From the sequence record MW883059: a stretch of 64,000 nucleotides of DNA. The stretch is one strand, 5' to 3'. This DNA comes from Escherichia phage vB_EcoM_SYGD1. Made by a program: the position numbers and the translations under genes. A model generated the notes under the pieces. The model was not told the origin of the DNA. It saw nothing but the letters and a program-made list of their open reading frames with translations, and ran no database searches. This document shows positions 1 to 64,000 of this stretch, one piece after another (within the stretch, counting starts at the first letter, position 1; each line of letters begins with the position of its first letter).

Positions 1-59
1 GGACCAGAGTATAATGGTCCCGTGGAGTATAAAATCTTTTTAACAAGTGAGAGATAACT

Positions 60-548
60 ATGATTATTAATATTGGTGAATTAGCTCGTGTATCTGATAA
101 ATCCCGTTCTAAAGCAGCAGGAAAATTGGTCGAAATTGTAAGCATTCAGCTTAAACACGGCGTTAAAGATGAAGATTCTGAAGTAAAAGTGCGTATCATT
201 CCTAAAGATGGAAAGTCTAAACCTCAGTTTGGCTATGTTCGTGCGAAATTTCTTGAATCTGCGTTTTTGAAAGCTGTTCCTGCTAAAGGAATTGAAACGA
301 TTGATACTTCGCATGTAGGTGTAGACTTTAAGTGGAAACTCGGTCAGGCTATTAAGTTCATTGCTCCTTGTGAATTTAAATTTATCAAAGATGATGGTGT
401 GGCTGTTTATACTCGTGCTATGTGTGCATACATTACCGATCAGTGGGTAGAAGATGGTGTTAAGCTGTACAACGTGGTATTTTTAGGAACATACAAAGTC
501 ATTCCTGAAAGCTGGATTAAACACTATAGCAAAGCTCTCTATGCATAA
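60..548 (+). CDS. early protein, 162 aa; size and position consistent with T4 MotB
   Basis: ORF length equals T4 MotB (162 aa) and sits upstream of cef/goF-sized ORFs and gene 39; sequence not independently recognised. Confidence 0.45.
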   Translation: MIINIGELARVSDKSRSKAAGKLVEIVSIQLKHGVKDEDSEVKVRIIPKDGKSKPQFGYVRAKFLESAFLKAVPAKGIETIDTSHVGVDFKWKLGQAIKFIAPCEFKFIKDDGVAVYTRAMCAYITDQWVEDGVKLYNVVFLGTYKVIPESWIKHYSKALYA

Positions 549-645
549 AGTTTAAAATTTTTTCATAAAACTATATACATCAGTAGTTGATTATGGTACT
601 ATATCAATATCAACTACTGATACAGAAAACAACTTGGAGAATAAA

Positions 646-915
646 ATGGAAAACTTAATTATCATCGAACAATCTTTCAACGATTATGGTATGGCTTATG
701 GTTATCGTGCGATAATGGAAGATTCTCGTGGATGTGTTATCGATATTGCAGAATGTAAAGATTTACTGCAGCTTTTGAAGATTGTTCGCAAAAATTGGGA
801 TTGTGAAAACATTAAAGCTCGTGTTGTAACGGAAGAAGAAACTGTTTTTCATGATGTAAAATTCGCCAAAGGTGCTGCTACTCTTCTGAAACGCATCGCT
901 CCACTGTTCAATTAA
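646..915 (+). CDS. hypothetical early protein (89 aa from ATG; ORF track starts at TTG 634)
   Basis: ATG preceded by GGAGAATAAA Shine-Dalgarno; downstream of early promoter-like element. Confidence 0.5.
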   Translation: MENLIIIEQSFNDYGMAYGYRAIMEDSRGCVIDIAECKDLLQLLKIVRKNWDCENIKARVVTEEETVFHDVKFAKGAATLLKRIAPLFN

Positions 916-928
916 TGAGGAAATTGTA

Positions 929-1144
929 ATGAAACGCAAAATTGTTCAGAACTGCACTAATGATGAATTTGAAGATGTATTATTCGATCCAGATTTGGTA
1001 GTAGTTCAAAAGGAACACACCATTAAGTTTACTCACTTAACTTCGGTTTATGTTTATGAAAAGGTTGGTGATAAACAGCCAATTTACGGTGTATTTCGTG
1101 AAATTACTGAAGATGGCACAACTTACTGGAAGGAAATTTATTAA
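929..1144 (+). CDS. 71-aa protein, cef-like by size and position
   Basis: 71 aa as T4 Cef; stop overlaps next start (TAATG). Confidence 0.45.
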
Positions 1145-1563
1145 TGGCTATTAGATTTGAAGTTAATAAATGGTATCAATTTAAAAATAAACAAGCTCAA
1201 GAAAATTTTATTAAAGACCATACTGATAACGGAATCTATGCACGACGTTTAGGTATGTATCCTTTTAAAATTTTAGATGTGGACGCTCTTGGGCGTCCTA
1301 TTAAAATTTTGTCATCTACTGGAAATTTAGTACTATCTTCTGGTAAAGATGTTTTGGATGAAGACTTTATTTGGCTTTCAAAAAGTGAAGCTGGGTTCTT
1401 TGATGAAGTGAAAAATCCATATCAGGCAGCTGAAGAGCAAGAGCAGGAAGAGCAAGAACAAATAGAAGATTTCACCGAATTTCCTGTCATGAAAGTTACT
1501 ATTGAAAATAATGAGCAGGCCTGGTCCTTGTATCAGATGTTGAAAGCACACTTTAAGGAATAA
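1144..1563 (+). CDS. 139-aa acidic protein, goF/comC-alpha-like by size and position
   Basis: Size close to T4 goF (141 aa); [10 protein letters not shown] acidic tract; tight operon packing. Confidence 0.45.
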
Positions 1564-1565
1564 TT

Positions 1566-1742
1566 ATGCCAATGTATGATTATAAATGCCAATCCGAAGA
1601 TTGTGGGCATGAATATGAAAAAATTAAAAAGATTTCTGAACGAGAAAATGATGTTTGCCCTAAATGTCATCGTTTGTCTACTCGTCGGCCTTCTGCTCCT
1701 AAGCATGTGAATGGCGGATTTTACGACTTACTTAAAGGGTGA
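1566..1742 (+). CDS. small zinc-ribbon protein (FmdB-like CxxC...CxxC), 58 aa
   Basis: MPMYDYKCQSEDCGHEYE...CPKCH matches FmdB-family zinc ribbon pattern; below the 60-aa ORF track cut-off. Confidence 0.5.
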   Translation: MPMYDYKCQSEDCGHEYEKIKKISERENDVCPKCHRLSTRRPSAPKHVNGGFYDLLKG

Positions 1743-1744
1743 TT

Positions 1745-2116
1745 ATGTTTAAAATCGGTAAGAAATATCGTGTTCGCGAAGGTGAAGAAAAGAAATATCT
1801 ACTTTCTGCTATTTATAGGAATGGTTCTATTAATGCCGTAATATCTACAAGCGAATTTATCGTTGAAGATATGAAAGGTAATAATGTTACAATGATTAGT
1901 ACAGCATCTGGAAATGATGGAAAAATTCTTCACAGTTTTCAGAGTAATGTTCTAATTTATGATGAAGAATTTGACTTCTTCGAAGAAGTTCCTGAAGATT
2001 TTGATTTTGAATGCACTATCACTATGAAATCTGGTGACCCTCTTTCTTTTACAGTTAAAGATGAAAGAAGTCGCTTGAGAATTATTAGTCTCCTTCAAGC
2101 CATTAAATTTGAGTGA
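1745..2116 (+). CDS. hypothetical protein (ORF track starts at GTG 1739)
   Basis: ORF in operon context, ATG at 1745. Confidence 0.5.
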   Translation: MFKIGKKYRVREGEEKKYLLSAIYRNGSINAVISTSEFIVEDMKGNNVTMISTASGNDGKILHSFQSNVLIYDEEFDFFEEVPEDFDFECTITMKSGDPLSFTVKDERSRLRIISLLQAIKFE

Positions 2117-2381
2117 AATTATGAAATATGTTAATCGTTCTATCGCGGCATTAGTATTAGCAGTGTCTTTAGTAGGATGTACTGATGCTGATAATGCAAC
2201 CAAAGTTTTGTCTTCAAGTGGTTTTACTAATATTGAAATCACTGGATATAATTGGTTCGGTTGTTCTGAAAATGATTTCCAACATACTGGATTTCGTGCT
2301 GTTGGACCTACCGGGCAGAAAGTAGAAGGAACAGTATGTTCTGGTCTATTCTTCAAGGATTCGACTATCCGTTTTAAATAA
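2109..2381 (+). CDS. putative small lipoprotein
   Basis: N-terminal signal peptide with lipobox LVGC; followed by hairpin. Confidence 0.5.
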   Translation: MSEIMKYVNRSIAALVLAVSLVGCTDADNATKVLSSSGFTNIEITGYNWFGCSENDFQHTGFRAVGPTGQKVEGTVCSGLFFKDSTIRFK

Positions 2382-2400
2382 AAGGCCTTCGGGCCTTTAG
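2381..2400 (+). terminator. GC hairpin with UUCG loop (AAAGGCC-TTCG-GGCCTTT), weak U tract
   Basis: Inverted repeat read directly. Confidence 0.4.
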
Positions 2401-2423
2401 CTTTATGATTACCGGAGTATAAT
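2397..2423 (+). promoter_or_regulatory. candidate MotA-dependent middle promoter for gene 39
   Basis: MotA-box-like aGCTTTA, 12-nt spacer, TATAAT. Confidence 0.35.
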
Positions 2424-2450
2424 ATTCCCGAAACCAAACGAGGATAAGTG

Positions 2451-4268
2451 ATGATTAAGAATGAAATTAAAATTCTGAGCGATATTGAACATATCAAAAA
2501 GCGTAGCGGCATGTACATTGGCTCTTCTGCTAATGAAATGCATGAGCGCTTTCTGTTTGGTAAATGGGAAAGTGTTCAGTATGTACCTGGTCTTGTTAAG
2601 CTTATTGATGAAATTATCGATAACTCAGTAGATGAAGGTATTCGTACTAAGTTTAAATTCGCAAATAAAATTAATGTTACTATTAAAAACAATCAAGTAA
2701 CAGTTGAAGATAACGGTCGCGGTATTCCACAAGCGATGGTTAAAACACCTACCGGTGAAGAAATTCCTGGTCCAGTTGCTGCATGGACTATTCCAAAAGC
2801 AGGTGGTAACTTCGGTGATGATAAAGAACGCGTCACTGGTGGTATGAACGGTGTTGGTTCTAGTTTAACTAACATTTTTTCTGTGATGTTTGTCGGTGAA
2901 ACTGGTGATGGTCAAAATAATATTGTAGTTCGTTGTTCAAACGGCATGGAAAATAAATCGTGGGAAGATATTCCTGGAAAATGGAAAGGAACTCGCGTTA
3001 CTTTCATTCCTGATTTTATGTCATTTGAAACTAATGAGCTATCTCAAGTTTATCTTGACATTACACTAGATCGTCTCCAGACACTTGCAGTAGTTTATCC
3101 TGATATTCAATTTACCTTTAATGGTAAAAAGGTTCAGGGTAATTTTAAGAAATATGCACGCCAATATGATGAACATGCTATCGTTCAAGAACAAGAAAAC
3201 TGTTCTATCGCGGTTGGTCGTTCACCGGATGGTTTTCGTCAATTAACGTACGTCAATAACATTCATACTAAGAATGGTGGCCATCATATTGACTGCGTTA
3301 TGGATGATATTTGTGAAGACCTTATTCCGCAAATCAAACGTAAATTCAAAATTGATGTAACTAAAGCACGTGTTAAAGAATGTTTGACTATCGTTATGTT
3401 TGTTCGTGATATGAAAAACATGCGATTTGATTCTCAAACTAAAGAGCGTTTGACTTCTCCATTTGGTGAAATCCGTAGTCATATTCAACTTGATGCTAAA
3501 AAGATTTCACGTGCTATTTTAAATAATGAAGCAATTTTAATGCCAATTATTGAAGCTGCCTTGGCTCGTAAATTGGCGGCAGAAAAAGCAGCAGAAACTA
3601 AAGCAGCTAAAAAGGCTTCTAAAGCTAAGGTTCATAAACATATTAAAGCGAATCTTTGCGGTAAAGATGCTGACACTACTCTTTTCTTGACTGAGGGTGA
3701 TTCTGCTATCGGATATCTTATTGATGTTCGTGATAAAGAACTTCATGGTGGTTATCCATTGCGTGGTAAAGTTCTTAACAGTTGGGGTATGTCATATGCT
3801 GATATGCTTAAAAACAAAGAACTGTTTGATATTTGCGCAATCACTGGATTGGTTCTTGGTGAAAAAGCTGAAAACTTGAATTATCATAATATTGCTATTA
3901 TGACTGATGCTGACCATGATGGTCTAGGAAGCATTTATCCTTCTCTGCTAGGATTTTTTAGTAATTGGCCAGAACTGTTTGAACAAGGAAGAATTCGCTT
4001 TGTCAAAACTCCTGTAATCATCGCTCAGGTCGGTAAAAAACAAGAATGGTTTTATACAGTCGCTGAATATGAGAGTGCCAAAGATGCTCTACCTAAACAT
4101 AACATCCGTTATATTAAGGGACTTGGCTCTTTGGAAAAATCTGAATATCGTGAGATGATTCAAAACCCAGTATATGATGTTGTTAAACTTCCTGAGAATT
4201 GGAAAGAGCTTTTTGAAATGCTCATGGGAGATAATGCTGACCTTCGTAAAGAATGGATGAGCCAATAG
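2451..4268 (+). CDS. 39: DNA topoisomerase II large subunit, continuous 39+60 form (605 aa)
   Basis: N-terminus MIKNEIKILSDIEHIKKRSGMYIGSS; GHKL ATPase/toprim motifs; single ORF with no gene 60 split, mobA or bypass gap. Confidence 0.92.
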   Translation: MIKNEIKILSDIEHIKKRSGMYIGSSANEMHERFLFGKWESVQYVPGLVKLIDEIIDNSVDEGIRTKFKFANKINVTIKNNQVTVEDNGRGIPQAMVKTPTGEEIPGPVAAWTIPKAGGNFGDDKERVTGGMNGVGSSLTNIFSVMFVGETGDGQNNIVVRCSNGMENKSWEDIPGKWKGTRVTFIPDFMSFETNELSQVYLDITLDRLQTLAVVYPDIQFTFNGKKVQGNFKKYARQYDEHAIVQEQENCSIAVGRSPDGFRQLTYVNNIHTKNGGHHIDCVMDDICEDLIPQIKRKFKIDVTKARVKECLTIVMFVRDMKNMRFDSQTKERLTSPFGEIRSHIQLDAKKISRAILNNEAILMPIIEAALARKLAAEKAAETKAAKKASKAKVHKHIKANLCGKDADTTLFLTEGDSAIGYLIDVRDKELHGGYPLRGKVLNSWGMSYADMLKNKELFDICAITGLVLGEKAENLNYHNIAIMTDADHDGLGSIYPSLLGFFSNWPELFEQGRIRFVKTPVIIAQVGKKQEWFYTVAEYESAKDALPKHNIRYIKGLGSLEKSEYREMIQNPVYDVVKLPENWKELFEMLMGDNADLRKEWMSQ

Positions 4269-4297
4269 TTTACTTTACCACAAGGATGTGGTATAAT
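4268..4297 (+). promoter_or_regulatory. T4 early-type promoter (GTTTAC -35, TGTGGTATAAT -10)
   Basis: GTTTAC at 4268-4273, TATAAT at 4292-4297. Confidence 0.6.
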
Positions 4298-4322
4298 TAA
4301 TTGGGCAAATGAGGATATTGAA

Positions 4323-4526
4323 ATGAAATCATATAGAGTAAATTTAGAACTTTTTGATAAAGCAGTTCATCGAGAATATAGAATCATTCAACGCTTTTTC
4401 GATATGGGAGAAGCCGAAGAGTTTAAAAACCGCTTTAAGGATATTAGAGATAAAATTCAATCCGACACCGCAACTAAAGATGAACTACTAGAAGTTGCTG
4501 AAGTTATTAAACGCAATATGAATTAA
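4323..4526 (+). CDS. small protein, rIIA.1-like by position
   Basis: 67-aa ORF between 39 and rIIA. Confidence 0.5.
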
Positions 4527-4536
4527 TGAGGAAATT

Positions 4537-6714
4537 ATGATTATCACCACCGAAAAAGAAACAATTCTTGGTAATGGTTCTAAATCAAAAGCATTTAGCA
4601 TCGCAGCAAATCCTAAAGTATTTAAAATTCTATCATCTGATTTGTATACAAACAAGATTCGTGCAGTAGTCCGTGAATTGATTACCAACATGATTGATGC
4701 CCATGCTCTCAATGGAAATCCTGAAAAATTTATCATTCAAGTTCCAGGACGATTAGATCCGCGATTTGTTTGCCGAGATTTTGGTCTGGGCATGAGTGAT
4801 TTTGATATTCAGGGCGATGATAATTCTCCTGGGTTGTATAATTCATACTTTAGTTCATCTAAGGCTGAATCTAATGATTTCATTGGTGGATTTGGTTTAG
4901 GTTCTAAATCTCCGTTTAGTTATACTGATACATTTAGTATTACTTCATATCATAAAGGTGAAATTCGTGGTTATGTAGCTTACATGGATGGTGATGGTCC
5001 ACAAATTAAACCTACATTCGTAAAAGAAATGGGTCCAGATGATAAAACTGGTATTGAAATCGTAGTTCCAGTTGAAGAAAAAGACTTTAGAAACTTTGCT
5101 TATGAAGTTTCTTATATTATGCGACCATTCAAAGATTTGGCTATCATTAATGGTCTTGACCGTGAAATTGATTATTTTCCGGATTTTGATGACTATTACG
5201 GCGTAAATCCAGAAAGATACTGGCCAGATCGTGGTGGATTGTATGCTATCTATGGCGGTATTGTTTATCCTATTGATGGTGTTATTAGAGACCGTAACTG
5301 GTTAAGCATCCGCAATGAAGTGAATTACATTAAGTTTCCAATGGGTTCACTTGATATTGCTCCATCGCGTGAGGCTCTTTCACTAGATGATCGTACTCGT
5401 AAAAATATTATTGAGCGCGTCAAAGAGCTTAGTGAGAAGGCATTCAATGAAGATGTAAAACGATTTAAAGAATCTACATCTCCTCGTCATACATACCGTG
5501 AATTGATGAAGATGGGATATTCTGCTCGAGATTATATGATTAGTAATTCGGTCAAATTCACGACTAAAAATCTGTCATATAAAAAGATGCAGAGCATGTT
5601 TGAACCTGACAGTAAGTTATGCAATGCAGGGGTTGTGTATGAAGTAAATCTTGACCCTCGACTGAAACGCATTAAGCAAAGCCATGAAACTTCAGCCGTT
5701 GCATCAAGCTATCGTCTGTTTGGTATTAATACGACAAAAATTAATATTGTTATTGATAATATTAAAAATCGCGTTAATATTGTCCGTGGATTAGCACGTG
5801 CATTAGATGATAGTGAATTTAATAACACTTTGAATATTCATCACAATGAGCGTCTTTTGTTTATTAATCCGGAAGTAGAATCGCAGATTGATTTGCTTCC
5901 TGATATTATGGCAATGTTTGAAAGTGATGAAGTTAACATTCATTATTTGTCAGAAATTGAAGCTTTAGTTAAAAGTTATATTCCAAAGGCAGTAAAAAGT
6001 ACAGCTCCTCGTCCTAAAACTGCTACTGCATTTAAGTTTGAAATTAAAGACGGGCGTTGGGAAAAAGAGGAACTGTTTACGCTCACATCAGAAGCAGATG
6101 AAATTACTGGTTATGTAGCATACATGCATCGTTCTGATATTTTCTCTATGGATGGTACTACATCGCTTTGTCATCCATCTACGAGTATTTTGACTCGTAT
6201 GGCTAATCTTATTGGCATTAATGAATTTTATGTTATTCGTCCGCTTTTGCAGAAAAAGGTAAAAGAACTTGGTCAGTGCCAATGTATTTTTGAAACTCTG
6301 CGTGATTTATATGTAGATGCTTTTGATGATGTAGATTATGATAAGTATGTAGGTTATTCAAGTTCAGCTAAACGATATATTGATAAAATTATTAAGTATC
6401 CTGAACTAGATTTTATGATGAAGTACTTCAGTGTAGATGAAGTTTCTGAAGAATATACACGACTCGCTAATATGGTTAGTTCATTACAGGGTGTATATTT
6501 CAACGGTGGAAAAGATACCATCGGTCATGACATCTGGACAGTAACTAATCTTTTTGATATATTATCAAATAATGCTTCAAAAAACAGTGATAAAATGGTT
6601 GCTGAGTTTACCAAGAAATTCCGTATTGTTTCCGACTTCATCGGTTATCGCAACTCTTTAAGTGATGATGAAGTTTCCCAAATCGCTAAAACTATGAAGG
6701 CCCTTGCGGCCTAA
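4537..6714 (+). CDS. rIIA: rIIA protein (725 aa)
   Basis: Exact T4 rIIA length; N-terminal GHKL-like ATPase motifs; followed by rIIB. Confidence 0.9.
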
Positions 6715-6725
6715 TAAGGAAAATT

Positions 6726-7664
6726 ATGTACAATATTAAATGCCTGACCAAAAACGAACAAGCTGAAATTGTTAAACTGTATTCAAGTGGTAATTATACC
6801 CAACAGGAATTGGCTGATTGGCAAGGTGTATCAGTGGACACAATCCGTCGTGTTTTGAAAAATGCTGAAGAAGCTGAGCGTTCCAAAGTTACCATTAGCG
6901 GTGACATTACAGTTGAAGTTAAGAGTGATGTAGCTATTGCTCCAGTTGCTAAATCTGACATTATTTGGAATGCATCTAAAAAATTCATTTCAATTACTGT
7001 TGATGGCGTAACTTATAACGCAACTCCTAATACTCATTCAAACTTCCAGGAAATTCTTAATCTGCTTGTTGCAGATAAATTGGAAGAAGCGGCACAAAAA
7101 ATTAATGTTCGTCGCGCCGTTGAAAAATATATTTCCGGTGATGTTCGAATTGAAGGTGGAAGCCTGTTCTATCAAAATATTGAATTGCGGTCTGGTTTAG
7201 TTGATCGTATTCTCGATTCGATGGAAAAAGGTGAAAACTTTGAATTTTATTTTCCGTTCCTGGAAAATCTGCTGGAAAACCCAAGCCAAAAAGCAGTATC
7301 TCGACTCTTTGATTTCTTGGTAGCAAACGATATTGAAATTACAGAAGACGGCTACTTCTATGCTTGGAAAGTAGTTCGCAGCAATTACTTTGACTGTCAT
7401 TCAAATACTTTTGATAACAGTCCTGGTAAAGTAGTTAAAATGCCACGTACTCGTGTGAATGACGATGATACACAAACCTGTTCTCGTGGTCTACATGTAT
7501 GTTCTAAATCTTATATTCGTCACTTTGGCAGTTCAACCAGCCGAGTTGTAAAAGTTAAAGTACATCCTCGCGATGTAGTATCAATTCCGATTGATTACAA
7601 CGATGCTAAAATGCGTACCTGTCAATACGAAGTAGTTGAAGACGTTACTGAACAATTTAAATAA
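6726..7664 (+). CDS. rIIB: rIIB protein (312 aa)
   Basis: Exact T4 rIIB length; synteny with rIIA. Confidence 0.88.
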   Translation: MYNIKCLTKNEQAEIVKLYSSGNYTQQELADWQGVSVDTIRRVLKNAEEAERSKVTISGDITVEVKSDVAIAPVAKSDIIWNASKKFISITVDGVTYNATPNTHSNFQEILNLLVADKLEEAAQKINVRRAVEKYISGDVRIEGGSLFYQNIELRSGLVDRILDSMEKGENFEFYFPFLENLLENPSQKAVSRLFDFLVANDIEITEDGYFYAWKVVRSNYFDCHSNTFDNSPGKVVKMPRTRVNDDDTQTCSRGLHVCSKSYIRHFGSSTSRVVKVKVHPRDVVSIPIDYNDAKMRTCQYEVVEDVTEQFK

Positions 7665-7692
7665 GGGCTTCGGCCCTTAACTAAGGAAAATT

Positions 7693-7887
7693 ATGTTAGG
7701 TTATCAAGCACGAGTAAAAGAAGAATACGATCAATTAATGCTCAAAATTAATGCACTGAGCAAATTTTTAGAAAGCACAAAGTTTCTAACGATTAATGAA
7801 GTTGAACAAGAATTACTGCTTTCACAATTTACCTCAATGAAATCTTACGCGGATTGTTTAGAGAAAAGAATTGCGCAATTCAAATAA
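7693..7887 (+). CDS. hypothetical protein 64 aa
   Basis: ORF flanked by GGGCTTCGGCCC hairpins. Confidence 0.45.
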   Translation: MLGYQARVKEEYDQLMLKINALSKFLESTKFLTINEVEQELLLSQFTSMKSYADCLEKRIAQFK

Positions 7888-7890
7888 AAT

Positions 7891-7915
7891 AAGGGGCTTC
7901 GGCCCTTTTGTTTTA
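7891..7915 (+). terminator. rho-independent terminator (GGGGC-TTCG-GCCCC plus T tract)
   Basis: Hairpin followed by TTTTGTTTT. Confidence 0.7.
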
Positions 7916-7925
7916 AGGAAAAATT

Positions 7926-8255
7926 ATGATTTATTGTATGAATATCGGTGATTCCGACATAAAAGAGATTAAACTGCACGGAAATCATCACGCTAATATT
8001 GTGTACTGCAATAAATTTGAGTTTGGTCACGAAAAACTTGGAGTTCTTTACTGCAATGATGTTATAATCATGGATAAAAAGGAACTCGATGAACTCGACC
8101 GTGAGTCTTTAGATGAAAATGACAGAATTTATTATGGTACTCTTAAAGTATATAACGCTTATCTCAGCGGTAAAAAGGAAAGTCTAAATGCAGAAAACGA
8201 ATCCGGGTTTACAGAGACTATTTCAGATTCCGACATTTACCCTATCGAACAATGA
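7926..8255 (+). CDS. hypothetical protein 109 aa
   Basis: ORF; overlaps the next ORF by 68 nt. Confidence 0.45.
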   Translation: MIYCMNIGDSDIKEIKLHGNHHANIVYCNKFEFGHEKLGVLYCNDVIIMDKKELDELDRESLDENDRIYYGTLKVYNAYLSGKKESLNAENESGFTETISDSDIYPIEQ

Positions 8256-8745
8256 TTTGACTAGTGAAATGAAGGTCAAAATTGCTGATACAGCAAGATA
8301 CTCTTTAAAACAAAACCCGAACCAGGATAAAGCAGAAGTTATCGAAAGATGCCGTATCGCCGTGTACGCAGAGTTTTTTGTAGCAGATTGGCTAAGCGGG
8401 TATGTTAACAAAGGCCAAGAGGATGTTAATGACCCGTATACATACGCATGGGATGTATTGGCACACCCAAGATACTGCGGGCTTCGTGTAGAAGTTAAGA
8501 CACATCAAACTGACTCACGTTGGATTTCGGTAACAACCGGATGCAGCGGAGAGTATCCATACGGTTCTGGAATAAATCTAGGGCCCATTCTGAATCATCA
8601 GGTCGCTGACTGTATAATTATATTCAACACTAAAGAAATTCATCCAGGTGTCATCCAGTACACTCCGAAGTTCATCGGTGATAGAGAAGACCTTCGTAAG
8701 GTTGTAAGAAAAAGCAACTACAACGGATGGTATCTTTCCATTTAA
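8188..8745 (+). CDS. 185-aa protein, endonuclease IV (DenB)-like by size and position
   Basis: Same length as T4 DenB; located between rIIB and ndd as in T4; start uncertain. Confidence 0.5.
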   Translation: MQKTNPGLQRLFQIPTFTLSNNDLTSEMKVKIADTARYSLKQNPNQDKAEVIERCRIAVYAEFFVADWLSGYVNKGQEDVNDPYTYAWDVLAHPRYCGLRVEVKTHQTDSRWISVTTGCSGEYPYGSGINLGPILNHQVADCIIIFNTKEIHPGVIQYTPKFIGDREDLRKVVRKSNYNGWYLSI

Positions 8746-8762
8746 AAAATTTCACAAAACAG

Positions 8763-8791
8763 TTTACATACCACAAGGACTGTGGTACTAT
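8763..8791 (+). promoter_or_regulatory. T4 early-type promoter
   Basis: A/T-rich UP region, GTTTAC 8763-8768, 17-nt spacer, TGTGGTACTAT. Confidence 0.6.
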
Positions 8792-8825
8792 ACAACTATC
8801 AACTGATGCGGATTTGGAGAATAAA

Positions 8826-9032
8826 ATGTTTACTACAGCTGAATTAAAACGAGCAAAAGCTAAGAAAGGGCAAGGAAAATATAAAGCTGAATTAGTTAAA
8901 GAACTTCAGTTTGCTGAGGCTGAATTGAATTCAATGATTATTCAAAATGCTCCAGAAACTGAAATTGCTCTTAAACGTATTGTGAATAAGTGTCTTCGTG
9001 ATGCAATCGTCGATCTTTTAGCGGATTATTGA
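8826..9032 (+). CDS. hypothetical small protein 68 aa
   Basis: ATG after GGAGAATAAA Shine-Dalgarno. Confidence 0.5.
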   Translation: MFTTAELKRAKAKKGQGKYKAELVKELQFAEAELNSMIIQNAPETEIALKRIVNKCLRDAIVDLLADY

Positions 9033-9301
9033 GTAAAATGAAATTTAAATTTTATTACGCTAAACATAAAATAACTGATGAGTTTGTGTCAGTTGAATAT
9101 TCTAGCGATGATGAAGGTATGATTTATACTCGCTTGGGACTATCGCACTGGGAGTCTGACACGCCTTATTTTTCAACTCTCGAAGAAATTACACGCTTAG
9201 TTAATGGTCATATGAATGATCACTGGGATGTAATTCTTTCAGATAGTCTTAAAGCGGCTATTAATAGTAATGAAATGAAAATCGCTGGGATTGAACTATG
9301 A
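9029..9301 (+). CDS. hypothetical protein 90 aa
   Basis: ORF with ATGA overlap to upstream gene. Confidence 0.5.
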   Translation: MSKMKFKFYYAKHKITDEFVSVEYSSDDEGMIYTRLGLSHWESDTPYFSTLEEITRLVNGHMNDHWDVILSDSLKAAINSNEMKIAGIEL

Positions 9302-9380
9302 GTTCATTATGGTGGTGTTTTGTTTGGTTAATTAGTATTCCATTAATTTGTTTAACATTTACTTTTGTGATGAGGTTATT

Positions 9381-9479
9381 ATGAAAATTTTGAATTCTGT
9401 ACTTATTGCTTGTGCGTGGTGGGTTGCACAAGTTTCGGCAGTGGTGATTGGTATTCACATTTATTACGAATATTTTTAA
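9381..9479 (+). CDS. small hydrophobic peptide (32 aa)
   Basis: Short ORF encoding a single predicted transmembrane helix; below track cut-off. Confidence 0.3.
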   Translation: MKILNSVLIACAWWVAQVSAVVIGIHIYYEYF

Positions 9480-9486
9480 AAAAGTT

Positions 9487-9516
9487 GTTTACAAGACTGT
9501 TCCTCTGTGGTATTAT
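9487..9516 (+). promoter_or_regulatory. T4 early-type promoter inside a 9-bp inverted repeat
   Basis: GTTTAC 9487-9492, TATTAT 9511-9516; arms CTGTTCCTC 9497-9505 and GAGGAACAG 9533-9541. Confidence 0.5.
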
Positions 9517-9544
9517 TACCCTATCAACTACGGAGGAACAGAAA

Positions 9545-9658
9545 ATGAAAAAGATTGTTAAAGCTATATGGAATGTAGTTATAATACTAGTAGTTTTAAG
9601 TATATTCCCAATCGTTTTAATGATTGATGTATTAAACGCTTACTTTGGATTTATGTGA
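9545..9658 (+). CDS. small hydrophobic peptide (37 aa)
   Basis: GGAGG Shine-Dalgarno then ATG; single transmembrane helix. Confidence 0.35.
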   Translation: MKKIVKAIWNVVIILVVLSIFPIVLMIDVLNAYFGFM

Positions 9659-9665
9659 GGAAAAT

Positions 9666-9863
9666 ATGAAGCGTAAACGCAGTGCTTTTACATTTATGGA
9701 ATGGTTTTTCGATAATATTTTTCCGGCTTTATTCATTTTCATGCTGATTTTCGCCTTGGGGTCAGTTGTGGTTGGAATCTATTTGATGGCGGTTGTCGGA
9801 ATGGATATTCACCAAAATGGTTTAAAATCTGTGGTTGAAACAATTTGGAATGGTGTAAAATGA
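9666..9863 (+). CDS. small membrane protein (65 aa)
   Basis: GAGGAAAATATG start context; hydrophobic core. Confidence 0.45.
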   Translation: MKRKRSAFTFMEWFFDNIFPALFIFMLIFALGSVVVGIYLMAVVGMDIHQNGLKSVVETIWNGVK

Positions 9864-9970
9864 TGAATTTGCTGAGTGGTTGGTTTTATATTCTTATGTT
9901 TTACATTGGTGCAAATTTCCCATATTGGATGGGATGGTCAACAACTGCATTTGGATTTTATACTCCCTGA
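9860..9970 (+). CDS. small hydrophobic peptide (36 aa)
   Basis: ATGA overlap with upstream ORF; aromatic-rich transmembrane segment. Confidence 0.3.
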   Translation: MMNLLSGWFYILMFYIGANFPYWMGWSTTAFGFYTP

Positions 9971-9978
9971 GGTGAATT

Positions 9979-10194
9979 ATGAAAATTTTTAAAGATGTAA
10001 AGGTCGGTGAAATTTTTTGCTTAGATAATGGTGATCAGTTAATTCGTATTTCACCTCTTAAGAGCACTAGCGAGAAAATGACAGTTAACGCTACTTTAGC
10101 AAATAACAGTAATGAACGTTTCTGTATTGAAAATGATACTGAAACTTATACTGTAGAAGAATTCTGGGAATTAAGTGCCGACTGCGACGATTAA
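9979..10194 (+). CDS. hypothetical protein 71 aa
   Basis: ORF in ndd-proximal cluster. Confidence 0.5.
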   Translation: MKIFKDVKVGEIFCLDNGDQLIRISPLKSTSEKMTVNATLANNSNERFCIENDTETYTVEEFWELSADCDD

Positions 10195-10254
10195 TTTATC
10201 GGCCGTATGAATACATACGGCCTTGGAGTAGAAAATAATTTAGAGGAAATCAAT

Positions 10255-10698
10255 ATGAAATACATGACTGTTACTGATCTGAATAATGCAGGCGCAACTG
10301 TTATTGGTACAATCAAGGGCGGTGAATGGGTTTTTGGAACTCCGCATAAAGACATTTTGTCTAACCCTGGATTTTACTTTTTAGTAAGTGAATTCGATGG
10401 TTCATGCGTATCTGCACGATTTTATGTAGGTAATCAGCGTTCTAAGCAAGGATTCAGCGCAGTTCTAAGTCATATTCGTCAACGCCGGTCTCAGCTTGCG
10501 TGTACTATTGCAAATAACAATATGGTATACACAGTATTTTATCTGCCTGCTTCTAAGATGAAACCTCTGACGACAGGATTTGGAAAAGGTCAGTTAGCTT
10601 TGGCGTTTACTCGTAACCATCATTCTGAGTATCAAACGCTTGAAGAAATGAATCGTATGTTGGCTGATAACTTTAAATTTGTTTTGCAGGCATATTAA
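10255..10698 (+). CDS. ndd: nucleoid disruption protein Ndd
   Basis: Begins [25 protein letters not shown] as T4 Ndd; ORF track start 10207 is upstream in frame. Confidence 0.85.
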
Positions 10699-10778
10699 TG
10701 AGTAATTTCCACAACGAACACGTGATGCAGTTCTATCGTAACAATCTTAAAACCAAAGGCGTCTTCGGACGCCAGTGA
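10698..10778 (+). CDS. stp: Stp peptide (26 aa; host restriction/anticodon-nuclease modulator)
   Basis: Encodes [26 protein letters not shown], recognised as T4 Stp. Confidence 0.85.
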
Positions 10779-10785
10779 GGAAAAT

Positions 10786-10941
10786 ATGAATATTGCGAAA
10801 CTATTAGGAGTTATTTCATTTATTTGTTGGATAGTAGCATGTGTTTTAACTATCTGTATCGATGCTAGCAGTGTGTTTTCACAAGCTTTAGCCCAGGGTA
10901 TGTGTGCATATTTAACATTTGTGTTGTTATCTAATGATTAA
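10786..10941 (+). CDS. ac: 51-aa membrane protein, ac-like
   Basis: 51 aa as T4 Ac; position between stp and 52; hydrophobic. Confidence 0.55.
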   Translation: MNIAKLLGVISFICWIVACVLTICIDASSVFSQALAQGMCAYLTFVLLSND

Positions 10942-11074
10942 GAAAATCTTGGGCTACTCAGTAGCCCTTGCTGCTTTATTGGTAGCACTATATTATGGAG
11001 TAATGTTCGGATTAATTCAAGTCGTGCTTTTCATTTCTGATGTTATTATGGCACTACATTCACTAGTATGGTAA
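10934..11074 (+). CDS. small hydrophobic peptide (46 aa), 52.1-like by position
   Basis: Short transmembrane ORF directly upstream of gene 52. Confidence 0.35.
   Translation: MIKKILGYSVALAALLVALYYGVMFGLIQVVLFISDVIMALHSLVW
10970..10996 (+). promoter_or_regulatory. candidate MotA-dependent middle promoter for gene 52
   Basis: TGCTTTA 10972-10978, 12-nt spacer, TATTAT 10991-10996. Confidence 0.4.
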
Positions 11075-11078
11075 ATTT

Positions 11079-12407
11079 ATGCAACTGAATAATCGCGATT
11101 TAAAAAGTATCATTGATAATGAAGCATTGGCTTATGCTATGTACACGGTTGAAAATCGTGCTATTCCAAATATGATTGATGGATTTAAGCCAGTTCAACG
11201 ATTTGTTATTGCTCGAGCTCTTGATTTGGCGCGAGGAAATAAAGATAAGTTTCACAAACTCGCTTCTATTGCAGGTGGTGTAGCTGACCTTGGATATCAT
11301 CATGGTGAAAACTCCGCACAAGATGCGGGGGCTTTGATGGCTAACACTTGGAATAATAACTTTCCTTTGTTAGATGGTCAAGGAAACTTTGGTTCTCGTA
11401 CCGTTCAAAAAGCAGCAGCAAGTCGTTATATTTTTGCTCGTGTAAGTAAAAATTTCTATAGCGTATATAAAGATACTGAATATGCTCCGGTACATCAAGA
11501 TAAAGAACACATTCCGCCTGCTTTCTATTTGCCTATTATTCCTACCGTTCTTCTTAATGGTGTTTCCGGTATTGCAACTGGTTATGCAACTTACATTCTT
11601 CCTCATAGTGTTTCTTCTGTCAAGAAAGCTGTATTGCAAGCTCTTCAAGGAAAGAAAGTAACTAAACCGAAGGTAGAATTCCCAGAATTTCGTGGTGAAG
11701 TCGTTGAAATTGACGGTCAATATGAAATTCGTGGAACGTACAAGTTTACTTCACGAACTCAAATGAATATCACTGAGATTCCGTATAAGTATGATCGTGA
11801 AACTTATGTGAGTAAAATCTTAGACCCGCTTGAAGATAAAGGCTTCATTACGTGGGATGATGCTTGTGGTGAGCATGGCTTTGGCTTTAAAGTTAAATTC
11901 CGCAAAGAATACTCTTTGAGCGATAACGAAGAAGAACGTCACGCGAAAATTATGAAAGACTTCGGGTTGATTGAGCGTCGTTCCCAGAATATTACCGTTA
12001 TTAATGAGAAAGGAAAGCTGCAAGTTTACGACAACGTAGTTGATTTAATCAAAGACTTCGTTGAAGTTCGTAAAACTTATGTCCAAAAACGAATTGATAA
12101 CAAAATCAAAGAAACTGAATCAGCATTTCGTCTAGCCTTTGCCAAGGCACATTTCATTAAGAAAGTAATTTCAGGTGAAATTGTTGTGCAAGGTAAAACT
12201 CGTAAAGAACTGACCGAAGAACTTTCTAAAATTGATATGTATTCTTCTTATGTTGATAAACTAGTCGGAATGAATATTTTTCATATGACTTCCGACGAAG
12301 CAAAGAAACTTGCTGAAGAAGCTAAAGCTAAGAAAGAAGAAAACGAATATTGGAAAACTACTGATGTAGTTACCGAATACACTAAAGATTTAGAGGAAAT
12401 CAAATGA
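11079..12407 (+). CDS. 52: DNA topoisomerase II medium subunit (442 aa)
   Basis: Exact T4 gp52 length; GyrA-like N-terminal motif (FKPVQRFV). Confidence 0.92.
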   Translation: MQLNNRDLKSIIDNEALAYAMYTVENRAIPNMIDGFKPVQRFVIARALDLARGNKDKFHKLASIAGGVADLGYHHGENSAQDAGALMANTWNNNFPLLDGQGNFGSRTVQKAAASRYIFARVSKNFYSVYKDTEYAPVHQDKEHIPPAFYLPIIPTVLLNGVSGIATGYATYILPHSVSSVKKAVLQALQGKKVTKPKVEFPEFRGEVVEIDGQYEIRGTYKFTSRTQMNITEIPYKYDRETYVSKILDPLEDKGFITWDDACGEHGFGFKVKFRKEYSLSDNEEERHAKIMKDFGLIERRSQNITVINEKGKLQVYDNVVDLIKDFVEVRKTYVQKRIDNKIKETESAFRLAFAKAHFIKKVISGEIVVQGKTRKELTEELSKIDMYSSYVDKLVGMNIFHMTSDEAKKLAEEAKAKKEENEYWKTTDVVTEYTKDLEEIK

Positions 12408-12553
12408 GTCCATTCATAGGTATTACAAGCGCTGCATTAGTATCTGGTGGCATTTTACTAGCGGGTTTAGGTGTTGTTCCAGCTGTAGCAGGAGGTCTTC
12501 TTGCGTTCGGCATTCAACGTGTTATCATGACAGTTATCACAGTCATGCAGTAA
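12404..12553 (+). CDS. small membrane peptide (49 aa), motA.1-like by position
   Basis: Gly/Ala-rich transmembrane ORF overlapping 52 stop. Confidence 0.4.
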   Translation: MSPFIGITSAALVSGGILLAGLGVVPAVAGGLLAFGIQRVIMTVITVMQ

Positions 12554-12557
12554 TTTT

Positions 12558-12588
12558 AGGGAGAGCCGAGGCTCTCCCTTTTTATTTT
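12558..12588 (+). terminator. rho-independent terminator
   Basis: AGGGAGAGC-CGA-GGCTCTCCCT hairpin followed by TTTTTATTTT. Confidence 0.8.
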
Positions 12589-12607
12589 AAAATTTTTTCA
12601 CAAAACG

Positions 12608-12637
12608 GTTTACAACCAAAGCATACTGTGGTACTAT
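12608..12637 (+). promoter_or_regulatory. T4 early-type promoter for motA
   Basis: GTTTAC 12608-12613, TGTGGTACTAT -10; shared leader ACAACTATCAACTACTGATACAG. Confidence 0.6.
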
Positions 12638-12678
12638 ACAACTATCAACTACTGATACAGAATTACGGAGATTAGAAA

Positions 12679-13314
12679 ATGTCTAAAGTAACTTACATCA
12701 TCAAAGCTTCTAACGATGTTCTGAATGAAAAAACTGCTGCGATTTTAATTACCATTGCTAAGAAAGATTTCATTACAGCTGCAGAAGTTCGTGAGGTGCA
12801 TCCAGATTTAGGTAATGCAGTAGTTAATAGTAATATTGGGGTATTGATTAAAAAAGGCTTGGTGGAGAAATCTGGTGATGGATTAATCATTACTGGTGAA
12901 GCTCAGGATATTATTTCAAATGCAGCAACTTTATACGCACAGGAAAATGCTCCGGAACTACTGAAAAAACGAGCAACTCGTAAAGCTCGCGAAATTACTT
13001 CTGATATGGAAGAAGATAAAGACCTCATGCTAAAACTTTTAGATGAAAATGGATTTGTTCTTAAAAAGGTTGAAACTTATCGTAGTAACTATCTCGCTAT
13101 TTTAGAAAAACGCACTCACGGAATTCGTAATTTTGAAATTAACAACAATGGAAATATGCGAATTTTTGGATACAAAATGATGGAACATCATATCCAAAAA
13201 TTTACTGATATCGGTATGTCATGTAAAATCGCTAAAAACGGTAATGTGTATCTTGACATTAAACGCTCGGCAGAAAACATTGAAGCTGTAATCACCGTAG
13301 CATCTGAACTGTGA
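12679..13314 (+). CDS. motA: middle transcription activator MotA (211 aa)
   Basis: Exact length and recognisable T4 MotA sequence. Confidence 0.9.
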   Translation: MSKVTYIIKASNDVLNEKTAAILITIAKKDFITAAEVREVHPDLGNAVVNSNIGVLIKKGLVEKSGDGLIITGEAQDIISNAATLYAQENAPELLKKRATRKAREITSDMEEDKDLMLKLLDENGFVLKKVETYRSNYLAILEKRTHGIRNFEINNNGNMRIFGYKMMEHHIQKFTDIGMSCKIAKNGNVYLDIKRSAENIEAVITVASEL

Positions 13315-13324
13315 GGAATAAATA

Positions 13325-13654
13325 ATGAACAAGTTAGAAATTATCAATGAACTCCGTCGCTGTGCAGAACCCACCCAAGAGGGGTGGGATATCTGGTACC
13401 ACGGAGCTTATCTTGGAACTATCGTAAAGATTAAGACTGGCAAATACATGATTATTCGTGAAAGTAAAGATGCTCCAGTAGGTATTCGCAATAATTTCAT
13501 GGCAGCGATAAGTTCCTTTACGGATTCAGCTTACGAAATTTACCTTGCTGATTATAAAGAATTCCAGGAATCTCAACCAGTTATTCGCTCAATTGGTGTT
13601 AACAAAGCTCAACAGAAAACTTTGTGGCAGCGTATCAAAGGATGGTTTAAATGA
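13325..13654 (+). CDS. hypothetical protein 109 aa
   Basis: ORF in motA-asiA interval. Confidence 0.5.
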
Positions 13655-13917
13655 ATCCATTTATTAATCGTTTAAAAATGTTGAATGTTCCTTTATCTCG
13701 TGAGACTCCAGAAAGTCTTGTTGAAAAATTTAAAGCGCATGGTTATAAATGTACAGAAGAAGATATTCTTACAGAAGTTCCGGAAATCTGTTGGCAGACC
13801 GCATACTGGGATGAAAACCAAAAGTACCAACGACGGATTGTTTGCGCAGCCAACCGTTTTAGATTAAAAGATGGACGAACTCTTATTATTCCGGGTGCTC
13901 GTCATTATTCTATGTAG
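13651..13917 (+). CDS. hypothetical protein 88 aa
   Basis: ATGA-coupled ORF. Confidence 0.5.
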
Positions 13918-14089
13918 TTAAACCTCAATTAGTTACTCAGCAAGTTTGTGATGATGACCAAGGGTTTATTGATCAATATAGTAATTATTGGACACGTGAA
14001 GAAGCAATGATTATTGCAACTTACGCTGGACAAGTACGTATTGAACGTGGTGGTAGTGAAAAAGAACTTTACTCTGAGGACCTTTACTA

Positions 14090-14386
14090 ATGAATATTAA
14101 AAAGTTTCAAATTGATGGAATTATGAATCAAATCCAGGCATTGGAATATGCCAATAAAATGATGTCAACCAAATGGGGAATTTATGCCAATGAACCGGCA
14201 TTTCAGTTCTGTAATATGGAATTCACTAAAAAGCTCGTAGGAAAAGATTATGTATGTCCATTTAGTTCCCCAATAAATGGAATGCTAAAGCCGGCTTTAC
14301 GCGATCTTTATATTGCGATGAACGAAGAAATGATAAAAGAACTAAAACGTCAACTGAAGGTGATTCAATTTGGCCAGGGAAATTAA
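14090..14386 (+). CDS. hypothetical protein 98 aa
   Basis: ORF, TAATG coupling to an upstream short ORF. Confidence 0.5.
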   Translation: MNIKKFQIDGIMNQIQALEYANKMMSTKWGIYANEPAFQFCNMEFTKKLVGKDYVCPFSSPINGMLKPALRDLYIAMNEEMIKELKRQLKVIQFGQGN

Positions 14387-14588
14387 TTCAAAATCCGATT
14401 ATTTTAACTCTCTCAATGATAAAGATAAAAATCTAATACGGCATTTTATTGTTGAGATGGGATATACTGATACACGTGATTTAAGAGAACATATATTTGA
14501 ATGTGGTGTAGCTAAAAAGTTTTCATTCACATGCAAATGTTTAAGAGAGGTAATTCAGCATTATGAACAATTTAGTCGCAAAACATAA
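14370..14588 (+). CDS. hypothetical protein 72 aa
   Basis: ORF. Confidence 0.45.
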   Translation: MAREINSKSDYFNSLNDKDKNLIRHFIVEMGYTDTRDLREHIFECGVAKKFSFTCKCLREVIQHYEQFSRKT

Positions 14589-14671
14589 TTTTAATAGAGC
14601 TTCTGTCCATAAAGATAAGAAGAAAGCGTTTAAAGAATCTAATCGCAAACAGAAACATAAGGGGAAGGTCT

Positions 14672-14950
14672 ATGATTATTGATTCTCAATCTGTAGTTCA
14701 ATATACAATAAAAATTGATATTCTAGAAAAGCTATATAAGTTTCTACCAAATTTATACCACTCAATTGTTAATGAATTAGTTGAAGAACTACATCTCGAG
14801 AATAATGATTTCTTGGTTGGAACTTATAAAGACCTCTCAAAAGCAGGATATTTTTACGTAATTCCAGCTCCAGGAAAAAGTATTGATGATGTATTAAAAA
14901 CTATAATGATTTACGTCCATGATTACGAAATTGAAGATTATTTCGAATGA
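14672..14950 (+). CDS. 92-aa acidic protein, Arn-like by size and position
   Basis: Same length as T4 Arn and located just upstream of asiA; sequence not independently recognised. Confidence 0.4.
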   Translation: MIIDSQSVVQYTIKIDILEKLYKFLPNLYHSIVNELVEELHLENNDFLVGTYKDLSKAGYFYVIPAPGKSIDDVLKTIMIYVHDYEIEDYFE

Positions 14951-15111
14951 GTCATAATCTTGAAAAGGTAATCGAGCATAATGTAGCTCAGGAACGCGAG
15001 TCGTTCAAGGAATTCGTAGAAAAAATTTTTGAAGAAAATAACACAGACCAGTTTACAAATCAAGTGTCTGATGATATTATAATAAAGTCAACTAATTGAG
15101 TGGTATAGTTA

Positions 15112-15384
15112 ATGAATAAAAACATTGATACAGTTCGTGAAATTATTACTGTTGCGTCTATTTTGATTAAATTTTCCAGAGAAGATATTGTTGAGAATCG
15201 TGCTAATTTTATCGCATTTCTGAATGAGATTGGAGTAACGCATGAAGGTAGAAAGTTAAATCAGAATTCATTCCGTAAAATTGTTTCTGAATTAACCCAA
15301 GAAGATAAGAAAACCCTCATCGACGAATTCAACGAGGGTTTTGAGGGTGTATATCGATATCTAGAGATGTATACAAACAAATAA
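15112..15384 (+). CDS. asiA: anti-sigma70 factor AsiA (90 aa)
   Basis: MNKNIDTVREIITVASILIKFSREDIVENRANFIAFLNEIGVTHEGRKLNQ recognised as T4 AsiA. Confidence 0.93.
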   Translation: MNKNIDTVREIITVASILIKFSREDIVENRANFIAFLNEIGVTHEGRKLNQNSFRKIVSELTQEDKKTLIDEFNEGFEGVYRYLEMYTNK

Positions 15385-16041
15385 TTATTTAGCCCTTCCT
15401 AATATTCTGGCCGCCTGAGAACATATTGATTCAAGGCGGTCATTACTTATATGATCATTTCTATACCAGTACATGGTTATTGTTCCAGCATAGATATTAT
15501 CCAAATTGAAATATGGACAACTGTACATGTAATTTATTTCGGGAGTAGGCTTTTTAGTTGGCAAAAAAGCAAATTTTGAGTCGGAATAATAATGACGTCC
15601 ATTTAAATGAACTGTATATTCATCCATAGTTTTATCAACAGGATATCCTCCAAGTGATTTTTCGCTTATTGTTGAAGGTAATTTTCCTTCATATGCTATA
15701 ATATCAACAAAATAGTTTAAGTTTTTAGGGCGGAAAGAATACACCGCACTAAAGTCTGCCTCAGATGATATATGAACTATCTGGAGTTGTTCCAGGGCGA
15801 CAGATTCAAAGCGTGCAGTTCTTTCCTTTTCAATAATTTCACTGTATGTTTCATACTTTGATTGCTTATAGTACTCAAAGAAACTATCTCCCCTATACCA
15901 AACAATCGCCATCATAAATAAAAGAATTACGACAGCTACTCGGGAAGCAAGAACTTTCCCGGTAGCGTTATCTTTGAACAAGCGATCTAGAACACCCAAC
16001 AGAATATCAGAGGGCGAAAATGATATTCTAGGTGCTGCCAT
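15385..16041 (-). CDS. t: holin T (218 aa)
   Basis: Exact T4 holin length; N-terminal TMD and large periplasmic domain; adjacent to gene 38. Confidence 0.9.
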   Translation of the reverse strand: MAAPRISFSPSDILLGVLDRLFKDNATGKVLASRVAVVILLFMMAIVWYRGDSFFEYYKQSKYETYSEIIEKERTARFESVALEQLQIVHISSEADFSAVYSFRPKNLNYFVDIIAYEGKLPSTISEKSLGGYPVDKTMDEYTVHLNGRHYYSDSKFAFLPTKKPTPEINYMYSCPYFNLDNIYAGTITMYWYRNDHISNDRLESICSQAARILGRAK

Positions 16042-16071
16042 AGACCCTCCTTTTAAGGATATTTATTCAAA

Positions 16072-16860
<789 letters not shown>

Positions 16861-19800
16861 TTATACTCCAAAGAGAGGCGTTTTCAATTCTTTAATTTCT
16901 TCACTCATTTCCTGAATAGCCTTAATTAAAAGCGCGTTCACAGCAGAGTTAGAAATTGTTAAAATTTCTTCTGGGTTATCCTGAGATCCGACACTAGAAG
17001 TGCTAACAGCTTCCGGTAATACTTCTTGCAAATCCTGTGCGATAATACCAATCTCATGGCCGATAACTTCGCGGTCAGAAAGAGATTTAACTTTATCATA
17101 GGTTTTAACTTTGAGTTTATTTACCTTATCCACCGCATTCTCTTCGTAGTCTTCAACATTAATTTTCAGACGACGGTCAGAACGAATATAAACGTCGTTA
17201 CAATATACAGCAGCACCAGCAGTAAAATCACCGTTAAATGCAAATGCATAATCATTCCCACCCACATGCAATGCAACATGAGGATTACCACCGCCAGCAT
17301 GAACACCCATCGCCGCAAGGTGCTGTTCGCCCCAATGAGTAGCTTTCCAAATGTTATATGCTTGATTTCGTGAGTCCTGACAGTCTACCAACAATCCAGC
17401 CGGACGCGCTCTCCAGTCTACCCATGCACCACCGGAAATATCACCACGGATAAGAGCGTATTCACTATTATATGGAACACGCTCTCCCGCTTTAATCATT
17501 GCACCCTGAAAGTGATGACTAAATGAACCCCCATGATTATTTCGTATATGTAAAATACCATCATCTGTAGCCCAGATAACAGCCTTTTCTGCCTCGCTAT
17601 CATCTCTAAACCAGATATGGCGAGCACCAGCAGAGTTTTTGATAGTGATCCCGCTAGATCCATGCACGGTAAAAGTGCCAGCAACATCAAACATCAAACT
17701 GTTATCTGTCTTGCGTTCTGTATAGAAGTGATAACCTTTGGAATCACCGACTTCCATCACTGCCGAGCGACCAACTTCTGAATTTCCCCAATTATTGATA
17801 TGGAATCGTTCAGAGCTATTATTCATCTGATTTAGGTATAATGCACCATCAGTAAATGTTTCGCCAAAGAAACGAGTTTTAATTGCACCTGTCGCTAAAG
17901 TACGTTCAGTGGAAAAATGAGCGCCTTGACTATCTTCTAACTGGATGATGTTATCACGAGCATTATTACTATCACCCCAATGGTTAAATTTAAAATAATC
18001 TCGTGATCCTAAACGTCCGGCGTCAAAAGTCATCACGCCTTTCATGTTAATATCACCGTCGACCAGAACATTATCCGGGAAGTTAACAGTACCGTCTTGA
18101 TTAAAACGAGACGTATGGCCTTGTGAACCATCTTCTTTCAGATGATGAATAACGAATGTACCTGAACTAATCTCAGTACCTAAAGACCAAACGGCTTTAC
18201 CATTTAAAAACTTCTGTTTAACAATAGGATAATATTTGCTTATAGCATCATCATCAATTTCCTGGAAAATAGGAGCCGCTTGAGCATATTGAATGTCATA
18301 ACCACCAGCGCCTGCGCCATGACCAGTAAATTTAATATAGCCGTTTGCTGCGAACGTATTGTAACTTGATTGTAAATCTGGAATAGTAACTTTACCGGTA
18401 TCTAAAGCCATACTAAACGGGCGAAGTGGACCGATATCGCCATGTTTACCTTCACCATAAGCAGTTGGAATAATATGAAGACTGTTTTCTGAGCGACGGA
18501 AAATAGCTCCATAATCTGCGTTCCAAATGCGAAGCGCATTCACTGCTCCAGATGAAATTTCGCCTGTTGTGTGAACTCCTCTATTTCCAGCAGTAACACC
18601 AGATGATTCAAATGAACCATTGACGTTCATTTCTACTTCACCAGTAGTAAGTCTTTGAATATAACTCATCCAACTAGTTGCGTCAGAAATTTCCATAACG
18701 TTTTTACGATTACCTACACTAGGATTAGTAAACGTATTACCCCATACAGAAATTGTCATATTATCAACTGAGCTGCTACCAGTTGTGTTACCTCTAAACA
18801 TCAGTGTAGAAGCATTATTACGTCCATCAATATTAACCGAACCACCAATAACGTCAATATTGCCTGGAGTAACTAACAAACCGCCATGAGTATTAATGTT
18901 TGTAGTACCCTTACCGCGGAAATAATGATGATAGTTACCGCCTTGATAATATCCCAAAAGAGTCTGACCATCTCCAAACGCGTTATTATCGTGATAAGTA
19001 ACTACAGTTGCAAGAGCATAATTTTCAGTTGGAGGAGTAGTCAAATCAGTACCATTTACAGAATAACCCATAACCATTTTTCTAAGGCTAGTGGTTTCCG
19101 CCGGACCAGAAAGGAAAGTTTTTGTACCGTTGTTTACCGTAAAAAAATATCCATCCTGGTGCCATTTTAACCCGGTGTCATTATCACCAAGAGCAATTGA
19201 TGCAGTTCCTAATTCAGAATATCCTTTATTGCCACCAGGAGTACCAACAGAAATAGAATGACCGGCTTTCAATCCACCGGCCCAGTTAAACGACCAAAGA
19301 TAAGTGTCTAAGCCATCTCCGGAATACCAGGTTATTCCGTCATTAACATTAACTTCATGGAATATACCAGATCCTACGGCATTTCGCATAACACGGAGGT
19401 GGTTAATAGCCGTTTCGCTTTCTGCCAATGGAGTGTTATTTGATAATGAAGATATATCATAATCGCTCGTAGATTTATTATTAGTAATAACTCTATTTGT
19501 CAAAATCTGAGGAGTTGACATAGATTTCCATGCTGATACTTCAGGTGAAGTAAATAGGCCACTGCCTGAAAATGCATAGGTGCTTTCATCACCAGCGGCG
19601 TAGTCTTTAACGCGGATATTAACTACTTGCGTAGTTAATCCATCATTAGCCGGGGCATAAATGATTCCACGTTCACGATCAGCTGAATCATGAAAACGAA
19701 CATGTGCTGTACCTGAACTTTTTGTAATAAGTTCTCCGCCTTCGGTCATAATCTGCCCGGCGGCAATAATATCGCGAGTTACTCGAGCAATACCAGTTAA

Positions 19801-20061
19801 ATTAAAATTACCTGTCTGAGTGAAAGTGCCATTTAAAGTATAATCACCAGTTTGATTATAGTTTCCTGTATGAATAACATTCCCGTCAATGCTACCGCCT
19901 TTAGCAAAACCCAGATCAATAATATTTCCTTGGTCGTCTTTAGTAAAAAGTACGCGGTCTTTTAAGTTTATAGCCAATTCACCTTCGGCTAATACTGAAG
20001 CGGCAGGACGGGCTCCTGCAGTTTTGCTTCTTTTAAATTGTATTTGTTTTAAAGTAGCCAT
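16861..20061 (-). CDS. 37: long tail fibre distal subunit gp37 (1066 aa) with C-terminal intramolecular-chaperone-like domain
   Basis: Synteny 34-35-36-37-38; C-terminal ~106 aa begin SDRRLKINVEDY and contain IGIIAQDLQEVLPEAV. Confidence 0.88.
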   Translation of the reverse strand: MATLKQIQFKRSKTAGARPAASVLAEGELAINLKDRVLFTKDDQGNIIDLGFAKGGSIDGNVIHTGNYNQTGDYTLNGTFTQTGNFNLTGIARVTRDIIAAGQIMTEGGELITKSSGTAHVRFHDSADRERGIIYAPANDGLTTQVVNIRVKDYAAGDESTYAFSGSGLFTSPEVSAWKSMSTPQILTNRVITNNKSTSDYDISSLSNNTPLAESETAINHLRVMRNAVGSGIFHEVNVNDGITWYSGDGLDTYLWSFNWAGGLKAGHSISVGTPGGNKGYSELGTASIALGDNDTGLKWHQDGYFFTVNNGTKTFLSGPAETTSLRKMVMGYSVNGTDLTTPPTENYALATVVTYHDNNAFGDGQTLLGYYQGGNYHHYFRGKGTTNINTHGGLLVTPGNIDVIGGSVNIDGRNNASTLMFRGNTTGSSSVDNMTISVWGNTFTNPSVGNRKNVMEISDATSWMSYIQRLTTGEVEMNVNGSFESSGVTAGNRGVHTTGEISSGAVNALRIWNADYGAIFRRSENSLHIIPTAYGEGKHGDIGPLRPFSMALDTGKVTIPDLQSSYNTFAANGYIKFTGHGAGAGGYDIQYAQAAPIFQEIDDDAISKYYPIVKQKFLNGKAVWSLGTEISSGTFVIHHLKEDGSQGHTSRFNQDGTVNFPDNVLVDGDINMKGVMTFDAGRLGSRDYFKFNHWGDSNNARDNIIQLEDSQGAHFSTERTLATGAIKTRFFGETFTDGALYLNQMNNSSERFHINNWGNSEVGRSAVMEVGDSKGYHFYTERKTDNSLMFDVAGTFTVHGSSGITIKNSAGARHIWFRDDSEAEKAVIWATDDGILHIRNNHGGSFSHHFQGAMIKAGERVPYNSEYALIRGDISGGAWVDWRARPAGLLVDCQDSRNQAYNIWKATHWGEQHLAAMGVHAGGGNPHVALHVGGNDYAFAFNGDFTAGAAVYCNDVYIRSDRRLKINVEDYEENAVDKVNKLKVKTYDKVKSLSDREVIGHEIGIIAQDLQEVLPEAVSTSSVGSQDNPEEILTISNSAVNALLIKAIQEMSEEIKELKTPLFGV

Positions 20062-20069
20062 AAGTCCTC

Positions 20070-20726
20070 TTAATAATAGCCGAAATCTTGAACAGAATCC
20101 TTAATAACAATTTGATCAAATCGTGGAACATGCGAAGGTTGAGATGCAGGATTCTGTGAAAAAAGGTTTGGCGCAGTTAAATTTCCTGTCATAGTATCTC
20201 CAGAGCGTAATACTCTAGAGTTTGCGTTTGCTGTAACAATATTTATTGCTCCATCAACATAATCTTTCCGTGTAAGGTCATAATTATTTACTGGAGATAA
20301 TGAAGCTGCGCGTATTTGTGATGCTTCAATTACACCCTTTGAGCTAATATCTCCATTTCGCGTGTTAATTACTACAGTTCTACCTGCTGTTCCTTGTGAT
20401 GATTTAAAACCAATACCATACCACGAAACAATATCCATATTTGTAGTATCATACGTGGCATTATCACCAGGACCAGCAAAAATACCATTGTCACCTGACC
20501 CTGCACCAGGAACAGTCATTCCTTTGTTAAAAATTACTTTATTTAAATACGTACCACCATTAGCTTTAGAAACGAAATCGTTATCAGCAGCTTGTGGTTT
20601 ATTGTATTCTGAATATATTTTAAATGATTTATAGAGTACATCGTCACCGGCTGGATTCAATGGAAAATTTCCTTGATGCCAAATGACAGAGCCTCCAGTT
20701 GTTGAACCTACTTTTAAATCAGCCAT
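20070..20726 (-). CDS. 36: long tail fibre distal connector gp36
   Basis: 218 aa vs T4 221 aa; synteny. Confidence 0.85.
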   Translation of the reverse strand: MADLKVGSTTGGSVIWHQGNFPLNPAGDDVLYKSFKIYSEYNKPQAADNDFVSKANGGTYLNKVIFNKGMTVPGAGSGDNGIFAGPGDNATYDTTNMDIVSWYGIGFKSSQGTAGRTVVINTRNGDISSKGVIEASQIRAASLSPVNNYDLTRKDYVDGAINIVTANANSRVLRSGDTMTGNLTAPNLFSQNPASQPSHVPRFDQIVIKDSVQDFGYY

Positions 20727-20749
20727 TGTATGCCCCTTTATTTTAATAG

Positions 20750-20757
20750 TATTTATA
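20750..20757 (-). promoter_or_regulatory. T4 late promoter TATAAATA for genes 36-37-38
   Basis: TATTTATA on plus strand about 24 nt upstream of gene 36 start. Confidence 0.6.
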
Positions 20758-20783
20758 AAGAAAAAGGGAACCCGAAGGCTCCC
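20758..20783 (-). terminator. hairpin plus U tract downstream of gene 35
   Basis: Minus strand reads AGGGAGCC-UUCG-GGUUCCCU followed by UUUUUCUUU. Confidence 0.55.
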
Positions 20784-20788
20784 TCAAT

Positions 20789-21904
20789 TTAAACTTCTCT
20801 AAATTCTTGTCCAAACACTTTACCAGTTTTAGACGATGCTTGCGTAGGAAGTACCATTATATCCGGAGGTGAAGCAGATTCACAGACATAATTAACTCGA
20901 ATACCATTGACGCCAAATTCAGCAGGTTTTGAAATTCCGCCATTTCTTGATACTTCAGAAAAGCTTAAATTTCTCATGCCACCTTGACCTGCTTGGGCAG
21001 TTCTTTGTGCATATATCGTAAATCCCGCTGCATTTTCTGGAATAACTACATAATCTTCCTTTAATTCCCATGACCCAGCTTGTCCGGTAAACTCAGCATA
21101 TGTTGAAGAAATATATCCATTCGATTCATCATAAAAACGGATAGATATATTTGTAGTTCCAAGCGCAAGTAAATCGGCATCAGCATATAACTGCGCTTTA
21201 AGATAAAGAACATCGCCAGGAATTAAATTATAATCAGATAATTTACTTATCGCGGATGAAGTTGGTAAACGTGCAATTTCGTTATTAGTTCCACCAACCG
21301 CTGACATAAATTGCTCAACGCTTTCATATGTTCTTTTAGGAAATCCTGTAGCTCCAACGTCTTCTAAACTGTCAAATACAACATCTAAAATAGTTTGATA
21401 ATCATCTGTGCTTTTTCTATTACTTAGTTTAACATGTTCTAACGCAATAGCTCTTTTAGAAGATGTATAAAAGGCAGCATATGATACGTCAAATCTTGAC
21501 AATATAGAATCAGATGGAAAAGCAGACGTTCCTGTGGCTCTTAGCCAAGATACTACTTCAGGAGGAAAATTAACCTTTCCGCTAGTTAATATAGCAACAA
21601 GTCTATTATTCGTCAAAGAGTCCATGAAACTAACAAAAGCAGCTGATGTGGTATCATTTGAAGTCGAAAAAGCATATGACTTACTATCTACTAATGCTCC
21701 TGTAGAAGGGTCAAAAACTCTTAAATGAAGACCTGCGTTAAATGTTTGACTTCCGATAGGATTATCCTGAAATTTGACATATGGTCCTGCTGTAGAAAGC
21801 GGGCAAGAACCCGCTATGCTTATTTTATATCTTACTGAATTGCTTTCCGATAAAAATGGCGTTTGGACATATCCTTGTCCAAACTCTGCCATAAATTTTT
21901 CCAT
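20789..21904 (-). CDS. 35: long tail fibre hinge protein gp35
   Basis: 371 aa vs T4 372 aa; synteny. Confidence 0.85.
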   Translation of the reverse strand: MEKFMAEFGQGYVQTPFLSESNSVRYKISIAGSCPLSTAGPYVKFQDNPIGSQTFNAGLHLRVFDPSTGALVDSKSYAFSTSNDTTSAAFVSFMDSLTNNRLVAILTSGKVNFPPEVVSWLRATGTSAFPSDSILSRFDVSYAAFYTSSKRAIALEHVKLSNRKSTDDYQTILDVVFDSLEDVGATGFPKRTYESVEQFMSAVGGTNNEIARLPTSSAISKLSDYNLIPGDVLYLKAQLYADADLLALGTTNISIRFYDESNGYISSTYAEFTGQAGSWELKEDYVVIPENAAGFTIYAQRTAQAGQGGMRNLSFSEVSRNGGISKPAEFGVNGIRVNYVCESASPPDIMVLPTQASSKTGKVFGQEFREV

Positions 21905-21912
21905 AATACCTC

Positions 21913-24900
21913 TTATTCAACCCATTCAAATTTAACCGTTTTATTCACTGGGTCAGGAATAATGCGAACATTACCAATTCGTAAGAAATCACGAATAGTA
22001 AGATTCCCCATTATAGCATTATCAGATGGTAAAGCACCAATATCAGATGGCTGAGGAGGGTTACCCCCATCAAATACCTGAACAAAACTTGACCAAGAGT
22101 TTTTGGTTTTCTGCCATGTACGCGTCCAGCGAGTGGTGCGCGCTTCTGGGGTCGTTGGATAAGTAATCCAATCTTGGTAAAGCGAATCGAGTGTGTTACC
22201 AAATTGAGTCAGCGTACCAGGAGATTTAACCTCTTCACCGCGTTCTAAGTATGGAAGTCCAGTCACTTCATTAGTTTTTTCAACCATCTTAAAATAACCC
22301 GGGAACTGGTTATAAGTGGCTGAATCATTAATATCGATTGACCAGAATCCTACAGTATCAGATGTTGGCGCACGGGTATATAAATCAGAGGTTTTAGTAC
22401 CTTGAGAACGAATTCTCGAGTTAACAGTTAAACCACCTGAAGTTATAGTAGCACCTTTGGCAATGATTAAGCTTTCACCAATTGTAACCTGACCAGATTG
22501 ATTATTAATTGATAATGGGCGTAATCCATTAAATCCACCAGTCTGATCGCCAGATGCAGTAAGCATAAAATAGGTGTTAGCAGCATCATTACGAATAAAG
22601 AATCCATAATCACCGTTTATTGCTCTAAAAGCATTCGACGATTTACTGATAAATTCGCCATTAGCAGTAACTGAACTACCGAATGTTGCAACGCCGTTCG
22701 CGTTCAAAGAACCTAAAGCATTCACATTTATTGGCATTACAGTACCATTAATGCTAAATGCTATATTACCATCTTTATCGCGTTGAGAATAAAAGTGATA
22801 AGATGTTTCATCACTAACTTCAAATACGGTAGAACGTGTTGTGTTTGATTCCCCACTAAATTGATTCCCCCACACGCTGACTGTCATTGTTTGAGCCGGG
22901 TTCGTTCCAGTTTGAGGTCCTTTCTCAAAAATCAGACGAGTTGCTGTTCCATCAGTATTAGAAATGGTTAGTGTACTATTTGCTGAAACTGATCCACCAA
23001 ACGTAGCAGTACTAGATGATACAAGAGGGGCACTCAGATTCGTTTGTTGGGTTAAGGTTAGTGAACCATTAACCGTCTGTGCAATATCCCTACGAATGAA
23101 CTGAGATGAATCTAGACCATCCAGTAAATTACTATCTACGGCTTTTGCTTTTAACGGCAAATAATTTGCTAATACACGGTTTAATTCATATGGTGATACT
23201 GCATAGCTATTTTTCTCATATAGCTCTAAGTTCTGTGTAGAACCAACTGTATCATTACCAACGAATGTAATTGAACCGGATGAAGTTTTAACAAAACCTC
23301 TTATCGCAGTAGTAGCTGCCCAAGTAGGTTCACTCTGCACAATCCATTTTAAATTTTTTGGAGATACAGCAGTATTTGCTGACGTTCCAGTCACAGTTTC
23401 AGACTGAGTTGCAACTTTAATAACACCTTCTTGTGCTTCAGTAGATTTAGTACCTAAAAGCTTTTTAGGAGTTATTAAAACATTATCTAATTTTCCTGCA
23501 GCAGCTTCAACTTGTGTAGCTACACGAAGTGTACCACGCTGTGTCTCATTTGCTTCAAGAATATTAAGGGTATAATGGTCCCAGAGAGTTCCTGATTCAA
23601 CTAATCCAGATAGAGCAACAACAGAAGTACGATCAGTACTATTAAATCTAGTTTTAATTTTTAATGGTGTAGAGATACGAGTATCGTCGACGCCTGCGTC
23701 GAATTCAACTTGTGTAGCAATTTCAGCTATACCACTTAAACTTTCAGTTGCTTTACGGTCATTTAAAGTTTTAGGAGTGACTGCACGAGTATAATCAGTT
23801 CCTGTATTAACTTCACTTTGCGTAGCAATTTCAATTAAACCAATTCTTCCATCAGTTGATGTCTTTTTATGTAACGTTTCTGGCGTTACAACCGCATTTG
23901 CCCATCCTTCTTGGCTTTGCCCAGCAATTACTTCACTTTCAACTGCTAAAATTACTGCACCTTGTTGTGTTGGAGTAGCTTTATACTGATCCAAAGCTTT
24001 AGGCGAAACAACTAAATTATTGGTGCTTTTATTATAAACGTTTGTACCATTTAATTCACGACTAGAAGCTGGAGTAGCTCCTGCAGTAGATACAAAGGTT
24101 ACAATACCAGATAATGATTCAGAACCTTGTCGAGCTTGAAGCTTTTTAGGAGTGATGATTGTAGTATCATCAGTACCTGCATTAGTTTCTTGCTGTGTAG
24201 CAATTTCAGCAACACCTCTACGAGTTTCTGTGGCAGTTCTTTCATTCAGCTTTTTAGGAGTGATGATAATATCATCAGCAAAAGAGAATGTAGTATCCTG
24301 GTTCACTTGGGCAGTAGTTGCTATTCTTGCGATACCTCTGCGAGTTTCTGTAGCAGTACGGTTAGCTAATGTTTCTGGTGTAATTGCTAATTCTTTTTGC
24401 GGAGAATTTTCTAAATCAGCATTTGCTTGAGCTTGTGTAGCTAAAGCTATTACGCCTAATCTTGCTCTAGTAGAATCATTTAAAGAATCAACTCTTTCAA
24501 CTGTTGGCACGTTTTGCTGCACCACCCAGTATTTTCCATCAGAATCTTCTATATAAGCAAGCTGTAAAACTGGAACATAATTAGTTTCGCCGTTAAAAAC
24601 TAATTCTTGAACAGTCACCCATTTAGTTTCAGGCGGATATTCTGAACGTTTTGGGAATTGCAGCAATTGAACTGAAGAAGCAATTTTATCTTCACCGGCA
24701 GCTTTGATTTTAACTGTTTGGCCTTTTCTCATGTAATTCATGGAAATTTTAACAGTATCACCAATGGAAATATTAGTTGGAAGCTGAAGTTCAATTGTTT
24801 GGGTTGTTCCGTTATTCGCTCCAAATACCATAACTTCTTCATTTGGACGAATACTAGAATTAGTTGTTATAATACGTAAACGTGCTTTACTATCACCGTC

Positions 24901-25785
24901 AAACAATCTCCACAATTTTTCATTATCATCATACATCAAGAAACCATCAATCGATGTACGGCCTTCAATGGAATGAGTTCCAACTTCTTGCACTGAAGTT
25001 GTTTCATCGTATGTAGTAACAATTGTATGATAAAGTGGATTTAATTTGTCTAAATCGACGAAATTAATAATATCGCCATGATTAGCAAATCTCGGAAGTT
25101 TAATATTAATCGCCGCGGCTGAAGTAAATCTGCGCACGATAAAATCGTTAGATTGCGCCTGATAAAGACTTGCCGGTGTTACGACTACAGCTTCTCTGCT
25201 ATAATCAGCAACATACATTTGCCACAGACGATTACTAAAAATTAAAACTATCTGCGATTTTGGATGAGTCATTAGTACTGAACGTACTTGTTCGCCTCTG
25301 AAGTTTACAATACTTTGCACTGGAGCTACAATTAAAACTTGGTTAACACCAGGTTTTCCACCAATATCTTGAAGAACGATAGTATCTCCATCAATTGGAG
25401 AAGATGGCAAAGTAAATGTAATGTCATTACCGGCTGCAGTATCAACTGAAATTGATTCGCCTGACTTTAATTGATAAGGTCCTGATGAAACAGTTGTCCA
25501 ATTAGCATCAGTACGTAATGATCTCCAACGTACGCTATTAAAAGCTCCTGCTGGTTTTGGAATATCATTTATAGCAGCCCAAAAGCGGTTATCATAAATG
25601 ATTACAAAATCTTTTAAATATCCACGAGTTGGATCGTATTGTTGAACTGTGTTTTCTTGAATTAAGTAATCAACGTTAACACCGTCAGTTCCTACGGTAC
25701 GATCAGCTAAAGCTACGTTGATTATTTTATCGCCACCTGCGTCCAGACCGTCTTCTGCTCTGAACTTTCTTTTAATCTCGGCCAT
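21913..25785 (-). CDS. 34: long tail fibre proximal subunit gp34 (1290 aa)
   Basis: Length as T4 gp34 (1289 aa); repeated TxxE/RxxG fibre motifs; synteny. Confidence 0.9.
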   Translation of the reverse strand: MAEIKRKFRAEDGLDAGGDKIINVALADRTVGTDGVNVDYLIQENTVQQYDPTRGYLKDFVIIYDNRFWAAINDIPKPAGAFNSVRWRSLRTDANWTTVSSGPYQLKSGESISVDTAAGNDITFTLPSSPIDGDTIVLQDIGGKPGVNQVLIVAPVQSIVNFRGEQVRSVLMTHPKSQIVLIFSNRLWQMYVADYSREAVVVTPASLYQAQSNDFIVRRFTSAAAINIKLPRFANHGDIINFVDLDKLNPLYHTIVTTYDETTSVQEVGTHSIEGRTSIDGFLMYDDNEKLWRLFDGDSKARLRIITTNSSIRPNEEVMVFGANNGTTQTIELQLPTNISIGDTVKISMNYMRKGQTVKIKAAGEDKIASSVQLLQFPKRSEYPPETKWVTVQELVFNGETNYVPVLQLAYIEDSDGKYWVVQQNVPTVERVDSLNDSTRARLGVIALATQAQANADLENSPQKELAITPETLANRTATETRRGIARIATTAQVNQDTTFSFADDIIITPKKLNERTATETRRGVAEIATQQETNAGTDDTTIITPKKLQARQGSESLSGIVTFVSTAGATPASSRELNGTNVYNKSTNNLVVSPKALDQYKATPTQQGAVILAVESEVIAGQSQEGWANAVVTPETLHKKTSTDGRIGLIEIATQSEVNTGTDYTRAVTPKTLNDRKATESLSGIAEIATQVEFDAGVDDTRISTPLKIKTRFNSTDRTSVVALSGLVESGTLWDHYTLNILEANETQRGTLRVATQVEAAAGKLDNVLITPKKLLGTKSTEAQEGVIKVATQSETVTGTSANTAVSPKNLKWIVQSEPTWAATTAIRGFVKTSSGSITFVGNDTVGSTQNLELYEKNSYAVSPYELNRVLANYLPLKAKAVDSNLLDGLDSSQFIRRDIAQTVNGSLTLTQQTNLSAPLVSSSTATFGGSVSANSTLTISNTDGTATRLIFEKGPQTGTNPAQTMTVSVWGNQFSGESNTTRSTVFEVSDETSYHFYSQRDKDGNIAFSINGTVMPINVNALGSLNANGVATFGSSVTANGEFISKSSNAFRAINGDYGFFIRNDAANTYFMLTASGDQTGGFNGLRPLSINNQSGQVTIGESLIIAKGATITSGGLTVNSRIRSQGTKTSDLYTRAPTSDTVGFWSIDINDSATYNQFPGYFKMVEKTNEVTGLPYLERGEEVKSPGTLTQFGNTLDSLYQDWITYPTTPEARTTRWTRTWQKTKNSWSSFVQVFDGGNPPQPSDIGALPSDNAIMGNLTIRDFLRIGNVRIIPDPVNKTVKFEWVE

Positions 25786-25819
25786 TCTCCCGGGCTCCTA
25801 TTGTGTTTTCAATAATAAG

Positions 25820-25827
25820 TATTTATA
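25820..25827 (-). promoter_or_regulatory. T4 late promoter TATAAATA for gene 34
   Basis: TATTTATA on plus strand upstream of gene 34 start. Confidence 0.6.
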
Positions 25828-25830
25828 CTT

Positions 25831-25860
25831 GTTTACTTTAAGATTTTGATGGTATATAAT
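25831..25860 (+). promoter_or_regulatory. T4 early-type promoter for rnh
   Basis: GTTTAC 25831-25836, TGGTATATAAT -10. Confidence 0.6.
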
Positions 25861-25889
25861 AGAAATCTCACTAATTGAACGAGGTTCAT

Positions 25890-26807
25890 ATGGATTTAGA
25901 AATGATGCTGGATGAAGATTACAAAGAAGGAATCTGCTTAATTGACTTTAGTCAAATTGCACTTTCGACTGCTTTAGTAAACTTTCCAGATAAAGAAAAA
26001 ATTAATTTATCAATGGTTCGTCATTTGATATTGAACTCAATTAAGTTTAATGTCAAAAAAGCAAAAACTCTTGGATACACTAAAATTGTACTGTGTATCG
26101 ATAACGCAAAATCAGGATATTGGCGTCGTGATTTTGCTTATTACTATAAGAAAAACCGCGGAAAAGCACGAGAAGAATCTACTTGGGACTGGGAAGGTTA
26201 TTTTGAATCCAGTCATAAAGTTATAGATGAATTGAAAGCTTATATGCCATACATTGTTATGGATATTGATAAGTATGAAGCAGATGATCACATTGCTGTT
26301 CTTGTTAAAAAGTTCTCTTTAGAAGGACACAAGATTTTAATCATTTCATCGGATGGTGACTTTACTCAACTTCACAAATACCCAAATGTTAAGCAATGGT
26401 CACCGATGCATAAGAAATGGGTTAAAATTAAAAGCGGTTCTGCTGAAATTGATTGCATGACTAAAATTCTTAAGGGTGATAAAAAGGATAACGTCGCTTC
26501 AGTTAAAGTACGATCTGACTTTTGGTTTACCAGAGTTGAAGGCGAACGAACTCCTTCAATGAAAACATCTATTGTTGAAGCTATTGCTAATGACCGTGAG
26601 CAAGCTAAGGTGCTTCTCACTGAATCTGAATATAATCGATATAAAGAAAATTTAGTTCTAATTGATTTTGATTATATTCCTGATAATATTGCTTCAAACA
26701 TTGTGAATTACTATAATTCATATAAATTACCACCGCGTGGCAAAATTTATTCATATTTTGTAAAAGCGGGTCTTTCTAAATTAACTAATAGCATTAATGA
26801 ATTTTGA
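25890..26807 (+). CDS. rnh: RNase H / 5'-3' exonuclease (305 aa)
   Basis: Begins MDLEMMLDEDYKEGICLIDFSQIAL as T4 RNase H; ORF track start 25875 is upstream in frame. Confidence 0.92.
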   Translation: MDLEMMLDEDYKEGICLIDFSQIALSTALVNFPDKEKINLSMVRHLILNSIKFNVKKAKTLGYTKIVLCIDNAKSGYWRRDFAYYYKKNRGKAREESTWDWEGYFESSHKVIDELKAYMPYIVMDIDKYEADDHIAVLVKKFSLEGHKILIISSDGDFTQLHKYPNVKQWSPMHKKWVKIKSGSAEIDCMTKILKGDKKDNVASVKVRSDFWFTRVEGERTPSMKTSIVEAIANDREQAKVLLTESEYNRYKENLVLIDFDYIPDNIASNIVNYYNSYKLPPRGKIYSYFVKAGLSKLTNSINEF

Positions 26808-26815
26808 GGTGAATA

Positions 26816-27085
26816 ATGGCTAAAAAAGAAATGGTTGAATTTGATGAAGCTATCCATGGCGAAGACTTGGCTAAATTTATTAAAGAAGCATCTGATCATA
26901 AACTGAAAATTTCCGGTTATAATGAATTGATTAAAGATATTCGAATTCGTGCTAAAGATGAACTTGGTGTTGATGGTAAGATGTTTAATCGTTTATTAGC
27001 TTTGTATCATAAAGATAACCGTGATGTGTTTGAAGCTGAAACTGAAGAGGTAGTTGAACTTTATGACACAGTTTTCTCTAAATGA
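26816..27085 (+). CDS. dsbA: late transcription dsDNA-binding protein DsbA (89 aa)
   Basis: Exact length and position between rnh and 33. Confidence 0.8.
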   Translation: MAKKEMVEFDEAIHGEDLAKFIKEASDHKLKISGYNELIKDIRIRAKDELGVDGKMFNRLLALYHKDNRDVFEAETEEVVELYDTVFSK

Positions 27086-27401
27086 TATTCGTCCGGTCGA
27101 TGAGACCGGTCTTTCAGAAAAAGAACTTTCAATTAAGAAAGAAAAGGATGAAATTGCAAAACTGCTTGATCGTCAAGAAAATGGATTTATTATTGAAAAA
27201 ATGGTAGAAGAGTTTGGAATGAGTTATCTTGAAGCTACGACAGCATTCTTGGAAGAAAATTCTATTCCTGAAACTCAATTTGCTAAATTTATTCCTTCGG
27301 GTATAATTGAAAAAATTCAGTCAGAAGCTATTGACGAAAATCTTTTACGTCCTTCTGTTGTTCGTTGTGAAAAAACTAATACATTAGATTTTCTACTATG
27401 A
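27063..27401 (+). CDS. 33: late transcription co-activator gp33 (112 aa)
   Basis: MTQFSLNDIRPVDETGL start; exact T4 length. Confidence 0.85.
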   Translation: MTQFSLNDIRPVDETGLSEKELSIKKEKDEIAKLLDRQENGFIIEKMVEEFGMSYLEATTAFLEENSIPETQFAKFIPSGIIEKIQSEAIDENLLRPSVVRCEKTNTLDFLL

Positions 27402-28051
27402 TTAAACTCCGCATGCCTGCTGGTGGTGAAAGATATATTGATGGTAAATCAGTTTATAAATTATACTTAATGATAAAACAACATATGAATGGAAAGTATG
27501 ATGTAATTAAGTATAATTGGTGCATGCGGGTGTCTGATGCCGCTTATCAAAAGCGAAGGGATAAGTATTTTTTCCAGAAGTTATCAGAAAAATATAAATT
27601 AAAGGAACTTGCTTTAATCTTTATAAGCAATCTTGTTGCTAACCAGGATGCTTGGATTGGTGACATCTCTGACGCTGATGCACTTGTGTTTTATCGTGAA
27701 TATATCGGACGCTTAAAGCAAATTAAATTTAAGTTTGAAGAAGATATTCGCAATATTTATTATTTTAGTAAAAAAGTTGAAGTTTCTGCTTTTAAAGAAA
27801 TTTTTGAATATAATCCAAAAGTTCAATCAAGTTATATTTTTAAACTACTTCAATCGAATATAATTTCGTTTGAGACGTTTATCTTGCTTGATTCGTTTTT
27901 AAATATAATTGATAAACATGATGAACAGACTGATAATTTAGTCTGGAATAATTATTCTATAAAGTTAAAGGCTTATAGAAAAATTTTAAATATTGATTCG
28001 CAGAAAGCTAAAAGTGTTTTCATTGAAACTGTGAAATCTTGTAAGTATTAA
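27398..28051 (+). CDS. 59: helicase loader gp59 (217 aa)
   Basis: Recognisable T4 gp59 sequence and length. Confidence 0.88.
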   Translation: MIKLRMPAGGERYIDGKSVYKLYLMIKQHMNGKYDVIKYNWCMRVSDAAYQKRRDKYFFQKLSEKYKLKELALIFISNLVANQDAWIGDISDADALVFYREYIGRLKQIKFKFEEDIRNIYYFSKKVEVSAFKEIFEYNPKVQSSYIFKLLQSNIISFETFILLDSFLNIIDKHDEQTDNLVWNNYSIKLKAYRKILNIDSQKAKSVFIETVKSCKY

Positions 28052-28052
28052 T

Positions 28053-28685
28053 ATGAATATAGTATATTGGTTTACATTTGAAGACCGTATCAAAAATAAG
28101 ACTCCGCCGTACTACTATATCGGCAGTAAATTAAATTGCTCATTTGAGAATGGAATAATATATGACTCTTCCGGAAAGGAATACTGGAGTTCGTGTAAAC
28201 AAAAAAGATTTTTAAATGCGGTAATGCTTCAAAAACCGAGCGTTAAAATAATTCAAATTGATGATGATTTGGATGTTATTGAAGCAGAGCGAAAATACCA
28301 ACTTGAAGTAAATGCCAGAGATAATCCAGACTATTTTAATCTGGTATATGCCGGTGGCGGATTTGGTGTGAGTGGTGAAACTCATCCAGCCAAAGACCCG
28401 GAAGTTAGAGAGCATATGAGATTGGCTAATTATATGAACCGTGACGATTTTAGACCTTGGAAAACATCACGAGCTAATATAGAGTCTTGGAAATTATCTC
28501 ATATTGCTTACGAGAATTATGTGTTATTATTATCCTCTAATCTGTACGGTAAAACTCCTGGATGGCGAAGAGTTAAAGGTAATATAAATATAACTGATAC
28601 AACTGCTAAATCGATGGTAAAGTATTTCAATTCAGGTTGGATACCTCTCGAAGACCCAGAGTATTGCGAATTATGCCAGCTATGA
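28053..28685 (+). CDS. segG: free-standing GIY-YIG homing endonuclease, SegG-like
   Basis: N-terminal IVYWFT...YYIGSKLN GIY-YIG-like motif; occupies the 59-32 interval where T4 carries segG. Confidence 0.55.
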   Translation: MNIVYWFTFEDRIKNKTPPYYYIGSKLNCSFENGIIYDSSGKEYWSSCKQKRFLNAVMLQKPSVKIIQIDDDLDVIEAERKYQLEVNARDNPDYFNLVYAGGGFGVSGETHPAKDPEVREHMRLANYMNRDDFRPWKTSRANIESWKLSHIAYENYVLLLSSNLYGKTPGWRRVKGNINITDTTAKSMVKYFNSGWIPLEDPEYCELCQL

Positions 28686-28735
28686 GGTAAAGTGTCATAG
28701 CACCAACTGTTAATTAAATTAAAAAGGAAATAAAA
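28686..28735 (+). promoter_or_regulatory. gene 32 translational operator (pseudoknot plus A/U-rich gp32 binding region)
   Basis: GUGUCAUAGCACCAACUG followed by UUAAUUAAAUUAAAAAGGAAAUAAAAAUG, as in the T4 gene 32 leader. Confidence 0.7.
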
Positions 28736-29644
28736 ATGTTTAAACGTAAATCTACTGCTGAACTCGCTGCACAAATGGCTAAACTGGCTGGAAATAAAGG
28801 TGGTTTTTCTTCTGAAGATAAAGGCGAGTGGAAACTGAAACTCGATAATGCGGGTAACGGTCAAGCAGTAATTCGTTTTCTTCCGTCTAAAAATGATGAA
28901 CAAGCACCATTCGCACTTCTTGTAAATCACGGTTTCAAGAAAAATGGTAAATGGTATATCGAAACATGCTCATCTACCTACGGTGATTACGATTCTTGTC
29001 CAGTATGTCAGTACATCAGTAAAAATGATTTGTACAATACTGACAATAAAGAGTACGGTCTTGTTAAACGTAAAACTTCTTACTGGGCTAACATTCTTGT
29101 TGTAAAAGACCCAGCTGCTCCAGAAAATGAAGGTAAAGTATTTAAATACCGTTTCGGTAAGAAAATCTGGGATAAAATCAATGCAATGATTGCAGTTGAT
29201 GTTGAAATGGGTGAAACTCCGGTTGATGTAACTTGTCCGTGGGAAGGTGCTAACTTTGTACTGAAAGTTAAACAAGTTTCTGGTTTTAGTAACTACGACG
29301 AATCTAAATTCCTGAATCAATCTGCGATTCCAAACATTGATGATGAATCTTTCCAGAAAGAATTGTTCGAACAAATGGTTGACCTTTCTGAAATGACTTC
29401 TAAAGATAAATTCAAATCGTTTGAAGAACTGAGCACTAAGTTCAGTCAAGTTATGGGAACTGCTGCTATGGGTGGTGCCGCAGCAACTGCCGCTAAGAAA
29501 GCTGATAAAGTTGCTGATGATTTGGATGCATTTAATGTTGATGACTTCAAAACAAAAACTGAAGATGATTTTATGAGCTCAAGCTCTGGCAGTTCATCTA
29601 GTGCTGATGACACGGACCTGGATGACCTTTTGAATGACCTTTAA
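28736..29644 (+). CDS. 32: ssDNA-binding protein gp32
   Basis: Recognisable T4 gp32 sequence including zinc site and acidic C-terminus. Confidence 0.95.
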
Positions 29645-29666
29645 TAGATTATATTACTAATTAATT

Positions 29667-29692
29667 GGGGACCCTAGAGGTCCCCTTTTTTA
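29667..29692 (+). terminator. rho-independent terminator after gene 32
   Basis: GGGGACC-CTA-GAGGTCCCC followed by TTTTTTTATTT. Confidence 0.8.
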
Positions 29693-29716
29693 TTTCAAAA
29701 ATTTTTTCACAAAACG

Positions 29717-29746
29717 GTTTACAGGCATAAAGCTTTATGGTACTAT
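29717..29746 (+). promoter_or_regulatory. T4 early-type promoter
   Basis: GTTTAC 29717-29722; TATGGTACTAT -10; shared ACAACTATC leader. Confidence 0.6.
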
Positions 29747-29789
29747 ACAACTATCGGCAATACTGCTGATGATTAAAGAGGAAAATAAC

Positions 29790-30017
29790 ATGGCTAAAAT
29801 TGATATTGATGTTGTTGATTTTGAATATATTGAAGAAATTATTCGTAATCGTTATCCTGAACTCCGTATTACAAGCGCACTAAATGACCCCAATTGCAAT
29901 GTTTCAGTTGTTATTGAAGGTCCTTTAAATCGTCTTAAACAATTTATGGTTAATGAATATTGTGACGGTATGGATGCTGAAGATGTAGAATTTTACACAG
30001 GATTTATTGAGCAGTAA
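29790..30017 (+). CDS. hypothetical protein 75 aa
   Basis: AGAGGAAAATAACATG start context; followed by hairpin. Confidence 0.5.
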
Positions 30018-30061
30018 TTATTAAGGGGCTATCAAGCCCCTATTAAAATGAGGAAAACACA

Positions 30062-30427
30062 ATGTATATTGGTAGAAAATATGAACTTGTTCCAAGACTT
30101 ATTGATACATTTATTAATTATCGCCCGCGTTCTAATTCATCAATAGTTAAAATTATTCGAGATAATGGCGGATGGTTTGAAGTTAAAGAAGCTTTCTCTG
30201 CTGATGGATTTAGAGTAATAAAACACATTAAATGCGCAAATGGAAAGCATTTTTACTTCAACGTCTGCGAAGACGAATTTCATTGTTTCCGCGAGTATAA
30301 AGAACCAACTTCTGAAGAAGATGAAGTCGAAGACAAGGTTTCTGGCGTAACAAAAATTCACTGCATTGTAGATGAAAACAATGTAGATGAAATCATTGAA
30401 CTTTTGCGAAAAACTTTCAAAAAGTAG
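30062..30427 (+). CDS. hypothetical protein 121 aa
   Basis: ORF with Shine-Dalgarno. Confidence 0.5.
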   Translation: MYIGRKYELVPRLIDTFINYRPRSNSSIVKIIRDNGGWFEVKEAFSADGFRVIKHIKCANGKHFYFNVCEDEFHCFREYKEPTSEEDEVEDKVSGVTKIHCIVDENNVDEIIELLRKTFKK

Positions 30428-30456
30428 TTTACATCAGGGTAGTAGTGTGATACTAT
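30427..30456 (+). promoter_or_regulatory. T4 early-type promoter with inverted repeat around the -10
   Basis: GTTTAC 30427-30432; AGGGTAGTAGT...ACTATTACCCT imperfect inverted repeat. Confidence 0.5.
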
Positions 30457-30481
30457 TACCCTATCAACTAAGGAGAATAAA

Positions 30482-30724
30482 ATGAGATTACAACGCCAGA
30501 GCATCAAAGATTCAGAAGTTAGAGGTAAATGGTATTTTAATATCATCGGTAAAGATTCTGAACTTGTTGAAAAAGCTGAACTTCTTTTGCGTGATATGGG
30601 ATGGGAAGATGAATGCGATGGATGCCCTCTTTATGAGGATGGAGAAAGCGCAGGGTTTTGGATTTACCATTCTGATGTTGAACAGTTTAAAGCTGATTGG
30701 AAAATTGTGAAAAAGTCTGTTTAA
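30482..30724 (+). CDS. hypothetical protein 80 aa
   Basis: AAGGAGAATAAAATG start context. Confidence 0.5.
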   Translation: MRLQRQSIKDSEVRGKWYFNIIGKDSELVEKAELLLRDMGWEDECDGCPLYEDGESAGFWIYHSDVEQFKADWKIVKKSV

Positions 30725-30734
30725 GGAAAATAAT

Positions 30735-31561
<827 letters not shown>

Positions 31562-31580
31562 AATAACGCGTGGCGGAAAT

Positions 31581-31928
31581 ATGAATTTTAATTATTACCC
31601 TATTCTATTAGAAAAAGACACGAAACAGCCAAAGTGGCAGGGTCCTCAGTTTATTAAAGGTGTCTATCAATTAGTAGTTCCTAAAGACAAGATTTATAGC
31701 AGTTGTTTCACTGAATCCGCTTGCAGTATTTTCGGTAATAGTTCTCCGTATTGGAATTTTGACATAAAGCTGGATAGAAATATCGATATTTGGTTGAAAG
31801 CTATGGATATTGGTAATATCATGTTTGATGAGAATAATTATCATATTATTGGTCGCTTTTCCAAACGTGGTAAAGAATTATATTTCACACCTGAAATTGA
31901 GAGAAAATTTGATGCTAAACCGTATTGA
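31581..31928 (+). CDS. hypothetical protein 115 aa inserted between frd and td
   Basis: ORF with no motif I recognise; frd and td are adjacent in T4 as I recall. Confidence 0.45.
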   Translation: MNFNYYPILLEKDTKQPKWQGPQFIKGVYQLVVPKDKIYSSCFTESACSIFGNSSPYWNFDIKLDRNIDIWLKAMDIGNIMFDENNYHIIGRFSKRGKELYFTPEIERKFDAKPY

Positions 31929-31973
31929 TTATTTAGCTTCATAAAATGTATTATAATTTATATAAGGTACTAA

Positions 31974-32522
31974 ATGAAACAATACCAAGATTTAATTAAA
32001 GACATTTTTGAAAATGGCTATGAAACCGATGACCGAACAGGCACAGGAACAATTGCTTTATTCGGTACTAAATTACGCTGGGATTTAACTAAAGGTTTTC
32101 CTGCGGTAACAACTAAGAAGCTCGCCTGGAAAGCTTGCATTGCTGAGCTACTTTGGTTTTTATCAGGAAGCACAAATGTCAATGATTTACGATTAATTCA
32201 GCATGATTCGTTAATCCAAGGCAAAACAGTTTGGGATGAAAATTACGAAAATCAGGCAAAAGATTTAGGATACCATAGTGGTGAACTTGGCCCAATTTAT
32301 GGAAAACAGTGGCGCGATTTTGGCGGTGTAGATCAAATTGTAGAAGTTGTTAATCGTATTAAAACATTTCCCAACGATAGGCGTCAAATTGTGTCGGCAT
32401 GGAATCCAGCTGAACTTAAATATATGGCATTACCACCTTGTCATATGTTCTATCAGTTTAATGTGCGTAATGGTTATCTTGATTTACAATGGTATCAACG
32501 CAGTGTAGATGTTTTCTTGGGT
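31974..32522 (+). CDS. td: thymidylate synthase, exon 1 (183 codons)
   Basis: Ends ...DLQWYQRSVDVFLG at the known T4 td 5' splice site; in-frame TAA begins the intron. Confidence 0.92.
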
Positions 32523-32842
32523 TAATTGAGGCCTAGGTATAAGGTGACTTATACTTGTAATCTATCTAAACGGGGGACCTCTCTAGTAGACAATCCCGTG
32601 CTAAATTGTAGGACTACCCTTTAATAATTTCATCAGGATTAGTTACTTACCGTGTAAAATCTGATAAATGGAATTGGTTCTACATAAATGCCTAACGACT
32701 ATCCCTTTGGGGAGTAGGGTCAAGTGACTCGAAACGATAGACAACTTGCTTTAACAAGTTGAAGATATAGTCTGATCTGCATGGTGACATGCAGCTGGAT
32801 ATAATTCCGGGGTAAGATTAACGACCTTATCTGAACATAATG
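32523..32842 (+). ncRNA. group I self-splicing intron in td, 320 nt, no endonuclease ORF
   Basis: Starts UAAUUGAGGCCU...GUAAUCUAUCUAAACGGGG, ends ...CUGAACAUAAUG as the T4 td intron; 3' half matches recalled T4 core; no internal ORF. Confidence 0.85.
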
Positions 32843-33154
32843 CTTCCATTTAATATTGCATCATATGCTACGTTAGTTCATATTGTAGCTAAGATGTGTA
32901 ATCTTATTCCGGGAGATTTGATATTTTCCGGTGGTAATACTCATATCTATATGAATCACGTAGAACAATGTAAAGAAATTTTGCGTCGTGAACCTAAAGA
33001 GCTTTGTGAACTGGTAATAGGCGGATTGCCTTATAAATTCCGCTATCTTTCTACTAAAGAACAATTGGAATACATTCTTAAACTCAGGCCTAAAGATTTC
33101 GTTCTCAAAGATTATCAGTCCCACGGCGTCTTGAAAGGAAAAATGGCGGTGTAA
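32843..33154 (+). CDS. td: thymidylate synthase, exon 2 (103 aa)
   Basis: Begins LPFNIASYATLVHIVAKMCNL; joined product 286 aa as T4 TS. Confidence 0.92.
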   Translation, partial: LPFNIASYATLVHIVAKMCNLIPGDLIFSGGNTHIYMNHVEQCKEILRREPKELCELVIGGLPYKFRYLSTKEQLEYILKLRPKDFVLKDYQSHGVLKGKMAV

Positions 33155-33177
33155 TTTTAATTTAATTGTGAGGATTT

Positions 33178-33441
33178 ATGATTTTACGATTTAAAGATAC
33201 TTCTGACGTTGTTCTTTTTACACTTCCTAATCCAAGTGAGTTAGAAGTTCCAGGACCAAATCAGCCTATTATCATTTATGGCAAAAAATATTATACTCAT
33301 AAAATGACTCGTGAGTATTTTGATAATAAAATTTCTACAGTTAAAACTTCTTCTGATTGTTACTATGATATTACTGTTTTAACGGAAAAACAATATGACG
33401 AATTATCACCGCGCGGGCCGTCTATGCCAGGTAGTGAATAA
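33178..33441 (+). CDS. hypothetical protein 87 aa
   Basis: ORF between td and nrdA. Confidence 0.45.
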
Positions 33442-33721
33442 ATATAAATCCGACTTTGATGTTAATATTCACCGTGGTACGTTTTGGGGAAATTACGTCG
33501 GTAAAGATGCTGGCAGCCGGGAGGCTGCCATTGAATTATTCAAAAAAGATTTTATACGTCGAATTAAATCCGGAGAAATAACTAAAGCACATTTAGAGCC
33601 TTTACGTGGAATGAGGCTAGGATGCACATGTAAACCAAAGCCGTGTCATGGTGATATAATAGCTCATATAGTTAACCGATTGTTTAAAGACGATTTTCAA
33701 GTTGAGGACTTATGCAATTAA
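33395..33721 (+). CDS. hypothetical protein 108 aa
   Basis: ORF overlapping neighbours on both sides. Confidence 0.45.
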
Positions 33722-35976
33722 TTAATGTTATCAAAAGTAGTGGTGTTTCTCAGAGCTTTGACCCGCAAAAAATTATTAAAGTTTTATCTTGGGCAGCTGA
33801 AGGAACATCAGTAGATCCTTATGAATTATATGAAAATATTAAATCTTATCTCCGTGATGGAATGACAACTGATGATATTCAGACTATTGTCATTAAGGCC
33901 GCTGCGAATTCTATTTCGGTTGAAGAGCCTGATTATCAATATGTAGCTGCACGTTGTTTAATGTTCGCTCTTCGTAAGCATGTTTATGGGCAGTATGAAC
34001 CACGTTCATTTATTGACCATATTTCTTACTGTGTAAATGAAGGTAAATATGACCCTGAATTATTGTCAAAATATTCAGCAGAAGAAATTACATTTTTAGA
34101 ATCAAAAATTAAGCACGAGCGGGATATGGAATTTACTTATTCCGGGGCGATGCAATTAAAAGAAAAATATCTAGTTAAAGATAAAACCACTGGTCAAATT
34201 TATGAAACTCCACAGTTTGCATTTATGACTATTGGAATGGCATTGCATCAAGATGAACCTGTTGATAGATTAAAACATGTTATCCGTTTTTATGAAGCGG
34301 TATCTACTCGACAGATTTCATTACCAACTCCTATTATGGCTGGTTGCCGTACTCCAACTCGGCAGTTTAGTTCATGTGTTGTTATTGAGGCAGGCGATTC
34401 ACTGAAGTCTATCAATAAGGCTTCTGCTTCAATTGTTGAATATATCTCTAAACGCGCTGGAATTGGTATTAACGTTGGTATGATTCGTGCTGAAGGTTCT
34501 AAGATTGGCATGGGTGAAGTACGCCATACTGGTGTTATTCCTTTTTGGAAACATTTTCAGACTGCTGTTAAATCATGCTCACAGGGTGGAATTCGTGGCG
34601 GCGCTGCTACTGCTTATTATCCTATTTGGCATTTGGAAGTTGAAAATCTTCTTGTTTTGAAAAATAACAAAGGCGTAGAAGAAAACCGTATCCGTCATAT
34701 GGATTATGGCGTCCAGTTGAATGATTTGATGATGGAACGTTTTGGAAAGAACGACTACATTACTTTGTTTAGTCCGCATGAAATGGGTGGCGAGCTTTAT
34801 TATTCTTATTTTAAAGACCAAGACCGTTTCCGCGAATTATACGAAGCAGCAGAAAAAGACCCTAATATTCGCAAAAAGCGTATTAAAGCCCGTGAACTAT
34901 TTGAATTACTCATGACTGAACGATCAGGAACAGCAAGGATTTATGTGCAGTTCATTGATAATACGAATAATTATACTCCGTTTATTCGTGAAAAGGCACC
35001 TATTCGTCAGAGTAACTTGTGTTGTGAAATTGCTATTCCAACAAATGATGTGAATAGTCCTGATGCTGAAATTGGATTGTGTACTCTCTCTGCATTCGTA
35101 CTAGATAATTTTGACTGGCAAGACCAAGATAAAATTAATGAATTGGCAGAAGTTCAAGTTCGTGCTCTTGATAATCTGTTGGATTACCAAGGATATCCAG
35201 TTCCTGAAGCAGAAAAAGCTAAAAAGCGTCGTAACCTCGGTGTAGGTGTTACCAACTATGCAGCTTGGCTGGCAAGTAACTTTGCTTCTTATGAAGATGC
35301 TAATGATTTAACACATGAACTATTTGAGAGATTACAGTATGGACTCATTAAAGCATCCATTAAGCTCGCAAAAGAAAAAGGACCTTGCGAATATTATTCA
35401 GACACTCGTTGGTCTCGAGGCGAATTACCTATCGACTGGTACAATAAAAAGATTGACCAAATCGCAGCTCCAAAATACGTTTGTGACTGGTCGGCGCTGC
35501 GGGAAGACCTTAAGCTCTTTGGCATCCGTAATAGCACATTATCAGCACTTATGCCATGTGAGTCATCTTCCCAAGTTTCTAACAGTACAAACGGTATCGA
35601 GCCTCCACGTGGACCAGTCTCTGTTAAAGAATCAAAAGAGGGTTCCTTTAATCAAGTCGTGCCCAATATTGAGCATAACATAGACCTATATGATTATACA
35701 TGGAAATTAGCTAAGAAAGGTAATAAACCTTATCTTACGCAGGTAGCTATTATGCTGAAATGGGTATGTCAATCAGCTTCAGCGAATACATACTATGACC
35801 CGCAGATTTTTCCAAAAGGAAAGGTTCCAATGTCAATAATGATTGATGACATGTTATACGGATGGTATTATGGCATTAAAAATTTCTATTATCATAATAC
35901 CCGTGATGGTTCTGGTACTGATGATTATGAAATAGAAACTCCTAAAGCCGACGATTGTGCAGCGTGTAAATTGTAA
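33712..35976 (+). CDS. nrdA: ribonucleotide reductase large subunit (754 aa)
   Basis: Exact T4 NrdA length; class Ia RNR motifs. Confidence 0.95.
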   Translation: MQLINVIKSSGVSQSFDPQKIIKVLSWAAEGTSVDPYELYENIKSYLRDGMTTDDIQTIVIKAAANSISVEEPDYQYVAARCLMFALRKHVYGQYEPRSFIDHISYCVNEGKYDPELLSKYSAEEITFLESKIKHERDMEFTYSGAMQLKEKYLVKDKTTGQIYETPQFAFMTIGMALHQDEPVDRLKHVIRFYEAVSTRQISLPTPIMAGCRTPTRQFSSCVVIEAGDSLKSINKASASIVEYISKRAGIGINVGMIRAEGSKIGMGEVRHTGVIPFWKHFQTAVKSCSQGGIRGGAATAYYPIWHLEVENLLVLKNNKGVEENRIRHMDYGVQLNDLMMERFGKNDYITLFSPHEMGGELYYSYFKDQDRFRELYEAAEKDPNIRKKRIKARELFELLMTERSGTARIYVQFIDNTNNYTPFIREKAPIRQSNLCCEIAIPTNDVNSPDAEIGLCTLSAFVLDNFDWQDQDKINELAEVQVRALDNLLDYQGYPVPEAEKAKKRRNLGVGVTNYAAWLASNFASYEDANDLTHELFERLQYGLIKASIKLAKEKGPCEYYSDTRWSRGELPIDWYNKKIDQIAAPKYVCDWSALREDLKLFGIRNSTLSALMPCESSSQVSNSTNGIEPPRGPVSVKESKEGSFNQVVPNIEHNIDLYDYTWKLAKKGNKPYLTQVAIMLKWVCQSASANTYYDPQIFPKGKVPMSIMIDDMLYGWYYGIKNFYYHNTRDGSGTDDYEIETPKADDCAACKL

Positions 35977-36707
35977 TGAATTATCAAAAAATCTATAATG
36001 ACCTAATTTCCCGAGCTCAGGCTCGGGAACATTTATCCGAGTATAAAGAGACACATCATATAGTCCCTAAATGCATGGGAGGTTCTGATGATAAAGAAAA
36101 TTTAGTTGAATTAACAGCTAGAGAACATTTTATAGCGCATCTATTACTATGCAAGATAAATGAAGGCCATTTTGGTCTTGCCTCTGCGTTAACGTTAATG
36201 GCAACAGATAAAGCTGGTAATAGAATTAATAACAGATTGTATAGCTTGCACAGAAAATTATTTGCTAAAGCTAATTCTGATTTCTTTAAGAAATATTGGA
36301 AAAATAATCCTCATCCTAGAGGAATGTTAGGCAAGCATCATAAAAACGAAACTAAACAACATGTATCAAACGTGAATAGGTATGCATGCCCATCTATCGA
36401 AATACATAAATTCTCATTAGATGGGGATTTCATAGAAACCTTTCACTCTATTGCCGCAGCGTCCAGGTCAGTTAATGGAAACGGGTCAAATATCAAATAT
36501 TGTGCTGAGGGTAAATTTCAATATGCCTATGGATTTCGATGGGCATATCAACTTGATGCAAAGTTTGACAAAATACAACCAAGAGATTATAAAGGAATCC
36601 GCGGTAAGAAATGGATTAATAATGGAAGTGAATGCACGCTTATAGGTAAAGATGATATTATACCGCCAGGTTGGAAACGCGGCAGAATTTTAAAGAGGAA
36701 AAATTAA
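35976..36707 (+). CDS. mobE: free-standing HNH homing endonuclease, MobE-like
   Basis: HNH motif ETHHIVPKCMGGSDDKENLVELTAREHFIAH; start overlaps nrdA stop and stop overlaps nrdB start; same locus as T4 mobE. Confidence 0.8.
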   Translation: MNYQKIYNDLISRAQAREHLSEYKETHHIVPKCMGGSDDKENLVELTAREHFIAHLLLCKINEGHFGLASALTLMATDKAGNRINNRLYSLHRKLFAKANSDFFKKYWKNNPHPRGMLGKHHKNETKQHVSNVNRYACPSIEIHKFSLDGDFIETFHSIAAASRSVNGNGSNIKYCAEGKFQYAYGFRWAYQLDAKFDKIQPRDYKGIRGKKWINNGSECTLIGKDDIIPPGWKRGRILKRKN

Positions 36708-37885
36708 TGTCTACAGTTTTTAATACAAATCCAGTTGATGTTTTAAAAGAACCTATGTTTTTTGGTTCAGGTCTTGGTATTGCGCGTTATGATATTCAAC
36801 GTCATAAAGTTTTTGAAGATTTGACCGAAAAGCAATTGTCGTTTTTCTGGCGGCCTGAAGAAGTAAACTTAATGATGGATGCTGCGCAGTTTAATAAGCT
36901 TCCTCAGTATCAGCAAAATATTTTTACTAACAACCTGAAGTATCAATCACTTTTGGATAGCATTCAGGGTCGTGCGCCGTCTGCTGTACTTATGTCATTA
37001 ATTTCAGACCCAAGCCTTGATACATGGGTTGCTACATGGACTTTTAGTGAAACTATTCATAGTCGTTCATATACTCATATCATGCGAAATCTTTATACTG
37101 ATCCGTCAAAGGTATTTGATGAGATTGTATTAGATGAAGCTATTATGAAACGTGCTGAATCCATTGGACGTTATTATGATGACGTTCTGATTAAAACTCG
37201 TTATTGGGAAAACGCTAAAGCTGCTACAGCATTTAAATTTGAAATTAATGCAGACGAAGACGTTATTGAAGATGCTATTGAGCATGAAATGTATTGGAAA
37301 CGTGAACTAATGCGCTCTCTTTACCTCTGCCTGCACGTAATCAACGCATTGGAAGCTATTCGTTTTTATGTATCTTTCGCATGTACCTTTAACTTCCATA
37401 AAAACATGGAAATCATGGAAGGTAATGCCAAGATTATGAAGTTCATTGCGCGTGATGAGCAGCTTCATCTTAAAGGCACCCAATATATTATTCGTCAGCT
37501 TCAATCCGGTACTGATGGCGATGAATGGGTTAAAATTGCTCAAGAGTGTGAACAAGAAGCAGTTGATATTTTCATGGAAGTTAACCGCCAAGAAAAAGAT
37601 TGGGCAGTTCATTTATTTAAAGATGGAGATGTTCCTGGATTAAATACAAATAGCATGTGGAGCTTTATTGATTACTTAACTGTATCTCGTATGAAACAGT
37701 GTGGTCTTCCATGCCCAATTACCGATGCTCCGGTTAAACATCCATATCCTTGGATTCGTGAATACCTTAATTCTGATAATGTTCAATCCGCGCCGCAAGA
37801 AGTAGAACTGTCATCTTACCTTGTAGCACAGATTGATAATGATGTTGATGATAAAGTTATGATGAGTTTTAAAAAATATTTTTAA
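36707..37885 (+). CDS. nrdB: ribonucleotide reductase small subunit, uninterrupted
   Basis: Begins MSTVFNTNPVDV as T4 NrdB; single continuous ORF. Confidence 0.93.
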   Translation: MSTVFNTNPVDVLKEPMFFGSGLGIARYDIQRHKVFEDLTEKQLSFFWRPEEVNLMMDAAQFNKLPQYQQNIFTNNLKYQSLLDSIQGRAPSAVLMSLISDPSLDTWVATWTFSETIHSRSYTHIMRNLYTDPSKVFDEIVLDEAIMKRAESIGRYYDDVLIKTRYWENAKAATAFKFEINADEDVIEDAIEHEMYWKRELMRSLYLCLHVINALEAIRFYVSFACTFNFHKNMEIMEGNAKIMKFIARDEQLHLKGTQYIIRQLQSGTDGDEWVKIAQECEQEAVDIFMEVNRQEKDWAVHLFKDGDVPGLNTNSMWSFIDYLTVSRMKQCGLPCPITDAPVKHPYPWIREYLNSDNVQSAPQEVELSSYLVAQIDNDVDDKVMMSFKKYF

Positions 37886-37888
37886 GGA

Positions 37889-37910
37889 GTGGGCCGCAAG
37901 GCCCATTTTA
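37889..37910 (+). terminator. hairpin/terminator after nrdB
   Basis: TGGGCC-GCAA-GGCCCA followed by TTTTA. Confidence 0.5.
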
Positions 37911-37912
37911 TT

Positions 37913-39500
<1,588 letters not shown>

Positions 39501-39503
39501 GCT

Positions 39504-39557
39504 GTTTACAAGTCCCTCGTGTTGTGTTATAGTAGACTTACTGACATAACATGAGGA
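39504..39557 (+). promoter_or_regulatory. early promoter cassette, copy A
   Basis: GTTTAC 39504-39509, TATAGT 39528-39533, GAGGA Shine-Dalgarno; 53/54 identical to 53108-53161. Confidence 0.6.
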
Positions 39558-39564
39558 CTTTATG

Positions 39565-40068
39565 ATGGATTTACAGCTTATTACTACTGAAATGGTCGTT
39601 GAAGCATACGGTGATACTACAGATGGGATTTCTGTATTTAAAGGAAATCGTCGAGTTGGATATATCACCGATCTTAAGAAAGATTTAGCTAAGCAAGTCA
39701 AGCGGAAAACGACCATCAAAGAATATCGAAATCGTCGTCTTGAGCAAGCCCGTGATATGCTTCCTGACGCAGTTGAGGAGATGAAAGTCTTTTTAGAAAA
39801 TCAGCTTGCGAAATATGATTGTGATGTGTTCATTAATCAGACTCAACCTAATGTTCATATTAACAAATGTAAATGCTACATCATCGTTAATCCTTTGACG
39901 GGAAAACATCGTCTTGGAATTAGTAATCCAAATCGTAGTGCATCAGATATGGCAGAAGATGTTGAGGCATGTTTTAAAATTTCTAAATCTCCAGCTGAAC
40001 ATCATATTTTAATTAACGGTCTTTCTCAAGACGATATTGTAGAGGTTATTAAAACTTTATGCATGTAA
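39565..40068 (+). CDS. alc: 167-aa protein, Alc-like by size and position
   Basis: Length equals T4 Alc; located after rnlA as in T4. Confidence 0.6.
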   Translation: MDLQLITTEMVVEAYGDTTDGISVFKGNRRVGYITDLKKDLAKQVKRKTTIKEYRNRRLEQARDMLPDAVEEMKVFLENQLAKYDCDVFINQTQPNVHINKCKCYIIVNPLTGKHRLGISNPNRSASDMAEDVEACFKISKSPAEHHILINGLSQDDIVEVIKTLCM

Positions 40069-40412
40069 GTAATTTTACAGCTGGATTGCTATTACTTGTA
40101 ATAGCATTTGGCGGAACATCTATTATTTTAAAAAATAAGGTAGAAAGATTAGAAACATCGGTTACTGAAATTACAAAAACGGCCAATGAAAACGCTTTAG
40201 CATTAGATAATTTGCGAATTCAGTATAATTATATTGATGCGATGAATAATAAAAATCGTGAGGCAATTGCTGCTATTGAGCGTGAAAATGAAAAACTGCG
40301 CAAAGATGCAAAGAAGGCGGATGTGGTGGCTCATAAGCCAGGATTGGTTGAAAAACAAATCAACAACTCCTTCAACAAGTTCGCAGAAGACATCCAGGAC
40401 CTTTCTAAATGA
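40059..40412 (+). CDS. membrane-anchored coiled-coil protein 117 aa
   Basis: N-terminal transmembrane helix, charged helical remainder. Confidence 0.5.
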   Translation: MHVSNFTAGLLLLVIAFGGTSIILKNKVERLETSVTEITKTANENALALDNLRIQYNYIDAMNNKNREAIAAIERENEKLRKDAKKADVVAHKPGLVEKQINNSFNKFAEDIQDLSK

Positions 40413-40708
40413 TTAAACTATCAGCAGTAATATTATCTATTGGTCTTCTAGTTGGTTGTTCGACAAAGCCTCTAGAAGTAAAGAAAGAAACAGTTCATCC
40501 TAAATGGCCAGTACAAATAAAGTCATATGATGAAGCTAAACTATCCTGGCAAGTTAAAGTTATTGATGGTAAAGCTTGGGTCGGTATGCCATTTGAAGAT
40601 TCCCAGGAATTTCGTATTTGGCTTAATGATGTAAAACGATATGTACATGACCAAAAAACTATGATATGTTATTATCGTCAAGAGCTAAAAGAGGATAAAT
40701 GTAAATGA
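40409..40708 (+). CDS. putative lipoprotein 99 aa
   Basis: Signal peptide with lipobox LVGC. Confidence 0.5.
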   Translation: MIKLSAVILSIGLLVGCSTKPLEVKKETVHPKWPVQIKSYDEAKLSWQVKVIDGKAWVGMPFEDSQEFRIWLNDVKRYVHDQKTMICYYRQELKEDKCK

Positions 40709-40931
40709 TTTCATGGCATCAATTTGAACATCTCAAAGGATTGATTTATGAATCCGAGATGGCTGCAATGATTTATGGACGCCAGATTCAGCGGTTAGAA
40801 TCTTTACCTCCAACTAATGATGTTTTATTAGCTCAATCTCGGGCTAATCTTAAAAATGAATATCAAAATAAGTGGGGTAAAGCATCTAAAGACCTGCATG
40901 ATTATATTCAATCATTGGTTGAGAAAAATAA

Positions 40932-40935
<4 letters not shown>
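40705..40935 (+). CDS. hypothetical protein 76 aa
   Basis: ATGA-coupled ORF. Confidence 0.5.
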
Positions 40936-42328
<1,393 letters not shown>

Positions 42329-42336
<8 letters not shown>

Positions 42337-42529
42337 CACAGAAAAGATTTATCAACTTTGTGATAAAATTGAAAAAGAAAAGAAATATCTATTTTGTTTA
42401 TGGCCTATTGTTGATGGAAGAATAGACTTAGATATTCTTGATTATGAAACAGAAGACATAGTAGATGGTTCAACTTTTGATAATGCGTTGGATGTTATTA
42501 ATTGGCTTGAAGAAAATTATGTGGGGTGA
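42329..42529 (+). CDS. hypothetical protein 66 aa
   Basis: ORF. Confidence 0.45.
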
Positions 42530-42807
42530 ATATGTTTCCGACTTATTCTAAAATCGTAGAAGTAGTGTTTAGTCAAATTATCGCTAATAATATGTTTGAA
42601 AAGATTGATAACGCAGCCGAGCTTCGAATTCATGCTCAAGTGACTCATGTATTGAACACTTTGCTTCCAGACCAGGTGGATTCTATTGCAATTACGCTGT
42701 ATCCGGGTTCCGCGCATATCATTGTCGTATTTGGTCTTGATGCTGAGCTAGTCATCAAAGGCGATATTCGCTTTGAATCACAGACATCAGAATTCAAAGC
42801 AATTTAA
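42526..42807 (+). CDS. hypothetical protein 93 aa
   Basis: ORF. Confidence 0.45.
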   Translation: MNMFPTYSKIVEVVFSQIIANNMFEKIDNAAELRIHAQVTHVLNTLLPDQVDSIAITLYPGSAHIIVVFGLDAELVIKGDIRFESQTSEFKAI

Positions 42808-42809
42808 TG

Positions 42810-42839
42810 GTTTACTTTATGGTAGAGTTGTGATATTAT
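42810..42839 (+). promoter_or_regulatory. T4 early-type promoter with 8-bp inverted repeat around the -10
   Basis: GTTTAC 42810-42815; TGGTAGAG 42820-42827 and CTCTACCA 42842-42849 flank TATTAT. Confidence 0.5.
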
Positions 42840-42869
42840 AGCTCTACCAAAACAAATGAGGAAAACAAA

Positions 42870-43106
42870 ATGCTAAGTGAAAAACCAATTACTGTTAAAG
42901 AATTCCAAGAAAAAGTTAAACTATTTGCTCAGGAATTGGTAAATAAGGTTTCTGAACGATTTCCAGAAACATCGGTTCGTGTTATTACCGAAACTCCTCG
43001 TTCAGTATTAGTAATTGTGAATCCAGGTGATGGTGACCAAATAACACATCTCAAATTGGATTTTGATGGATTAGTTGAAGCACAAAGGGTGTATGGCGTA
43101 CTATGA
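42870..43106 (+). CDS. hypothetical protein 78 aa
   Basis: ORF with Shine-Dalgarno. Confidence 0.5.
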   Translation: MLSEKPITVKEFQEKVKLFAQELVNKVSERFPETSVRVITETPRSVLVIVNPGDGDQITHLKLDFDGLVEAQRVYGVL

Positions 43107-43441
43107 TGAATTTAACTGATATAATTGATAATTGTCTTGAAAATGATACTGGCGATCATAGAGCGCTTGATTCTGAAACAGCACAGTTCATTAGAATAAC
43201 TTTAATGAATGATACTCTAGTGAATAGTATTCATCCTTCTGTGTATGATGCTATTATTGTGACGAAGTATCCAGTTGAGCTTCACAAAAAGATGGCTGGC
43301 GCAATTTTTATTGATAAGAAAAACCGCTTTAAAGATGGGCAGAATATAATTAGTTCTGTTATTAAAAGTATAACTAAACTTCGTCACGAAATTTATCGTG
43401 TTGAAACTGCTAAATCTGCTTATCTGGTGATTATGAAATGA
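43103..43441 (+). CDS. hypothetical protein 112 aa
   Basis: ORF. Confidence 0.5.
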   Translation: MMNLTDIIDNCLENDTGDHRALDSETAQFIRITLMNDTLVNSIHPSVYDAIIVTKYPVELHKKMAGAIFIDKKNRFKDGQNIISSVIKSITKLRHEIYRVETAKSAYLVIMK

Positions 43442-44019
43442 AAGCGAGTACAGTACTTCAAATTGCATATTTAGTATCACAAGAATCAAAATGTTGCTCC
43501 TGGAAGGTAGGAGCAGTAATTGAAAAGAATGGACGTATTATTTCTACTGGATATAACGGCTCACCTGCTGGGGGTGTGAATTGCTGCGATTATGCTGCTG
43601 AGCAAGGTTGGTTGCTGAATAAGCCTAAACATACTATCATTCAAGGTCATAAGCCTGAATGTGTATCGTTTGGTTCAACTGATCGTTTTGTCTTGGCGAA
43701 AGAACACCGTAGCGCTCACTCTGAATGGTCGTCTAAAAATGAAATTCATGCTGAACTAAATGCGATTTTGTTTGCTGCACGAAACGGTTCTTCAATTGAA
43801 GGTGCTACTATGTATGTAACACTTTCTCCTTGCCCAGATTGTGCAAAAGCGATAGCTCAATCTGGTATTAAAAAGCTGGTTTATTGCGAAACATACGATA
43901 AAAATAAACCTGGCTGGGATGATATTCTGCGAAATGCAGGTATTGAAGTGTTCAATGTTCCTAAGAAAAACTTGAATAAGTTAAACTGGGAAAATATCAA
44001 CGAATTCTGTGGTGAATAA
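43438..44019 (+). CDS. cd: dCMP deaminase (193 aa)
   Basis: HAELNAI...SPCPDCAK zinc-binding deaminase motifs; exact T4 length. Confidence 0.9.
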   Translation: MKASTVLQIAYLVSQESKCCSWKVGAVIEKNGRIISTGYNGSPAGGVNCCDYAAEQGWLLNKPKHTIIQGHKPECVSFGSTDRFVLAKEHRSAHSEWSSKNEIHAELNAILFAARNGSSIEGATMYVTLSPCPDCAKAIAQSGIKKLVYCETYDKNKPGWDDILRNAGIEVFNVPKKNLNKLNWENINEFCGE

Positions 44020-44255
44020 TGAAATTTCGTTTGGTACAACTCACAGCAATTAGTTCTTATTCTAATGAGAACATTTCATTTGCTGTAGAGTATAAGAAAT
44101 ATTTTTTCTCTAAATGGAAACAGTATTATAAGTCAGAATGGGTTTGTATTGATAGGCCGTATAGTTGGAAATCTGATTTAGAAAAATGCCAAAAGTTGCT
44201 TTCCACTCTTAAAGAACGTGGAACAACTCATATTAAAACTGTAATAGGTAAATAA
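44019..44255 (+). CDS. hypothetical protein 78 aa
   Basis: ORF. Confidence 0.45.
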   Translation: MKFRLVQLTAISSYSNENISFAVEYKKYFFSKWKQYYKSEWVCIDRPYSWKSDLEKCQKLLSTLKERGTTHIKTVIGK

Positions 44256-44564
44256 ATGAAACTGACAACTGAACAGAAAGTAGCAATTCGTGAAATTTTG
44301 AAAACTAAATTGTCCATGGGTATTTCAAACGTGGTTTTTGAAAAGTCTGATGGTACTATTCGTACTATGAAAGGCACCCGTGATGCTGACTTTATGCCAA
44401 CTATGCAAACCGGTAAATTGACTGAATCTACTCGGAAAGAATCTACTGATATGATTCCGATATTTGATGTTGAGCTTGGTGCATGGCGAGGTTTTTCTAT
44501 TGACAAATTGATTTCTGTTAATGGTATGAAAGTTGAGCATTTGCTTCAATTTATTGGTAAATAA
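44256..44564 (+). CDS. hypothetical protein 102 aa
   Basis: ORF. Confidence 0.45.
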   Translation: MKLTTEQKVAIREILKTKLSMGISNVVFEKSDGTIRTMKGTRDADFMPTMQTGKLTESTRKESTDMIPIFDVELGAWRGFSIDKLISVNGMKVEHLLQFIGK

Positions 44565-44620
44565 ATGCTTTAAGAATTATTTGTTATTATTAATTCATCT
44601 GTTAACAAAAAGGAAAAACG

Positions 44621-44956
44621 ATGTCTGAAGTACAACAGCTACCAATTCGTGCTGTAGGTGAATATGTTATTTTAGTTTCTGAACCTGCACAAGCCGGTGA
44701 TGAAGAAGTTACAGAATCAGGACTTATTATCGGTAAACGTGTTCAAGGTGAAGTTCCTGAACTGTGTGTAATTCACTCTGTCGGTCCTGATGTTCCTGAA
44801 GGTTTTTGTGAAGTTGGTGATTTGACTTCTCTTCCAGTTGGTCAAATTCGAAACGTTCCGCATCCTTTTGTAGCTCTGGGTCTTAAGCAGCCAAAAGAAA
44901 TTAAACAAAAATTCGTTACCTGTCATTATAAAGCTATTCCGTGTCTTTATAAGTGA
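44621..44956 (+). CDS. 31: co-chaperonin gp31 (GroES analogue, 111 aa)
   Basis: Recognisable T4 gp31 sequence and length. Confidence 0.93.
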
Positions 44957-45103
44957 TATAAATAATAATATGAATTGGGTGTCGGAATAATAAGTTAACC
45001 GAACAATTCTACGTGGTAGTCTACAACTGAGAGATCTGTCGAAAGAAGATGAAATTCAGAAGAACGTGACTACCGAGTTTTAATCTCTAACGAGAATTTT
45101 TAA

Positions 45104-45352
45104 ATGATTAAACAATTACAACACGCTCTTGAACTGCAACGAAACGCATGGAATAATGGTCACGAAAACTATGGCGCATCTATTGATGTTGAAGCCGAAG
45201 CTCTTGAAATCCTGCGTTATTTCAAACATCTGAATCCTGCTCAAACTGCATTAGCTGCTGAGCTTCAGGAAAAAGATGAACTTAAATATGCTAAGCCTCT
45301 GGCTTCTGCTGCACGAAAAGCAGTTCGTCACTTTGTGGTAACACTGAAGTAA
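45104..45352 (+). CDS. rIII: lysis inhibition accessory protein rIII (82 aa)
   Basis: Recognisable T4 rIII sequence and length. Confidence 0.9.
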   Translation: MIKQLQHALELQRNAWNNGHENYGASIDVEAEALEILRYFKHLNPAQTALAAELQEKDELKYAKPLASAARKAVRHFVVTLK

Positions 45353-45597
45353 TTTATTGGAGATTCACTGCCTTAGTGTGAGCTAAAATCGAGGAGCCGT
45401 CGAACTGTCTGATTAATGATTTGCGAATCATTATAGTTTTAAGACCCCGGCAGTTTTACGGTGTACCTCTTGAATGTGAATGATGACGGGTTTATGGTTA
45501 TCCTGGTCGTTAAATATCAAAAAACCTATGTTCCCCTTGAGGGCTTGCGCAGGCAATGCCAATAAGTCCTGCATTTTCATTTAAAAGAGAATTTATA

Positions 45598-45774
45598 ATG
45601 GCAAAACAAGCTAAAGCAAAGAAAGCAGTTGAAAAGAAAGTTGGTGATTCTAAACGCGCTGGTTACAAGCGTGGGTCGAACTCTCGTATCAATCAAACTG
45701 TTGAGAAGATCATGCGCCGAGCACGTGCGGTTCTTCGAGATGATGCTTCTCGTTTTGGTAAGCAGAAAGCATAA
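45598..45774 (+). CDS. small basic protein 58 aa
   Basis: MAKQAKAKKAVEKKVGDSKRAGYKRG...; followed by strong terminator. Confidence 0.5.
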   Translation: MAKQAKAKKAVEKKVGDSKRAGYKRGSNSRINQTVEKIMRRARAVLRDDASRFGKQKA

Positions 45775-45777
45775 GTT

Positions 45778-45808
45778 GAGGACTCCTTCGGGAGTCCTTT
45801 TTTATTTT
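45778..45808 (+). terminator. rho-independent terminator
   Basis: GAGGACTCC-TTCG-GGAGTCC followed by TTTTTTATTTT. Confidence 0.85.
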
Positions 45809-45827
45809 CCAAAGATTGCACAAAGTT

Positions 45828-45860
45828 GTTTACAGTACGGTTCCTTTGTGATAGTATTAT
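45828..45860 (+). promoter_or_regulatory. T4 early-type promoter; downstream arm of a 7-bp inverted repeat overlaps the Shine-Dalgarno
   Basis: GTTTAC 45828-45833; TCCTTTG 45842-45848 pairs with CAAAGGA 45871-45877. Confidence 0.5.
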
Positions 45861-45884
45861 CTTACACAAACAAAGGAGAATAAA

Positions 45885-46217
45885 ATGAAAACGATTAATC
45901 TGAACGCTGCAGTTAAAACTAAATGCTTCAACGGTAAATATGATGAAACTATGTGGTTCTTAATGGCAGTTGAAGGTGATATTATTGAAGTAGAAACAAC
46001 AGAAGGTATGGGAACAGATTTCACCTTTACAATTCAAGTTCATAATTTCTTTACTGGTTGGATTTATGAATTGAATACAGTAATCGTTGGAAAAATTGAA
46101 CAAAATGAATTAGGCGAATGGTATTATGTTACAGCTCGCCAACGTGCCGAACACTTAATTGAGAAGATGAAAAAAGTTGGTAAACTTGACATGCAACATT
46201 GGAAAGTAGTAAAATAA
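45885..46217 (+). CDS. hypothetical protein 110 aa
   Basis: AAGGAGAATAAAATG start context. Confidence 0.5.
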   Translation: MKTINLNAAVKTKCFNGKYDETMWFLMAVEGDIIEVETTEGMGTDFTFTIQVHNFFTGWIYELNTVIVGKIEQNELGEWYYVTARQRAEHLIEKMKKVGKLDMQHWKVVK

Positions 46218-46219
46218 TT

Positions 46220-46249
46220 GTTTACTTTGGTACAGGATATGATATTATA
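46220..46249 (+). promoter_or_regulatory. T4 early-type promoter with perfect 8-bp inverted repeat around the -10
   Basis: GTTTAC 46220-46225; GGTACAGG 46229-46236 and CCTGTACC 46252-46259 flank TATTAT. Confidence 0.55.
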
Positions 46250-46284
46250 TACCTGTACCGCAATTAAACATCTTGGAGAATAAA

Positions 46285-46650
46285 ATGAACTACATCAACT
46301 TTGAACGTAAATATGTTTCTACCGGTATTGCAGGTTCTATTGATACTATCTGCCTTTGGAAACATCAAAATGGATCAGTATGCGAAATTGAACAGTATAT
46401 GACTCCTAACTACGTTTATATGCGATTTGAAAATGGCATCACGGTTTCAATCACGAAAGAAGGTTCTTCTTTCAAAATCGCATTAGATGATGATTTCCGT
46501 CAACGTGATTTAGGGACTCATCCTTGCTGGAATGGCGTCAATCGTAAGCTTCTGGTTAAAACTTGGATTCGTCATATTCTGAGTAACAGAGCTAAACCTG
46601 AGCATCTTGAAGCAATCTTTGATGTAGTTCTTAACGAATTTGATATTTAA
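46285..46650 (+). CDS. hypothetical protein 121 aa (ORF track starts at TTG 46273)
   Basis: TTGGAGAATAAAATG start context. Confidence 0.5.
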   Translation: MNYINFERKYVSTGIAGSIDTICLWKHQNGSVCEIEQYMTPNYVYMRFENGITVSITKEGSSFKIALDDDFRQRDLGTHPCWNGVNRKLLVKTWIRHILSNRAKPEHLEAIFDVVLNEFDI

Positions 46651-46690
46651 AATAAAACAGGGGCTTCGGCCCCTTACTGAGGAAAATACT

Positions 46691-46978
46691 ATGTTTATGA
46701 CTACTTATTTTGATACCCGCAAAAATTTCTGTGAAGTGGTTTTCTCTAAGGCGCCTAAAGACCTTCCTGCTCATTTGCAGCCTACCAGTGAATCGATTAA
46801 AAACTACGTTAATGTAGTCTGCTCTTTAGAGTTCCGTACTGTAAATGGCCGTGATACTTTAGCTATCACTAAACTCAATCGTGAAATTGACATTGACCCT
46901 TCAATTGCGAGTGAAATTAATATTTCTGACATTGGTGGTGGTAATGTTAAATCGCACGGATTTCAGATGAGGTTCTAA
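46691..46978 (+). CDS. hypothetical protein 95 aa
   Basis: GAGGAAAATACTATG start context after a hairpin at 46659-46674. Confidence 0.5.
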   Translation: MFMTTYFDTRKNFCEVVFSKAPKDLPAHLQPTSESIKNYVNVVCSLEFRTVNGRDTLAITKLNREIDIDPSIASEINISDIGGGNVKSHGFQMRF

Positions 46979-47175
46979 TGAAATTCTTTTTGGGTCAAAC
47001 TGTTGAATTAAAGGGAGTCGGTATACCTGGATTAATTTCTAAGGTTTTGCCTGCATTTAAATGGAGAGACGTTCAAATAAAAGAGGCTTATATTGTTTCC
47101 TGGGTAGATGGAAATGAAGACCTTCGTATGGATGATGAATTATCTCCTATCTATGGATTAAAGGAATTAGTATGA
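46978..47175 (+). CDS. hypothetical protein 65 aa
   Basis: ATGA-coupled ORF. Confidence 0.45.
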   Translation: MKFFLGQTVELKGVGIPGLISKVLPAFKWRDVQIKEAYIVSWVDGNEDLRMDDELSPIYGLKELV

Positions 47176-47378
47176 ATATAATTAATAAGATTTTTGGAAT
47201 TCAGTACATTAAGGTCACATATAAAGTAACGTATAAAGGTCCGTATACCGATGAACATGAAGAACCACAAGTTAAGTCTATTATATTAGAAAAGGACCCT
47301 AACTGGCCAGTTGAATTTCGTCTTCCTTGCTATGGTCATTGGGCTGATGTTGAAATTATAAGTATTGAAAATGTCTGA
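47172..47378 (+). CDS. hypothetical protein 68 aa
   Basis: ATGA-coupled ORF. Confidence 0.45.
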   Translation: MNIINKIFGIQYIKVTYKVTYKGPYTDEHEEPQVKSIILEKDPNWPVEFRLPCYGHWADVEIISIENV

Positions 47379-47829
47379 GCTAGAGATAAGAAGCAATTTT
47401 AGATGGCCATCATGTGCATTAAGCAATTTCGCCCAATGGCCTTTCGTTATGGATGGTATCCAATTTGGAGGTCTCGAAGGATTCCTCCAAGGGTGTAAGG
47501 TGAAAAATGTTGAACAGCAACGTCGTATATTTGGGTTATCCGGGATTGCCGCCCAACAAGCTGGACGAGCTTATGCTAGAGCTCAGGACCGTGGGACCCT
47601 CTTCTGGCTTGGAGTTCCGTTTTCAAGATACTCCCCGGCGTGGAAAGAATTATACACAAATGCATATTTTGAAGCAGCGATCCAAAACAGGGGCTTTCGT
47701 GATGCATTACAAGCCTCGAAAGGAAAAGTTTTGAAGCACAGCATAGCTAGTGGTCTAACAAAAGATGATACAATACTAACCGAAGCTGAATTTATTGATG
47801 TGTTAAACCTACTAAGAGACTCTCTATGA
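47365..47829 (+). CDS. conserved protein 154 aa, possibly NADAR/YbiA-like (30.3-like)
   Basis: Position upstream of DNA ligase; family assignment from memory only. Confidence 0.4.
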   Translation: MKMSELEIRSNFRWPSCALSNFAQWPFVMDGIQFGGLEGFLQGCKVKNVEQQRRIFGLSGIAAQQAGRAYARAQDRGTLFWLGVPFSRYSPAWKELYTNAYFEAAIQNRGFRDALQASKGKVLKHSIASGLTKDDTILTEAEFIDVLNLLRDSL

Positions 47830-48689
47830 AGCCTACTATTTTGACTGATATTGATGGAGTATGTTTAAGCTGGCAATCAGGTCTTCCTTATTTTGCTCAG
47901 AAATATAATCTTCCGTTAGAACATATTTTAAAAATGATCCAAGATGAGAAATTTATTTCTCCAGGTAAACTCTTTAATTGTGATGAAGAACTTGGCGTCA
48001 AGTTAATTGAAAAATACAATCGTTCAGATTTTATTCGTTACTTGTCTCCGTATAAAGATGCCCTGTGTGTAATTAACAAATTAAAAGAAGATTATAATTT
48101 TGTAGCTGTTACAGCATTGGGTGATTCTATTGACGCTCTGTTGAATCGTCAATTTAATTTGAATGCTCTTTTTCCTGGTGCCTTCTCAGAAGTAATGATG
48201 TGTGGTCATGATTCTTCAAAAGAAGAGTTATTCAAAAAGGCAAAAGAGAAATATAACGTAATTTGTTATATTGACGATCTCGCTCACCACTGCGACCACG
48301 CGAGTGAAATATTAAATGTTCCGGTTTATTGGATGGCTCGAGGAGAGCGTGACAATATTCCAAAAACTGCGCAGCGAGTTTATACATGGAATGATGTAGA
48401 AAATAAGCTTTTTTCGCCGAAGGAAAATAAAGAAAGTTTTGATAGTGAAAAAGCTATAAAAGATGTAATTGAGAAGATGGTTAAAAACGATTCTTTTCGT
48501 TGGAACACTACCTGGAGAACTCCTGGATTTAATCCTTATAATCCATATTATACGCATCCATATAATCCATATTATACACACCCGTATCATATGAATCCAT
48601 TCCATACGTGGAGTTATACTAAGCCTGGCGACGCAGGGTATTTTAATAGACTTACTAGTGGTGATAATATTTTCCAAGGAGCATTCTAA
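47826..48689 (+). CDS. HAD-superfamily hydrolase-like protein with C-terminal Pro/Tyr-rich tandem repeat (287 aa)
   Basis: N-terminal LTDIDGVCLSW (DxDG motif I); C-terminal NPYNPYYTHPYNPYYTHPYHMNPFH. Confidence 0.5.
   Translation: MKPTILTDIDGVCLSWQSGLPYFAQKYNLPLEHILKMIQDEKFISPGKLFNCDEELGVKLIEKYNRSDFIRYLSPYKDALCVINKLKEDYNFVAVTALGDSIDALLNRQFNLNALFPGAFSEVMMCGHDSSKEELFKKAKEKYNVICYIDDLAHHCDHASEILNVPVYWMARGERDNIPKTAQRVYTWNDVENKLFSPKENKESFDSEKAIKDVIEKMVKNDSFRWNTTWRTPGFNPYNPYYTHPYNPYYTHPYHMNPFHTWSYTKPGDAGYFNRLTSGDNIFQGAF
48531..48610 (+). repeat. 24-nt tandem direct repeat within coding sequence
   Basis: AATCCATATTATACGCATCCATAT / AATCCATATTATACACACCCGTAT adjacent copies. Confidence 0.7.
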
Positions 48690-48958
48690 TGTTTGTTGTT
48701 CACACTATTTATGAAAATGAAGGTAATACTACACGTGATTACGGTCACGTAAATCAATTTTTTAGATGCAATCCAGAATTCCGAGCTCAAAAAGACGAAC
48801 GAATTTTTAAAAAATGTGTAGAGCAAGGTTTCATTTACGTCAAGCACTGGATGCAAGGAAATAAAGTTAGAACTACATATCATAGGTCTTTAACTGAGCT
48901 TAATGATGAATTGATTTATAATAGAGCTGTAAACCAAACCTTGAAGGATGAGCAATGA
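48689..48958 (+). CDS. hypothetical protein 89 aa
   Basis: ORF coupled to ligase gene. Confidence 0.5.
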   Translation: MFVVHTIYENEGNTTRDYGHVNQFFRCNPEFRAQKDERIFKKCVEQGFIYVKHWMQGNKVRTTYHRSLTELNDELIYNRAVNQTLKDEQ

Positions 48959-50415
48959 TTCTTAAAATTCTGAATGAAATAGCATCTATTGGTTCAACTA
49001 AGCAGAAGCAAGCAATTCTTGAAAAGAATAAAGATAATGAATTGCTTAAACGAGTATATCGTCTGACTTATTCTCGTGGGTTACAGTATTATATCAAGAA
49101 ATGGCCTAAACCTGGTATTGCTACCCAGAGTTTTGGAATGCTGACCATTACCGATATGCTTGACTTCATTGAATTCACGTTAGCTACTCGGAAATTGACT
49201 GGAAATGCTGCAATTGAGGAATTAACTGGATATATCACTGATGGTAAAAAGGATGATGTTGAAGTTTTGCGTCGAGTGATGATGCGAGACCTTGAATGCG
49301 GTGCTTCAGTATCTATTGCAAACAAAGTTTGGCCAGGTTTAATTCCTGAACAACCTCAAATGCTAGCAAGTTCTTATGATGAAAAAGGCATTAGTAAGAA
49401 TATCAAATTTCCAGCCTTTGCACAGTTAAAAGCAGATGGAGCTCGGTGTTTTGCTGAAGTTCGAGGTGATGAATTAGATGATGTTCGTCTTTTATCGCGA
49501 GCTGGTAATGAATATCTAGGATTAGATCTTCTTAAGGAAGAATTAATCAAAATGACTGCTGAAGCCCGCCAGATTCATCCAGAAGGCGTGTTAATTGATG
49601 GCGAATTGGTATACCATGAGCAAGTTAAAAAGGAACCAGAAGGCCTAGATTTTCTTTTTGACGCTCCTGAAAATAGTAAAGTTAAAGACTTCGCAGAAGT
49701 AGCTGAATCTCGTACTGCTTCTAATGGAATCGCTAATAAATCTTTAAAGGGAACTATTTCAGAAAAAGAAGCCAAATGCATGAAGTTTCAGGTCTGGGAT
49801 TATGTTCCGTTAGTAGAAATATACGGTCTTCCGGCGTTTCGTTTAAAATATGATGTACGTTTTTCTAAACTAGAACAAATGACATCAGGATATGATAAAG
49901 TAATTTTAATTGAAAACCAGGTAGTAAATAACCTAGATGAAGCTAAGGTAATTTATAAAAAATATATTGACCAAGGTCTTGAAGGTATTATTCTCAAAAA
50001 TACCGATGGATTGTGGGAAAATGCTCGTTCAAAAAATCTCTATAAATTTAAAGAAGTAATTGATGTTGATTTAAAAATTGTAGGAATTTATCCTCACCGT
50101 AAAGACCCTACTAAAGCGGGTGGATTTATTCTTGAATCAGAGTGTGGAAAAATTAAAGTAAATGCAGGTTCAGGCTTAAAAGATAAAGCTGGTGTAAAAT
50201 CACATGAACTTGACCGTACTCGCATTATGGAAAACCAAAATTATTATATTGGAAAAATTCTAGAGTGCGAATGCAACGGTTGGTTAAAATCTGATGGCCG
50301 CACTGATTACGTTAAATTATTTCTTCCGATTGCGATTCGTTTACGTGAAGATAAAACTAAAGCTAATACATTCGAGGATGTATTTGGTGATTTTCATGAG
50401 GTAACTGGTCTATGA
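48955..50415 (+). CDS. 30: ATP-dependent DNA ligase (486 aa)
   Basis: Recognisable T4 DNA ligase sequence; adenylation site KADGAR. Confidence 0.95.
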   Translation: MILKILNEIASIGSTKQKQAILEKNKDNELLKRVYRLTYSRGLQYYIKKWPKPGIATQSFGMLTITDMLDFIEFTLATRKLTGNAAIEELTGYITDGKKDDVEVLRRVMMRDLECGASVSIANKVWPGLIPEQPQMLASSYDEKGISKNIKFPAFAQLKADGARCFAEVRGDELDDVRLLSRAGNEYLGLDLLKEELIKMTAEARQIHPEGVLIDGELVYHEQVKKEPEGLDFLFDAPENSKVKDFAEVAESRTASNGIANKSLKGTISEKEAKCMKFQVWDYVPLVEIYGLPAFRLKYDVRFSKLEQMTSGYDKVILIENQVVNNLDEAKVIYKKYIDQGLEGIILKNTDGLWENARSKNLYKFKEVIDVDLKIVGIYPHRKDPTKAGGFILESECGKIKVNAGSGLKDKAGVKSHELDRTRIMENQNYYIGKILECECNGWLKSDGRTDYVKLFLPIAIRLREDKTKANTFEDVFGDFHEVTGL

Positions 50416-50600
50416 AAGCTTACTTAGAAACAATTGTCGTGGCTCAAAAAGAAGGTGGAGATGTTTCTACTTCGGTATCACAAGTCATTCTCGAATTTGT
50501 AGATGCATATGCTTATAATAAATTTACAGAAACATTTGATGCCTACGAAAAAGGTCCAAAGTTTGAAATATATCGTACTCTCTTACCACTAGATTATTAA
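50412..50600 (+). CDS. hypothetical protein 62 aa
   Basis: ATGA-coupled ORF followed by hairpin. Confidence 0.45.
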   Translation: MKAYLETIVVAQKEGGDVSTSVSQVILEFVDAYAYNKFTETFDAYEKGPKFEIYRTLLPLDY

Positions 50601-50625
50601 AGGCCTTCGGGCCTTTAATTTTATA
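50599..50625 (+). terminator. hairpin/terminator
   Basis: AAAGGCC-TTCG-GGCCTTT followed by AATTTTAT. Confidence 0.55.
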
Positions 50626-50652
50626 AATAGAATAAACACTAGAGAGGATATG

Positions 50653-52746
50653 ATGGAACTTATTACAGAATTATTTGACGAAGATACTACTCTTCCGATT
50701 ACAAACTTAAATCCAAAGAAGAAAATACCGCAAATTTTTTCAGTTCATGTTGATGACGCAATTGAACAACCAGGCTTTCGTTTATGTACCTATACATCTG
50801 GAGGTGATACTAATCGCGATTTAAAAATGGGCGATAAAATGATGCATATTGTTCCTTTTACATTAACTGCTAAAGGTTCAATTGCTAAATTAAAAGGTCT
50901 CGGTCCAAGCCCAATTAATTACATCAATTCAGTTTTTACTGTTGCAATGCAGACGATGCGTCAGTATAAAATTGATGCATGTATGCTCCGTATTCTTAAG
51001 TCTAAAACTGCTGGTCAAGCTCGACAAATTCAAGTTATTGCTGATAGACTTATCCGTAGTCGTTCAGGTGGCAGATACGTCCTTCTTAAGGAACTCTGGG
51101 ATTACGATAAAAAGTATGCATATATTCTTATACATCGCAAAAATGTATCACTAGAAGACATTCCAGGAGTTCCGGAAATTAGTACAGAGCTCTTTACTAA
51201 AGTTGAATCGAAGGTCGGCGATGTTTATATCAATAAAGATACCGGAGCTCAAGTAACTAAAAATGAGGCAATTGCAGCATCTATTGCGCAAGAAAACGAT
51301 AAACGTTCTGACCAAGCTGTAATCGTTAAAGTTAAAATTTCCCGTAGAGCAATTGCACAAAGTCAGTCATTGGAATCTTCTAGATTTGAAAGTGAATTAT
51401 TCCAAAAGTATGAATCTACCGCAGCTAATTTCAATAAACCTGCTACCGCTCCTTTAATTCCCGAAGCGGAAGAAATGAAACTTGGAATTAATTCATTAGC
51501 TTCTAAAACCAAGGCAGCAAAAATTATTGCCGAAGGAACCGCAAATGAACTTCATTATGATTATAAATTCTTTTCAAAAAGTGAGGTTGATGAAGTTTCT
51601 GAAAAGATTAAAGATGTAATTCTTAATGCGATTAAAAATGAACCAACTACTTCAATAAAATGTTTAGAGAAATACGCAGCAGCCGTTAATCAACTCTTTG
51701 AAGAATATAAAGATAATTGGCTTGATAAACATAATAAAACTCGTAAAGGGCAGTCAGATGAAGTCTGGGAAGAAATAACTAAAAATTCCTGGAACGCAGC
51801 AAAAACTAAATTCCTCAAAAGAATGATTTATAGTTTTTCTGGAATTGGTGCAGGTCCAATGATTGATATTACTATTGCCCGTGATGGTTCTAAATATACT
51901 CCATCACAAAAGCGTGGCATTAGAGAGTATTGTGGTTCAGGATATACTGACATCAATAATCTTCTTTTAGGACGCTACAATCCAGAACGATATGATGTAA
52001 TGAGTGAAAAAGAAATTGAATCTGCTATAAATAACTTAGATTCAGCTTTTGAAAATGGTGACCGTATACCAGAAGGCATTACAGTTTATCGTGCTCAAAG
52101 TATGACTGCTCCTATATACGAAGCACTAGTTAAAAATAAAGTGTTCTATTTCAGAAATTTTGTATCTACTTCTTTAACTCCTATCATTTTTGGACGTTTT
52201 GGAATTACACATGCTGGTATCGGTCTTTTAGAACCAGAAGCTCGTAATGAATTAACAGTTGATAAAAATGAAGAAGGAATAACTATTAATCCAAACGAAA
52301 TAAGAGCGTATAAAGAAAATCCTGAATACGTTAAAGTTCAAATAGGATGGGCAATTGATGGAGCTCATAAAGTTAATGTTGTATATCCAGGAAGTCTCGG
52401 AATAGCAACTGAAGCTGAAGTTATTTTACCACGCGGATTGATGGTCAAAGTTAATAAAATAACTGATGCTTCTAATAATGACGGAACAACATCTAATAAT
52501 ACAAAACTCATTCAAGCTGAAGTTATGACTACGGAAGAACTCACCGAATCAGTAATTTATGACGGTGACCGTCTAATGGAAACTGGTGAAGTAGTTGCAA
52601 TGACAGATGATATTGAAATAGAAGACAGAGTTGACTTTGCATCATTTGTTTCATCAAATGTTAAACAGAAAGCAGAATCATCTCTCGGAATTATTGCGTC
52701 TTGCATAGATATTACAAACATGCCTTACAAGTTCGTTCAAGGATAA
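50653..52746 (+). CDS. alt: ADP-ribosyltransferase Alt (697 aa)
   Basis: Begins MELITELFDEDTTLPITNLNPKKKIPQIF as T4 Alt; ART-like R / S-T-S motifs (VYRAQS, FVSTSL). Confidence 0.9.
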   Translation: MELITELFDEDTTLPITNLNPKKKIPQIFSVHVDDAIEQPGFRLCTYTSGGDTNRDLKMGDKMMHIVPFTLTAKGSIAKLKGLGPSPINYINSVFTVAMQTMRQYKIDACMLRILKSKTAGQARQIQVIADRLIRSRSGGRYVLLKELWDYDKKYAYILIHRKNVSLEDIPGVPEISTELFTKVESKVGDVYINKDTGAQVTKNEAIAASIAQENDKRSDQAVIVKVKISRRAIAQSQSLESSRFESELFQKYESTAANFNKPATAPLIPEAEEMKLGINSLASKTKAAKIIAEGTANELHYDYKFFSKSEVDEVSEKIKDVILNAIKNEPTTSIKCLEKYAAAVNQLFEEYKDNWLDKHNKTRKGQSDEVWEEITKNSWNAAKTKFLKRMIYSFSGIGAGPMIDITIARDGSKYTPSQKRGIREYCGSGYTDINNLLLGRYNPERYDVMSEKEIESAINNLDSAFENGDRIPEGITVYRAQSMTAPIYEALVKNKVFYFRNFVSTSLTPIIFGRFGITHAGIGLLEPEARNELTVDKNEEGITINPNEIRAYKENPEYVKVQIGWAIDGAHKVNVVYPGSLGIATEAEVILPRGLMVKVNKITDASNNDGTTSNNTKLIQAEVMTTEELTESVIYDGDRLMETGEVVAMTDDIEIEDRVDFASFVSSNVKQKAESSLGIIASCIDITNMPYKFVQG

Positions 52747-52749
52747 ATC

Positions 52750-53136
52750 ATGGAACTTATTACAGAATTATTTGACGGCGCTTCGGCGCCGGTTGTTAAC
52801 TTAAATCCTAAGCATAAAATACCTCAAATTTTTGCTATTCAAGCAGGTGAAGAAAGCGTGCTTCCTGGATTTAGATTTTGTACATACACCTCTGGCGGTG
52901 ATACAAATAAAAACGTTAAGCCAGGCGATAAAATGATGCATATCGTAATGATAGGTGTTAATGAGAAACTATCATTAGTTAAACTTAAAAACTTGGGTGG
53001 AAATCCAATTGGTGTCATTAATGCGGTTTTTGATACTGCTCTTCAAACAATGAAACAGTATAAAATCGACGCATGCCTATTACGCGTACTAAAAAGTTCA
53101 AAATGTAGTTTACAAGTCCCTCGTGTTGTGTTATAG
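52750..53136 (+). CDS. truncated paralog of the Alt N-terminal domain (128 aa)
   Basis: Residues 1-116 align with the Alt N-terminus; last 8 codons are encoded by the promoter cassette. Confidence 0.6.
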   Translation: MELITELFDGASAPVVNLNPKHKIPQIFAIQAGEESVLPGFRFCTYTSGGDTNKNVKPGDKMMHIVMIGVNEKLSLVKLKNLGGNPIGVINAVFDTALQTMKQYKIDACLLRVLKSSKCSLQVPRVVL

Positions 53137-53161
53137 TAGATTTACTGACATAACATGAGGA
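53108..53161 (+). promoter_or_regulatory. early promoter cassette, copy B
   Basis: 53/54 nt identical to 39504-39557. Confidence 0.6.
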
Positions 53162-53168
53162 ACATAAA

Positions 53169-53459
53169 ATGAAATCTTCTTTGCGCTTTTTAGGTCAAGA
53201 ACTCGTAGTTGAAGGCGTTATTCCTGCTGATAACGCTTTTAATGAAGCTGTTTACGATGAATTTATCAAAATTTTTGGAACAGATAAAAAGTTCGGAATT
53301 TTTCCTTCTGAAAATTTTTCAAAGCCAGAACAGACTGAAAGCATTTTCCAAGGTGTAGTAACAGGTAAATTTGAGTCAGAAGCTCCGGTAAAAATTGAAG
53401 TTTATATTGAAGACAGTTTAGTTGCTTCAGTTGCTGCTTTTATTTCATTCCGTAAATAA
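53169..53459 (+). CDS. hypothetical protein 96 aa
   Basis: ORF downstream of cassette B, followed by bidirectional hairpin. Confidence 0.5.
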   Translation: MKSSLRFLGQELVVEGVIPADNAFNEAVYDEFIKIFGTDKKFGIFPSENFSKPEQTESIFQGVVTGKFESEAPVKIEVYIEDSLVASVAAFISFRK

Positions 53460-53462
53460 AAA

Positions 53463-53488
53463 TATGGGGACCTTTCGGTCCCCATTGT
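53463..53488. terminator. bidirectional hairpin terminator between convergent early and late units
   Basis: GGGGACC-TTTC-GGTCCCC; U-rich flank on the minus-strand side. Confidence 0.65.
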
Positions 53489-54453
53489 TATATTGCTCCT
53501 AATATTTTACTTTGCGAATTGACAATTCCTGTCATAGTATTAATGTTTGAAATGCTTCCTGCAGTTCCTCCTAATCTACTAAGTCGTGAAAGCGAATTAG
53601 ATAGTCCAGTAACACCTCCGCTATTTCCGAGAACGCTTTGAATGCCATTTATAGTAGCAGATTCAAGCCACTCAAGCGCAGCTTGTCTATCAACCGCTCC
53701 AGCCTGCATGACTCTATACGCAAAAGTAACATCAAATGTAGTTATTTGGTTATCTCCATCGTATGATAACTCAGGAGCACTCACTGACACTGGAATGCAT
53801 CCGGTGAACATCACAGCAGTATGAGGTAATCCATTACGAGCATGAAGATTAACCTGAATGTCTGCCTCGACATCTTGTGGCAAAGCGCGTAATCCAGTTA
53901 CTGGGTCTTGAACAGCGTTAACCCAGTCTTGCATTGCACGATAATTACATGCTTCTGAATCCATCCTAAATGAAATAACCAAAGGGTCTAATTCTCTCCC
54001 AGTTATACGAATATTAGGAGAATTATAGTTCCAGTCAGTTTCATAGGATAATCTATTCTCTGGCATTTTTACAGAATATATCATCAATCCAGATGAGTTA
54101 TATGCCATGTTAAAGAAGTCAATTAAATATGTACCAACTGTAAATGAGCCTAATAAACTTTGAACTGTACGCTGACTCATGGCACCAATAAGATATTTAC
54201 TAACCCCTGATTTTCTTATCAGTTTTTGTGTGCCAGCAGTAATTAGCGTAGTAATTCCCTGATTAATATCGCCTTGAGTTAATCCTAACCAATCTGAATT
54301 TAGGCCCAAGTTATTATAAGAAAAGTTGCTAATTGAACTTATCAACGAAGAGCTTTTAGTTGATGGAGTTGTCGCAAAAACGCAGCTAAACATATTATTA
54401 CGCTGGAAATCTGCGTTTATTGCTTGATTATTAAATTCCTCTAAAGAATACAT
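53488..54453 (-). CDS. 54: baseplate tail tube initiator gp54
   Basis: 321 aa vs T4 320 aa; synteny 51-27-28-29-48-54. Confidence 0.88.
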   Translation of the reverse strand: MYSLEEFNNQAINADFQRNNMFSCVFATTPSTKSSSLISSISNFSYNNLGLNSDWLGLTQGDINQGITTLITAGTQKLIRKSGVSKYLIGAMSQRTVQSLLGSFTVGTYLIDFFNMAYNSSGLMIYSVKMPENRLSYETDWNYNSPNIRITGRELDPLVISFRMDSEACNYRAMQDWVNAVQDPVTGLRALPQDVEADIQVNLHARNGLPHTAVMFTGCIPVSVSAPELSYDGDNQITTFDVTFAYRVMQAGAVDRQAALEWLESATINGIQSVLGNSGGVTGLSNSLSRLSRLGGTAGSISNINTMTGIVNSQSKILGAI

Positions 54454-55547
54454 TAAAAAGTCCCCGCATATAAAGAAGCACGGTTTAACGTGATAATTTC
54501 TCTCATAGTAATCTCGAGAGTAAATGTACTAGGGAGGTTTGGAGCAATAGCTAATCCGTTAAAGTTACCATTAGGTGTTTTATCAAATCTAATGCTCTGT
54601 ATTTGGCATGGACCAAATATTTCCGTTTTTCCATCAAACTTAGATGTTGCGCCAAAGTTTTTCACCATCCAAATTGTCGGGTTTGAAACTACTAGAACGT
54701 TAGTTAAGCTCGATGTCATTTTCTCAAATAGTGTTTTATTTTTAGCTGCGTCTTCCGGAGATAAAGGTTCAATTAACGTAGAACGATACCAATCATCTAA
54801 ATACCCCTTTATTTCAGCAGCATATTGAGATTTACCCGTTTCACCATAAGAAAAATAGTTAAAATATTGATAGATATTAATAATAGCCATTAAATCTTCT
54901 GTGGAACGTGGAGTCAAATCCCATGTAAACACTTTAGTTCTATTCTCAGCGCCACCATACATACTTCTGGCTGTCGTATAAATCTGTTCATTATTATCAG
55001 CCATTATACCTTGTGTTATACTTTCCAGTGCCCCAAATACTGCGGTTGAAGCAATATTACTTAGCACACCAGTAGCAGTACCTCCGCCTCTGCTGATAAG
55101 ACTTTCTTGAACATCATTAAATCTATGTGATGATGTATCAACATCAGATTTAGATCTTGGTAAAAGAATATTTGCAACAGGGGCTTTACTTATTGTTCCT
55201 GAATTATTATCTGATATTAATCCATTTGACAGTTTTGATACTGTATTACTGATAGTGTTTCTGGCTGTACGTAAAATACTCGAAGATGAAGAAGAGTAGT
55301 TAGATCTCATCGATCTAAGACTTCCAGAATCCCTAGATGACATATTGTATGCAGTAAATAATAATCCATTCTTATATAGATCTGTTACCTGGAAGTCCCC
55401 TGTAGTGTCATTACCACTAGCACGCCCAGTTGGAAACTGGGCAGTGTATGTTTTAGTTACTACTTCTGATTTAGTACTCTGTCCGGCTGAAATTTTCTCA
55501 CCGGACTTTTTAATTAAATCAGCAGTTATTTCTTTAACAATTGCCAT
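54453..55547 (-). CDS. 48: baseplate tail tube cap gp48 (364 aa)
   Basis: Exact T4 length; synteny. Confidence 0.88.
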   Translation of the reverse strand: MAIVKEITADLIKKSGEKISAGQSTKSEVVTKTYTAQFPTGRASGNDTTGDFQVTDLYKNGLLFTAYNMSSRDSGSLRSMRSNYSSSSSSILRTARNTISNTVSKLSNGLISDNNSGTISKAPVANILLPRSKSDVDTSSHRFNDVQESLISRGGGTATGVLSNIASTAVFGALESITQGIMADNNEQIYTTARSMYGGAENRTKVFTWDLTPRSTEDLMAIINIYQYFNYFSYGETGKSQYAAEIKGYLDDWYRSTLIEPLSPEDAAKNKTLFEKMTSSLTNVLVVSNPTIWMVKNFGATSKFDGKTEIFGPCQIQSIRFDKTPNGNFNGLAIAPNLPSTFTLEITMREIITLNRASLYAGTF

Positions 55548-55555
55548 ATTATTCC

Positions 55556-57328
55556 TTAATTAACTCCAGTCGCATCAAATACACCAGGAGCAGTCGTGCT
55601 CGTTACGGGTGTCATATTATGAACGACAGTATTTTTCTTAACAACATTATTAGTATTATTGATCGAAGGAGATGCTTGTTGAACAGGAGCTTGCTGTGCT
55701 TTGTTCTTTTCTATTACCTGGACTTGTTTTGCTTCTGGCGATTTAGCAGAAGTTTGAGGTTTGGCATTAGGCTGATTTTTCTTGAGCTCTTGATAAGTAG
55801 CATCAATTTTAGAAAATCTAGCAGCAAGTTCTTTTTTAACTGCCGGTGAATTATTTAAATCCGGGTCATCCATCCGTTTTTTAAGGTCTTCATAGGCAGC
55901 TTCAACTGATTTAACTGTTGAGTCTTTACTCATATCAGCTGAATTAGCATATTCATCAAAACGATTCATAGCAGCACGAGCTTCATTAGCTTTCATTAAA
56001 GCAATTTTAGCTTCCTCCGGAGAAAGTTGCTTTAATTTTTCTTCTTCCTCTGCTCTCTCTTCACCAGTCGTTAGTGCTTCTTTATTATCAACACCACGAA
56101 TCCAGTTAGATGCACGAGTTTTCCAGTTCGCAATTTTGTCGAGTCCTTTTGCTATCGGACCAAGTTCTCCATTCATTCTTTTATATTGATAATTTGCAAC
56201 TTTTTCTTGGTCTTCTTTGTTAAGAGAAGCATTTGTAGTATTTTGAAAATTTTCTAGTGCTCTTCCTTCGACTTCATCAGCGGTATCCTTCATGCCAGGA
56301 ATGACTCGAAGAATTGCAGCAGATAATTTAGCCATTCCAAGTTGAATAAGTTCTCCTAAATTAAAAAGAACCTTTCCAAGCCCTTCTACAATAGCTGCTG
56401 TCAATCCGCCCCAATCTCCAGCTTCCCACAGCTTCTTAATTTTATCAATAGAACCAAAGATGCTTTGTAATAAAGGACCCCATGTTCCGGTTTCGCTAGA
56501 GAATTTAGTAAAGTCTGTACTAAACAAATCCCAAGCCTGCGAAAATTTATCTGACCAATATTTAAAGTGAACCATCAGCAGATCTATTCCAACAACAACA
56601 GCCAATATCATTGCAGTCATTTTAGCAGCTTCAATAGCAGCACTGACGGTATACTTAAATAACATGCTTGATATTTTATCAGTAATTGAAATGGATTTCT
56701 TAAATCCAAAATCAACAGTCTTTGTTAATTTATCTAAAGCTTGAGATAATTTTAAGTTAAATGCGTCTTTTTTCTGTTTTTCTTCTGGCGATTCTTGTTT
56801 GGGCTCAACTGGCTGAGGGGTAGGGAAAAAATCAGCATCAGGATCATTATTAACTGCTTCAGGAGCTGGTAATAAAGGACCCACAGATTCAGCTGTATCG
56901 TCCTCAACAACTTTAACAGGAATAGCGCTTTCAACTGTGGCTAAACTAGTTCCTGTTTGTTGAATTCCGGCTGTCTGAATTTTTTGCTCTAGTAAACTTG
57001 TTAATTTATCTAATTTGCTCCCGAGTGATTCACCGATTTCTTTATTAATATTATTGCCAATTTCAACAGTTTCAGCAATTAACTCAGAACCAGCGGTAGT
57101 ATCACTCACTGCGCTTTCTACGTTGTCAATTGCTCCAATTATTTCATTCGATTTTTCTTCGACAGTTTGAGCAATTAATTCAGAAGCAGCTTGAGCATCA
57201 TCCAATTTCGTAGATATATCGTTAAGTCCAGATAAAGTATTAGAAGCGGATTTAGCCGCTTCCTGTGTCGGTTTATTATCTGAAATAACTTTTCTACGCA
57301 TCGTTTGCATTTCTTGTGGCTTTTTCAT
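55556..57328 (-). CDS. 29: baseplate hub / tail length determinator gp29 (590 aa)
   Basis: Exact T4 length; extended helical and Ala/Lys-rich regions. Confidence 0.88.
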   Translation of the reverse strand: MKKPQEMQTMRRKVISDNKPTQEAAKSASNTLSGLNDISTKLDDAQAASELIAQTVEEKSNEIIGAIDNVESAVSDTTAGSELIAETVEIGNNINKEIGESLGSKLDKLTSLLEQKIQTAGIQQTGTSLATVESAIPVKVVEDDTAESVGPLLPAPEAVNNDPDADFFPTPQPVEPKQESPEEKQKKDAFNLKLSQALDKLTKTVDFGFKKSISITDKISSMLFKYTVSAAIEAAKMTAMILAVVVGIDLLMVHFKYWSDKFSQAWDLFSTDFTKFSSETGTWGPLLQSIFGSIDKIKKLWEAGDWGGLTAAIVEGLGKVLFNLGELIQLGMAKLSAAILRVIPGMKDTADEVEGRALENFQNTTNASLNKEDQEKVANYQYKRMNGELGPIAKGLDKIANWKTRASNWIRGVDNKEALTTGEERAEEEEKLKQLSPEEAKIALMKANEARAAMNRFDEYANSADMSKDSTVKSVEAAYEDLKKRMDDPDLNNSPAVKKELAARFSKIDATYQELKKNQPNAKPQTSAKSPEAKQVQVIEKNKAQQAPVQQASPSINNTNNVVKKNTVVHNMTPVTSTTAPGVFDATGVN

Positions 57329-57858
57329 TCAAATAATCCAATAATATTGCCAATTCCGGTTATTGGACCATTAGGGCCAGGAATTGCTAAAGTTGTAAAA
57401 ATATCATTTGCCCATTTTAAAACGAATGCTGGCATCTCAAGAAAATTAATTTCTTTAACTTCATCATTGACCTTAAGCAAGCATTTGGATAACATATCGC
57501 TCACAGTTAAAAATTGTTCAAATTTTCCAGGCGGTCTAAAATAAAATGTATTTCCTTGGTATTGAAATTCCAATCTTTGGCATACATAAACATCATTAAT
57601 GTCATAAGTATAACCATCTATTTCTTTACGAGATTTAATCTTTCCATTAAATTCCAATAAATGAATAGAAACGAAATCAACTTCTGCCGGTGATAAATTT
57701 GGACAAATAGAATCGATCAAAAGTTTTAAATTTTCATCAGGACCTTTAACATCTTTTAAAATGTTATAATGTTTAAGACCCATTTTAGGAATAGAAACTT
57801 CTTTATTGCTTATTGGAAGAACTACTTTCTTCAGTGGTAGTATCAGATTTAAATTCAT
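57325..57858 (-). CDS. 28: baseplate hub distal subunit gp28 (177 aa)
   Basis: Exact T4 length; synteny. Confidence 0.82.
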
Positions 57859-58978
57859 TTTTAACCTTAACTGGGTCTATTGTTTCCAGTTTCGTTGCAT
57901 TAGTGAACATATATAGATGAGTTATTGAATTATTATTGGATAATTCATGGATGACTTCATCAACGTAAAATTCTGTTTTAAATTGGTTTTTACTATCATT
58001 AAAAATAATTTTAACGCCAGGTGTCAAGTTAAAATTACCGACAGTAGAACATTTAGCATAGCCATCGTATTGCGCCATAGTTTGAAGACGAATAGCTTCT
58101 TCATATCCATTCCTATAAGTCATTTCAGAATAAGCACCTGACCTTGACACTACAATAGAGTTTTCGCCCTTTCCTGTAGTAATCATTGGCAATGAAGAAT
58201 CCAAAAACGAATGCGCATAGATAGTAGCGTTTTTCATTGGGTCACGTTTGTGAGGATTCGATTTAGTCAACCAAACGAAATCATATGCTAATGGATATTT
58301 TAATTCTTGGATGAATTGACCTATTAAAGATGGCTCACCGACAATCATTGGATATGGTTCTTGATTTATCATCATATCATAGTCCATCATGTTAACTCCC
58401 ATGATGTCTTGCCATACAAATACAAATTTGTCACTTCCTACAGCTAGAGCAACTTCTCTGACATATGACAAATAGTTTTCAAATGTACTAGTCCATGGAA
58501 TATCAGGAACATAAGCATTTATTGCATTTATTGCTGGAGTTAATAGCGTGCGGTCTTGATAAATGACACCAAGCATTTCCTTTATAGATTCACCTGCATC
58601 AGGAAAAAACGGTCTGCCAAATTTAAGATTTTCTATAGAATGAATAGTTCCCAATTCAATAGCAATGATGTTATCACCCTTTGAATCTACTGACACAGAA
58701 AAATGCTTACATCCATAAATTCTTGTTTTAACATTATTAATATCGTTTGCATTAGCTACAGAAATCTGAATTATTTCATTTCCATCCATTTTTGTATGGA
58801 TGTTTTTAGAATCATAAAACTGCAGCATTCCTTCATTTCGGCCATAAAGAGAATCCCGCATAGTTAATGTGGTAATAGTAGCAGCTAATTCAACAAATCT
58901 ATTATTACTCCAAGCGTCGTAGCTATCAAACAATTTAACGCTGAGATTTGGATATCCTGGGCGTTGCAACATACTCAT
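57803..58978 (-). CDS. 27: baseplate hub subunit gp27 (391 aa)
   Basis: Exact T4 length; synteny. Confidence 0.88.
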
Positions 58979-59727
58979 TATTGTTTATCCTTCTCAATCA
59001 GTTTTAATACGAATCCGCGCTCGGCAGGAATCATTTTCATTATTGAATTTAAGCTATAATTACTTTTTACGAGTGTGTGATTAATTTGATAAAAAGTAAA
59101 TATTTCATCTGGGTTAACTAATAGCTTAAACACATCTACTATATCAGTGTATTTTTTTACATACTTATCACAGCAGGACATATGTAGCGTTAAATTAATA
59201 GGATTCATTGCATCGAGAATTTTTTCTAATGTTTCTATCTCGATGGCATCAACAAGTTCTATTTGGCTTGATTCACTAATTTCCTTCCAATCATACCATG
59301 TTTCATCTACTTGAACAGAATGAATATTTTCAGTAATCATCTTTGCTTTATTTTCATAAAACTCAGAAGGAAACTTTAATTTAATTTTAACATTAGCTAC
59401 ATCAAAAACAGGTTCCTTTAGTTCTTTTTGATATATTTCAAATGGAACTGTCTTTTCTTTTTTACATTTTGGACATACAAATGTGACCGGTACTTTAGTT
59501 TTACCTATTGACCCTACAAATACCTGTAAAAATATAAATGGTTGCCAAGTCTTCGGATAGTCTCCAAAATAATCGGCAATTAAATCAGCAATTATTTCTT
59601 TTTGTTCTTGTGGTGACCGATGTTCTATATCGTTTCGAACTAACAAAAAATCTCGATAATCTTCTACCGTAAATGGTTTAAAACGATGAACACCATCTGG
59701 TAATTTACAACGAATAATGTTTGCCAT
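58978..59727 (-). CDS. 51: baseplate hub assembly protein gp51 (249 aa)
   Basis: Exact T4 length; synteny. Confidence 0.85.
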
Positions 59728-59744
59728 AGATGCTCCTTTTATTC

Positions 59745-59752
59745 TATTTATA
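59745..59752 (-). promoter_or_regulatory. T4 late promoter TATAAATA for gene 51
   Basis: TATTTATA on plus strand 18 nt from gene 51 start. Confidence 0.6.
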
Positions 59753-59756
59753 AATA
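59749..59756 (+). promoter_or_regulatory. T4 late promoter TATAAATA for genes 26/25
   Basis: TATAAATA on plus strand upstream of gene 26; overlaps the opposite-strand late promoter. Confidence 0.6.
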
Positions 59757-59777
59757 TGATAAATAAAGGAGCTAAAT

Positions 59778-60404
59778 ATGTATGAATACAAATTTGACGT
59801 GAGAGTTGGTTCTAAAATAATCAACTGTCGTGCATTTACTCTTAAAGAATATCTAGAACTTATTACTGCTAAAAAGAACGGTTCAGTCGAAGAAATTGTT
59901 AAAAAGCTAATTAAAGACTGTACAAACGCAAAAGATTTAAACCGCCAAGAATCAGAACTATTGTTGATTCATTTATGGGCGCATTCTCTTGGAGAAGTTA
60001 ATCATGAAAACTCCTGGAAGTGCACCTGTGGAACTGAAATACCAACCCATATAAATCTATTACATACACAAATAGATGCACCAGAAGACCTCTGGTATAC
60101 ACTGGGTGACATTAAAATTAAGTTCCATTACCCTAAAATTTTTGATGATAAAAATATAGCCCACATGATAGTATCGTGTATAGAAACGATTCATGCTAAC
60201 GGGGAAAGCATTCCAATTGAAGACTTAAATGAAAAAGAGTTGGAAGATTTATATTCTATCATCACAGAGTCAGATATTGTAGCTATAAAAGATATGCTTT
60301 TAAAGCCTACTGTTTATTTGGCTGTTCCAATTAAGTGTCCAGAGTGTGGAAAAACTCACGCTCATGTAATAAGAGGACTCAAAGAATTCTTTGAGCTATT
60401 GTAA
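59778..60404 (+). CDS. 26: baseplate hub subunit gp26 (208 aa)
   Basis: Exact T4 length; synteny. Confidence 0.85.
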
Positions 60405-60802
60405 TGGCAAATATTAATAAGCTTTATTCTGACATTGACCCAGAAATGAAAATGGATTGGGACAAAGATGTTTCTAGATCTCTTGGATTAAGGTCAATTA
60501 AAAATAGCCTTTTGGGAATTATCACAACCAGAAAAGGGTCGAGACCGTTTGACCCAGAATTTGGATGCGATTTATCTGATCAACTTTTTGAGAATATGAC
60601 TCCTCTTACTGCTGATACAGTTGAGCGTAACATCGAAAGCGCAGTAAGAAACTACGAGCCGCGTATTGATAAATTAGCAGTTAATGTAATACCAGTTTAT
60701 GATGATTATACTCTGATAGTAGAAATACGCTTTTCGGTCATCGATAACCCTGATGATATTGAGCAGATAAAACTGCAACTGGCTTCCAGTAATAGAGTAT
60801 AA
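60404..60802 (+). CDS. 25: baseplate wedge subunit gp25 (132 aa)
   Basis: Exact T4 length; synteny. Confidence 0.88.
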   Translation: MANINKLYSDIDPEMKMDWDKDVSRSLGLRSIKNSLLGIITTRKGSRPFDPEFGCDLSDQLFENMTPLTADTVERNIESAVRNYEPRIDKLAVNVIPVYDDYTLIVEIRFSVIDNPDDIEQIKLQLASSNRV

Positions 60803-60828
60803 TGCTTCACGTATAAACGTGGTATAAT
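60801..60828 (+). promoter_or_regulatory. MotA-dependent middle promoter for uvsY
   Basis: MotA box ATGCTTCA 60802-60809, 13-nt spacer, TATAAT 60823-60828. Confidence 0.65.
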
Positions 60829-60868
60829 GGATCTAAGTCCATCCAATAACAATTGAATAGAGAACAAT

Positions 60869-61282
60869 ATGAAATTAGAAGATCTTCAAGAAGAATTGAA
60901 GAAAGATGTGTTTATAGATTCGACTAAATTACAGTATGAAGCAGCTAATAATGTGATGTTATATAGTAAATGGCTTAATAAGCATTCAAGTATTAAAAAG
61001 GAAATGCTTAGAATTGAAGCGCAGAAAAAAGTTGCTCTTAAAGCTAAATTAGACTACTACTCGGGACGAGGAGATGGTGATGAATTTAGTATGGATCGTT
61101 ATGAAAAATCAGAAATGAAGACAGTTCTATCAGCTGATAAGGACGTTTTAAAAGTTGATACTTCATTACAATATTGGGGAATTTTATTGGATTTCTGTAG
61201 CGGAGCTCTTGATGCTATTAAATCACGTGGATTTGCTATTAAGCATATTCAAGACATGCGAGCATTTGAGGCTGGAAAATAA
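60869..61282 (+). CDS. uvsY: recombination mediator UvsY (137 aa)
   Basis: Exact T4 length; position after gene 25. Confidence 0.9.
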   Translation: MKLEDLQEELKKDVFIDSTKLQYEAANNVMLYSKWLNKHSSIKKEMLRIEAQKKVALKAKLDYYSGRGDGDEFSMDRYEKSEMKTVLSADKDVLKVDTSLQYWGILLDFCSGALDAIKSRGFAIKHIQDMRAFEAGK

Positions 61283-61509
61283 TGAAATATAGCATTGATG
61301 ATGCTTTTAATTATGAAGAAGAATTCGAAACGGAAATTCAATTCTTAATGAAAAAGTATAATTTCAAGCGTCAGGATATTCGTATCCTGGCCGACCACCC
61401 ATGCGGTGAAGATGTACTTTATATTAAAGGAAAATTTGCCGGATATCTTGATGAATATTTTTATTCTAAAGATATGGGCATTGATATGCATATGAGAGAT
61501 ATGGGGTAA
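61282..61509 (+). CDS. hypothetical protein 75 aa (uvsY.-1-like)
   Basis: ATGA-coupled ORF. Confidence 0.5.
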   Translation: MKYSIDDAFNYEEEFETEIQFLMKKYNFKRQDIRILADHPCGEDVLYIKGKFAGYLDEYFYSKDMGIDMHMRDMG

Positions 61510-61632
61510 ATATGACAAATTATAAAGAAGTATTTAGACTTTTAGCAGAAATGGAAGCATGTTTAAAGCGTGTGCAAGAAATGCGCTTTAAGATGGGGTT
61601 ATAAATAGTATTATATTCAAAAGGAGACAATC

Positions 61633-61800
61633 ATGTCAGATAAGATTTGTGTTGTCTGTAAAACTCCAATCGATTCTGCATTGGTTGTTGAAACAGACAA
61701 AGGTCCTGTACATCCTGGGCCTTGCTATAATTACATTAAAGAACTACCGGTTTCAGAAAGTTCGGAAGAACAATTAAATGAAACACAACTTTTGCTATAG
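61633..61800 (+). CDS. small Cys-containing protein 55 aa (uvsY.-2-like)
   Basis: GGAGACAATCATG start context; CVVC pair; below track cut-off. Confidence 0.4.
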   Translation: MSDKICVVCKTPIDSALVVETDKGPVHPGPCYNYIKELPVSESSEEQLNETQLLL

Positions 61801-61823
61801 TGTGACCTTTAGTCTATAGTTTT

Positions 61824-61856
61824 GGCCCTTCCTTTTTGGTTGGGCCTTTTTTAATT
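61824..61856 (+). terminator. candidate terminator between convergent units
   Basis: GGCCC...GGGCC arms with long loop, followed by TTTTTT. Confidence 0.4.
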
Positions 61857-62098
61857 TAAAAGCTTTCTTCTACTTCATCGTCTGAATCTTCTAATTCAGC
61901 TCTTTTTCCTGCCAAAGCATCTCTCACGGAGATGTCATCAGTATCTTTTAATTCAGTTTCTTTAACTCTTTTCTTATAATAAGCTTCAAGTTCTTCTAGA
62001 CCTTCTAATGTTTGACAAGAGGCAATTTTACCCATAAATTCATCAATAGAAGCTTCATAAAGAAATTGTTTAAATTCTAGTAACATCTTTTTCTCCAA
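61856..62098 (-). CDS. hypothetical acidic protein 80 aa (uvsW.1-like)
   Basis: ORF downstream of uvsW on same strand. Confidence 0.5.
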   Translation of the reverse strand: MEKKMLLEFKQFLYEASIDEFMGKIASCQTLEGLEELEAYYKKRVKETELKDTDDISVRDALAGKRAELEDSDDEVEESF

Positions 62099-62111
62099 AG
62101 GGCCGAAGCCC

Positions 62112-62804
62112 TTATAAATTAACTGTTTTTCTAAGTATTCTTAGTTTGTACATTGATAATCCAGTAGCTTTAGAAGCATCTTTCATGCATTTATACTTAA
62201 CACCATTTACTTCTATAGGTTTAGCAGCTGGGTTATTAGCTCCTGAATTATCTGGCATGTTATCTTTAATTTTCTGAATAGATTTAGCGGAATGTTTCCT
62301 TCCATACATGCCATTATTTTTACCTGATTGATTGATAGAATGCAATCTTTTAGCTTCTTCAGTCCATTTTGTTGGGTTCATTCTTTTAGTTTTACTAATT
62401 TTACTTCCCCACGTAATTGGACGATTTTTCATGAGTTTTGACATATATTGTTTATGTTCTTCCGTATGGTGTTTTCCGTAAAATGGATTACCTTCACCTG
62501 ATTGAAGTTTTGCCATTTTACGACGTTCCCAGGCGTAAGATTTATTAACGTGTCTTTCATGAGTATTTGAATTCATTCCCATACATATAACGGCTTTAAT
62601 TATACCGTAATGGTTTGGATGAATTTTAGCTAAAAGTTTATGAGCTATAAAATGCTCTTCAGCTGTTAGTTCTACCAAATTACACTTATCATCTGTACCA
62701 CCCATACATCTAGGAATTATATGATGAGTTTCAGTGTATCCATTAAGGCGAGCCCGATTCTGGGCTCTATTAATTAAATTATCATATATTAATTTATAAT
62801 TCAA
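62112..62804 (-). CDS. free-standing HNH homing endonuclease, paralog of the MobE-like gene
   Basis: N-terminus MNYKLIYDNLINRAQNRARLNGYTETHHIIPRCMGGTDDKCNLVELTAEEHFIAH parallels MobE-like ORF; basic C-terminal repeats; start overlaps uvsW stop. Confidence 0.8.
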   Translation of the reverse strand: MNYKLIYDNLINRAQNRARLNGYTETHHIIPRCMGGTDDKCNLVELTAEEHFIAHKLLAKIHPNHYGIIKAVICMGMNSNTHERHVNKSYAWERRKMAKLQSGEGNPFYGKHHTEEHKQYMSKLMKNRPITWGSKISKTKRMNPTKWTEEAKRLHSINQSGKNNGMYGRKHSAKSIQKIKDNMPDNSGANNPAAKPIEVNGVKYKCMKDASKATGLSMYKLRILRKTVNL

Positions 62805-64000
62805 AGTTTAACCTCTTTCATCACATAATTAAACTTCTCATCAGCATAACGCTGAATACGATCAAGTCCATGTTTTAAAAGATAGTTTAAATGCGAGTAT
62901 TTTTTAGAAGATGTTTTTGATTTAGAAACTACGCCCGCGTCATCTATGAGGTCCCAGACTGTTGCGATTGTTTTAGAACCATGCTTACGTAATACGCGAC
63001 CTATTGTTTGCAATACAATAATTTTAGATTTAACGCCGTGCGCTAAAACAACGTGATGCAGATTTTTAACTGAAATACCAGTAGAAAATACACCATAACT
63101 AGCTACTATAATTATTCCTTTACCGTTTTCAGCTAAGGTTTTCATTATGTTTCGAGTTTCGGTATCAACTTCCCCTGATACGTAATAAACTTTATCGTAT
63201 TCATTTTTAATTAAATCGAAAATAGCTTTACCATGTGATACATGCTTAAACATGACAAAAGCGTTTTCATCTTTTTGCGCAAGTTTAATAGCTAATTTAG
63301 CGATCCATTTATTTCTTTTACTGAGCCCAGTAATAATTTTTATTTCTTCTTGGTAAGTTTTTCCCTTTAATTTAGTAGTGAACTCATCAGGATAACGAAG
63401 AAAAATACTATTAATTTTTAACTCAGTTACTTGTCCATCTTCCATTAATTTAGAAGTCGTTACTGGCTTAAATATTTCACCAAACATTCCAACATACTGC
63501 ATGATATTAGCTTTGCCATCACGTAATGAACCTGATAGACCAAATTTGAACATGCAGTTATTTAAACCTGATATAATAGATGAAATACTTTTTCCTGTAG
63601 CAAGATGGCATTCATCATTCATCATCATTCCAAATTGTGAAAACCATTCTTTTGGTTGTTTTACTACAGTTTGCCATGTACCAACAATTACCGGTGCATC
63701 ATTTTTATATTTATCATCTTTTGATGCTCCGCCACCAATTTTCTTTATCATTGCATGACTGAATAAACGATAATCAACAAAGTCATCAGCCATCTGAGTT
63801 GTCAGAGCAGTTGTTGGAACAATGATAAGAATTTTACCTTCATAATTTTCCAAATAATAACGTGCAAGCAAAGCTTGAATTAAAGATTTACCTGCGGATG
63901 TTGGAAGATTAAGAATTCTACGACGATTAACTAATCCTTCGAACACTGCATCTTTTTGATACCAATGCGGTTCAATTCTTTTATTTCCTGAATAGATTTC
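62801..64000 (-). CDS. uvsW: UvsW helicase, C-terminal part (N-terminus beyond window end)
   Basis: SF2 helicase C-terminal motifs (QTIGRVLR); ORF open to window edge. Confidence 0.8.
   Translation of the reverse strand, partial: EIYSGNKRIEPHWYQKDAVFEGLVNRRRILNLPTSAGKSLIQALLARYYLENYEGKILIIVPTTALTTQMADDFVDYRLFSHAMIKKIGGGASKDDKYKNDAPVIVGTWQTVVKQPKEWFSQFGMMMNDECHLATGKSISSIISGLNNCMFKFGLSGSLRDGKANIMQYVGMFGEIFKPVTTSKLMEDGQVTELKINSIFLRYPDEFTTKLKGKTYQEEIKIITGLSKRNKWIAKLAIKLAQKDENAFVMFKHVSHGKAIFDLIKNEYDKVYYVSGEVDTETRNIMKTLAENGKGIIIVASYGVFSTGISVKNLHHVVLAHGVKSKIIVLQTIGRVLRKHGSKTIATVWDLIDDAGVVSKSKTSSKKYSHLNYLLKHGLDRIQRYADEKFNYVMKEVKL

Follow-up and report, generated by a model that had tools for sequence, protein, structure and literature searches.

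A 243-codon RB3/RB10-type HNH endonuclease gene occupies the mobE locus between nrdA and an intron-free nrdB in a Tequatrovirus genome

In the window (the whole 64-kb stretch of phage DNA analysed here), the gap between nrdA and nrdB is filled by a 243-codon HNH open reading frame (ORF; Table 1), which we interpret, with a probability of roughly 85%, as an intact, free-standing gene for an HNH homing endonuclease at the mobE locus, in the allelic form of phages RB3, RB10 and U115. The window phage is a Tequatrovirus, and no fewer than 40 deposited phage genomes share the whole arrangement with 95-98% identity. The gene, its position, the overlaps with its neighbours and the intron-free nrdB are thus already known from deposited, annotated genomes, and experiments in T4 have analysed the locus in detail; the discovery value is small. 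The comparative value is modest: the locus appears to be a clean case of tail swapping among homing endonuclease alleles, and it shows that, within 6 kb, three mobile elements (mobE, the nrdB intron and I-TevI in td) have been gained and lost independently of one another. Such a comparison could guide simple crosses that address target specificity and competition between alleles. A literature search on mobE with NUMOD retrieved no paper describing allelic classes.

Table 1. Features of the nrdA-nrdB region and other mobile elements in the window
Feature	Position	Strand	Details
segG-like ORF	28053-28685		free-standing, homing-endonuclease-like
td group I intron	32523-32842	+	about 320 nt, without I-TevI ORF; Rfam RF00028
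nrdA, ribonucleotide reductase large subunit	33712-35976	+	754 aa; TAA stop 35974-35976
TAATG, nrdA stop/HNH-gene ATG (35976-35978)	35974-35978	+	1-nt overlap; sequence, identical in T4 and RB10
HNH homing endonuclease gene (probable), free-standing	35976-36707	+	243 aa; RB3/RB10-type allele, mobE locus
Segment common to T4 mobE, codons 1-57, HNH catalytic core	35976-36145	+	blastn, about 96% over the first 170 nt
Hairpin, 9-bp stem, 4-nt loop, then short U-tract	36008-36029	+	inside 5' end of HNH ORF
Allele-specific C-terminal part, codons 58-243	36146-36705	+	no blastn match to T4 mobE/nrdB.1
Candidate nrdB middle-type promoter, CGCTTAT, 12 nt, TATTAT	36637-36661	+	by eye; T4 analogy
AAGAGGA, nrdB Shine-Dalgarno	36693-36699	+	inside last HNH-gene codons; sequence
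TAATG, HNH-gene TAA (36705-36707)/nrdB ATG (36707-36709)	36705-36709	+	one base in common; sequence
nrdB, ribonucleotide reductase small subunit	36707-37885	+	uninterrupted, 392 codons, 1179 nt
Equivalent of T4 MobE nick site	36828-36832	+	alignment; T2-like, not diverged as in T4
Empty intron site, GCAT/GTACC	37382/37383	+	blastn break and splice reconstruction against T4
HNH ORF	62112-62804	minus	free-standing, homing-endonuclease-like

The original prediction placed a MobE-like HNH gene between nrdA and nrdB, sharing its first and last codons with the nrdA stop and the nrdB start, and both points hold: the ORF lies at the T4 mobE position, and a TAATG sequence marks each junction. The upstream gene was identified as nrdA by the Pfam families ATP-cone, Ribonuc_red_lgN and Ribonuc_red_lgC (E=4.6e-137) and is 96% identical to T4 nrdA. 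Its overlap with the HNH gene was seen in all carriers examined and, as UAAUGA between nrdA and mobE, has already been described in T4 (PMC2988022), so the overlaps are not a product of chance; the second TAATG is also present in RB10, U115, PYps55T, pSe_SNUABM_01 and ESH35. The start of the HNH gene is not preceded by a Shine-Dalgarno sequence, which suggests that translation of the gene is coupled to that of nrdA. The HNH gene itself matches a homing endonuclease family (phrog_655, E=2.4e-57), with a Pfam NUMOD1 domain scoring above the cut-off (25.9 bits) and an HNH domain 1 bit below the gathering threshold (20.4 bits). It matches the U115 gene with 100% and RB10 mobE with 99.2% identity, and the 243-aa allele is represented in about 54 GenBank phage records.

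When the window was aligned to the T4 locus, as had originally been proposed, the blastn match ran continuously from nrdA to position 36145 at 96% identity, and then similarity ended. At the protein level, residues 1-60 are nearly identical to T4 MobE (BLASTP, E=4e-41). The term MobE-like is therefore accurate for the N-terminal HNH part and fails for the C-terminal two thirds, which are unrelated to T4 MobE and contain NUMOD1. The C-terminal part consists of a helical linker, a NUMOD1 helix-turn-helix at residues 147-177 (about 36414-36506, by Pfam) and a conserved tail with the motifs GKxWINNG and IPxGWxRGR; no protein similarity to T4 NrdB.1 was found across codons 58-243. The sequence comparisons thus point to a two-module protein, with a His-Me (HNH) head essentially as in T4 MobE and a different, presumably DNA-binding NUMOD1 tail. 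Mutation of the HNH residues, which would have spoken against an active nuclease, is absent: the motif is intact, and H27, H28, N42, H51 and H55 are invariant in a family alignment of 22 sequences. An in-frame deletion of 30 residues (33-62) in T4 MobE abolishes nicking (PMC2790892), and 26 of these 30 residues are identical in the window protein. The AlphaFold model (pLDDT 85) had as its best Foldseek match in the PDB the endonuclease I-HmuI (1U3E; probability 0.99, 185 aligned columns, 14% sequence identity), and it is predicted to combine the beta-beta-alpha-metal fold of I-HmuI-like His-Me finger nucleases with extended DNA-binding modules. The global TM-score against I-HmuI is low (0.21-0.29), as would be expected for an extended multi-domain model, and does not prove the same architecture. 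A sequence search of the PDB had yielded no more than a borderline hit, an HNH similarity to the maturase of a group II intron (E=0.13), which is why the fold was predicted and compared.

The hairpin inside the HNH ORF, 32 nt from its start, folds with a predicted energy of -16.7 kcal/mol (z=-3.84; none of 200 shuffled sequences was equally stable), and its stem and loop are identical in T4 and RB10. In mobE-locus genes of T-even phages, an internal stem-loop terminator is expected about 27 nt after the AUG. The counterpart in T4 mobE was shown by experiment to be a weak intrinsic terminator (PMC2790892), and by this analogy the hairpin is predicted to be a terminator as well. A scan for consensus promoters and terminators missed it, owing to the short U-tract, and found nothing convincing 5' of nrdB. 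The candidate middle-type promoter near the end of the ORF was not picked up by the sigma-70 scan; in T4, a middle promoter of nrdB is located inside mobE (PMC2790892).

For T4 mobE, promoterless expression, the terminator, nicking and gene conversion have been described (PMC2790892, PMC2988022), and we infer a similar course for the window gene. Lacking a promoter and a ribosome-binding site of its own, the HNH gene would be transcribed from the nrdA promoters, with part of the transcripts ending at the internal hairpin, and reinitiation after termination at the UAAUG overlap would give it a low level of translation. Expression of nrdB would be restored by signals in the 3' part of the endonuclease ORF, where the Shine-Dalgarno sequence is certain and the middle promoter is a candidate. 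In a mixed infection, the enzyme would nick or cut a relative that lacks the gene near the nrdA/nrdB junction, and recombinational repair would then copy the endonuclease gene together with its flanks into the recipient.

The downstream gene encodes an NrdB (Pfam Ribonuc_red_sm, E=8.8e-37) in which motifs of the di-iron centre and the radical are present (SETIHSRSY, EAIRFY and RDEQLH). It starts at ATG 36707, with the same N-terminus as in T4 and T2 (MSTVFNTNPVD) and with AAGAGGA upstream; the longer nrdB entry in the ORF list (36671-37885, TTG) merely reflects the first in-frame start codon. T4 nrdB carries a 598-nt group I intron, whereas nrdB here is one continuous ORF, as originally claimed. 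A cryptic intron was ruled out by blastn against T4, by the Rfam scan, which detected no group I intron in nrdB, and by collinearity with the uninterrupted T2 NrdB, which is equal in length and identical at 379 of 392 residues, the site of the T4 intron being uninterrupted in the window. The only group I intron found by Rfam in the 64 kb is that of td (32513-32794, 70.3 bits), in which, compared with T4, about 690 nt covering most of I-TevI are deleted; the intron is identical in U115. The search for further mobile elements in the window thus yielded this single retained intron and, as predicted, three free-standing homing-endonuclease-like genes, one of them segG-like and two of the HNH type.

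On the strength of its invariant catalytic residues, a dN/dS of about 0.1, its presence and absence within one species and a predicted fold that best matches I-HmuI, the HNH gene looks functional. The range of dN/dS is 0.07-0.12 in both domains, the ORF is full-length and free of frameshifts in the ten copies examined, and PYps55T, which has the gene, belongs to the same species as PM123, which does not; most Tequatrovirus records have only a spacer of about 55 bp between nrdA and nrdB. Intact orthologues of 241-243 aa occupy the same junction in Gaprivervirus and Gelderlandvirus, as found in a scan of IMG/VR with NrdB, which returned mostly distant relatives, so that ten GenBank loci were used for the population-level comparison. 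All this is hard to reconcile with a decayed or domesticated remnant that is no longer a mobile nuclease and is kept only for the nrdB expression signals inside it, given that constraint extends over the catalytic and the DNA-binding parts alike and that both states coexist in one species. Endonuclease genes do decay in this region, as illustrated by I-TevIII of T4 and by the td intron of the window without I-TevI, the Shine-Dalgarno sequence and candidate promoter of nrdB do lie inside the HNH ORF, and the authors of the T4 study proposed that such signals select against deletion of mobE (PMC2790892); even so, we regard a remnant as very improbable. For an intact endonuclease, the next issue is the target. 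The nick site of T4 MobE was mapped at nt 122-126 of T2 nrdB (PMC2790892), and a plain MobE orthologue would be expected to nick the non-coding strand of nrdB at these positions in phages lacking the gene. The locus, the catalytic head and the regulatory hairpin are all as in T4 mobE, and RB3 was in the set that Wilson and Edgell split into mobE-containing and mobE-lacking phages. The T4 target is, however, not simply transferable, owing to the unrelated C-terminal domain: the presumed DNA-binding part resembles neither T4 MobE nor NrdB.1. Moreover, all eight carriers of the 243-aa allele compared are T2-like, and hence of the T4-MobE-sensitive type, at about nt 114-131 of nrdB, whereas T4 and slur04 are diverged there, and phages with the T4-type or the 213-aa NUMOD3-type allele show heavy divergence around nt 100-140. 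A shared target is accordingly unlikely, and the T2-like sequence retained at the nick site suggests that the 243-aa allele has a different one. Over nt 7-600 of nrdB, the 8 carriers and 9 non-carriers compared, which are phylogenetically non-independent, showed no fixed difference, and with a target in that interval the enzyme would cut its own genome too. Carriers and non-carriers differ consistently only at the 3' end of nrdA and in the spacer, with mobE-linked substitutions in the last 28 nt of nrdA (encoding CAACKL with the gene and CSSCKL without it). The CSSCKL-coding nrdA end of gene-lacking phages, together with the spacer, is one candidate target. We tentatively propose, at somewhat less than even odds, that at least three allelic endonuclease genes with swapped tails occur at the T-even junction and that the 243-aa allele recognises a target other than that of T4 MobE. 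If so, its carriers would stay sensitive to T4-type MobE, and the alleles could compete by super-homing.

The history of nrdB allows two readings as well. The facts that td keeps an intron and nrdB does not are as originally stated, but the oddity they seemed to imply does not stand: the T4-type nrdB intron is present in 118 records against about 636-669 with related nrdAB, the intron-free gene is the commonest state in related phages, and the td intron itself lacks I-TevI. The lineage would then simply carry the intron-free allele that is common in these phages, and the intron of nrdB is probably an independent optional element. Alternatively, an ancestor could have had this mobE allele together with an nrdB intron encoding I-TevIII, a combination still present in RB3 and RB10, and could later have lost the intron by recombination with an intron-free allele. 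In RB10 and pSe_SNUABM_01 this mobE allele does occur together with the nrdB intron, and the reduced td intron shows that the window phage has lost mobile DNA nearby. Against this, relatives are mostly intron-free at nrdB, at least 40 of the about 54 records with the 243-aa allele are intronless, and the site at 37382/37383 is scarless and reads as in T2; the data fit either direction of change. We consider secondary loss rather unlikely and favour the common intron-free allele.

The closest known systems are annotated versions of the same gene. RB10, which belongs to the species Tequatrovirus RB3, has the 243-aa gene with both TAATG overlaps ('mobE, putative homing endonuclease', note nrdB.2, KM606999), but in this phage nrdB is interrupted by an intron encoding full-length I-TevIII, and the td intron encodes I-TevI. 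The corresponding gene of U115, U115_239 ('putative homing endonuclease', MZ753803), also has both overlaps, and this phage resembles the window in its intronless nrdB and its td intron without I-TevI. T4 MobE (141 aa; Wilson and Edgell 2009, PMC2790892) shares the locus, the UAAUGA overlap, the hairpin and the HNH core, and is unlike the window protein beyond codon 57, with a NUMOD3-type instead of a NUMOD1-type tail; the T4 tail appears to be split between mobE and nrdB.1, and T4 nrdB, unlike that of the window, is diverged at the MobE nick site. A third form, the 213-aa HNH-NUMOD3 endonuclease of slur04, HY03 and LZ7 (P0032), occupies the same junction with the same N-terminal residues (about 60), and its tail, with NUMOD3 repeats and a CxxC...H...C motif, is 99% identical to T4 NrdB.1. 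NrdB.1 was accordingly rejected as the missing C-terminus of the window protein, to which it has no similarity. The 243-aa NUMOD1, the 213-aa NUMOD3/zinc-finger and the split T4 types thus appear, from sequence comparison, to have a common catalytic head, insertion point and regulatory hairpin, and to differ by exchange of their DNA-binding tails.

Another endonuclease gene fills the nrdA-nrdB gap in phage U5, namely hef, whose product targets nrdB and which is termed 'a unique endonuclease' in a review (PMC2988022). By this description Hef is set apart from the window ORF, which has the HNH head of MobE. Sandegren et al., in 2005, are said to have found hef unrelated to mobE. In its predicted overall layout, the window protein resembles I-HmuI of Bacillus phage SPO1, a nicking homing endonuclease of the HNH type, which is likewise an extended protein composed of a nuclease head and helical and helix-turn-helix DNA-binding modules; I-HmuI is, however, encoded within an intron, whereas the HNH gene described here is free-standing.

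The HNH gene between nrdA and nrdB, which belongs to the RB3/RB10 type of the mobE locus and encodes 243 aa, has been seen before: public genomes already contain annotated copies of it. The window is part of a T4-like (Tequatrovirus) genome, and the 4.6-kb nrdA-denA block is represented, as one collinear piece with 95-98% identity, in at least 40 deposited phage records, with the best match in U115 (98.0%). The gene is identical to U115_239 (732/732 nucleotides), its product is 99.2% identical to the RB10 'mobE, putative homing endonuclease' (species Tequatrovirus RB3), and copies at least 95% identical were found in 54 records, RefSeq/GenBank duplicates included. Most related phages, e.g. T2, RB27, RB32 and RB68, have only a spacer of about 55 bp between nrdA and nrdB, and both states occur within one species (PYps55T with the gene, PM123 without), so the insertion is optional and polymorphic. 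Other relatives have nrdA-nrdB inserts of about 640 or 697 bp. Orthologs of 241-243 aa (59-77% identical) occupy the same junction, with equally tight spacing, in Gaprivervirus, Gelderlandvirus and metagenomic contigs. In IMGVR_UViG_2974742932 and one related contig, nrdA and nrdB are separated by about 1.6 kb without similarity to the HNH gene, so this gap has other occupants as well.

Features of the window around the nrdA-nrdB junction and at two further endonuclease loci (assigned from our own ORF and domain calls and comparison with the T4 annotation)
Feature	Coordinates	Strand	Remark
gene 59	27398-28051
210-aa ORF	28053-28685	+	phrog_7504
gene 32	28736-29644
frd	30980-31561
115-aa ORF	31581-31928	+	phrog_1928 (function unknown)
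td	31974-33154		intron-split
nrdA.2	33178-33441
nrdA.1	33395-33721
nrdA	33712-35976
HNH ORF	35976-36707
nrdB	36707-37885
denA	ends 38323
rnlA, alc, spanins, pseT			downstream of denA
230-aa HNH gene	62112-62804	-	Mob-type
uvsW-like helicase ORF	62801-63946	-

Whole-locus alignment with T4, an Rfam search and an alignment of the HNH family confirmed the observation behind the original prediction, a MobE-like endonuclease between nrdA and an intronless nrdB, and supported its interpretation. The TAATG overlaps it described were read directly from the sequence, at 35974-35978 (nrdA stop, HNH start) and 36705-36709 (HNH stop, nrdB start). The final HNH codons contain a strong Shine-Dalgarno sequence for nrdB (AAGAGGA, 36693-36699), and the HNH gene itself has none. 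Mutation of the HNH motif, considered in the original prediction, is not observed: H27, H28, N42, H51 and H55 are invariant among 22 aligned homologs. In-frame deletion of residues 33-62 of T4 MobE abolishes nicking (PMC2790892), and 26 of these 30 residues are identical in the two proteins. The dN/dS ratio is 0.07-0.12, in the nuclease head and the C-terminal tail alike, for seven Tequatrovirus copies differing from that of the window and one Gaprivervirus copy. The best PDB match of the AlphaFold model (pLDDT 85) is I-HmuI (1U3E), a nicking homing endonuclease. The probability is 0.99 over 185 aligned columns; the global TM-score is low, which is to be expected of a protein with several domains in an extended arrangement. 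Conservation and the structural model argue for an active enzyme.

In T4, two genes, mobE (141 aa) and nrdB.1 (83 aa), lie between nrdA and nrdB. The match to T4, about 96%, runs through nrdA and on into mobE for 170 nt, including the UAAUGA overlap and a hairpin at 36008-36029 (9-bp stem, 4-nt loop, -16.7 kcal/mol, z=-3.84), demonstrated in T4 mobE to be a weak intrinsic terminator (PMC2790892). Similarity ends abruptly at 36145/36146, just past the last HNH-motif histidine, and restarts at the nrdB start. In the encoded protein, residues 1-60 are almost the same as in T4 MobE and residues 61-105 weakly similar, whereas the remainder is unrelated to either MobE or NrdB.1. Pfam places a NUMOD1 motif in this tail (25.9 bits, above the cut-off), which also has the conserved motifs GKxWINNG and IPxGWxRGR. 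At this site slur04, HY03 and LZ7 carry a third allele (213 aa), in which the head is the same but the tail is of NUMOD3/zinc-finger type. The designation 'MobE-like' is therefore right only in part: it describes the position, the nuclease head and the regulatory hairpin correctly, but not the tail. With its DNA-binding tail exchanged, the protein represents a separate allele. T4 mobE and nrdB.1 (5717-6417 of the T4 comparison locus, minus strand) themselves look like one HNH-NUMOD3-zinc-finger gene split by frame changes: NrdB.1 shares 99% identity with residues 131-213 of the unbroken slur04 allele, and NUMOD3-like repeats between mobE and nrdB.1 span all three frames.

The one remaining nuance is the tail swap and what it may imply for target choice. 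At the mapped T4 MobE site (T2 nrdB nt 122-126), T4 and a NUMOD3-type carrier are strongly diverged, and T2-like sequence is retained in 8/8 carriers of the 243-aa allele. Within 400-600 nt on each side, a comparison of eight carriers with nine non-carriers, a small and phylogenetically non-independent sample, yielded only two fixed differences: nrdB codon 2 (AGC to TCT) and the terminal 28 nt of nrdA, where CSSCKL gives way to CAACKL alongside synonymous changes and an altered stop context. The different tail, the T2-like T4 site and the fixed differences suggest that the target is not that of T4 MobE; it is possibly the nrdA end plus spacer, which the insertion itself disrupts. The nrdA-end substitutions also accompany the other alleles at the locus, so linkage to the 5' end that all of these share may be their whole explanation. 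As a caveat to the target inference, other free-standing phage endonucleases reportedly cut their own genome too. Phage 215Ecol030PP has an nrdB intron and, where T4 MobE nicks, a T4-like diverged nrdB sequence, yet no nrdA-nrdB endonuclease gene; its lineage could have lost mobE or received a co-conversion tract alone.

By analogy with T4 mobE (PMC2790892, PMC2988022), the HNH gene would be a promoterless cassette transcribed from nrdA promoters, with UAAUG coupling holding translation low and the internal terminator lowering transcript levels. Its 3' end would house signals required by nrdB, certainly including the Shine-Dalgarno sequence; a MotA-box-like CGCTTAT followed by a 12-nt gap and TATTAT (36637-36661) is only a candidate nrdB promoter. 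Upon co-infection, the enzyme would nick or cut a gene-less genome near the junction, and recombination-dependent repair would then copy the gene and its flanks into the cut genome.

The nrdB gene truly lacks an intron. As predicted, it is one continuous ORF of 392 codons, equal in length to the uninterrupted T2 NrdB and identical to it at 379/392 positions. Similarity to T4 runs up to 37380 and again from 37383, the empty site of the 598-nt T4 intron falling exactly at 37382/37383 (GCAT|GTACC). Over the 64 kb, Rfam detected a group I intron only in td (32513-32794, 70.3 bits) and none in nrdB, leaving no cryptic nrdB intron by any of these three approaches. The stretch equivalent to T4 nrdB exon 1 (36706-37380) is 84% identical to T4, compared to 96-97% in the flanks, and is much nearer T2 and PM123; T4 is the diverged one, in keeping with co-conversion or an immunity patch around its intron and the site nicked by its MobE. 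Related nrdAB sequences were found in 636-669 records and the T4-type nrdB intron, at 80% coverage or more, in 118.

The claim that td retains its intron also holds, on the Rfam match, with the I-TevI ORF lost. The intron spans about 320 nt (32523-32842) and is free of any endonuclease ORF; relative to T4 it lacks about 690 nt, in which most of I-TevI is encoded, with an 8-nt ambiguity at the deletion junction (32620-32627). The U115 intron is identical, and elsewhere intermediate sizes occur (query spans of about 644 nt vs 520 in the window and about 1215 with I-TevI). Upstream, a 115-aa ORF without a Pfam hit separates frd from td, two genes that directly overlap in T4; it is found in T2, RB10 and U115 as well.

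A second Mob-type free-standing HNH gene, with a ETHHIIPRCMGG...NLVELTAEEHFIAH head and NUMOD3-like repeats, lies directly downstream of, and overlaps, the uvsW-like helicase ORF; it matches the head of the nrdA-nrdB endonuclease (phmmer E=2.6e-31). Between genes 59 and 32, in the position of T4 segG, the 210-aa ORF matches phrog_7504 'homing endonuclease' (E=3e-133) and had no hit in the Pfam search; U115, otherwise collinear, lacks the segment of about 620 bp that holds it.

That Mob proteins have the HNH head in common and differ in their C-termini has already been stated in the T4 literature (PMC2790892, PMC2988022). The nrdB intron occurs both with the 243-aa mobE allele (RB10, pSe_SNUABM_01) and without any mobE (SHFML-11, 215Ecol030PP), and the td intron is optional, being covered in 229/742 records. 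Thus mobE, the nrdB intron and I-TevI assort independently, in agreement with the literature on T-even mobile elements.

Follow-up and report, generated by a model that had tools for sequence, protein, structure and literature searches.

A probable deletion remnant of a second alt-like gene beside a predicted early promoter twinned with that of alc in a T4-like phage

We consider it likely that the 128-residue open reading frame (ORF) that follows alt in Escherichia phage vB_EcoM_SYGD1 is what a deletion left of a second alt-like gene, and that the 54-nt cassette in which it ends is a resident early promoter and the twin, probably alc-derived, of a second copy; for this promoter we propose the promoter-in-hairpin function described below. 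The analysis covers a stretch of 64,000 nt (record MW883059; hereafter the window), which belongs to a Tequatrovirus, that is, a T4-like phage. The locus is ordinary overall and most of what it holds is known biology. Features are collected in Table 1; gene names around the cassette copy at alc (copy A) were taken from the annotation of T4 and its relatives.

Table 1. Positions in the window of the features discussed in the text.
Feature	Position	Strand	Remarks
Cassette copy A, predicted alc early promoter and leader	39504..39557	+	rnlA stop at 39498-39500; alc start at 39562/39565
Copy A promoter core	39505..39533	+	10/12 consensus matches, TG present; +1 near 39540 predicted from standard -10 spacing
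Copy A sense-RNA hairpin (predicted)	39510..39560	+	5' arm, spacer and -10; 3' arm, leader including the Shine-Dalgarno GAGGA 39553-39557; -24.4 kcal/mol, z -3.8 to -5.8
Late-promoter motif TATAAATA 5' of alt	50622..50629	+	Proposed source of late read-through RNA crossing copy B
alt, full-length Alt ADP-ribosyltransferase	50650..52746	+	698-aa ORF; likely start 50653; Pfam PF03496, E = 1.5e-37
128-aa remnant of second alt-like gene	52750..53136	+	Corresponds to T4 alt.-1 plus alt.-2 minus T4's 1-nt frameshift
Deletion junction, sole kept copy of the 9-bp repeat CTAAAAAGT	53089..53097	+	10 nt 5' of the cassette
Final TTC AAA ATG TAG (four codons) of the full-length paralog, out of frame in the remnant	53097..53108	+	Native TAG 53106-53108 overlaps the G of -35 GTTTAC
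Cassette copy B, predicted alt.-3 early promoter and leader	53108..53161	+	Annotated 'promoter' in phage Lutter
Copy B promoter core	53109..53137	+	Stop TAG of the remnant ORF (53134-53136) inside the -10; putative +1 near 53144
Copy B sense-RNA hairpin (predicted)	53117..53161	+	Predicted to sequester the Shine-Dalgarno GAGGA 53157-53161; -23.0 kcal/mol, z -5.4 to -5.9
alt.-3 homolog	53169..53459	+	96 aa, DUF5498; gene served by cassette copy B
Bidirectional terminator hairpin	53464..53485	.	Bounds the alt to alt.-3 transcription unit on the gene 54 side

Results

The two copies of the cassette match at 53 of 54 positions, the exception being a C/T difference at cassette position 34, and no further copy was found in the window at up to three mismatches, nor any in 100 shuffles. 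In both copies a consensus scan identified a -35 TTTACA, a 17-nt spacer, a TGn and a -10 TATAGT (10/12 consensus matches), followed by GAGGA. The preliminary description had reported both the recurrence with a single mismatch and the presence of -35, -10 and Shine-Dalgarno (SD) elements in each copy, and was correct on these points. Judged by their sequence, both copies are sigma-70-type early promoters, with putative activity and +1 sites. Upstream, the -40 to -60 region of copy B is A-rich coding DNA (CTAAAAAGTTCAAAATGTA), and an AT-rich block of copy A is located at about -58 to -81, farther off than the usual -40 to -60. A RegB site in the leader was considered and rejected, since GAGGA contains no GGAG.

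The resemblance of the copies was compared to that between the 14 matches to GTTTAC-N18-TAnnnT that the window has on its + strand; 12 of these are promoter-like. The copy pair is 98% identical, against 72% for the next best pair and 48% (sd 10%) on average. This difference rules out the independent convergence of two promoters on the consensus, and upholds the earlier suggestion that the two 54-mers represent a shared module.

The population analysis was performed on GenBank phage records, an exact-pattern scan of IMG/VR having returned six loci only. The cassette occupies 997 places in 499 records, that is, two per genome. Within Dhakavirus WG01 and within RB69, the alc and alt.-3 promoter loci are only 71-74% alike; the alt.-3 promoter of VR26 is 62% like the cassette, and its alc locus, which is organised differently, is uninformative for the alc promoter. 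Since twinning is absent in these three outgroup genera, one of the two loci was probably overwritten in the Tequatrovirus ancestor. The three outgroup genomes suggest that overwriting went from alc to alt.-3, and it may have taken place in the genus ancestor by a short-patch conversion for which the -35 and SD motifs common to both loci would have served as anchors, with some later exchange.

Among 18 genomes, we found no fixed difference between copies A and B, and six of the eight variant states at A recur at B (hypergeometric P = 6e-6 when all 162 possible changes are counted, and 0.004-0.011 for smaller universes of 54 and 45 changes), although these shared variants could be mutational hot spots. 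The A-B distance within a genome is 2.5 and is not significantly smaller than the 2.67 obtained by random cross-genome pairing (permutation P = 0.14); ongoing within-genome conversion is thus unsupported. These distances, as well as the invariance of 40 of the 54 cassette positions across 20 variants, are in line with a single ancient duplication or conversion, after which purifying selection on promoter, leader and hairpin would have kept the copies alike without continuing exchange. We see this as a real possibility, and give it somewhat less than an even chance. It is at odds with the identity of six of eight A variant states with those at B, and with the lack of any fixed A/B difference in the face of a polymorphism (1.7 and 3.1 differences per genome pair at the two loci) that is close to what the 3-5% divergence of the surroundings predicts for 54 nt.

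In sense RNA, both copies are predicted to fold into a hairpin with a helix of 19-22 bp, the base of whose stem is exactly the SD. In a read-through context of 257 nt, pair probabilities in the hairpin core are approximately 1.0 and the probability that the SD GAGG is unpaired is approximately 0; the antisense strand of the cassettes folds to only -15.4 and -17.4 kcal/mol. Hairpins were also found at several other early promoters of the window (30427, 42810), where they are centred on the -10 and exclude the SD. In cassette numbering, the 5' arm of the hairpin covers 10-31 and includes the -10 at 25-30, and +1 is predicted near 37. The 5' arm thus contains the promoter and lies upstream of the predicted +1, so that the module's own transcript should lack it.

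This geometry would have two consequences. In RNA that arrives from upstream, namely middle rnlA and late alt transcripts, the spacer would pair with the SD and mask it, while RNA begun at the module's own promoter would have no 5' arm and be open to translation. As the internal promoter of the cassette is early, translation is predicted to be restricted to early, self-initiated RNA, and not to late RNA. For RNA begun at copy B itself, the predicted structure still has the SD partly paired to codons further 3', in a local fold that is weak and not significant. Regarding late RNA, the TATAAATA motif occurs in the alt region at positions 50622 and 52026 only, and a terminator scan of 52500-53600 identified no + strand terminator between alt and alt.-3.

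All 20 natural variants of the cassette keep a fold of -15.8 to -25.1 kcal/mol. In the covariation analysis of the hairpin, 97.6% of cells were paired and a single compensatory change was seen; 19-44 of 500 shuffles reached the observed scores, and natural substitutions were not significantly milder in their effect on the fold than random ones (ddG test, P = 0.10-0.19). The alc promoter of WG01 displays an analogous hairpin between spacer and SD with a different sequence; a significant hairpin is absent at the alt.-3 promoters of WG01, RB69 and VR26 and at the alc promoter of RB69. A search of 39300-53600 with Rfam at the gathering threshold returned no known RNA family.

It is conceivable, if unlikely in our view, that the hairpin acts otherwise, either as a 3'-end stabiliser or processing site (for RNase III, for example) for the rnlA and alt mRNAs, or as a DNA palindrome that affects promoter opening or recombination. 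RNase III substrates span a size range that covers a helix of 19-22 bp, and the -10-centred hairpins without SD at the other early promoters would fit such a role. Nevertheless, there is no U-tract 3' of the stem, whose base coincides exactly with the SD, and three G-U pairs give the sense RNA a far higher stability than that of the antisense strand, which argues against a role at the DNA level.

Residues 1-116 of the 128-residue ORF are 62% identical to residues 2-118 of Alt (E = 3e-49), and codons 121-128 (LQVPRVVL), together with the stop within TATAGT, come from copy B. This agrees with what had been described initially, that is, a truncated Alt paralog fused to cassette-derived codons, with a tail translated from promoter DNA. 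It had also been claimed that copy B starts exactly where the resemblance to Alt ends; the cassette is indeed close by, but the resemblance ends at codon 116 (53097), 10 nt before 53108. No Pfam domain was found in the ORF, and it has no ART catalytic domain (PF03496), which matches residues 379-628 of Alt and residues 416-620 of the paralog of phage PP01.

The product of the ORF could in principle be a functional small protein kept in some phages, such as a head-targeted decoy of the Alt N-terminal domain. Both the window and phage N2 have an intact ORF, with AGGA 8 nt 5' of its ATG, and it encodes the 116 N-terminal residues that resemble Alt. However, seven of the nine deletion-bearing loci examined have an extra frameshift at codon 55, and two of those seven also stop at codon 6, which argues that the remnant is a decaying pseudogene; its C-terminal 12 residues, moreover, are accidental, and it matches no Pfam domain. 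We therefore hold a functional protein to be improbable.

At the site of the ORF, approximately 80% of sequenced relatives carry a full-length gene for a 685-aa Alt-like ADP-ribosyltransferase, in which the ART domain is present and identity to Alt is 42% over the entire length. This second gene is annotated as 'Alt-like RNA polymerase ADP-ribosyltransferase' in hundreds of genomes, including T6, RB32 and PP01. One common deletion of 1,699 bp (3n+1) inside it is present in the window, in T4 and in about 90 other records, and the gap is visible when the window is aligned with PP01 and N2; among the 499 GenBank records, the junction is found in 90 and the interior of the paralog in about 402-407. 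In full-length genes of the RB9, ESh29 and Elenatom type, exact 9-bp direct repeats (CTAAAAAGT) are located 1,699 bp apart. At the junction one repeat copy is kept and there are no filler bases, as in a microhomology deletion, and all deletion loci compared share an identical junction and a linked SNP (AAAATCGAC) in the flank. The final 11 nt of the gene, including its stop, are retained out of frame.

These data suggest an ancestor with two tandem full-length alt genes, in which a deletion between the CTAAAAAGT repeats, most likely by slipped mispairing or short-homology recombination, would have joined codon 116 of the second gene to its final codons. Since the deletion is of 3n+1 length, the frame is shifted and the native TAG bypassed, so that reading extends for 28 nt to the TAG in the -10 box of the next promoter. 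T4 alt.-1/alt.-2 would be the same remnant after one further 1-nt deletion. An unrelated conserved C-terminus for the ORF in reference T-even genomes had been named as an outcome that would refute a rearrangement at a mobile module; this has come about in part, since in these genomes the ORF continues into a conserved C-terminus, which is Alt-like.

T4 annotation reads alt.-1/alt.-2 differently, as the product of an old duplication that took in no more than the first part of alt and was at no time complete in this lineage, the 685-aa form being an 'insertion in alt.-2' in the wording used for T6; this is stated in the GenBank notes of T4 and T6 and by Nolan et al. 2006 (PMC1524935). We regard it as very improbable, since the remnant retains the final codons and stop of the full-length gene 3' of the junction, the missing 1,699 bp are bounded by exact 9-bp repeats, a single one of which is left, and the full-length form is the majority state, with a complete ART domain. 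In addition, the alt gene immediately 5' of alt.-3 in WG01 is full-length and shares the KFKM* end, which is fused to GTTTAC there.

In about 400 related genomes, the same cassette lies directly after the stop of the full-length 685-aa gene, from which we conclude on sequence grounds that the cassette is the resident early promoter of alt.-3, and was not inserted. That a mobile cassette inserted or recombined here and truncated the Alt paralog, with its breakpoint at the cassette edge, as the preliminary description had it, is scarcely credible: although the cassette is a true duplicated module, the ORF does end within it, and cassettes of the PeSL type are documented recombination sites in T4-type phages (PMC2839356, PMC4122927), the cassette holds the same position beside the intact gene, in outgroups too the alt stop codon is fused to a GTTTAC promoter, and the breakpoint is the 9-bp repeat inside the alt paralog, 10 nt 5' of the cassette, the 11 nt in between being the original 3' end of the gene.

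Discussion

T4 alt.-1/alt.-2 can thus be read as what is left of a once complete second Alt-like ADP-ribosyltransferase, which most phages of the T4 genus still have. The breakpoint is defined to the base, which corrects the annotation wording of 'partial duplication' and 'insertion in alt.-2'. T4 is without an enzyme that its relatives have, and this matters for work on phage ADP-ribosylation and RNAylation.

A more far-reaching reading is that the cassette is a self-insulating early unit, which masks the ribosome-binding site in RNA from upstream, reached alt.-3 as a copy of the alc unit in the Tequatrovirus ancestor and is still exchanging sequence between the two loci; taken as a whole, we put this forward tentatively and consider it rather doubtful. 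In deletion-type phages such as T4 and that of the window, the remnant ORF stops at the -10, within the predicted hairpin. On this reading, ribosomes that translate late alt mRNA would open the hairpin, so that alt.-3 would be translated late in coupling with alt. This would shift the timing of alt.-3, a gene in which mutants are known to overcome the CmdTAC defence system. If confirmed, a promoter within a hairpin would extend the classic translational control of T4 from late to early promoters, and would offer a simple reason for the copying of the entire promoter-to-SD block as a unit.

The window ORF and T4 alt.-1/alt.-2 (NP_049810, NP_049809) have the same locus, sequence and deletion junction. 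They differ in that T4 has a 1-nt deletion in an A5 run, whereas the window is without it, so that the remnant reads as a single 128-aa ORF. Deletions between short direct repeats have been described (Albertini et al. 1982, as cited in PMC4122927), and for recombination in T4 short patches of homology are reported to suffice (Singer et al. 1982, as cited in PMC2839356). The window junction is alike, with its exact 9-bp repeats, a single copy left and no filler, and the sole twist is the 3n+1 length, by which the ORF runs into the next promoter.

Early promoters of T4 belong to the UP/-35/TGn/-10 class (Hinton 2010, PMC2988021). Both cassette copies are alike to them in the GTTTACA -35, the 17-nt spacer, the TGn and the TAnnnT -10, but the identity of the copies also covers the spacer and leader, which are normally variable. 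In T4-type phages, the promoter-early stem-loop (PeSL) regulatory cassettes (Arbiol 2010, PMC2839356; Comeau 2014, PMC4122927) have, like the cassette, a strong sigma-70-like early promoter followed by an SD and the ATG of the next ORF. Both are repeated within the genome, and the window copy adjoins an indel in a plastic region, so that exchange between copies is plausible. The cassette, however, has no upstream terminator stem-loop, and its own stem-loop overlaps promoter and SD; on the + strand, no terminator-like site was found upstream of either copy, and the upstream 52-mers fold with z values of -0.78 and +0.74. Furthermore, the neighbouring indel did not cross over at the cassette, its endpoints being the 9-bp repeats inside the alt paralog. 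Genes 30 and 31, which we take to be essential as in T4, lie in the 13.6 kb between the two copies, and excision of a mini-circle between the copies would thus not be viable.

The hairpin itself finds its counterpart in T4 genes e, soc, 49 and I-TevI, whose initiation hairpins have an internal promoter (Uzan & Miller 2010, PMC3014915). In these genes, and by prediction in the cassette, the SD is paired in RNA started upstream and a promoter is contained within the DNA of the 5' strand. The internal promoter is of the late TATAAATA type in e, soc, 49 and I-TevI, while that of the cassette is of the early sigma-70 type. What is new here is thus the cassette hairpin, in which, according to fold modelling and with a predicted function, the design of e, soc, 49 and I-TevI would be built around an early promoter.

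Copies A and B of the cassette

The window is a segment of a Tequatrovirus (T4-genus) genome in which a 54-bp cassette, comprising an early promoter and a Shine-Dalgarno (SD) sequence, is found twice with a single mismatch, as the preliminary description had claimed. Copy A is flanked by rnlA and alc, and the gene order at copy B is 30 (ligase), alt.1, alt, a 128-aa Alt-like ORF and alt.-3, followed by 54, 48 and 29 on the opposite strand. Both copies match the scored promoter pattern TTTACA-17 nt-TGn-TATAGT and terminate at their 3' ends in GAGGA, shortly 5' of the start codon of alc (A) or alt.-3 (B). The + strand of the window has 14 GTTTAC-N18-TAnnnT matches, of which 12 are promoter-like; when all were aligned over the same 54 positions, the A/B pair was 98% identical, versus 72% for the next-best pair and 48% on average, indicating that the repeat is real, lies far beyond promoter consensus, and reflects a shared module rather than independent consensus matches. 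A search of the whole window for further copies with up to 3 mismatches found none, and neither did the same search in 100 shuffles.

Copy B had been interpreted as a rearrangement breakpoint at a mobile regulatory module that truncated an Alt paralog. Comparison of the locus across T-even genomes, which the same description had proposed, places the cassette at exactly the same site in genomes with a full-length paralog, where its first base is also the final base of the paralog's stop. In the outgroups WG01 (Dhakavirus), RB69 (Mosigvirus) and VR26 (Gaprivervirus), a GTTTAC promoter lies at, or a few bases from, the stop codon of the last alt gene. Thus, judging from sequence comparison, copy B is most simply read as the early promoter native to alt.-3, and copy A as its alc counterpart. 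The observed repeat stands and its interpretation holds in part: a shared module and a truncated Alt paralog are supported, a breakpoint at the cassette is not. At the VR26 alc locus, an additional short alc-like ORF precedes alc, and a GGGG...CCCC stem-loop occupies the place where the GTTTAC early promoter would be.

Deletion within the alt paralog

The first 116 residues of the 128-aa ORF are 62% identical to Alt residues 2-118, and its final eight codons and stop do fall within the cassette; the resemblance to Alt, however, does not end exactly at the cassette edge, but at 53097, 10 nt 5' of it. Most of the top database matches to 52000-54500 are split in two pieces over ~4.2 kb, and these phages carry a 2,058-bp gene in place of the 387 bp of the window. 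The product, a 685-aa 'Alt-like RNA polymerase ADP-ribosyltransferase' encoded in PP01, RB9, T6, P8, ZN18 and others, contains a PF03496 domain and is 42% identical to Alt over its whole length. When the window, PP01 and N2 are aligned, a single clean gap appears. In the paralogs of RB9, ESh29 and Elenatom, CTAAAAAGT occurs twice, at codons 114-116 and 13 nt 5' of the stop, with a spacing of 1,699 bp; the window retains one copy, followed by the paralog's original final codons TTC AAA ATG TAG. Since 1,699 is 3n+1, these codons are out of frame; the native TAG, which overlaps the G of GTTTAC, is bypassed, and the ORF stops at the TAG within TATAGT. This is a textbook short-direct-repeat deletion, which gives the truncated paralog a mundane and precisely placed origin.

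All nine deletion loci examined (the window, N2, T4, G8, LDJ77, slur08, Lv5cm, F26 and one IMG/VR contig) share an identical junction and the linked flank variant AAAATCGAC, versus AAAATTGA in full-length genomes, a sequence pattern that indicates one deletion event behind all of them. T4 has also lost one A in an A5 run, and its remnant is consequently split into alt.-1 (61 aa) and alt.-2 (67 aa). This frameshift is common to seven of the nine loci, two of which also carry a stop at codon 6; the remnant is thus decaying, and the window and N2 keep its earliest, still-open state. The locus is present in 499 records of the GenBank phage set, 90 with the deletion junction in one piece and 402-407 with the paralog interior. 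The Elenatom paralog, broken into ORFs of 544 and 140 aa by a 14-nt deletion, is an independent case of decay.

The 128-aa ORF corresponds to T4 alt.-1/alt.-2, so a truncated Alt paralog was already annotated and known. According to the T4 record, alt.-1 and alt.-2 'reflect an old duplication of the first part of gene alt', an account also given by Nolan et al. 2006 (PMC1524935), and the T6 record labels the long form an 'apparent insertion in alt.-2'. The deletion data turn this account round: the ancestral state is the long form, from which the short form arose by deletion. Tandem alt copy number is not constant among Tevenvirinae: WG01 carries three such genes, RB69 and VR26 one each, and Tequatrovirus either two or one together with a remnant. 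The corrected annotation and the point that T4 lacks a second Alt-like enzyme kept by ~80% of its genus are among the most useful outcomes of this analysis.

Origin of the twin promoters

BLAST with the 54-nt cassette returned 997 places in 499 records, or two per genome, with the same number of records and the same organism breakdown as the junction query. What was duplicated is a regulatory block, and the twin promoters that resulted are specific to this lineage and present throughout the genus. In WG01 and in RB69 alike, the genome's own alc and alt.-3 promoters are only 71-74% identical, and the alt.-3 promoters of the three outgroups are 62-73% like the cassette, values that assign the twinning, on sequence grounds, to the Tequatrovirus lineage. 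In WG01 the alc promoter comes slightly nearer to the cassette than the alt.-3 promoter does (76% and 73%) and has the cassette's hairpin design, which is absent from the alt.-3 promoters of all three outgroups; this thin evidence favours copying from alc to alt.-3.

In the 18 genomes compared that have both copies, A-B differences number 0-6 (mean 2.5), and no single position distinguishes every A from every B. Six of the eight variant states at A recur at B (P 6e-6 with 162 equally likely changes; P 0.004-0.011 with 54 or 45 possible changes), which suggests sequence exchange between the loci. Within-genome pairs were not significantly more alike than random pairs in these 18 genomes (P 0.14), and continuing conversion is thus no more than suggested. 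The homology extends from the -35 to the SD, motifs common to most T4 early promoters; the mapped crossovers of promoter-early stem-loop (PeSL) cassettes lie between motifs of this kind (PMC2839356). Copy A has TACAGT as its -10 in 9 of the 18 genomes and copy B has consensus TATAAT in 4, so the twins may differ in strength between phages.

Predicted hairpin and possible role

The sense RNA of the cassette is predicted to fold into a long hairpin (-24.4 kcal/mol for A, -23.0 for B; z -3.8 to -5.9; none of 200 shuffles as stable), in which CCUC of the promoter spacer pairs with GAGG of the SD. Three G-U pairs leave the antisense strand much weaker (-15.4 / -17.4 kcal/mol), which suggests that the hairpin acts in sense RNA. 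When it is folded within 257 nt of read-through RNA, the core pair probability is ~1.0 and GAGG is predicted to be essentially never unpaired. The cassette's own transcript (predicted +1 near cassette position 37) is without the 5' arm, and any structure in its leader is weak and non-significant (z +0.8 to +0.9). All 20 distinct cassette variants fold at -15.8 to -25.1 kcal/mol, but since they are 96% identical they lend the hairpin weak evolutionary support: 97.6% of cells are paired, with one compensatory change (C15-G50 via U-G to U-A), shuffles attained the observed covariation scores in 19-44 of 500 trials, and natural substitutions did not disturb the fold significantly less than random substitutions. 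Rfam has no family at the locus.

Candidate sources of upstream RNA exist for both copies, namely the late TATAAATA before alt and a MotA-box-like middle promoter before rnlA, and no + strand terminator was found before the end of alt.-3 within the scanned 52500-53600. The cassette would restrict translation of alc and alt.-3 to self-initiated early RNA. In deletion-type phages, a ribosome that reaches the end of the remnant ORF, inside the hairpin, would melt the stem, and alt.-3 would thereby be coupled to late alt mRNA. The CmdTAC defence system is evaded by T4 mutants in which alt.-3 is extended at its C-terminus (PMC11618068), and control of alt.-3 expression may therefore matter. The hairpin reading is a cheap hypothesis, open to test, and also among the most useful outcomes.

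At two other early promoters (9487-9548 and 45828-45885) the spacer also pairs with the downstream SD, and the promoter-in-hairpin layout may, from these predictions, be common among T4 early promoters. The tandem PYNPYYTH repeat at the C-terminus of the 30.2 homolog accounts for part of the variation in gene length among relatives (837-864 nt).

Features of the window and of comparison loci (L-numbers)
Feature	Position	Fold	Remark
Cassette copy A	39504-39557
Cassette copy B	53108-53161
128-aa ORF	52750-53136
Retained CTAAAAAGT	53089-53097
Native paralog TAG	53106-53108
Hairpin 5' arm	cassette 10-31	predicted	promoter spacer and part of -10
Hairpin 3' arm	cassette 36-54	predicted	transcribed leader
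Varying -10 bases	cassette 27 (39530 / 53134), 29 (39532 / 53136)		compared across L011-L028
Early promoter	9487-9548	-23.2 kcal/mol, z -5.8	5' of 38-aa hydrophobic ORF
Early promoter	45828-45885	-12.1 kcal/mol, z -2.1	5' of gene 30.8 homolog
Early promoter	30427-30488	-15.2 kcal/mol, z -3.2	hairpin centred on -10, SD not included
Early promoter	42810-42871	-20.8 kcal/mol, z -5.9	hairpin centred on -10, SD not included
MotA-box-like middle promoter	38318-38348		ATGCTTCC then TACTAT
Late TATAAATA	50622-50629		~20 nt upstream of alt
GC-rich terminator hairpin AAAGGCCTTCGGGCCTTT together with TATAAATA directly 3' of it	50598-50629
Bidirectional terminator hairpin	53464-53485		perfect 9-bp stem, between convergent alt.-3 and gene 54
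alt.-3 homolog	53169-53459		full-length DUF5498 protein
30.2 homolog	47826-48689		287 aa
PYNPYYTH repeat	48540-48640
Elenatom paralog	L017 14315-16358
WG01 alt genes	L019 2346-8458
RB69 alt gene	L020 8310-10397
VR26 alt gene	L029 6238-8289
VR26 alc locus	L029 20496-20860		alc-like ORF, stem-loop

Comparison with known systems

The cassette has the sequence features that define a T4 early promoter (PMC2988021). It resembles PeSL cassettes in being a repeated promoter-plus-SD module adjoining an indel, but lacks the upstream terminator stem-loop that defines them, and is not the crossover point of the indel, which is likewise a defining PeSL feature. [quoted passage not shown] The cassette fits this geometry, although its internal promoter is early, whereas those of the four genes are late; its hairpin is thus predicted, by analogy, to add a new case to a control design already known from T4.

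Follow-up and report, generated by a model that had tools for sequence, protein, structure and literature searches.

A 128-codon reading frame downstream of alt in a T4-like phage, very probably a decaying deletion remnant of a second full-length alt gene

Tandem alt genes in T4-like phages

Alt (gpAlt) of phage T4 is an NAD:protein ADP-ribosyltransferase from which gp21 removes six residues at ITE-6, with a further cleavage at LTE-619 near the C-terminus (PMC5694885). T4 also carries alt.-1 and alt.-2, which were described as paralogous duplications of alt and grouped as such with RB49ORF183c and 44RRORF188c (Nolan et al. 2006, PMC1524935). The GenBank annotation of T4T states that 'alt.-1 and alt.-2 together reflect a deletion and further frame shift in the second copy of gene alt', and the record of fPS-2 labels its copy a 'putative pseudogene'. 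Full-length second copies are annotated as well: the T6 record names its second alt 'alt.-2', as does that of RB33, and the two genes of Dhakavirus JS10 are entered as alta and altb. We use altB here for this 685-aa second paralogue, which we found complete between alt and alt.-3 in Pinarejo, RB33, wV7, SH7, EO1, OES_C-1 and T6.

Tandem arrays of alt comprise two copies in JS10 (positions 4995-9206 of locus L004) and Pinarejo (L006, 4001-8116) and three full-length copies in fDHCT2 (L005, 5995-12255), a record without an assigned genus. Most Tequatrovirus genomes have two copies, and T4 and the phage studied here have one alt plus a remnant. The paralogues keep an N-terminal module and the ADP-ribosyltransferase (ART) core and diverge strongly in the middle (approximately residues 240-410), a pattern that suggests diversified targets.

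We examined a 64,000-nt stretch of Escherichia phage vB_EcoM_SYGD1 (MW883059; hereafter the window), which is a Tequatrovirus (T4-like) segment. Its alt shares 97-99% identity with those of T2, RB5 and RB14, and the product has ITE at residues 4-6, the ART domain at 378-627 and LTE at 630-632. The following features make up the locus.

48955-50415: DNA ligase gp30 (ORF list)
50412-50600: alt.1 (ORF list)
50622-50629, plus strand: T4-type late promoter motif TATAAATA, upstream of alt (motif search)
50653-52746, plus strand: alt, full-length packaged ADP-ribosyltransferase, 697 aa (ORF list, Pfam, motif search)
52739-52743, plus strand: Shine-Dalgarno-like AAGGA, 6 nt before the remnant ATG and overlapping the end of alt (sequence; invariant in comparison with T4T, N2 and HY03)
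52750-53136, plus strand: remnant ORF, ATG start, 128 aa (ORF list)
53169-53459, plus strand: alt.-3, 96 aa, DUF5498 (Pfam PF17602, E 1.4e-64; phrog_1739)

Gene order and DNA around the remnant ORF agree with T4, T2, the RB phages and several hundred other Tequatrovirus records (95-99% identity). Synteny is fixed by alt.-3, the conserved downstream neighbour, which lies outside the remnant; genes 54, 48 and 29 follow beyond it on the opposite strand. Between the convergent alt.-3 and gene 54, at 53464-53485, there is a GC-rich hairpin with a 9-bp stem and T-runs on both strands that looks like a bidirectional terminator. A second perfect copy of the late promoter motif TATAAATA lies within alt itself, at 52026-52033. 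In HY03 (L003, 3503-4147), the annotated alt is only a 645-nt 3' part, and its upstream neighbours are unrelated minus-strand genes rather than ligase and alt.1; either this alt was truncated by rearrangement or the record is permuted or misassembled at that point.

The 128-codon ORF and the altB deletion junction

The ORF begins 3 nt past the alt stop codon (TAA, 52744-52746). BLASTP against the Alt of the window gave 73 identities over 117 positions (62%; 76% positives, E 3e-49), with a single one-residue gap and with ORF residues 1-116 covered; residues 117-128 (SKCSLQVPRVVL) have no counterpart in Alt. The stretches MELITELFD, PGFRxCTYTSGGDTN, GDKMMHIV and YKIDACxLRxLKS are all found in the ORF, the sequence of which is not of low complexity. 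The ORF matched no Pfam family, including the ADP-ribosyltransferase domain PF03496 (ADPrib_exo_Tox) that Pfam places at residues 378-627 of Alt and that AltB also matched, and the R, S-T-S and E-x-E catalytic motifs, present only in Alt and AltB, are absent from it. The original prediction, made from the letters of this DNA alone, had described a repeat of the Alt N-terminus directly downstream of alt that lacks the catalytic part, and this description holds: the position is tandem, and the similarity to Alt, which goes far past what chance would give, spans residues 1-116 rather than a short low-complexity stretch. The gp21 protease motif for which the prediction proposed a check near the N-terminus is present as well (ITE-6), the first nine residues being the same as in Alt. 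Among the PHROGs profiles, the ORF also matched phrog_23015 and phrog_15247 (61 and 67 positions), which by length and matched span fit T4 Alt.-1 and Alt.-2.

How the ORF came about is apparent from its alignment with altB, which is two-sided. Window positions 52700-53097 align with Pinarejo altB (L006, 6009-6406) at 97.2% nucleotide identity, and positions 53089-53200 align with the altB 3' end and the intergenic region that follows it (L006, 8097-8208) at 95.5%. The two alignments overlap by 9 nt, CTAAAAAGT, and six of the seven full-length genes, each an unbroken 685-aa ORF, carry this sequence twice, at altB nucleotides 340 and 2039. Exactly 1,699 bp, lying between short direct repeats, is therefore missing from the window. 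The lost stretch extends from codon 117 to 20 nt short of the gene end, so that 1,699 of the 2,058 nt of altB are missing, the whole catalytic domain included. The window shares an identical junction with all 15 of the other remnant alleles retrieved, including those of T4T, N2 and HY03. In the phage collection, the deleted altB body was found in 402-407 records and the deletion junction was spanned by 90; thus the two-gene state is common, and the remnant state, to which T4 and the window belong, is the minority. Within the ORF, the following parts can be told apart.

52750-53097, plus strand: codons 1-116 of the former altB (alignment and protein comparison; F111L is the sole difference from Pinarejo AltB)
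53089-53097, plus strand: deletion junction, with one surviving 9-nt direct repeat CTAAAAAGT (alignment with altB)
53098-53136, plus strand: 12 codons and a stop, without Alt homology, read out of frame from the last altB bases (frame arithmetic on the sequence)
53106-53108, plus strand: former TAG stop of altB, out of frame since the deletion (3'-end alignment to full-length altB genes)
53109-53137, plus strand: early-promoter-like TTTACA-17 nt-TATAGT with TG, upstream of alt.-3 and inside the remnant tail (best-scoring site in the scan, 10/12 matches)

Because 1,699 is not a multiple of three (1,699 mod 3 = 1), the frame shifts at the junction, and the reading frame continues for 12 codons through the old altB stop and the alt.-3 promoter until it ends at TAG (53134-53136).

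We propose that the ancestor had two complete tandem alt genes, alt and the 685-aa altB, between DNA ligase/alt.1 and alt.-3. Recombination or replication slippage between the copies of CTAAAAAGT at altB nucleotides 340 and 2039 would have removed the 1,699 bp, and the 116 surviving codons would then have run on in the new frame for 12 codons to give the 128-aa ORF. The same event lies behind T4 alt.-1/alt.-2, where a -1 frameshift came in addition; the window allele has gone less far along this course of decay and is still open, and its product would be an incomplete fold without a selected function. Taken as a whole, the ORF is very probably what a deletion has left of a complete second alt gene, the same as T4 alt.-1/alt.-2, and is decaying. 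The origin by partial duplication that had been predicted for it is thus replaced by a 1,699-bp internal deletion in a once complete gene.

The retained part had also been taken for an N-terminal domain, and this does not hold. Alt and AltB are 41% identical overall, with strong conservation from residue 1 to about 238, and the JS10 and fDHCT2 paralogues have a conserved N-module of the same extent. An exhaustive HMMER search with Alt residues 1-240 gave 71 representative clusters, mostly of 600-710 aa, that matched over nearly all of residues 1-238. (Protein searches recovered only 3 sequences for the 128-aa ORF and 5 for Alt 1-240; several were annotated as 'partial' or came from short contigs, and they are unfit for length statistics.) The ORF falls short of the complete module of about 238 residues, matching only positions 2-120 of the 674-position Alt profile phrog_802 (PHROGs; E 5.5e-51). 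AlphaFold predicted full-length Alt with pLDDT 81 and pTM 0.75, and residues 1-240 with pLDDT 90.6 and pTM 0.86. The predicted N-module is alpha/beta, with strands at 39-47, 63-71 and 77-79, a helix at 87-104, a strand at 109-115, a helix at 123-137, strands at 142-144 and 155-162, and then a hairpin and helices up to 238. The cut comes immediately behind strand 109-115, and helix 123-137, strands 142-144 and 155-162 and all that lies beyond are lost; in this model, residue 116 is in the middle of an alpha/beta domain and at no domain boundary.

Among 62 aligned sequences (60 homologues and two window-derived rows without the domain), the ART domain was found in 53 and no alternative C-terminal domain was seen. 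We therefore rejected the fusion of a different cargo to the Alt N-module. The N-module had no match in Pfam, though PF26846 is listed for relatives in the protein database; PDB sequence searches with Alt and with the N-module profile found no relative of the N-module, and a search of the literature turned up nothing of relevance on a GNAT-like Alt domain.

Lesions and selection among the remnant alleles

We aligned the window remnant with 15 others (16 alleles). Twelve of the 16 carry a nonsense mutation, a frameshift or both, and two sites account for the recurrent lesions.

52765, plus strand: GAA-to-TAA nonsense site at codon 6, in 8 of 16 alleles (G in the window, codon intact)
52905-52909, plus strand: A5 run at codons 53-55; 8 of 16 alleles have here the -1 slip that produces the T4 alt.-1/alt.-2 split (A5 kept in the window)

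The E6-to-stop change is carried by HY03, ELT1, Lutter, ESh36, fPS-2, SG1, EC128 and 215Ecol030PP, and the -1 in the A5 run by T4T, HY03, ELT1, Lutter, F25, LH2, ESh36 and RPN226. Other lesions occur in one allele each: a 7-bp duplication in HY03, a second -1 in F25 and an ATG-to-GTG change in LH2. Only the alleles of the window, N2, FL23 and AV121 are intact (4/16). In a tblastn search, 44 of the best 60 remnant records were split by frameshifts, and 6 of the other 16 (from four phages) have the codon-6 stop. A programmed frameshift at the A-run was considered and rejected: the run is simply shorter in the T4-type alleles, and nonsense alleles coexist with it.

Amino-acid constraint has collapsed in the remnants. 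Over codons 1-116, the seven full-length altB genes showed 27 synonymous variants and 1 non-synonymous variant, compared with 24 and 11, respectively, for the remnants. Of the 15 variants not shared with the seven full-length genes, which we sorted by eye and call remnant-specific, approximately 10 were non-synonymous and 5 synonymous. This corresponds to a dN/dS of ~0.56 for remnant-specific variants compared with 0.01 for the full-length genes (Fisher p = 1.5e-5, from few variants and with recombination breaking their independence), and the remnant-specific ratio is no different from the neutral expectation (binomial p = 0.34). Each of the four possible combinations of the codon-6 nonsense and the A-run frameshift is represented in the remnant alleles (loci L001, L003 and L007-L018), and many synonymous polymorphisms are common to remnants and full-length altB. 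The pattern implies either frequent recombination within these 350 bp or mutations or deletions that recurred at the same sites. With the shared polymorphisms and all four lesion combinations pointing to recombination among alleles, the variant counts are indicative rather than exact.

The remnant thus has the marks of a pseudogene: an essential part of the gene is lost relative to intact orthologues, at least four kinds of lesion are found in orthologous alleles, and selection is relaxed. The window allele itself is free of inactivating lesions, and F111L is its one difference from full-length AltB over 116 residues.

Short ORFs with an Alt-like N-terminus (141-183 aa; P0063, P0064, P0067, P0069 and P0071) were also observed in more distant T4-like lineages. 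Homology in these breaks off at about residues 105-145, after which unrelated or low-complexity sequence follows. Truncated alt paralogues appear to have arisen on repeated occasions; a contig end may have created some of these ORFs artificially, and as a group they could reflect recurrent decay or some use for such fragments.

Expression, alternative readings and known counterparts

The late promoter motif TATAAATA at 50622 is, by its agreement with the T4 late-promoter consensus, the likely source of a late transcript that would also cover the remnant. A search of the plus strand from alt to the remnant found no terminator-like site, and the ORF is probably still co-transcribed with alt. The AAGGA arrangement ahead of the remnant is that of the alt/altB boundary in phages with two full copies; translation could be possible because the Shine-Dalgarno sequence and the ATG are intact. 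A 14-kDa product with a cleavable propeptide is conceivable in the window phage. It would have a pI of 9.2 and would be distinguished by the sequences LFDGASAPVVNLNPK, IPQIFAIQAGEESVLPGFR and NLGGNPIGVINAVFDTALQTMK and by the tail SSKCSLQVPR, all unique to the 128-aa protein. In T4, RNA for alt.-1 and alt.-2 was detected and classed as middle, and Alt.-1, from a frameshifted allele, had zero intensity in 24 of 24 infection proteome columns (PMC9697503 supplement). In the same dataset alt.-3 is early at both the RNA and the protein level, with Alt.-3 abundant from early times (PMC9697503 supplement), and the promoter-like element at 53109-53137 fits this early expression. Phage Lutter has an annotated promoter at the corresponding position. 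With a C-terminal extension of alt.-3 to 110 or 117 aa, T4 escapes the mRNA-ADP-ribosylating CmdTAC defence by blocking degradation of CmdA (PMC11618068).

Several other explanations of the ORF have to be set against decay after a deletion. Viewed alone, without its relatives, the ORF looks as if only the first ~350 bp of alt had been copied in tandem, never the full gene. Against this, the ORF has ~62% protein identity to the resident alt as opposed to 97% DNA identity to the 5' end of a separate, full-length paralogue that about 400 related genomes carry, and the last 20 nt of altB with its stop are still there past the junction. The full-length tandem copies (two or three) in JS10 and fDHCT2 indicate that the duplication is old and was complete. 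The two-sided alignment with full-length altB refutes a true partial duplication, to which we assign practically no probability. Retention of the segment in cis, for the expression signals or spacing of alt.-3 (the promoter at 53109-53137) or to allow the 3' end of the alt transcript to be processed, would agree with a deletion that spared the promoter-like element exactly, with the conservation of this element in all alleles and with the strong early expression of alt.-3 in T4. This reading explains only the last ~30 nt, however; positions 52750-53097 show no sign of a signal and gather substitutions and indels freely. We consider it very unlikely, and it is compatible with a deletion remnant rather than opposed to it.

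The original prediction had further suggested a decoy or a scaffold for a different cargo, and a functional mini-protein of this kind would be a 14-kDa Alt-N fragment made late, processed at ITE-6 and placed in the prohead core, where it would either target the ~40 Alt sites, as decoy or competitor, or serve other cargo as an adaptor. Its Shine-Dalgarno sequence, ATG and Alt-identical MELITELFD are intact, with the gp21 site at ITE-6 included (PMC5694885), no terminator separates it from alt, T4 alt.-1/alt.-2 RNA is detected (as middle), and truncated N-terminal Alt-like ORFs recur in other lineages. Against this, 12 of 16 alleles are broken, including that of T4, a fully competent phage, and the amino-acid constraint is relaxed. 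The ORF also ends inside the 238-residue module, with about half of the secondary-structure elements gone, its tail is a reading-frame accident across a promoter, Alt itself additionally loses a C-terminal propeptide by cleavage (PMC5694885), and T4 Alt.-1 was undetected, albeit from a frameshifted allele. With most sister alleles inactivated and unconstrained and with zero intensity for T4 Alt.-1, the decoy or scaffold idea finds no support, and we judge a functional mini-protein to be very improbable. A whole-word search of T4 head reviews returned nothing on packaging determinants of Alt. That the intact alleles yield a packaged fragment at all appears highly doubtful to us. Also a long shot is a version in which the window phage, N2, FL23 and AV121 make a late 14-kDa AltB fragment that is trimmed at ITE-6, enters the prohead core and competes for the ~40 Alt sites, such that the sister lesions would reflect selection silencing a mildly harmful competitor rather than neutral decay. 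If a packaged fragment did exist, the first 116 residues of Alt or fewer would suffice for its capsid targeting. The intact alleles could act as a natural reagent for finding which part of Alt is enough to target it to the capsid.

The ORF should be labelled as the remnant of a second alt paralogue (equivalent to T4 alt.-1/alt.-2) rather than as a new Alt-domain protein. The locus is already known and ordinary, and its importance beyond correct annotation is small. It does offer a clean, datable example of the loss of tandem injected-effector paralogues in T-even phages, by a deletion at a 9-nt repeat followed by nonsense and frameshift decay, and it marks T4, the laboratory reference, as atypical: it has a single alt, most of its relatives two.

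Compared with T4 Alt, the remnant is paralogous at its N-terminus (62% over 117 aa), where the MELITELFD propeptide and the ITE-6 site are the same, but it is without the catalytic domain and the C-terminal LTE cleavage site and keeps only half of the conserved N-module. Compared with full-length altB ('altb' in JS10, 'alt.-2' in RB33 and T6), its first 116 codons are orthologous (95-98.6% nucleotide identity), and it shares the position, the translational coupling to alt, the downstream promoter and alt.-3; full-length altB adds the rest of the N-module, the divergent middle, the ART domain (PF03496, E 3.4e-19; R / STS / ExE) and the C-terminal region, all of which are deleted in the window. 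The closest counterpart is T4 alt.-1/alt.-2 (UniProt P39495 and P39494), at the same locus from alt to alt.-3, with the same 1,699-bp junction CTAAAAAGT|TCAAAATGTAG and ~98% nucleotide identity. T4 lacks one A of the A5 run at codons 53-55 and is thereby split into pieces of 61 and 67 aa, whereas the window, like N2, FL23 and AV121, retains a single 128-aa frame.

Follow-up and report, generated by a model that had tools for sequence, protein, structure and literature searches.

A predicted Mob-type HNH homing-endonuclease gene at the uvsW/uvsW.1 junction of T-even phages

Introduction

How does an endonuclease gene come to lie at the very end of a helicase gene, does it move, and how long has it been there? 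These questions are raised by a stretch of 64,000 nucleotides from Escherichia phage vB_EcoM_SYGD1 (MW883059), referred to here as the window, which is a segment of a Tequatrovirus (T-even) genome. Toward its end the gene order is gp27, gp51, gp26, gp25, uvsY, uvsY.-1, uvsY.-2, uvsW.1, a homing-endonuclease gene (the junction HEG) and uvsW. A preliminary description, made from the sequence alone, had pointed to this gene as a second HNH homing endonuclease in the window, related to MobE, not known at this position in T4 and perhaps the product of a recent homing event. Public records already annotate the junction HEG as a 'homing endonuclease', and the gene is uncharacterised. In the literature on uvsW and homing endonucleases we found no description of it, and a review of T4 mobile elements gives SegE as the sole endonuclease at uvsW.

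Results

The reading frame, its start codon and its neighbours

The 230-aa minus-strand ORF that had been described is present in both the ORF list and the sequence (Table 1). It had also been said to begin with an ATG overlapping the uvsW stop codon. The overlap was confirmed, with two nucleotides shared between the start codon and the TGA at 62803-62801 within the string cTTTGA (a TTGA overlap), and the start codon was found to be TTG, not ATG. A TAA lies in frame two codons 5' of this TTG, and the next in-frame ATG comes only after the catalytic HH. The start is regarded as secure because the orthologues of Roth16 (Klebsiella) and Rgz1 (Morganella) have an ATG at the exact aligned position of the TTG. 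The N-terminus (M/L)NYxxIYDxLI is kept throughout the family.

Upstream, the uvsW frame is open as far as the window reaches, so the gene continues past the window end. Downstream lies uvsW.1 (Nolan 2006, PMC1524935), whose Pfam family, UvsW-1, was detected at orthologous loci; the mechanical ORF list gives an 80-aa TTG version of this gene that begins four codons too early. Two further signals were seen in this neighbourhood. A perfect T4 late-promoter box, TATAAATA, is found at 61600-61607 (+), upstream of uvsY.-2 (61633-61800, +), and a GGCCC...GGGCC hairpin lies at about 61805-61850, between the converging uvsW.1 and uvsY.-2, matching the bidirectional terminator that Nolan et al. (2006, PMC1524935) described as conserved.

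Table 1. Positions of the features discussed, in coordinates of the window
Feature	Position	Strand	Basis or detail
Junction HEG (homing-endonuclease CDS, 230 aa)	62112..62804	-	TTG start 62804-62802, TAA stop 62114-62112
HNH catalytic motif, residues 23-55 (YTETHHIIPRCMGGTDDKCNLVELTAEEHFIAH)	62640..62738	-	Invariant residues, MobE identity, model
NUMOD3 repeat 1, residues 94-122	62439..62525	-	Pfam PF07460
NUMOD3 repeat 2, ~residues 157-182	62259..62336	-	Second PF07460 stretch; aligns to I-TevI DNA-binding domain 1i3j
C-terminal I-TevI-like DNA-binding module (two short strands + helix-turn-helix), residues 193-225	62130..62228	-	
Intragenic hairpin GAGCCC-AGAAUC-GGGCUC, ~37 nt past start codon	62750..62767	-	Conserved in position
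Cassette-borne substitute uvsW tail, AAA GAG GTT AAA CTT TGA = KEVKL*	62801..62818	-	Sequence + T4-type alignment
Resident uvsW tail, AAA ACA GTT AAT TTA TAA = KTVNL*	62112..62129	-	Identical to uvsW 3' end of HEG-lacking L006, L007
GGGCUUCGGCCC UUCG-tetraloop hairpin, native to uvsW/uvsW.1 intergenic region	62100..62111	-	Identical in HEG+ and HEG-
Endonuclease-linked polymorphic tract, uvsW 3' end	62822..62930	-	Fixed HEG+/HEG- substitutions
uvsW helicase, 3' 1.2 kb	62801..64000	-	Open frame to base 64000; 1509-bp uvsW in T6, HY03
uvsW.1, 76 aa, ATG at 62086	61856..62086	-	100% identical to T4-type UvsW.1
nrdA-nrdB MobE-like ORF, 243 aa	35976-36707	+	Alignment to T4 MobE

Nuclease and DNA-binding modules

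The junction HEG product matches PHROG 655, 'homing endonuclease', with an E value of 4e-61, and its homologues comprise a 98% identical cluster together with orthologues of graded similarity. It contains H27/H28, N42, H51 and H55, and the HNH motif is undisrupted, as H28, N42, H51 and H55 are invariant across the 66 sequences of a homologue alignment. The Pfam HNH model PF01844 scored 16.7 bits, below its cut-off of 21.4 bits (E 0.008), and a precomputed PF01844 match was present in one of 120 junction-HEG homologues (P0066) among the matches listed; this divergent Mob-type HNH typically escapes the model. Since PF01844 is sub-threshold, the HNH assignment is drawn from the motif and from homology to T4 MobE, not from Pfam.

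T4 MobE is 52% identical to the junction protein over N-terminal residues 1-106, with no similarity beyond. The MobE-like ORF between nrdA and nrdB in the window is 48% identical to it over 134 aa. These two ORFs had been said to share their first ~60 residues including the HNH motif, and a count from the alignment gave 42 matches in 60. The view that the window holds a second MobE-related HNH homing-endonuclease gene is supported by this MobE homology together with the HNH residues. The nrdA-nrdB ORF is itself near-identical to T4 MobE for ~60 residues (62% over 110 aa), after which its C-terminus is different and longer; in T4, nrdB.1 comes after a MobE of only 141 aa. The ORF of the window could represent a variant of MobE or a replacement of the Hef-like kind; alternatively, the T4 protein could be truncated.

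An AlphaFold model of the junction protein had a mean pLDDT of 85 and a pTM of 0.49. Residues 25-61 form a strand-strand-helix unit (strands 25-28 and 43-46, helix 48-61) with pLDDT above 90. Foldseek comparison with HNH domains returned weak matches, for example Cas8-HNH at E 0.23, and full-length fold searches with the junction protein recovered neither I-HmuI nor any other HNH homing endonuclease confidently.

The remainder of the protein resembles DNA-binding modules. NUMOD3 (PF07460) scored 51 bits against a cut-off of 20.4 bits and is present in two copies. Residues 157-216 align weakly (E 0.006) to the minor-groove helix and helix-turn-helix of I-TevI, and the Pfam model I-TevI_DNA-bd stayed below cut-off. 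The predicted layout is an N-terminal HNH nuclease, two NUMOD3 copies as linker and minor-groove elements and a C-terminal I-TevI-like helix-turn-helix.

The coding sequence appears to be maintained. Among close Tequatrovirus copies dN/dS is 0.05-0.16, and between genera it is 0.12-0.36. The window and T6 copies differ by 18 synonymous and 5 non-synonymous changes (dN/dS 0.06), and no stop codon was found within any of nine junction-HEG copies examined. Because close copies differ mostly at synonymous sites, the protein is under purifying selection. Taken from its sequence, the junction HEG is predicted to be a free-standing Mob-type HNH homing-endonuclease gene, with MobE as its closest relative.

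Anatomy of the insertion

Compared with T4-type genomes, the insertion point is ATGAAA / ACAGTTAATTTATAA, five codons 5' of the uvsW stop. The insert spans 62130-62818, about 689 bp, and the cassette is put at ~0.8 kb. The cassette gives uvsW a replacement tail that includes the Shine-Dalgarno sequence of the HEG, and the HEG borrows the native uvsW stop. The candidate Shine-Dalgarno sequence is the GAGG at 62812-62815 in the substitute tail, 7 nt before the TTG. At the other end, the displaced native tail (62129-62112) supplies the last five codons and the stop of the junction HEG. The UUCG hairpin and, next after it, the Shine-Dalgarno sequence of uvsW.1 are both unaltered by the insertion.

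The same design is found in Escherichia phage PSD2002, where the uvsW product finishes in KEVQI* at a TTGA overlap; the endonuclease in turn terminates in MKQVDL*, the tail native to uvsW in the HEG-lacking relative L011. The arrangement 'ATGAAAGAGGT..TTGA' seen in the window recurs in PSD2002 and in L024, which has the KEV..TTGA head as well. Roth16 and Rgz1 have ATGA overlaps instead of TTGA.

Distribution and age

The junction HEG is absent in T4 and in the T4-type contigs L006 and L007. In line with the preliminary description, T4 lacks an endonuclease gene here; both in T4 and in T4-type contigs uvsW runs directly into the GGGCTTCGGCCC hairpin and then uvsW.1. The gene is present at the same site, with at least 95% amino-acid identity, in 48 GenBank/RefSeq phage records representing ~35 phages. 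Carriers include T6 (three records), Yersinia phage PST, ACG-C40, HY03, UFV-AREG1 and pSe_SNUABM_01. This is a sporadic distribution, 48 records against the ~600 Tequatrovirus-level records with an uninterrupted uvsW/uvsW.1 junction. A scan of IMG/VR with UvsW.1 gave just 14 loci, so the GenBank phage collection was the basis for the population counts.

Copies within Tequatrovirus differ at ~3% of bases (dS ~0.15). Orthologues of 55-70% identity occupy the same uvsW/uvsW.1 junction in Roth16, PSD2002, Rgz1 and three metagenomic contigs. The suggestion of a recent homing event does not stand, since comparison of the junction in related phages places the same gene at the same locus in T6 and other T4-type references. 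With these carriers, ~3% divergence among copies and orthologues in other genera at the same junction, the insertion is neither recent nor unique. Its sporadic presence and sharp mosaic boundaries fit a mobile element that would have spread by homing, yet is long established.

An endonuclease-linked tract in uvsW

A 3-kb alignment of five HEG+ and three HEG- Tequatrovirus sequences contained 25 fixed substitutions between the two groups, and all 25 lie in the ~110 bp of the tract listed in Table 1. Background divergence is ~2% (~0-5 differences in each 60 nt), against ~24% over the final ~165 bp of uvsW; the downstream flank is identical. The comparison of PSD2002 (HEG+) with L011 (HEG-) gave an uninformative divergence profile because these genomes are ~25% divergent throughout.

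At the protein level, the tract recodes the UvsW peptide GVKPKSANMKKKYV to GVVSKSKTSSKKYS, a 13-aa patch, and GVKPKSANMKKKYV is otherwise conserved across genera. The tract was found in 48 of 48 HEG+ records and in four records that lack the HEG: LH2, OES_C-1, OES_C-2 and OES_C-3. These four phages are recombinants, of HEG+ type down to 62894 and of T4 type from 62888 (LH2 is contig L019). Patch-only recombinants can also arise through ordinary recombination. We found no other lineage carrying the tract, and no donor, in the phage collection, where the next best match is ~77% identical.

By analogy with MobE, the tract at 62822-62930 is our preferred candidate for the target or immunity site. 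It could also be merely donor flank brought in by co-conversion. Roth16 carries an orthologue yet retains the 'sensitive' GVKPKSANAKKKYV peptide, so the tract may be foreign flank from an unsampled donor instead of the target. The Roth16 peptide weakens a simple immunity reading of the tract. LH2-type alleles, which have the patch without the HEG, are natural test alleles for target-site immunity.

Expression signals and the 5' hairpin

The HEG strand has neither a perfect T4 late promoter nor a MotA box in 61001-64000, and sigma-70-like sites on that strand over the same interval were at chance level. In the scan for promoters and terminators, hits were no more frequent than in shuffled sequences. 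The lack of a recognizable promoter and the stop/start overlap suggest co-transcription with uvsW and coupled, weak initiation at the TTG. An A/U-rich stem that might occlude the TTG was considered and dropped, as it was not clearly conserved in orthologues.

A hairpin within the gene occurs at the same position in all four orthologues and in T4 mobE, with stems that differ in sequence and z scores of -2.6 to -4.2. Hairpins that are GC-rich and ~30-40 nt into the ORF were seen in the window and in L004, L020, L022, L024 and L025 (T4 mobE). The internal hairpin of mobE is an experimentally demonstrated weak intrinsic terminator (PMC2790892). Because the junction-HEG hairpin has a poor U-tract, its function as a terminator is doubtful. 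Its conservation by position and not by sequence suggests, by analogy, that mobE-style attenuation may be general in the family.

The uvsW/uvsW.1 split and the T4 reference sequence

In the T4 RefSeq entry (L003, NC_000866.4 112677-114440) uvsW is annotated as a fused 587-aa gene. The true T4-type junction according to contigs L006 and L007 is ...ATGAAAACAGTTAATTTATAAGGGCTTCGGCCCTTTGGAGAAAAAGATG. T4 RefSeq reads GTTAATTTAATAAGCTTCGG against GTTAATTTATAAGGGCTTCGG in the T4-type contigs, and GTTAATTTAATAAGCTTCGG is a known sequencing error that masks the uvsW stop and uvsW.1. The uvsW/uvsW.1 split has been reported for all T4-like phages examined (PMC1524935), and all 75 of the 75 UvsW.1 homologues found here are stand-alone proteins of 52-96 aa. 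The idea that the HEG split a once-fused helicase was rejected as unsupported, since every UvsW.1 homologue found is stand-alone and the 587-aa T4 fusion is the sequencing error. Another annotation at this locus is an artefact: in Roth16 (L004 1002-2504) uvsW is labelled 'U3 small nucleolar RNA-associated SSU processome protein 25'.

Discussion

A proposed route of homing and its alternatives

We think it likely that the junction HEG is a Mob-type HNH gene carried in a cassette at the end of uvsW, co-transcribed with it and homing into the uvsW 3' region. Homing is favoured because phages that are ~98% identical carry the gene sporadically and with a sharply bounded divergent flank. The gene would have no promoter of its own and would be co-transcribed with uvsW. 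Its translation, from TTG, would be weak and coupled, and the conserved 5' hairpin probably attenuates its transcript, much as happens in mobE. When a carrier and a HEG-lacking phage infect the same cell, the enzyme would nick or cut the uvsW 3' region of the latter, most likely in or beside the equivalent of 62822-62930. Recombinational repair, with the carrier genome as template, would then bring in the HEG together with the flanking tract. Protection of the carrier may come from the ~24% divergence of the tract, from the insertion, or from the two combined.

The alternative that survives best concerns the target. The enzyme might recognize the insertion point itself, at the junction of uvsW tail and hairpin, as intron-encoded endonucleases do, in which case the tract would be co-converted donor sequence. 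The splitting of ATGAAA/ACAGTTAATTTATAA would abolish a site at that point, Roth16 has an orthologue and still retains the conserved patch peptide, and the database holds no patch donor lineage (next match ~77% identical), which is compatible with a foreign flank. However, the characterised free-standing T4 endonucleases, MobE included, cut at a distance, within the conserved gene next to their own, and carriers are polymorphic at the cut site (PMC2790892). The patch is also linked to the HEG in 48 of 48 records, and it occurs alone in recombinants with a sensitive-type tail. We regard an insertion-point target as possible, though on balance unlikely.

A second alternative is that the junction HEG is resident and no longer mobile, either decaying or domesticated. 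It would be inherited vertically, spread by general recombination alone and kept solely by its embedding in the uvsW-uvsW.1 operon. Its divergence does roughly track that of uvsW (window and Roth16 are 69% identical in the HEG and 74% in the C-terminal 200 aa of UvsW), the TTG start is weak, four phages have the tract without the HEG, and T4 offers precedents for defunct endonucleases, such as I-TevIII. Against this, the catalytic residues are invariant, purifying selection is strong (dN/dS 0.05-0.16) and the ORF is full-length in all copies examined. Sporadic presence among ~98%-identical phages with a sharp divergent flank is also unexpected under vertical descent. Loss of mobility therefore seems improbable to us.

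The lineage may also be asked to account for the split itself. An ancient insertion of a junction-specialised lineage could have made the universal uvsW/uvsW.1 split, with the HEG later lost from most phages. This was raised because the lineage lies at the exact junction in at least five T4-like genera, where, as a rule, it alters the C-terminal end of uvsW and takes over the stop codon; we consider this origin of the split very unlikely. Finally, a chance or mis-called ORF, for which the non-ATG start and the overlap with the upstream gene could be cited, is hardly conceivable and, judged by sequence comparison, already refuted by 338 homologues (best E 1.8e-148), the conserved domains, dN/dS well below 1 and the orthologue ATG at the same position.

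Relation to known endonucleases

The closest comparison for the homing route that we favour is T4 MobE, a free-standing HNH homing endonuclease at nrdA/nrdB (Wilson & Edgell 2009, PMC2790892). The mobE gene is promoterless, has an internal terminator and is co-converted with its flanks, and its product nicks the neighbouring gene ~120 nt from the near end, at a carrier-polymorphic position beside a conserved block (PMC2790892). The junction HEG resembles it in the HNH domain (52% over 106 aa), a start fused to the upstream stop, the lack of a detected promoter, a GC-rich hairpin ~30-40 nt into the ORF, its free-standing state, its sporadic distribution and a polymorphic tract that lies ~100 nt away from the insertion in the conserved neighbouring gene. 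It differs in its location at uvsW/uvsW.1, in its TTG start and in its point of insertion, which falls within the final codons of the upstream gene, where the cassette provides a substitute tail and the HEG takes over the original stop. Its candidate target is upstream of the gene, whereas that of MobE is downstream. The two proteins also differ in length (230 vs 141 aa), as the junction HEG has an unrelated, longer C-terminus of two NUMOD3 copies and an I-TevI-like helix-turn-helix. T4 Mob proteins are known to have a common HNH N-terminus and a protein-specific C-terminus (PMC2790892).

With I-TevI (PDB 1i3j/1t2t) and the NUMOD3-containing phage endonucleases, the junction HEG shares a modular nuclease-linker-DNA-binding layout, and its residues 157-216 align, a weak similarity at E 0.006 and below the Pfam cut-off. 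Unlike I-TevI, it has an HNH instead of a GIY-YIG catalytic domain and is not intron-encoded. It also lacks the fold match and the group I intron location of the I-HmuI-like intron-encoded HNH nickases. Like mobE of Aeh1 in nrdA and mobA of T4 in gene 39/60, the cassette adds coding sequence to the host gene, in this case the last five codons of UvsW and the recoded 13-aa patch. In contrast to those two, the junction HEG leaves its host gene unsplit, and the division of uvsW from uvsW.1 is older and found in HEG-lacking phages (PMC1524935).

SegE, a T4 GIY-YIG endonuclease encoded between inh and uvsW that targets uvsW, is likewise free-standing and flanks the same helicase gene, but it belongs to another nuclease family, lies at the opposite end of uvsW and is unrelated in sequence to the junction HEG. 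In T6 and HY03 a 618-bp segE-type gene is located immediately upstream of uvsW (L001 5713-6330 and L002 5813-6430); the T6 copy carries the erroneous label 'tail tape measure protein'. In these two phages uvsW is bracketed by two unrelated homing endonuclease genes. The window ends before this position, as the segE of T6 and HY03 lies just beyond the window end.

Significance

The current understanding of homing is unchanged by the junction HEG, which is an uncharacterised sixth Mob-type endonuclease locus in the T-even catalogue. The 110-bp tract and the four patch-only recombinants provide a specific and cheap prediction for the target site, and, with T6 as a carrier, the gene is open to testing by classic T4 x T6 crosses. 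The junction HEG is also a clean natural example of a free-standing endonuclease that invades an essential-operon gene at its very end and does no harm: the substitute tail doubles as the ribosome-binding site of the endonuclease gene itself, the displaced tail is reused as its stop, and the downstream signals are left intact.
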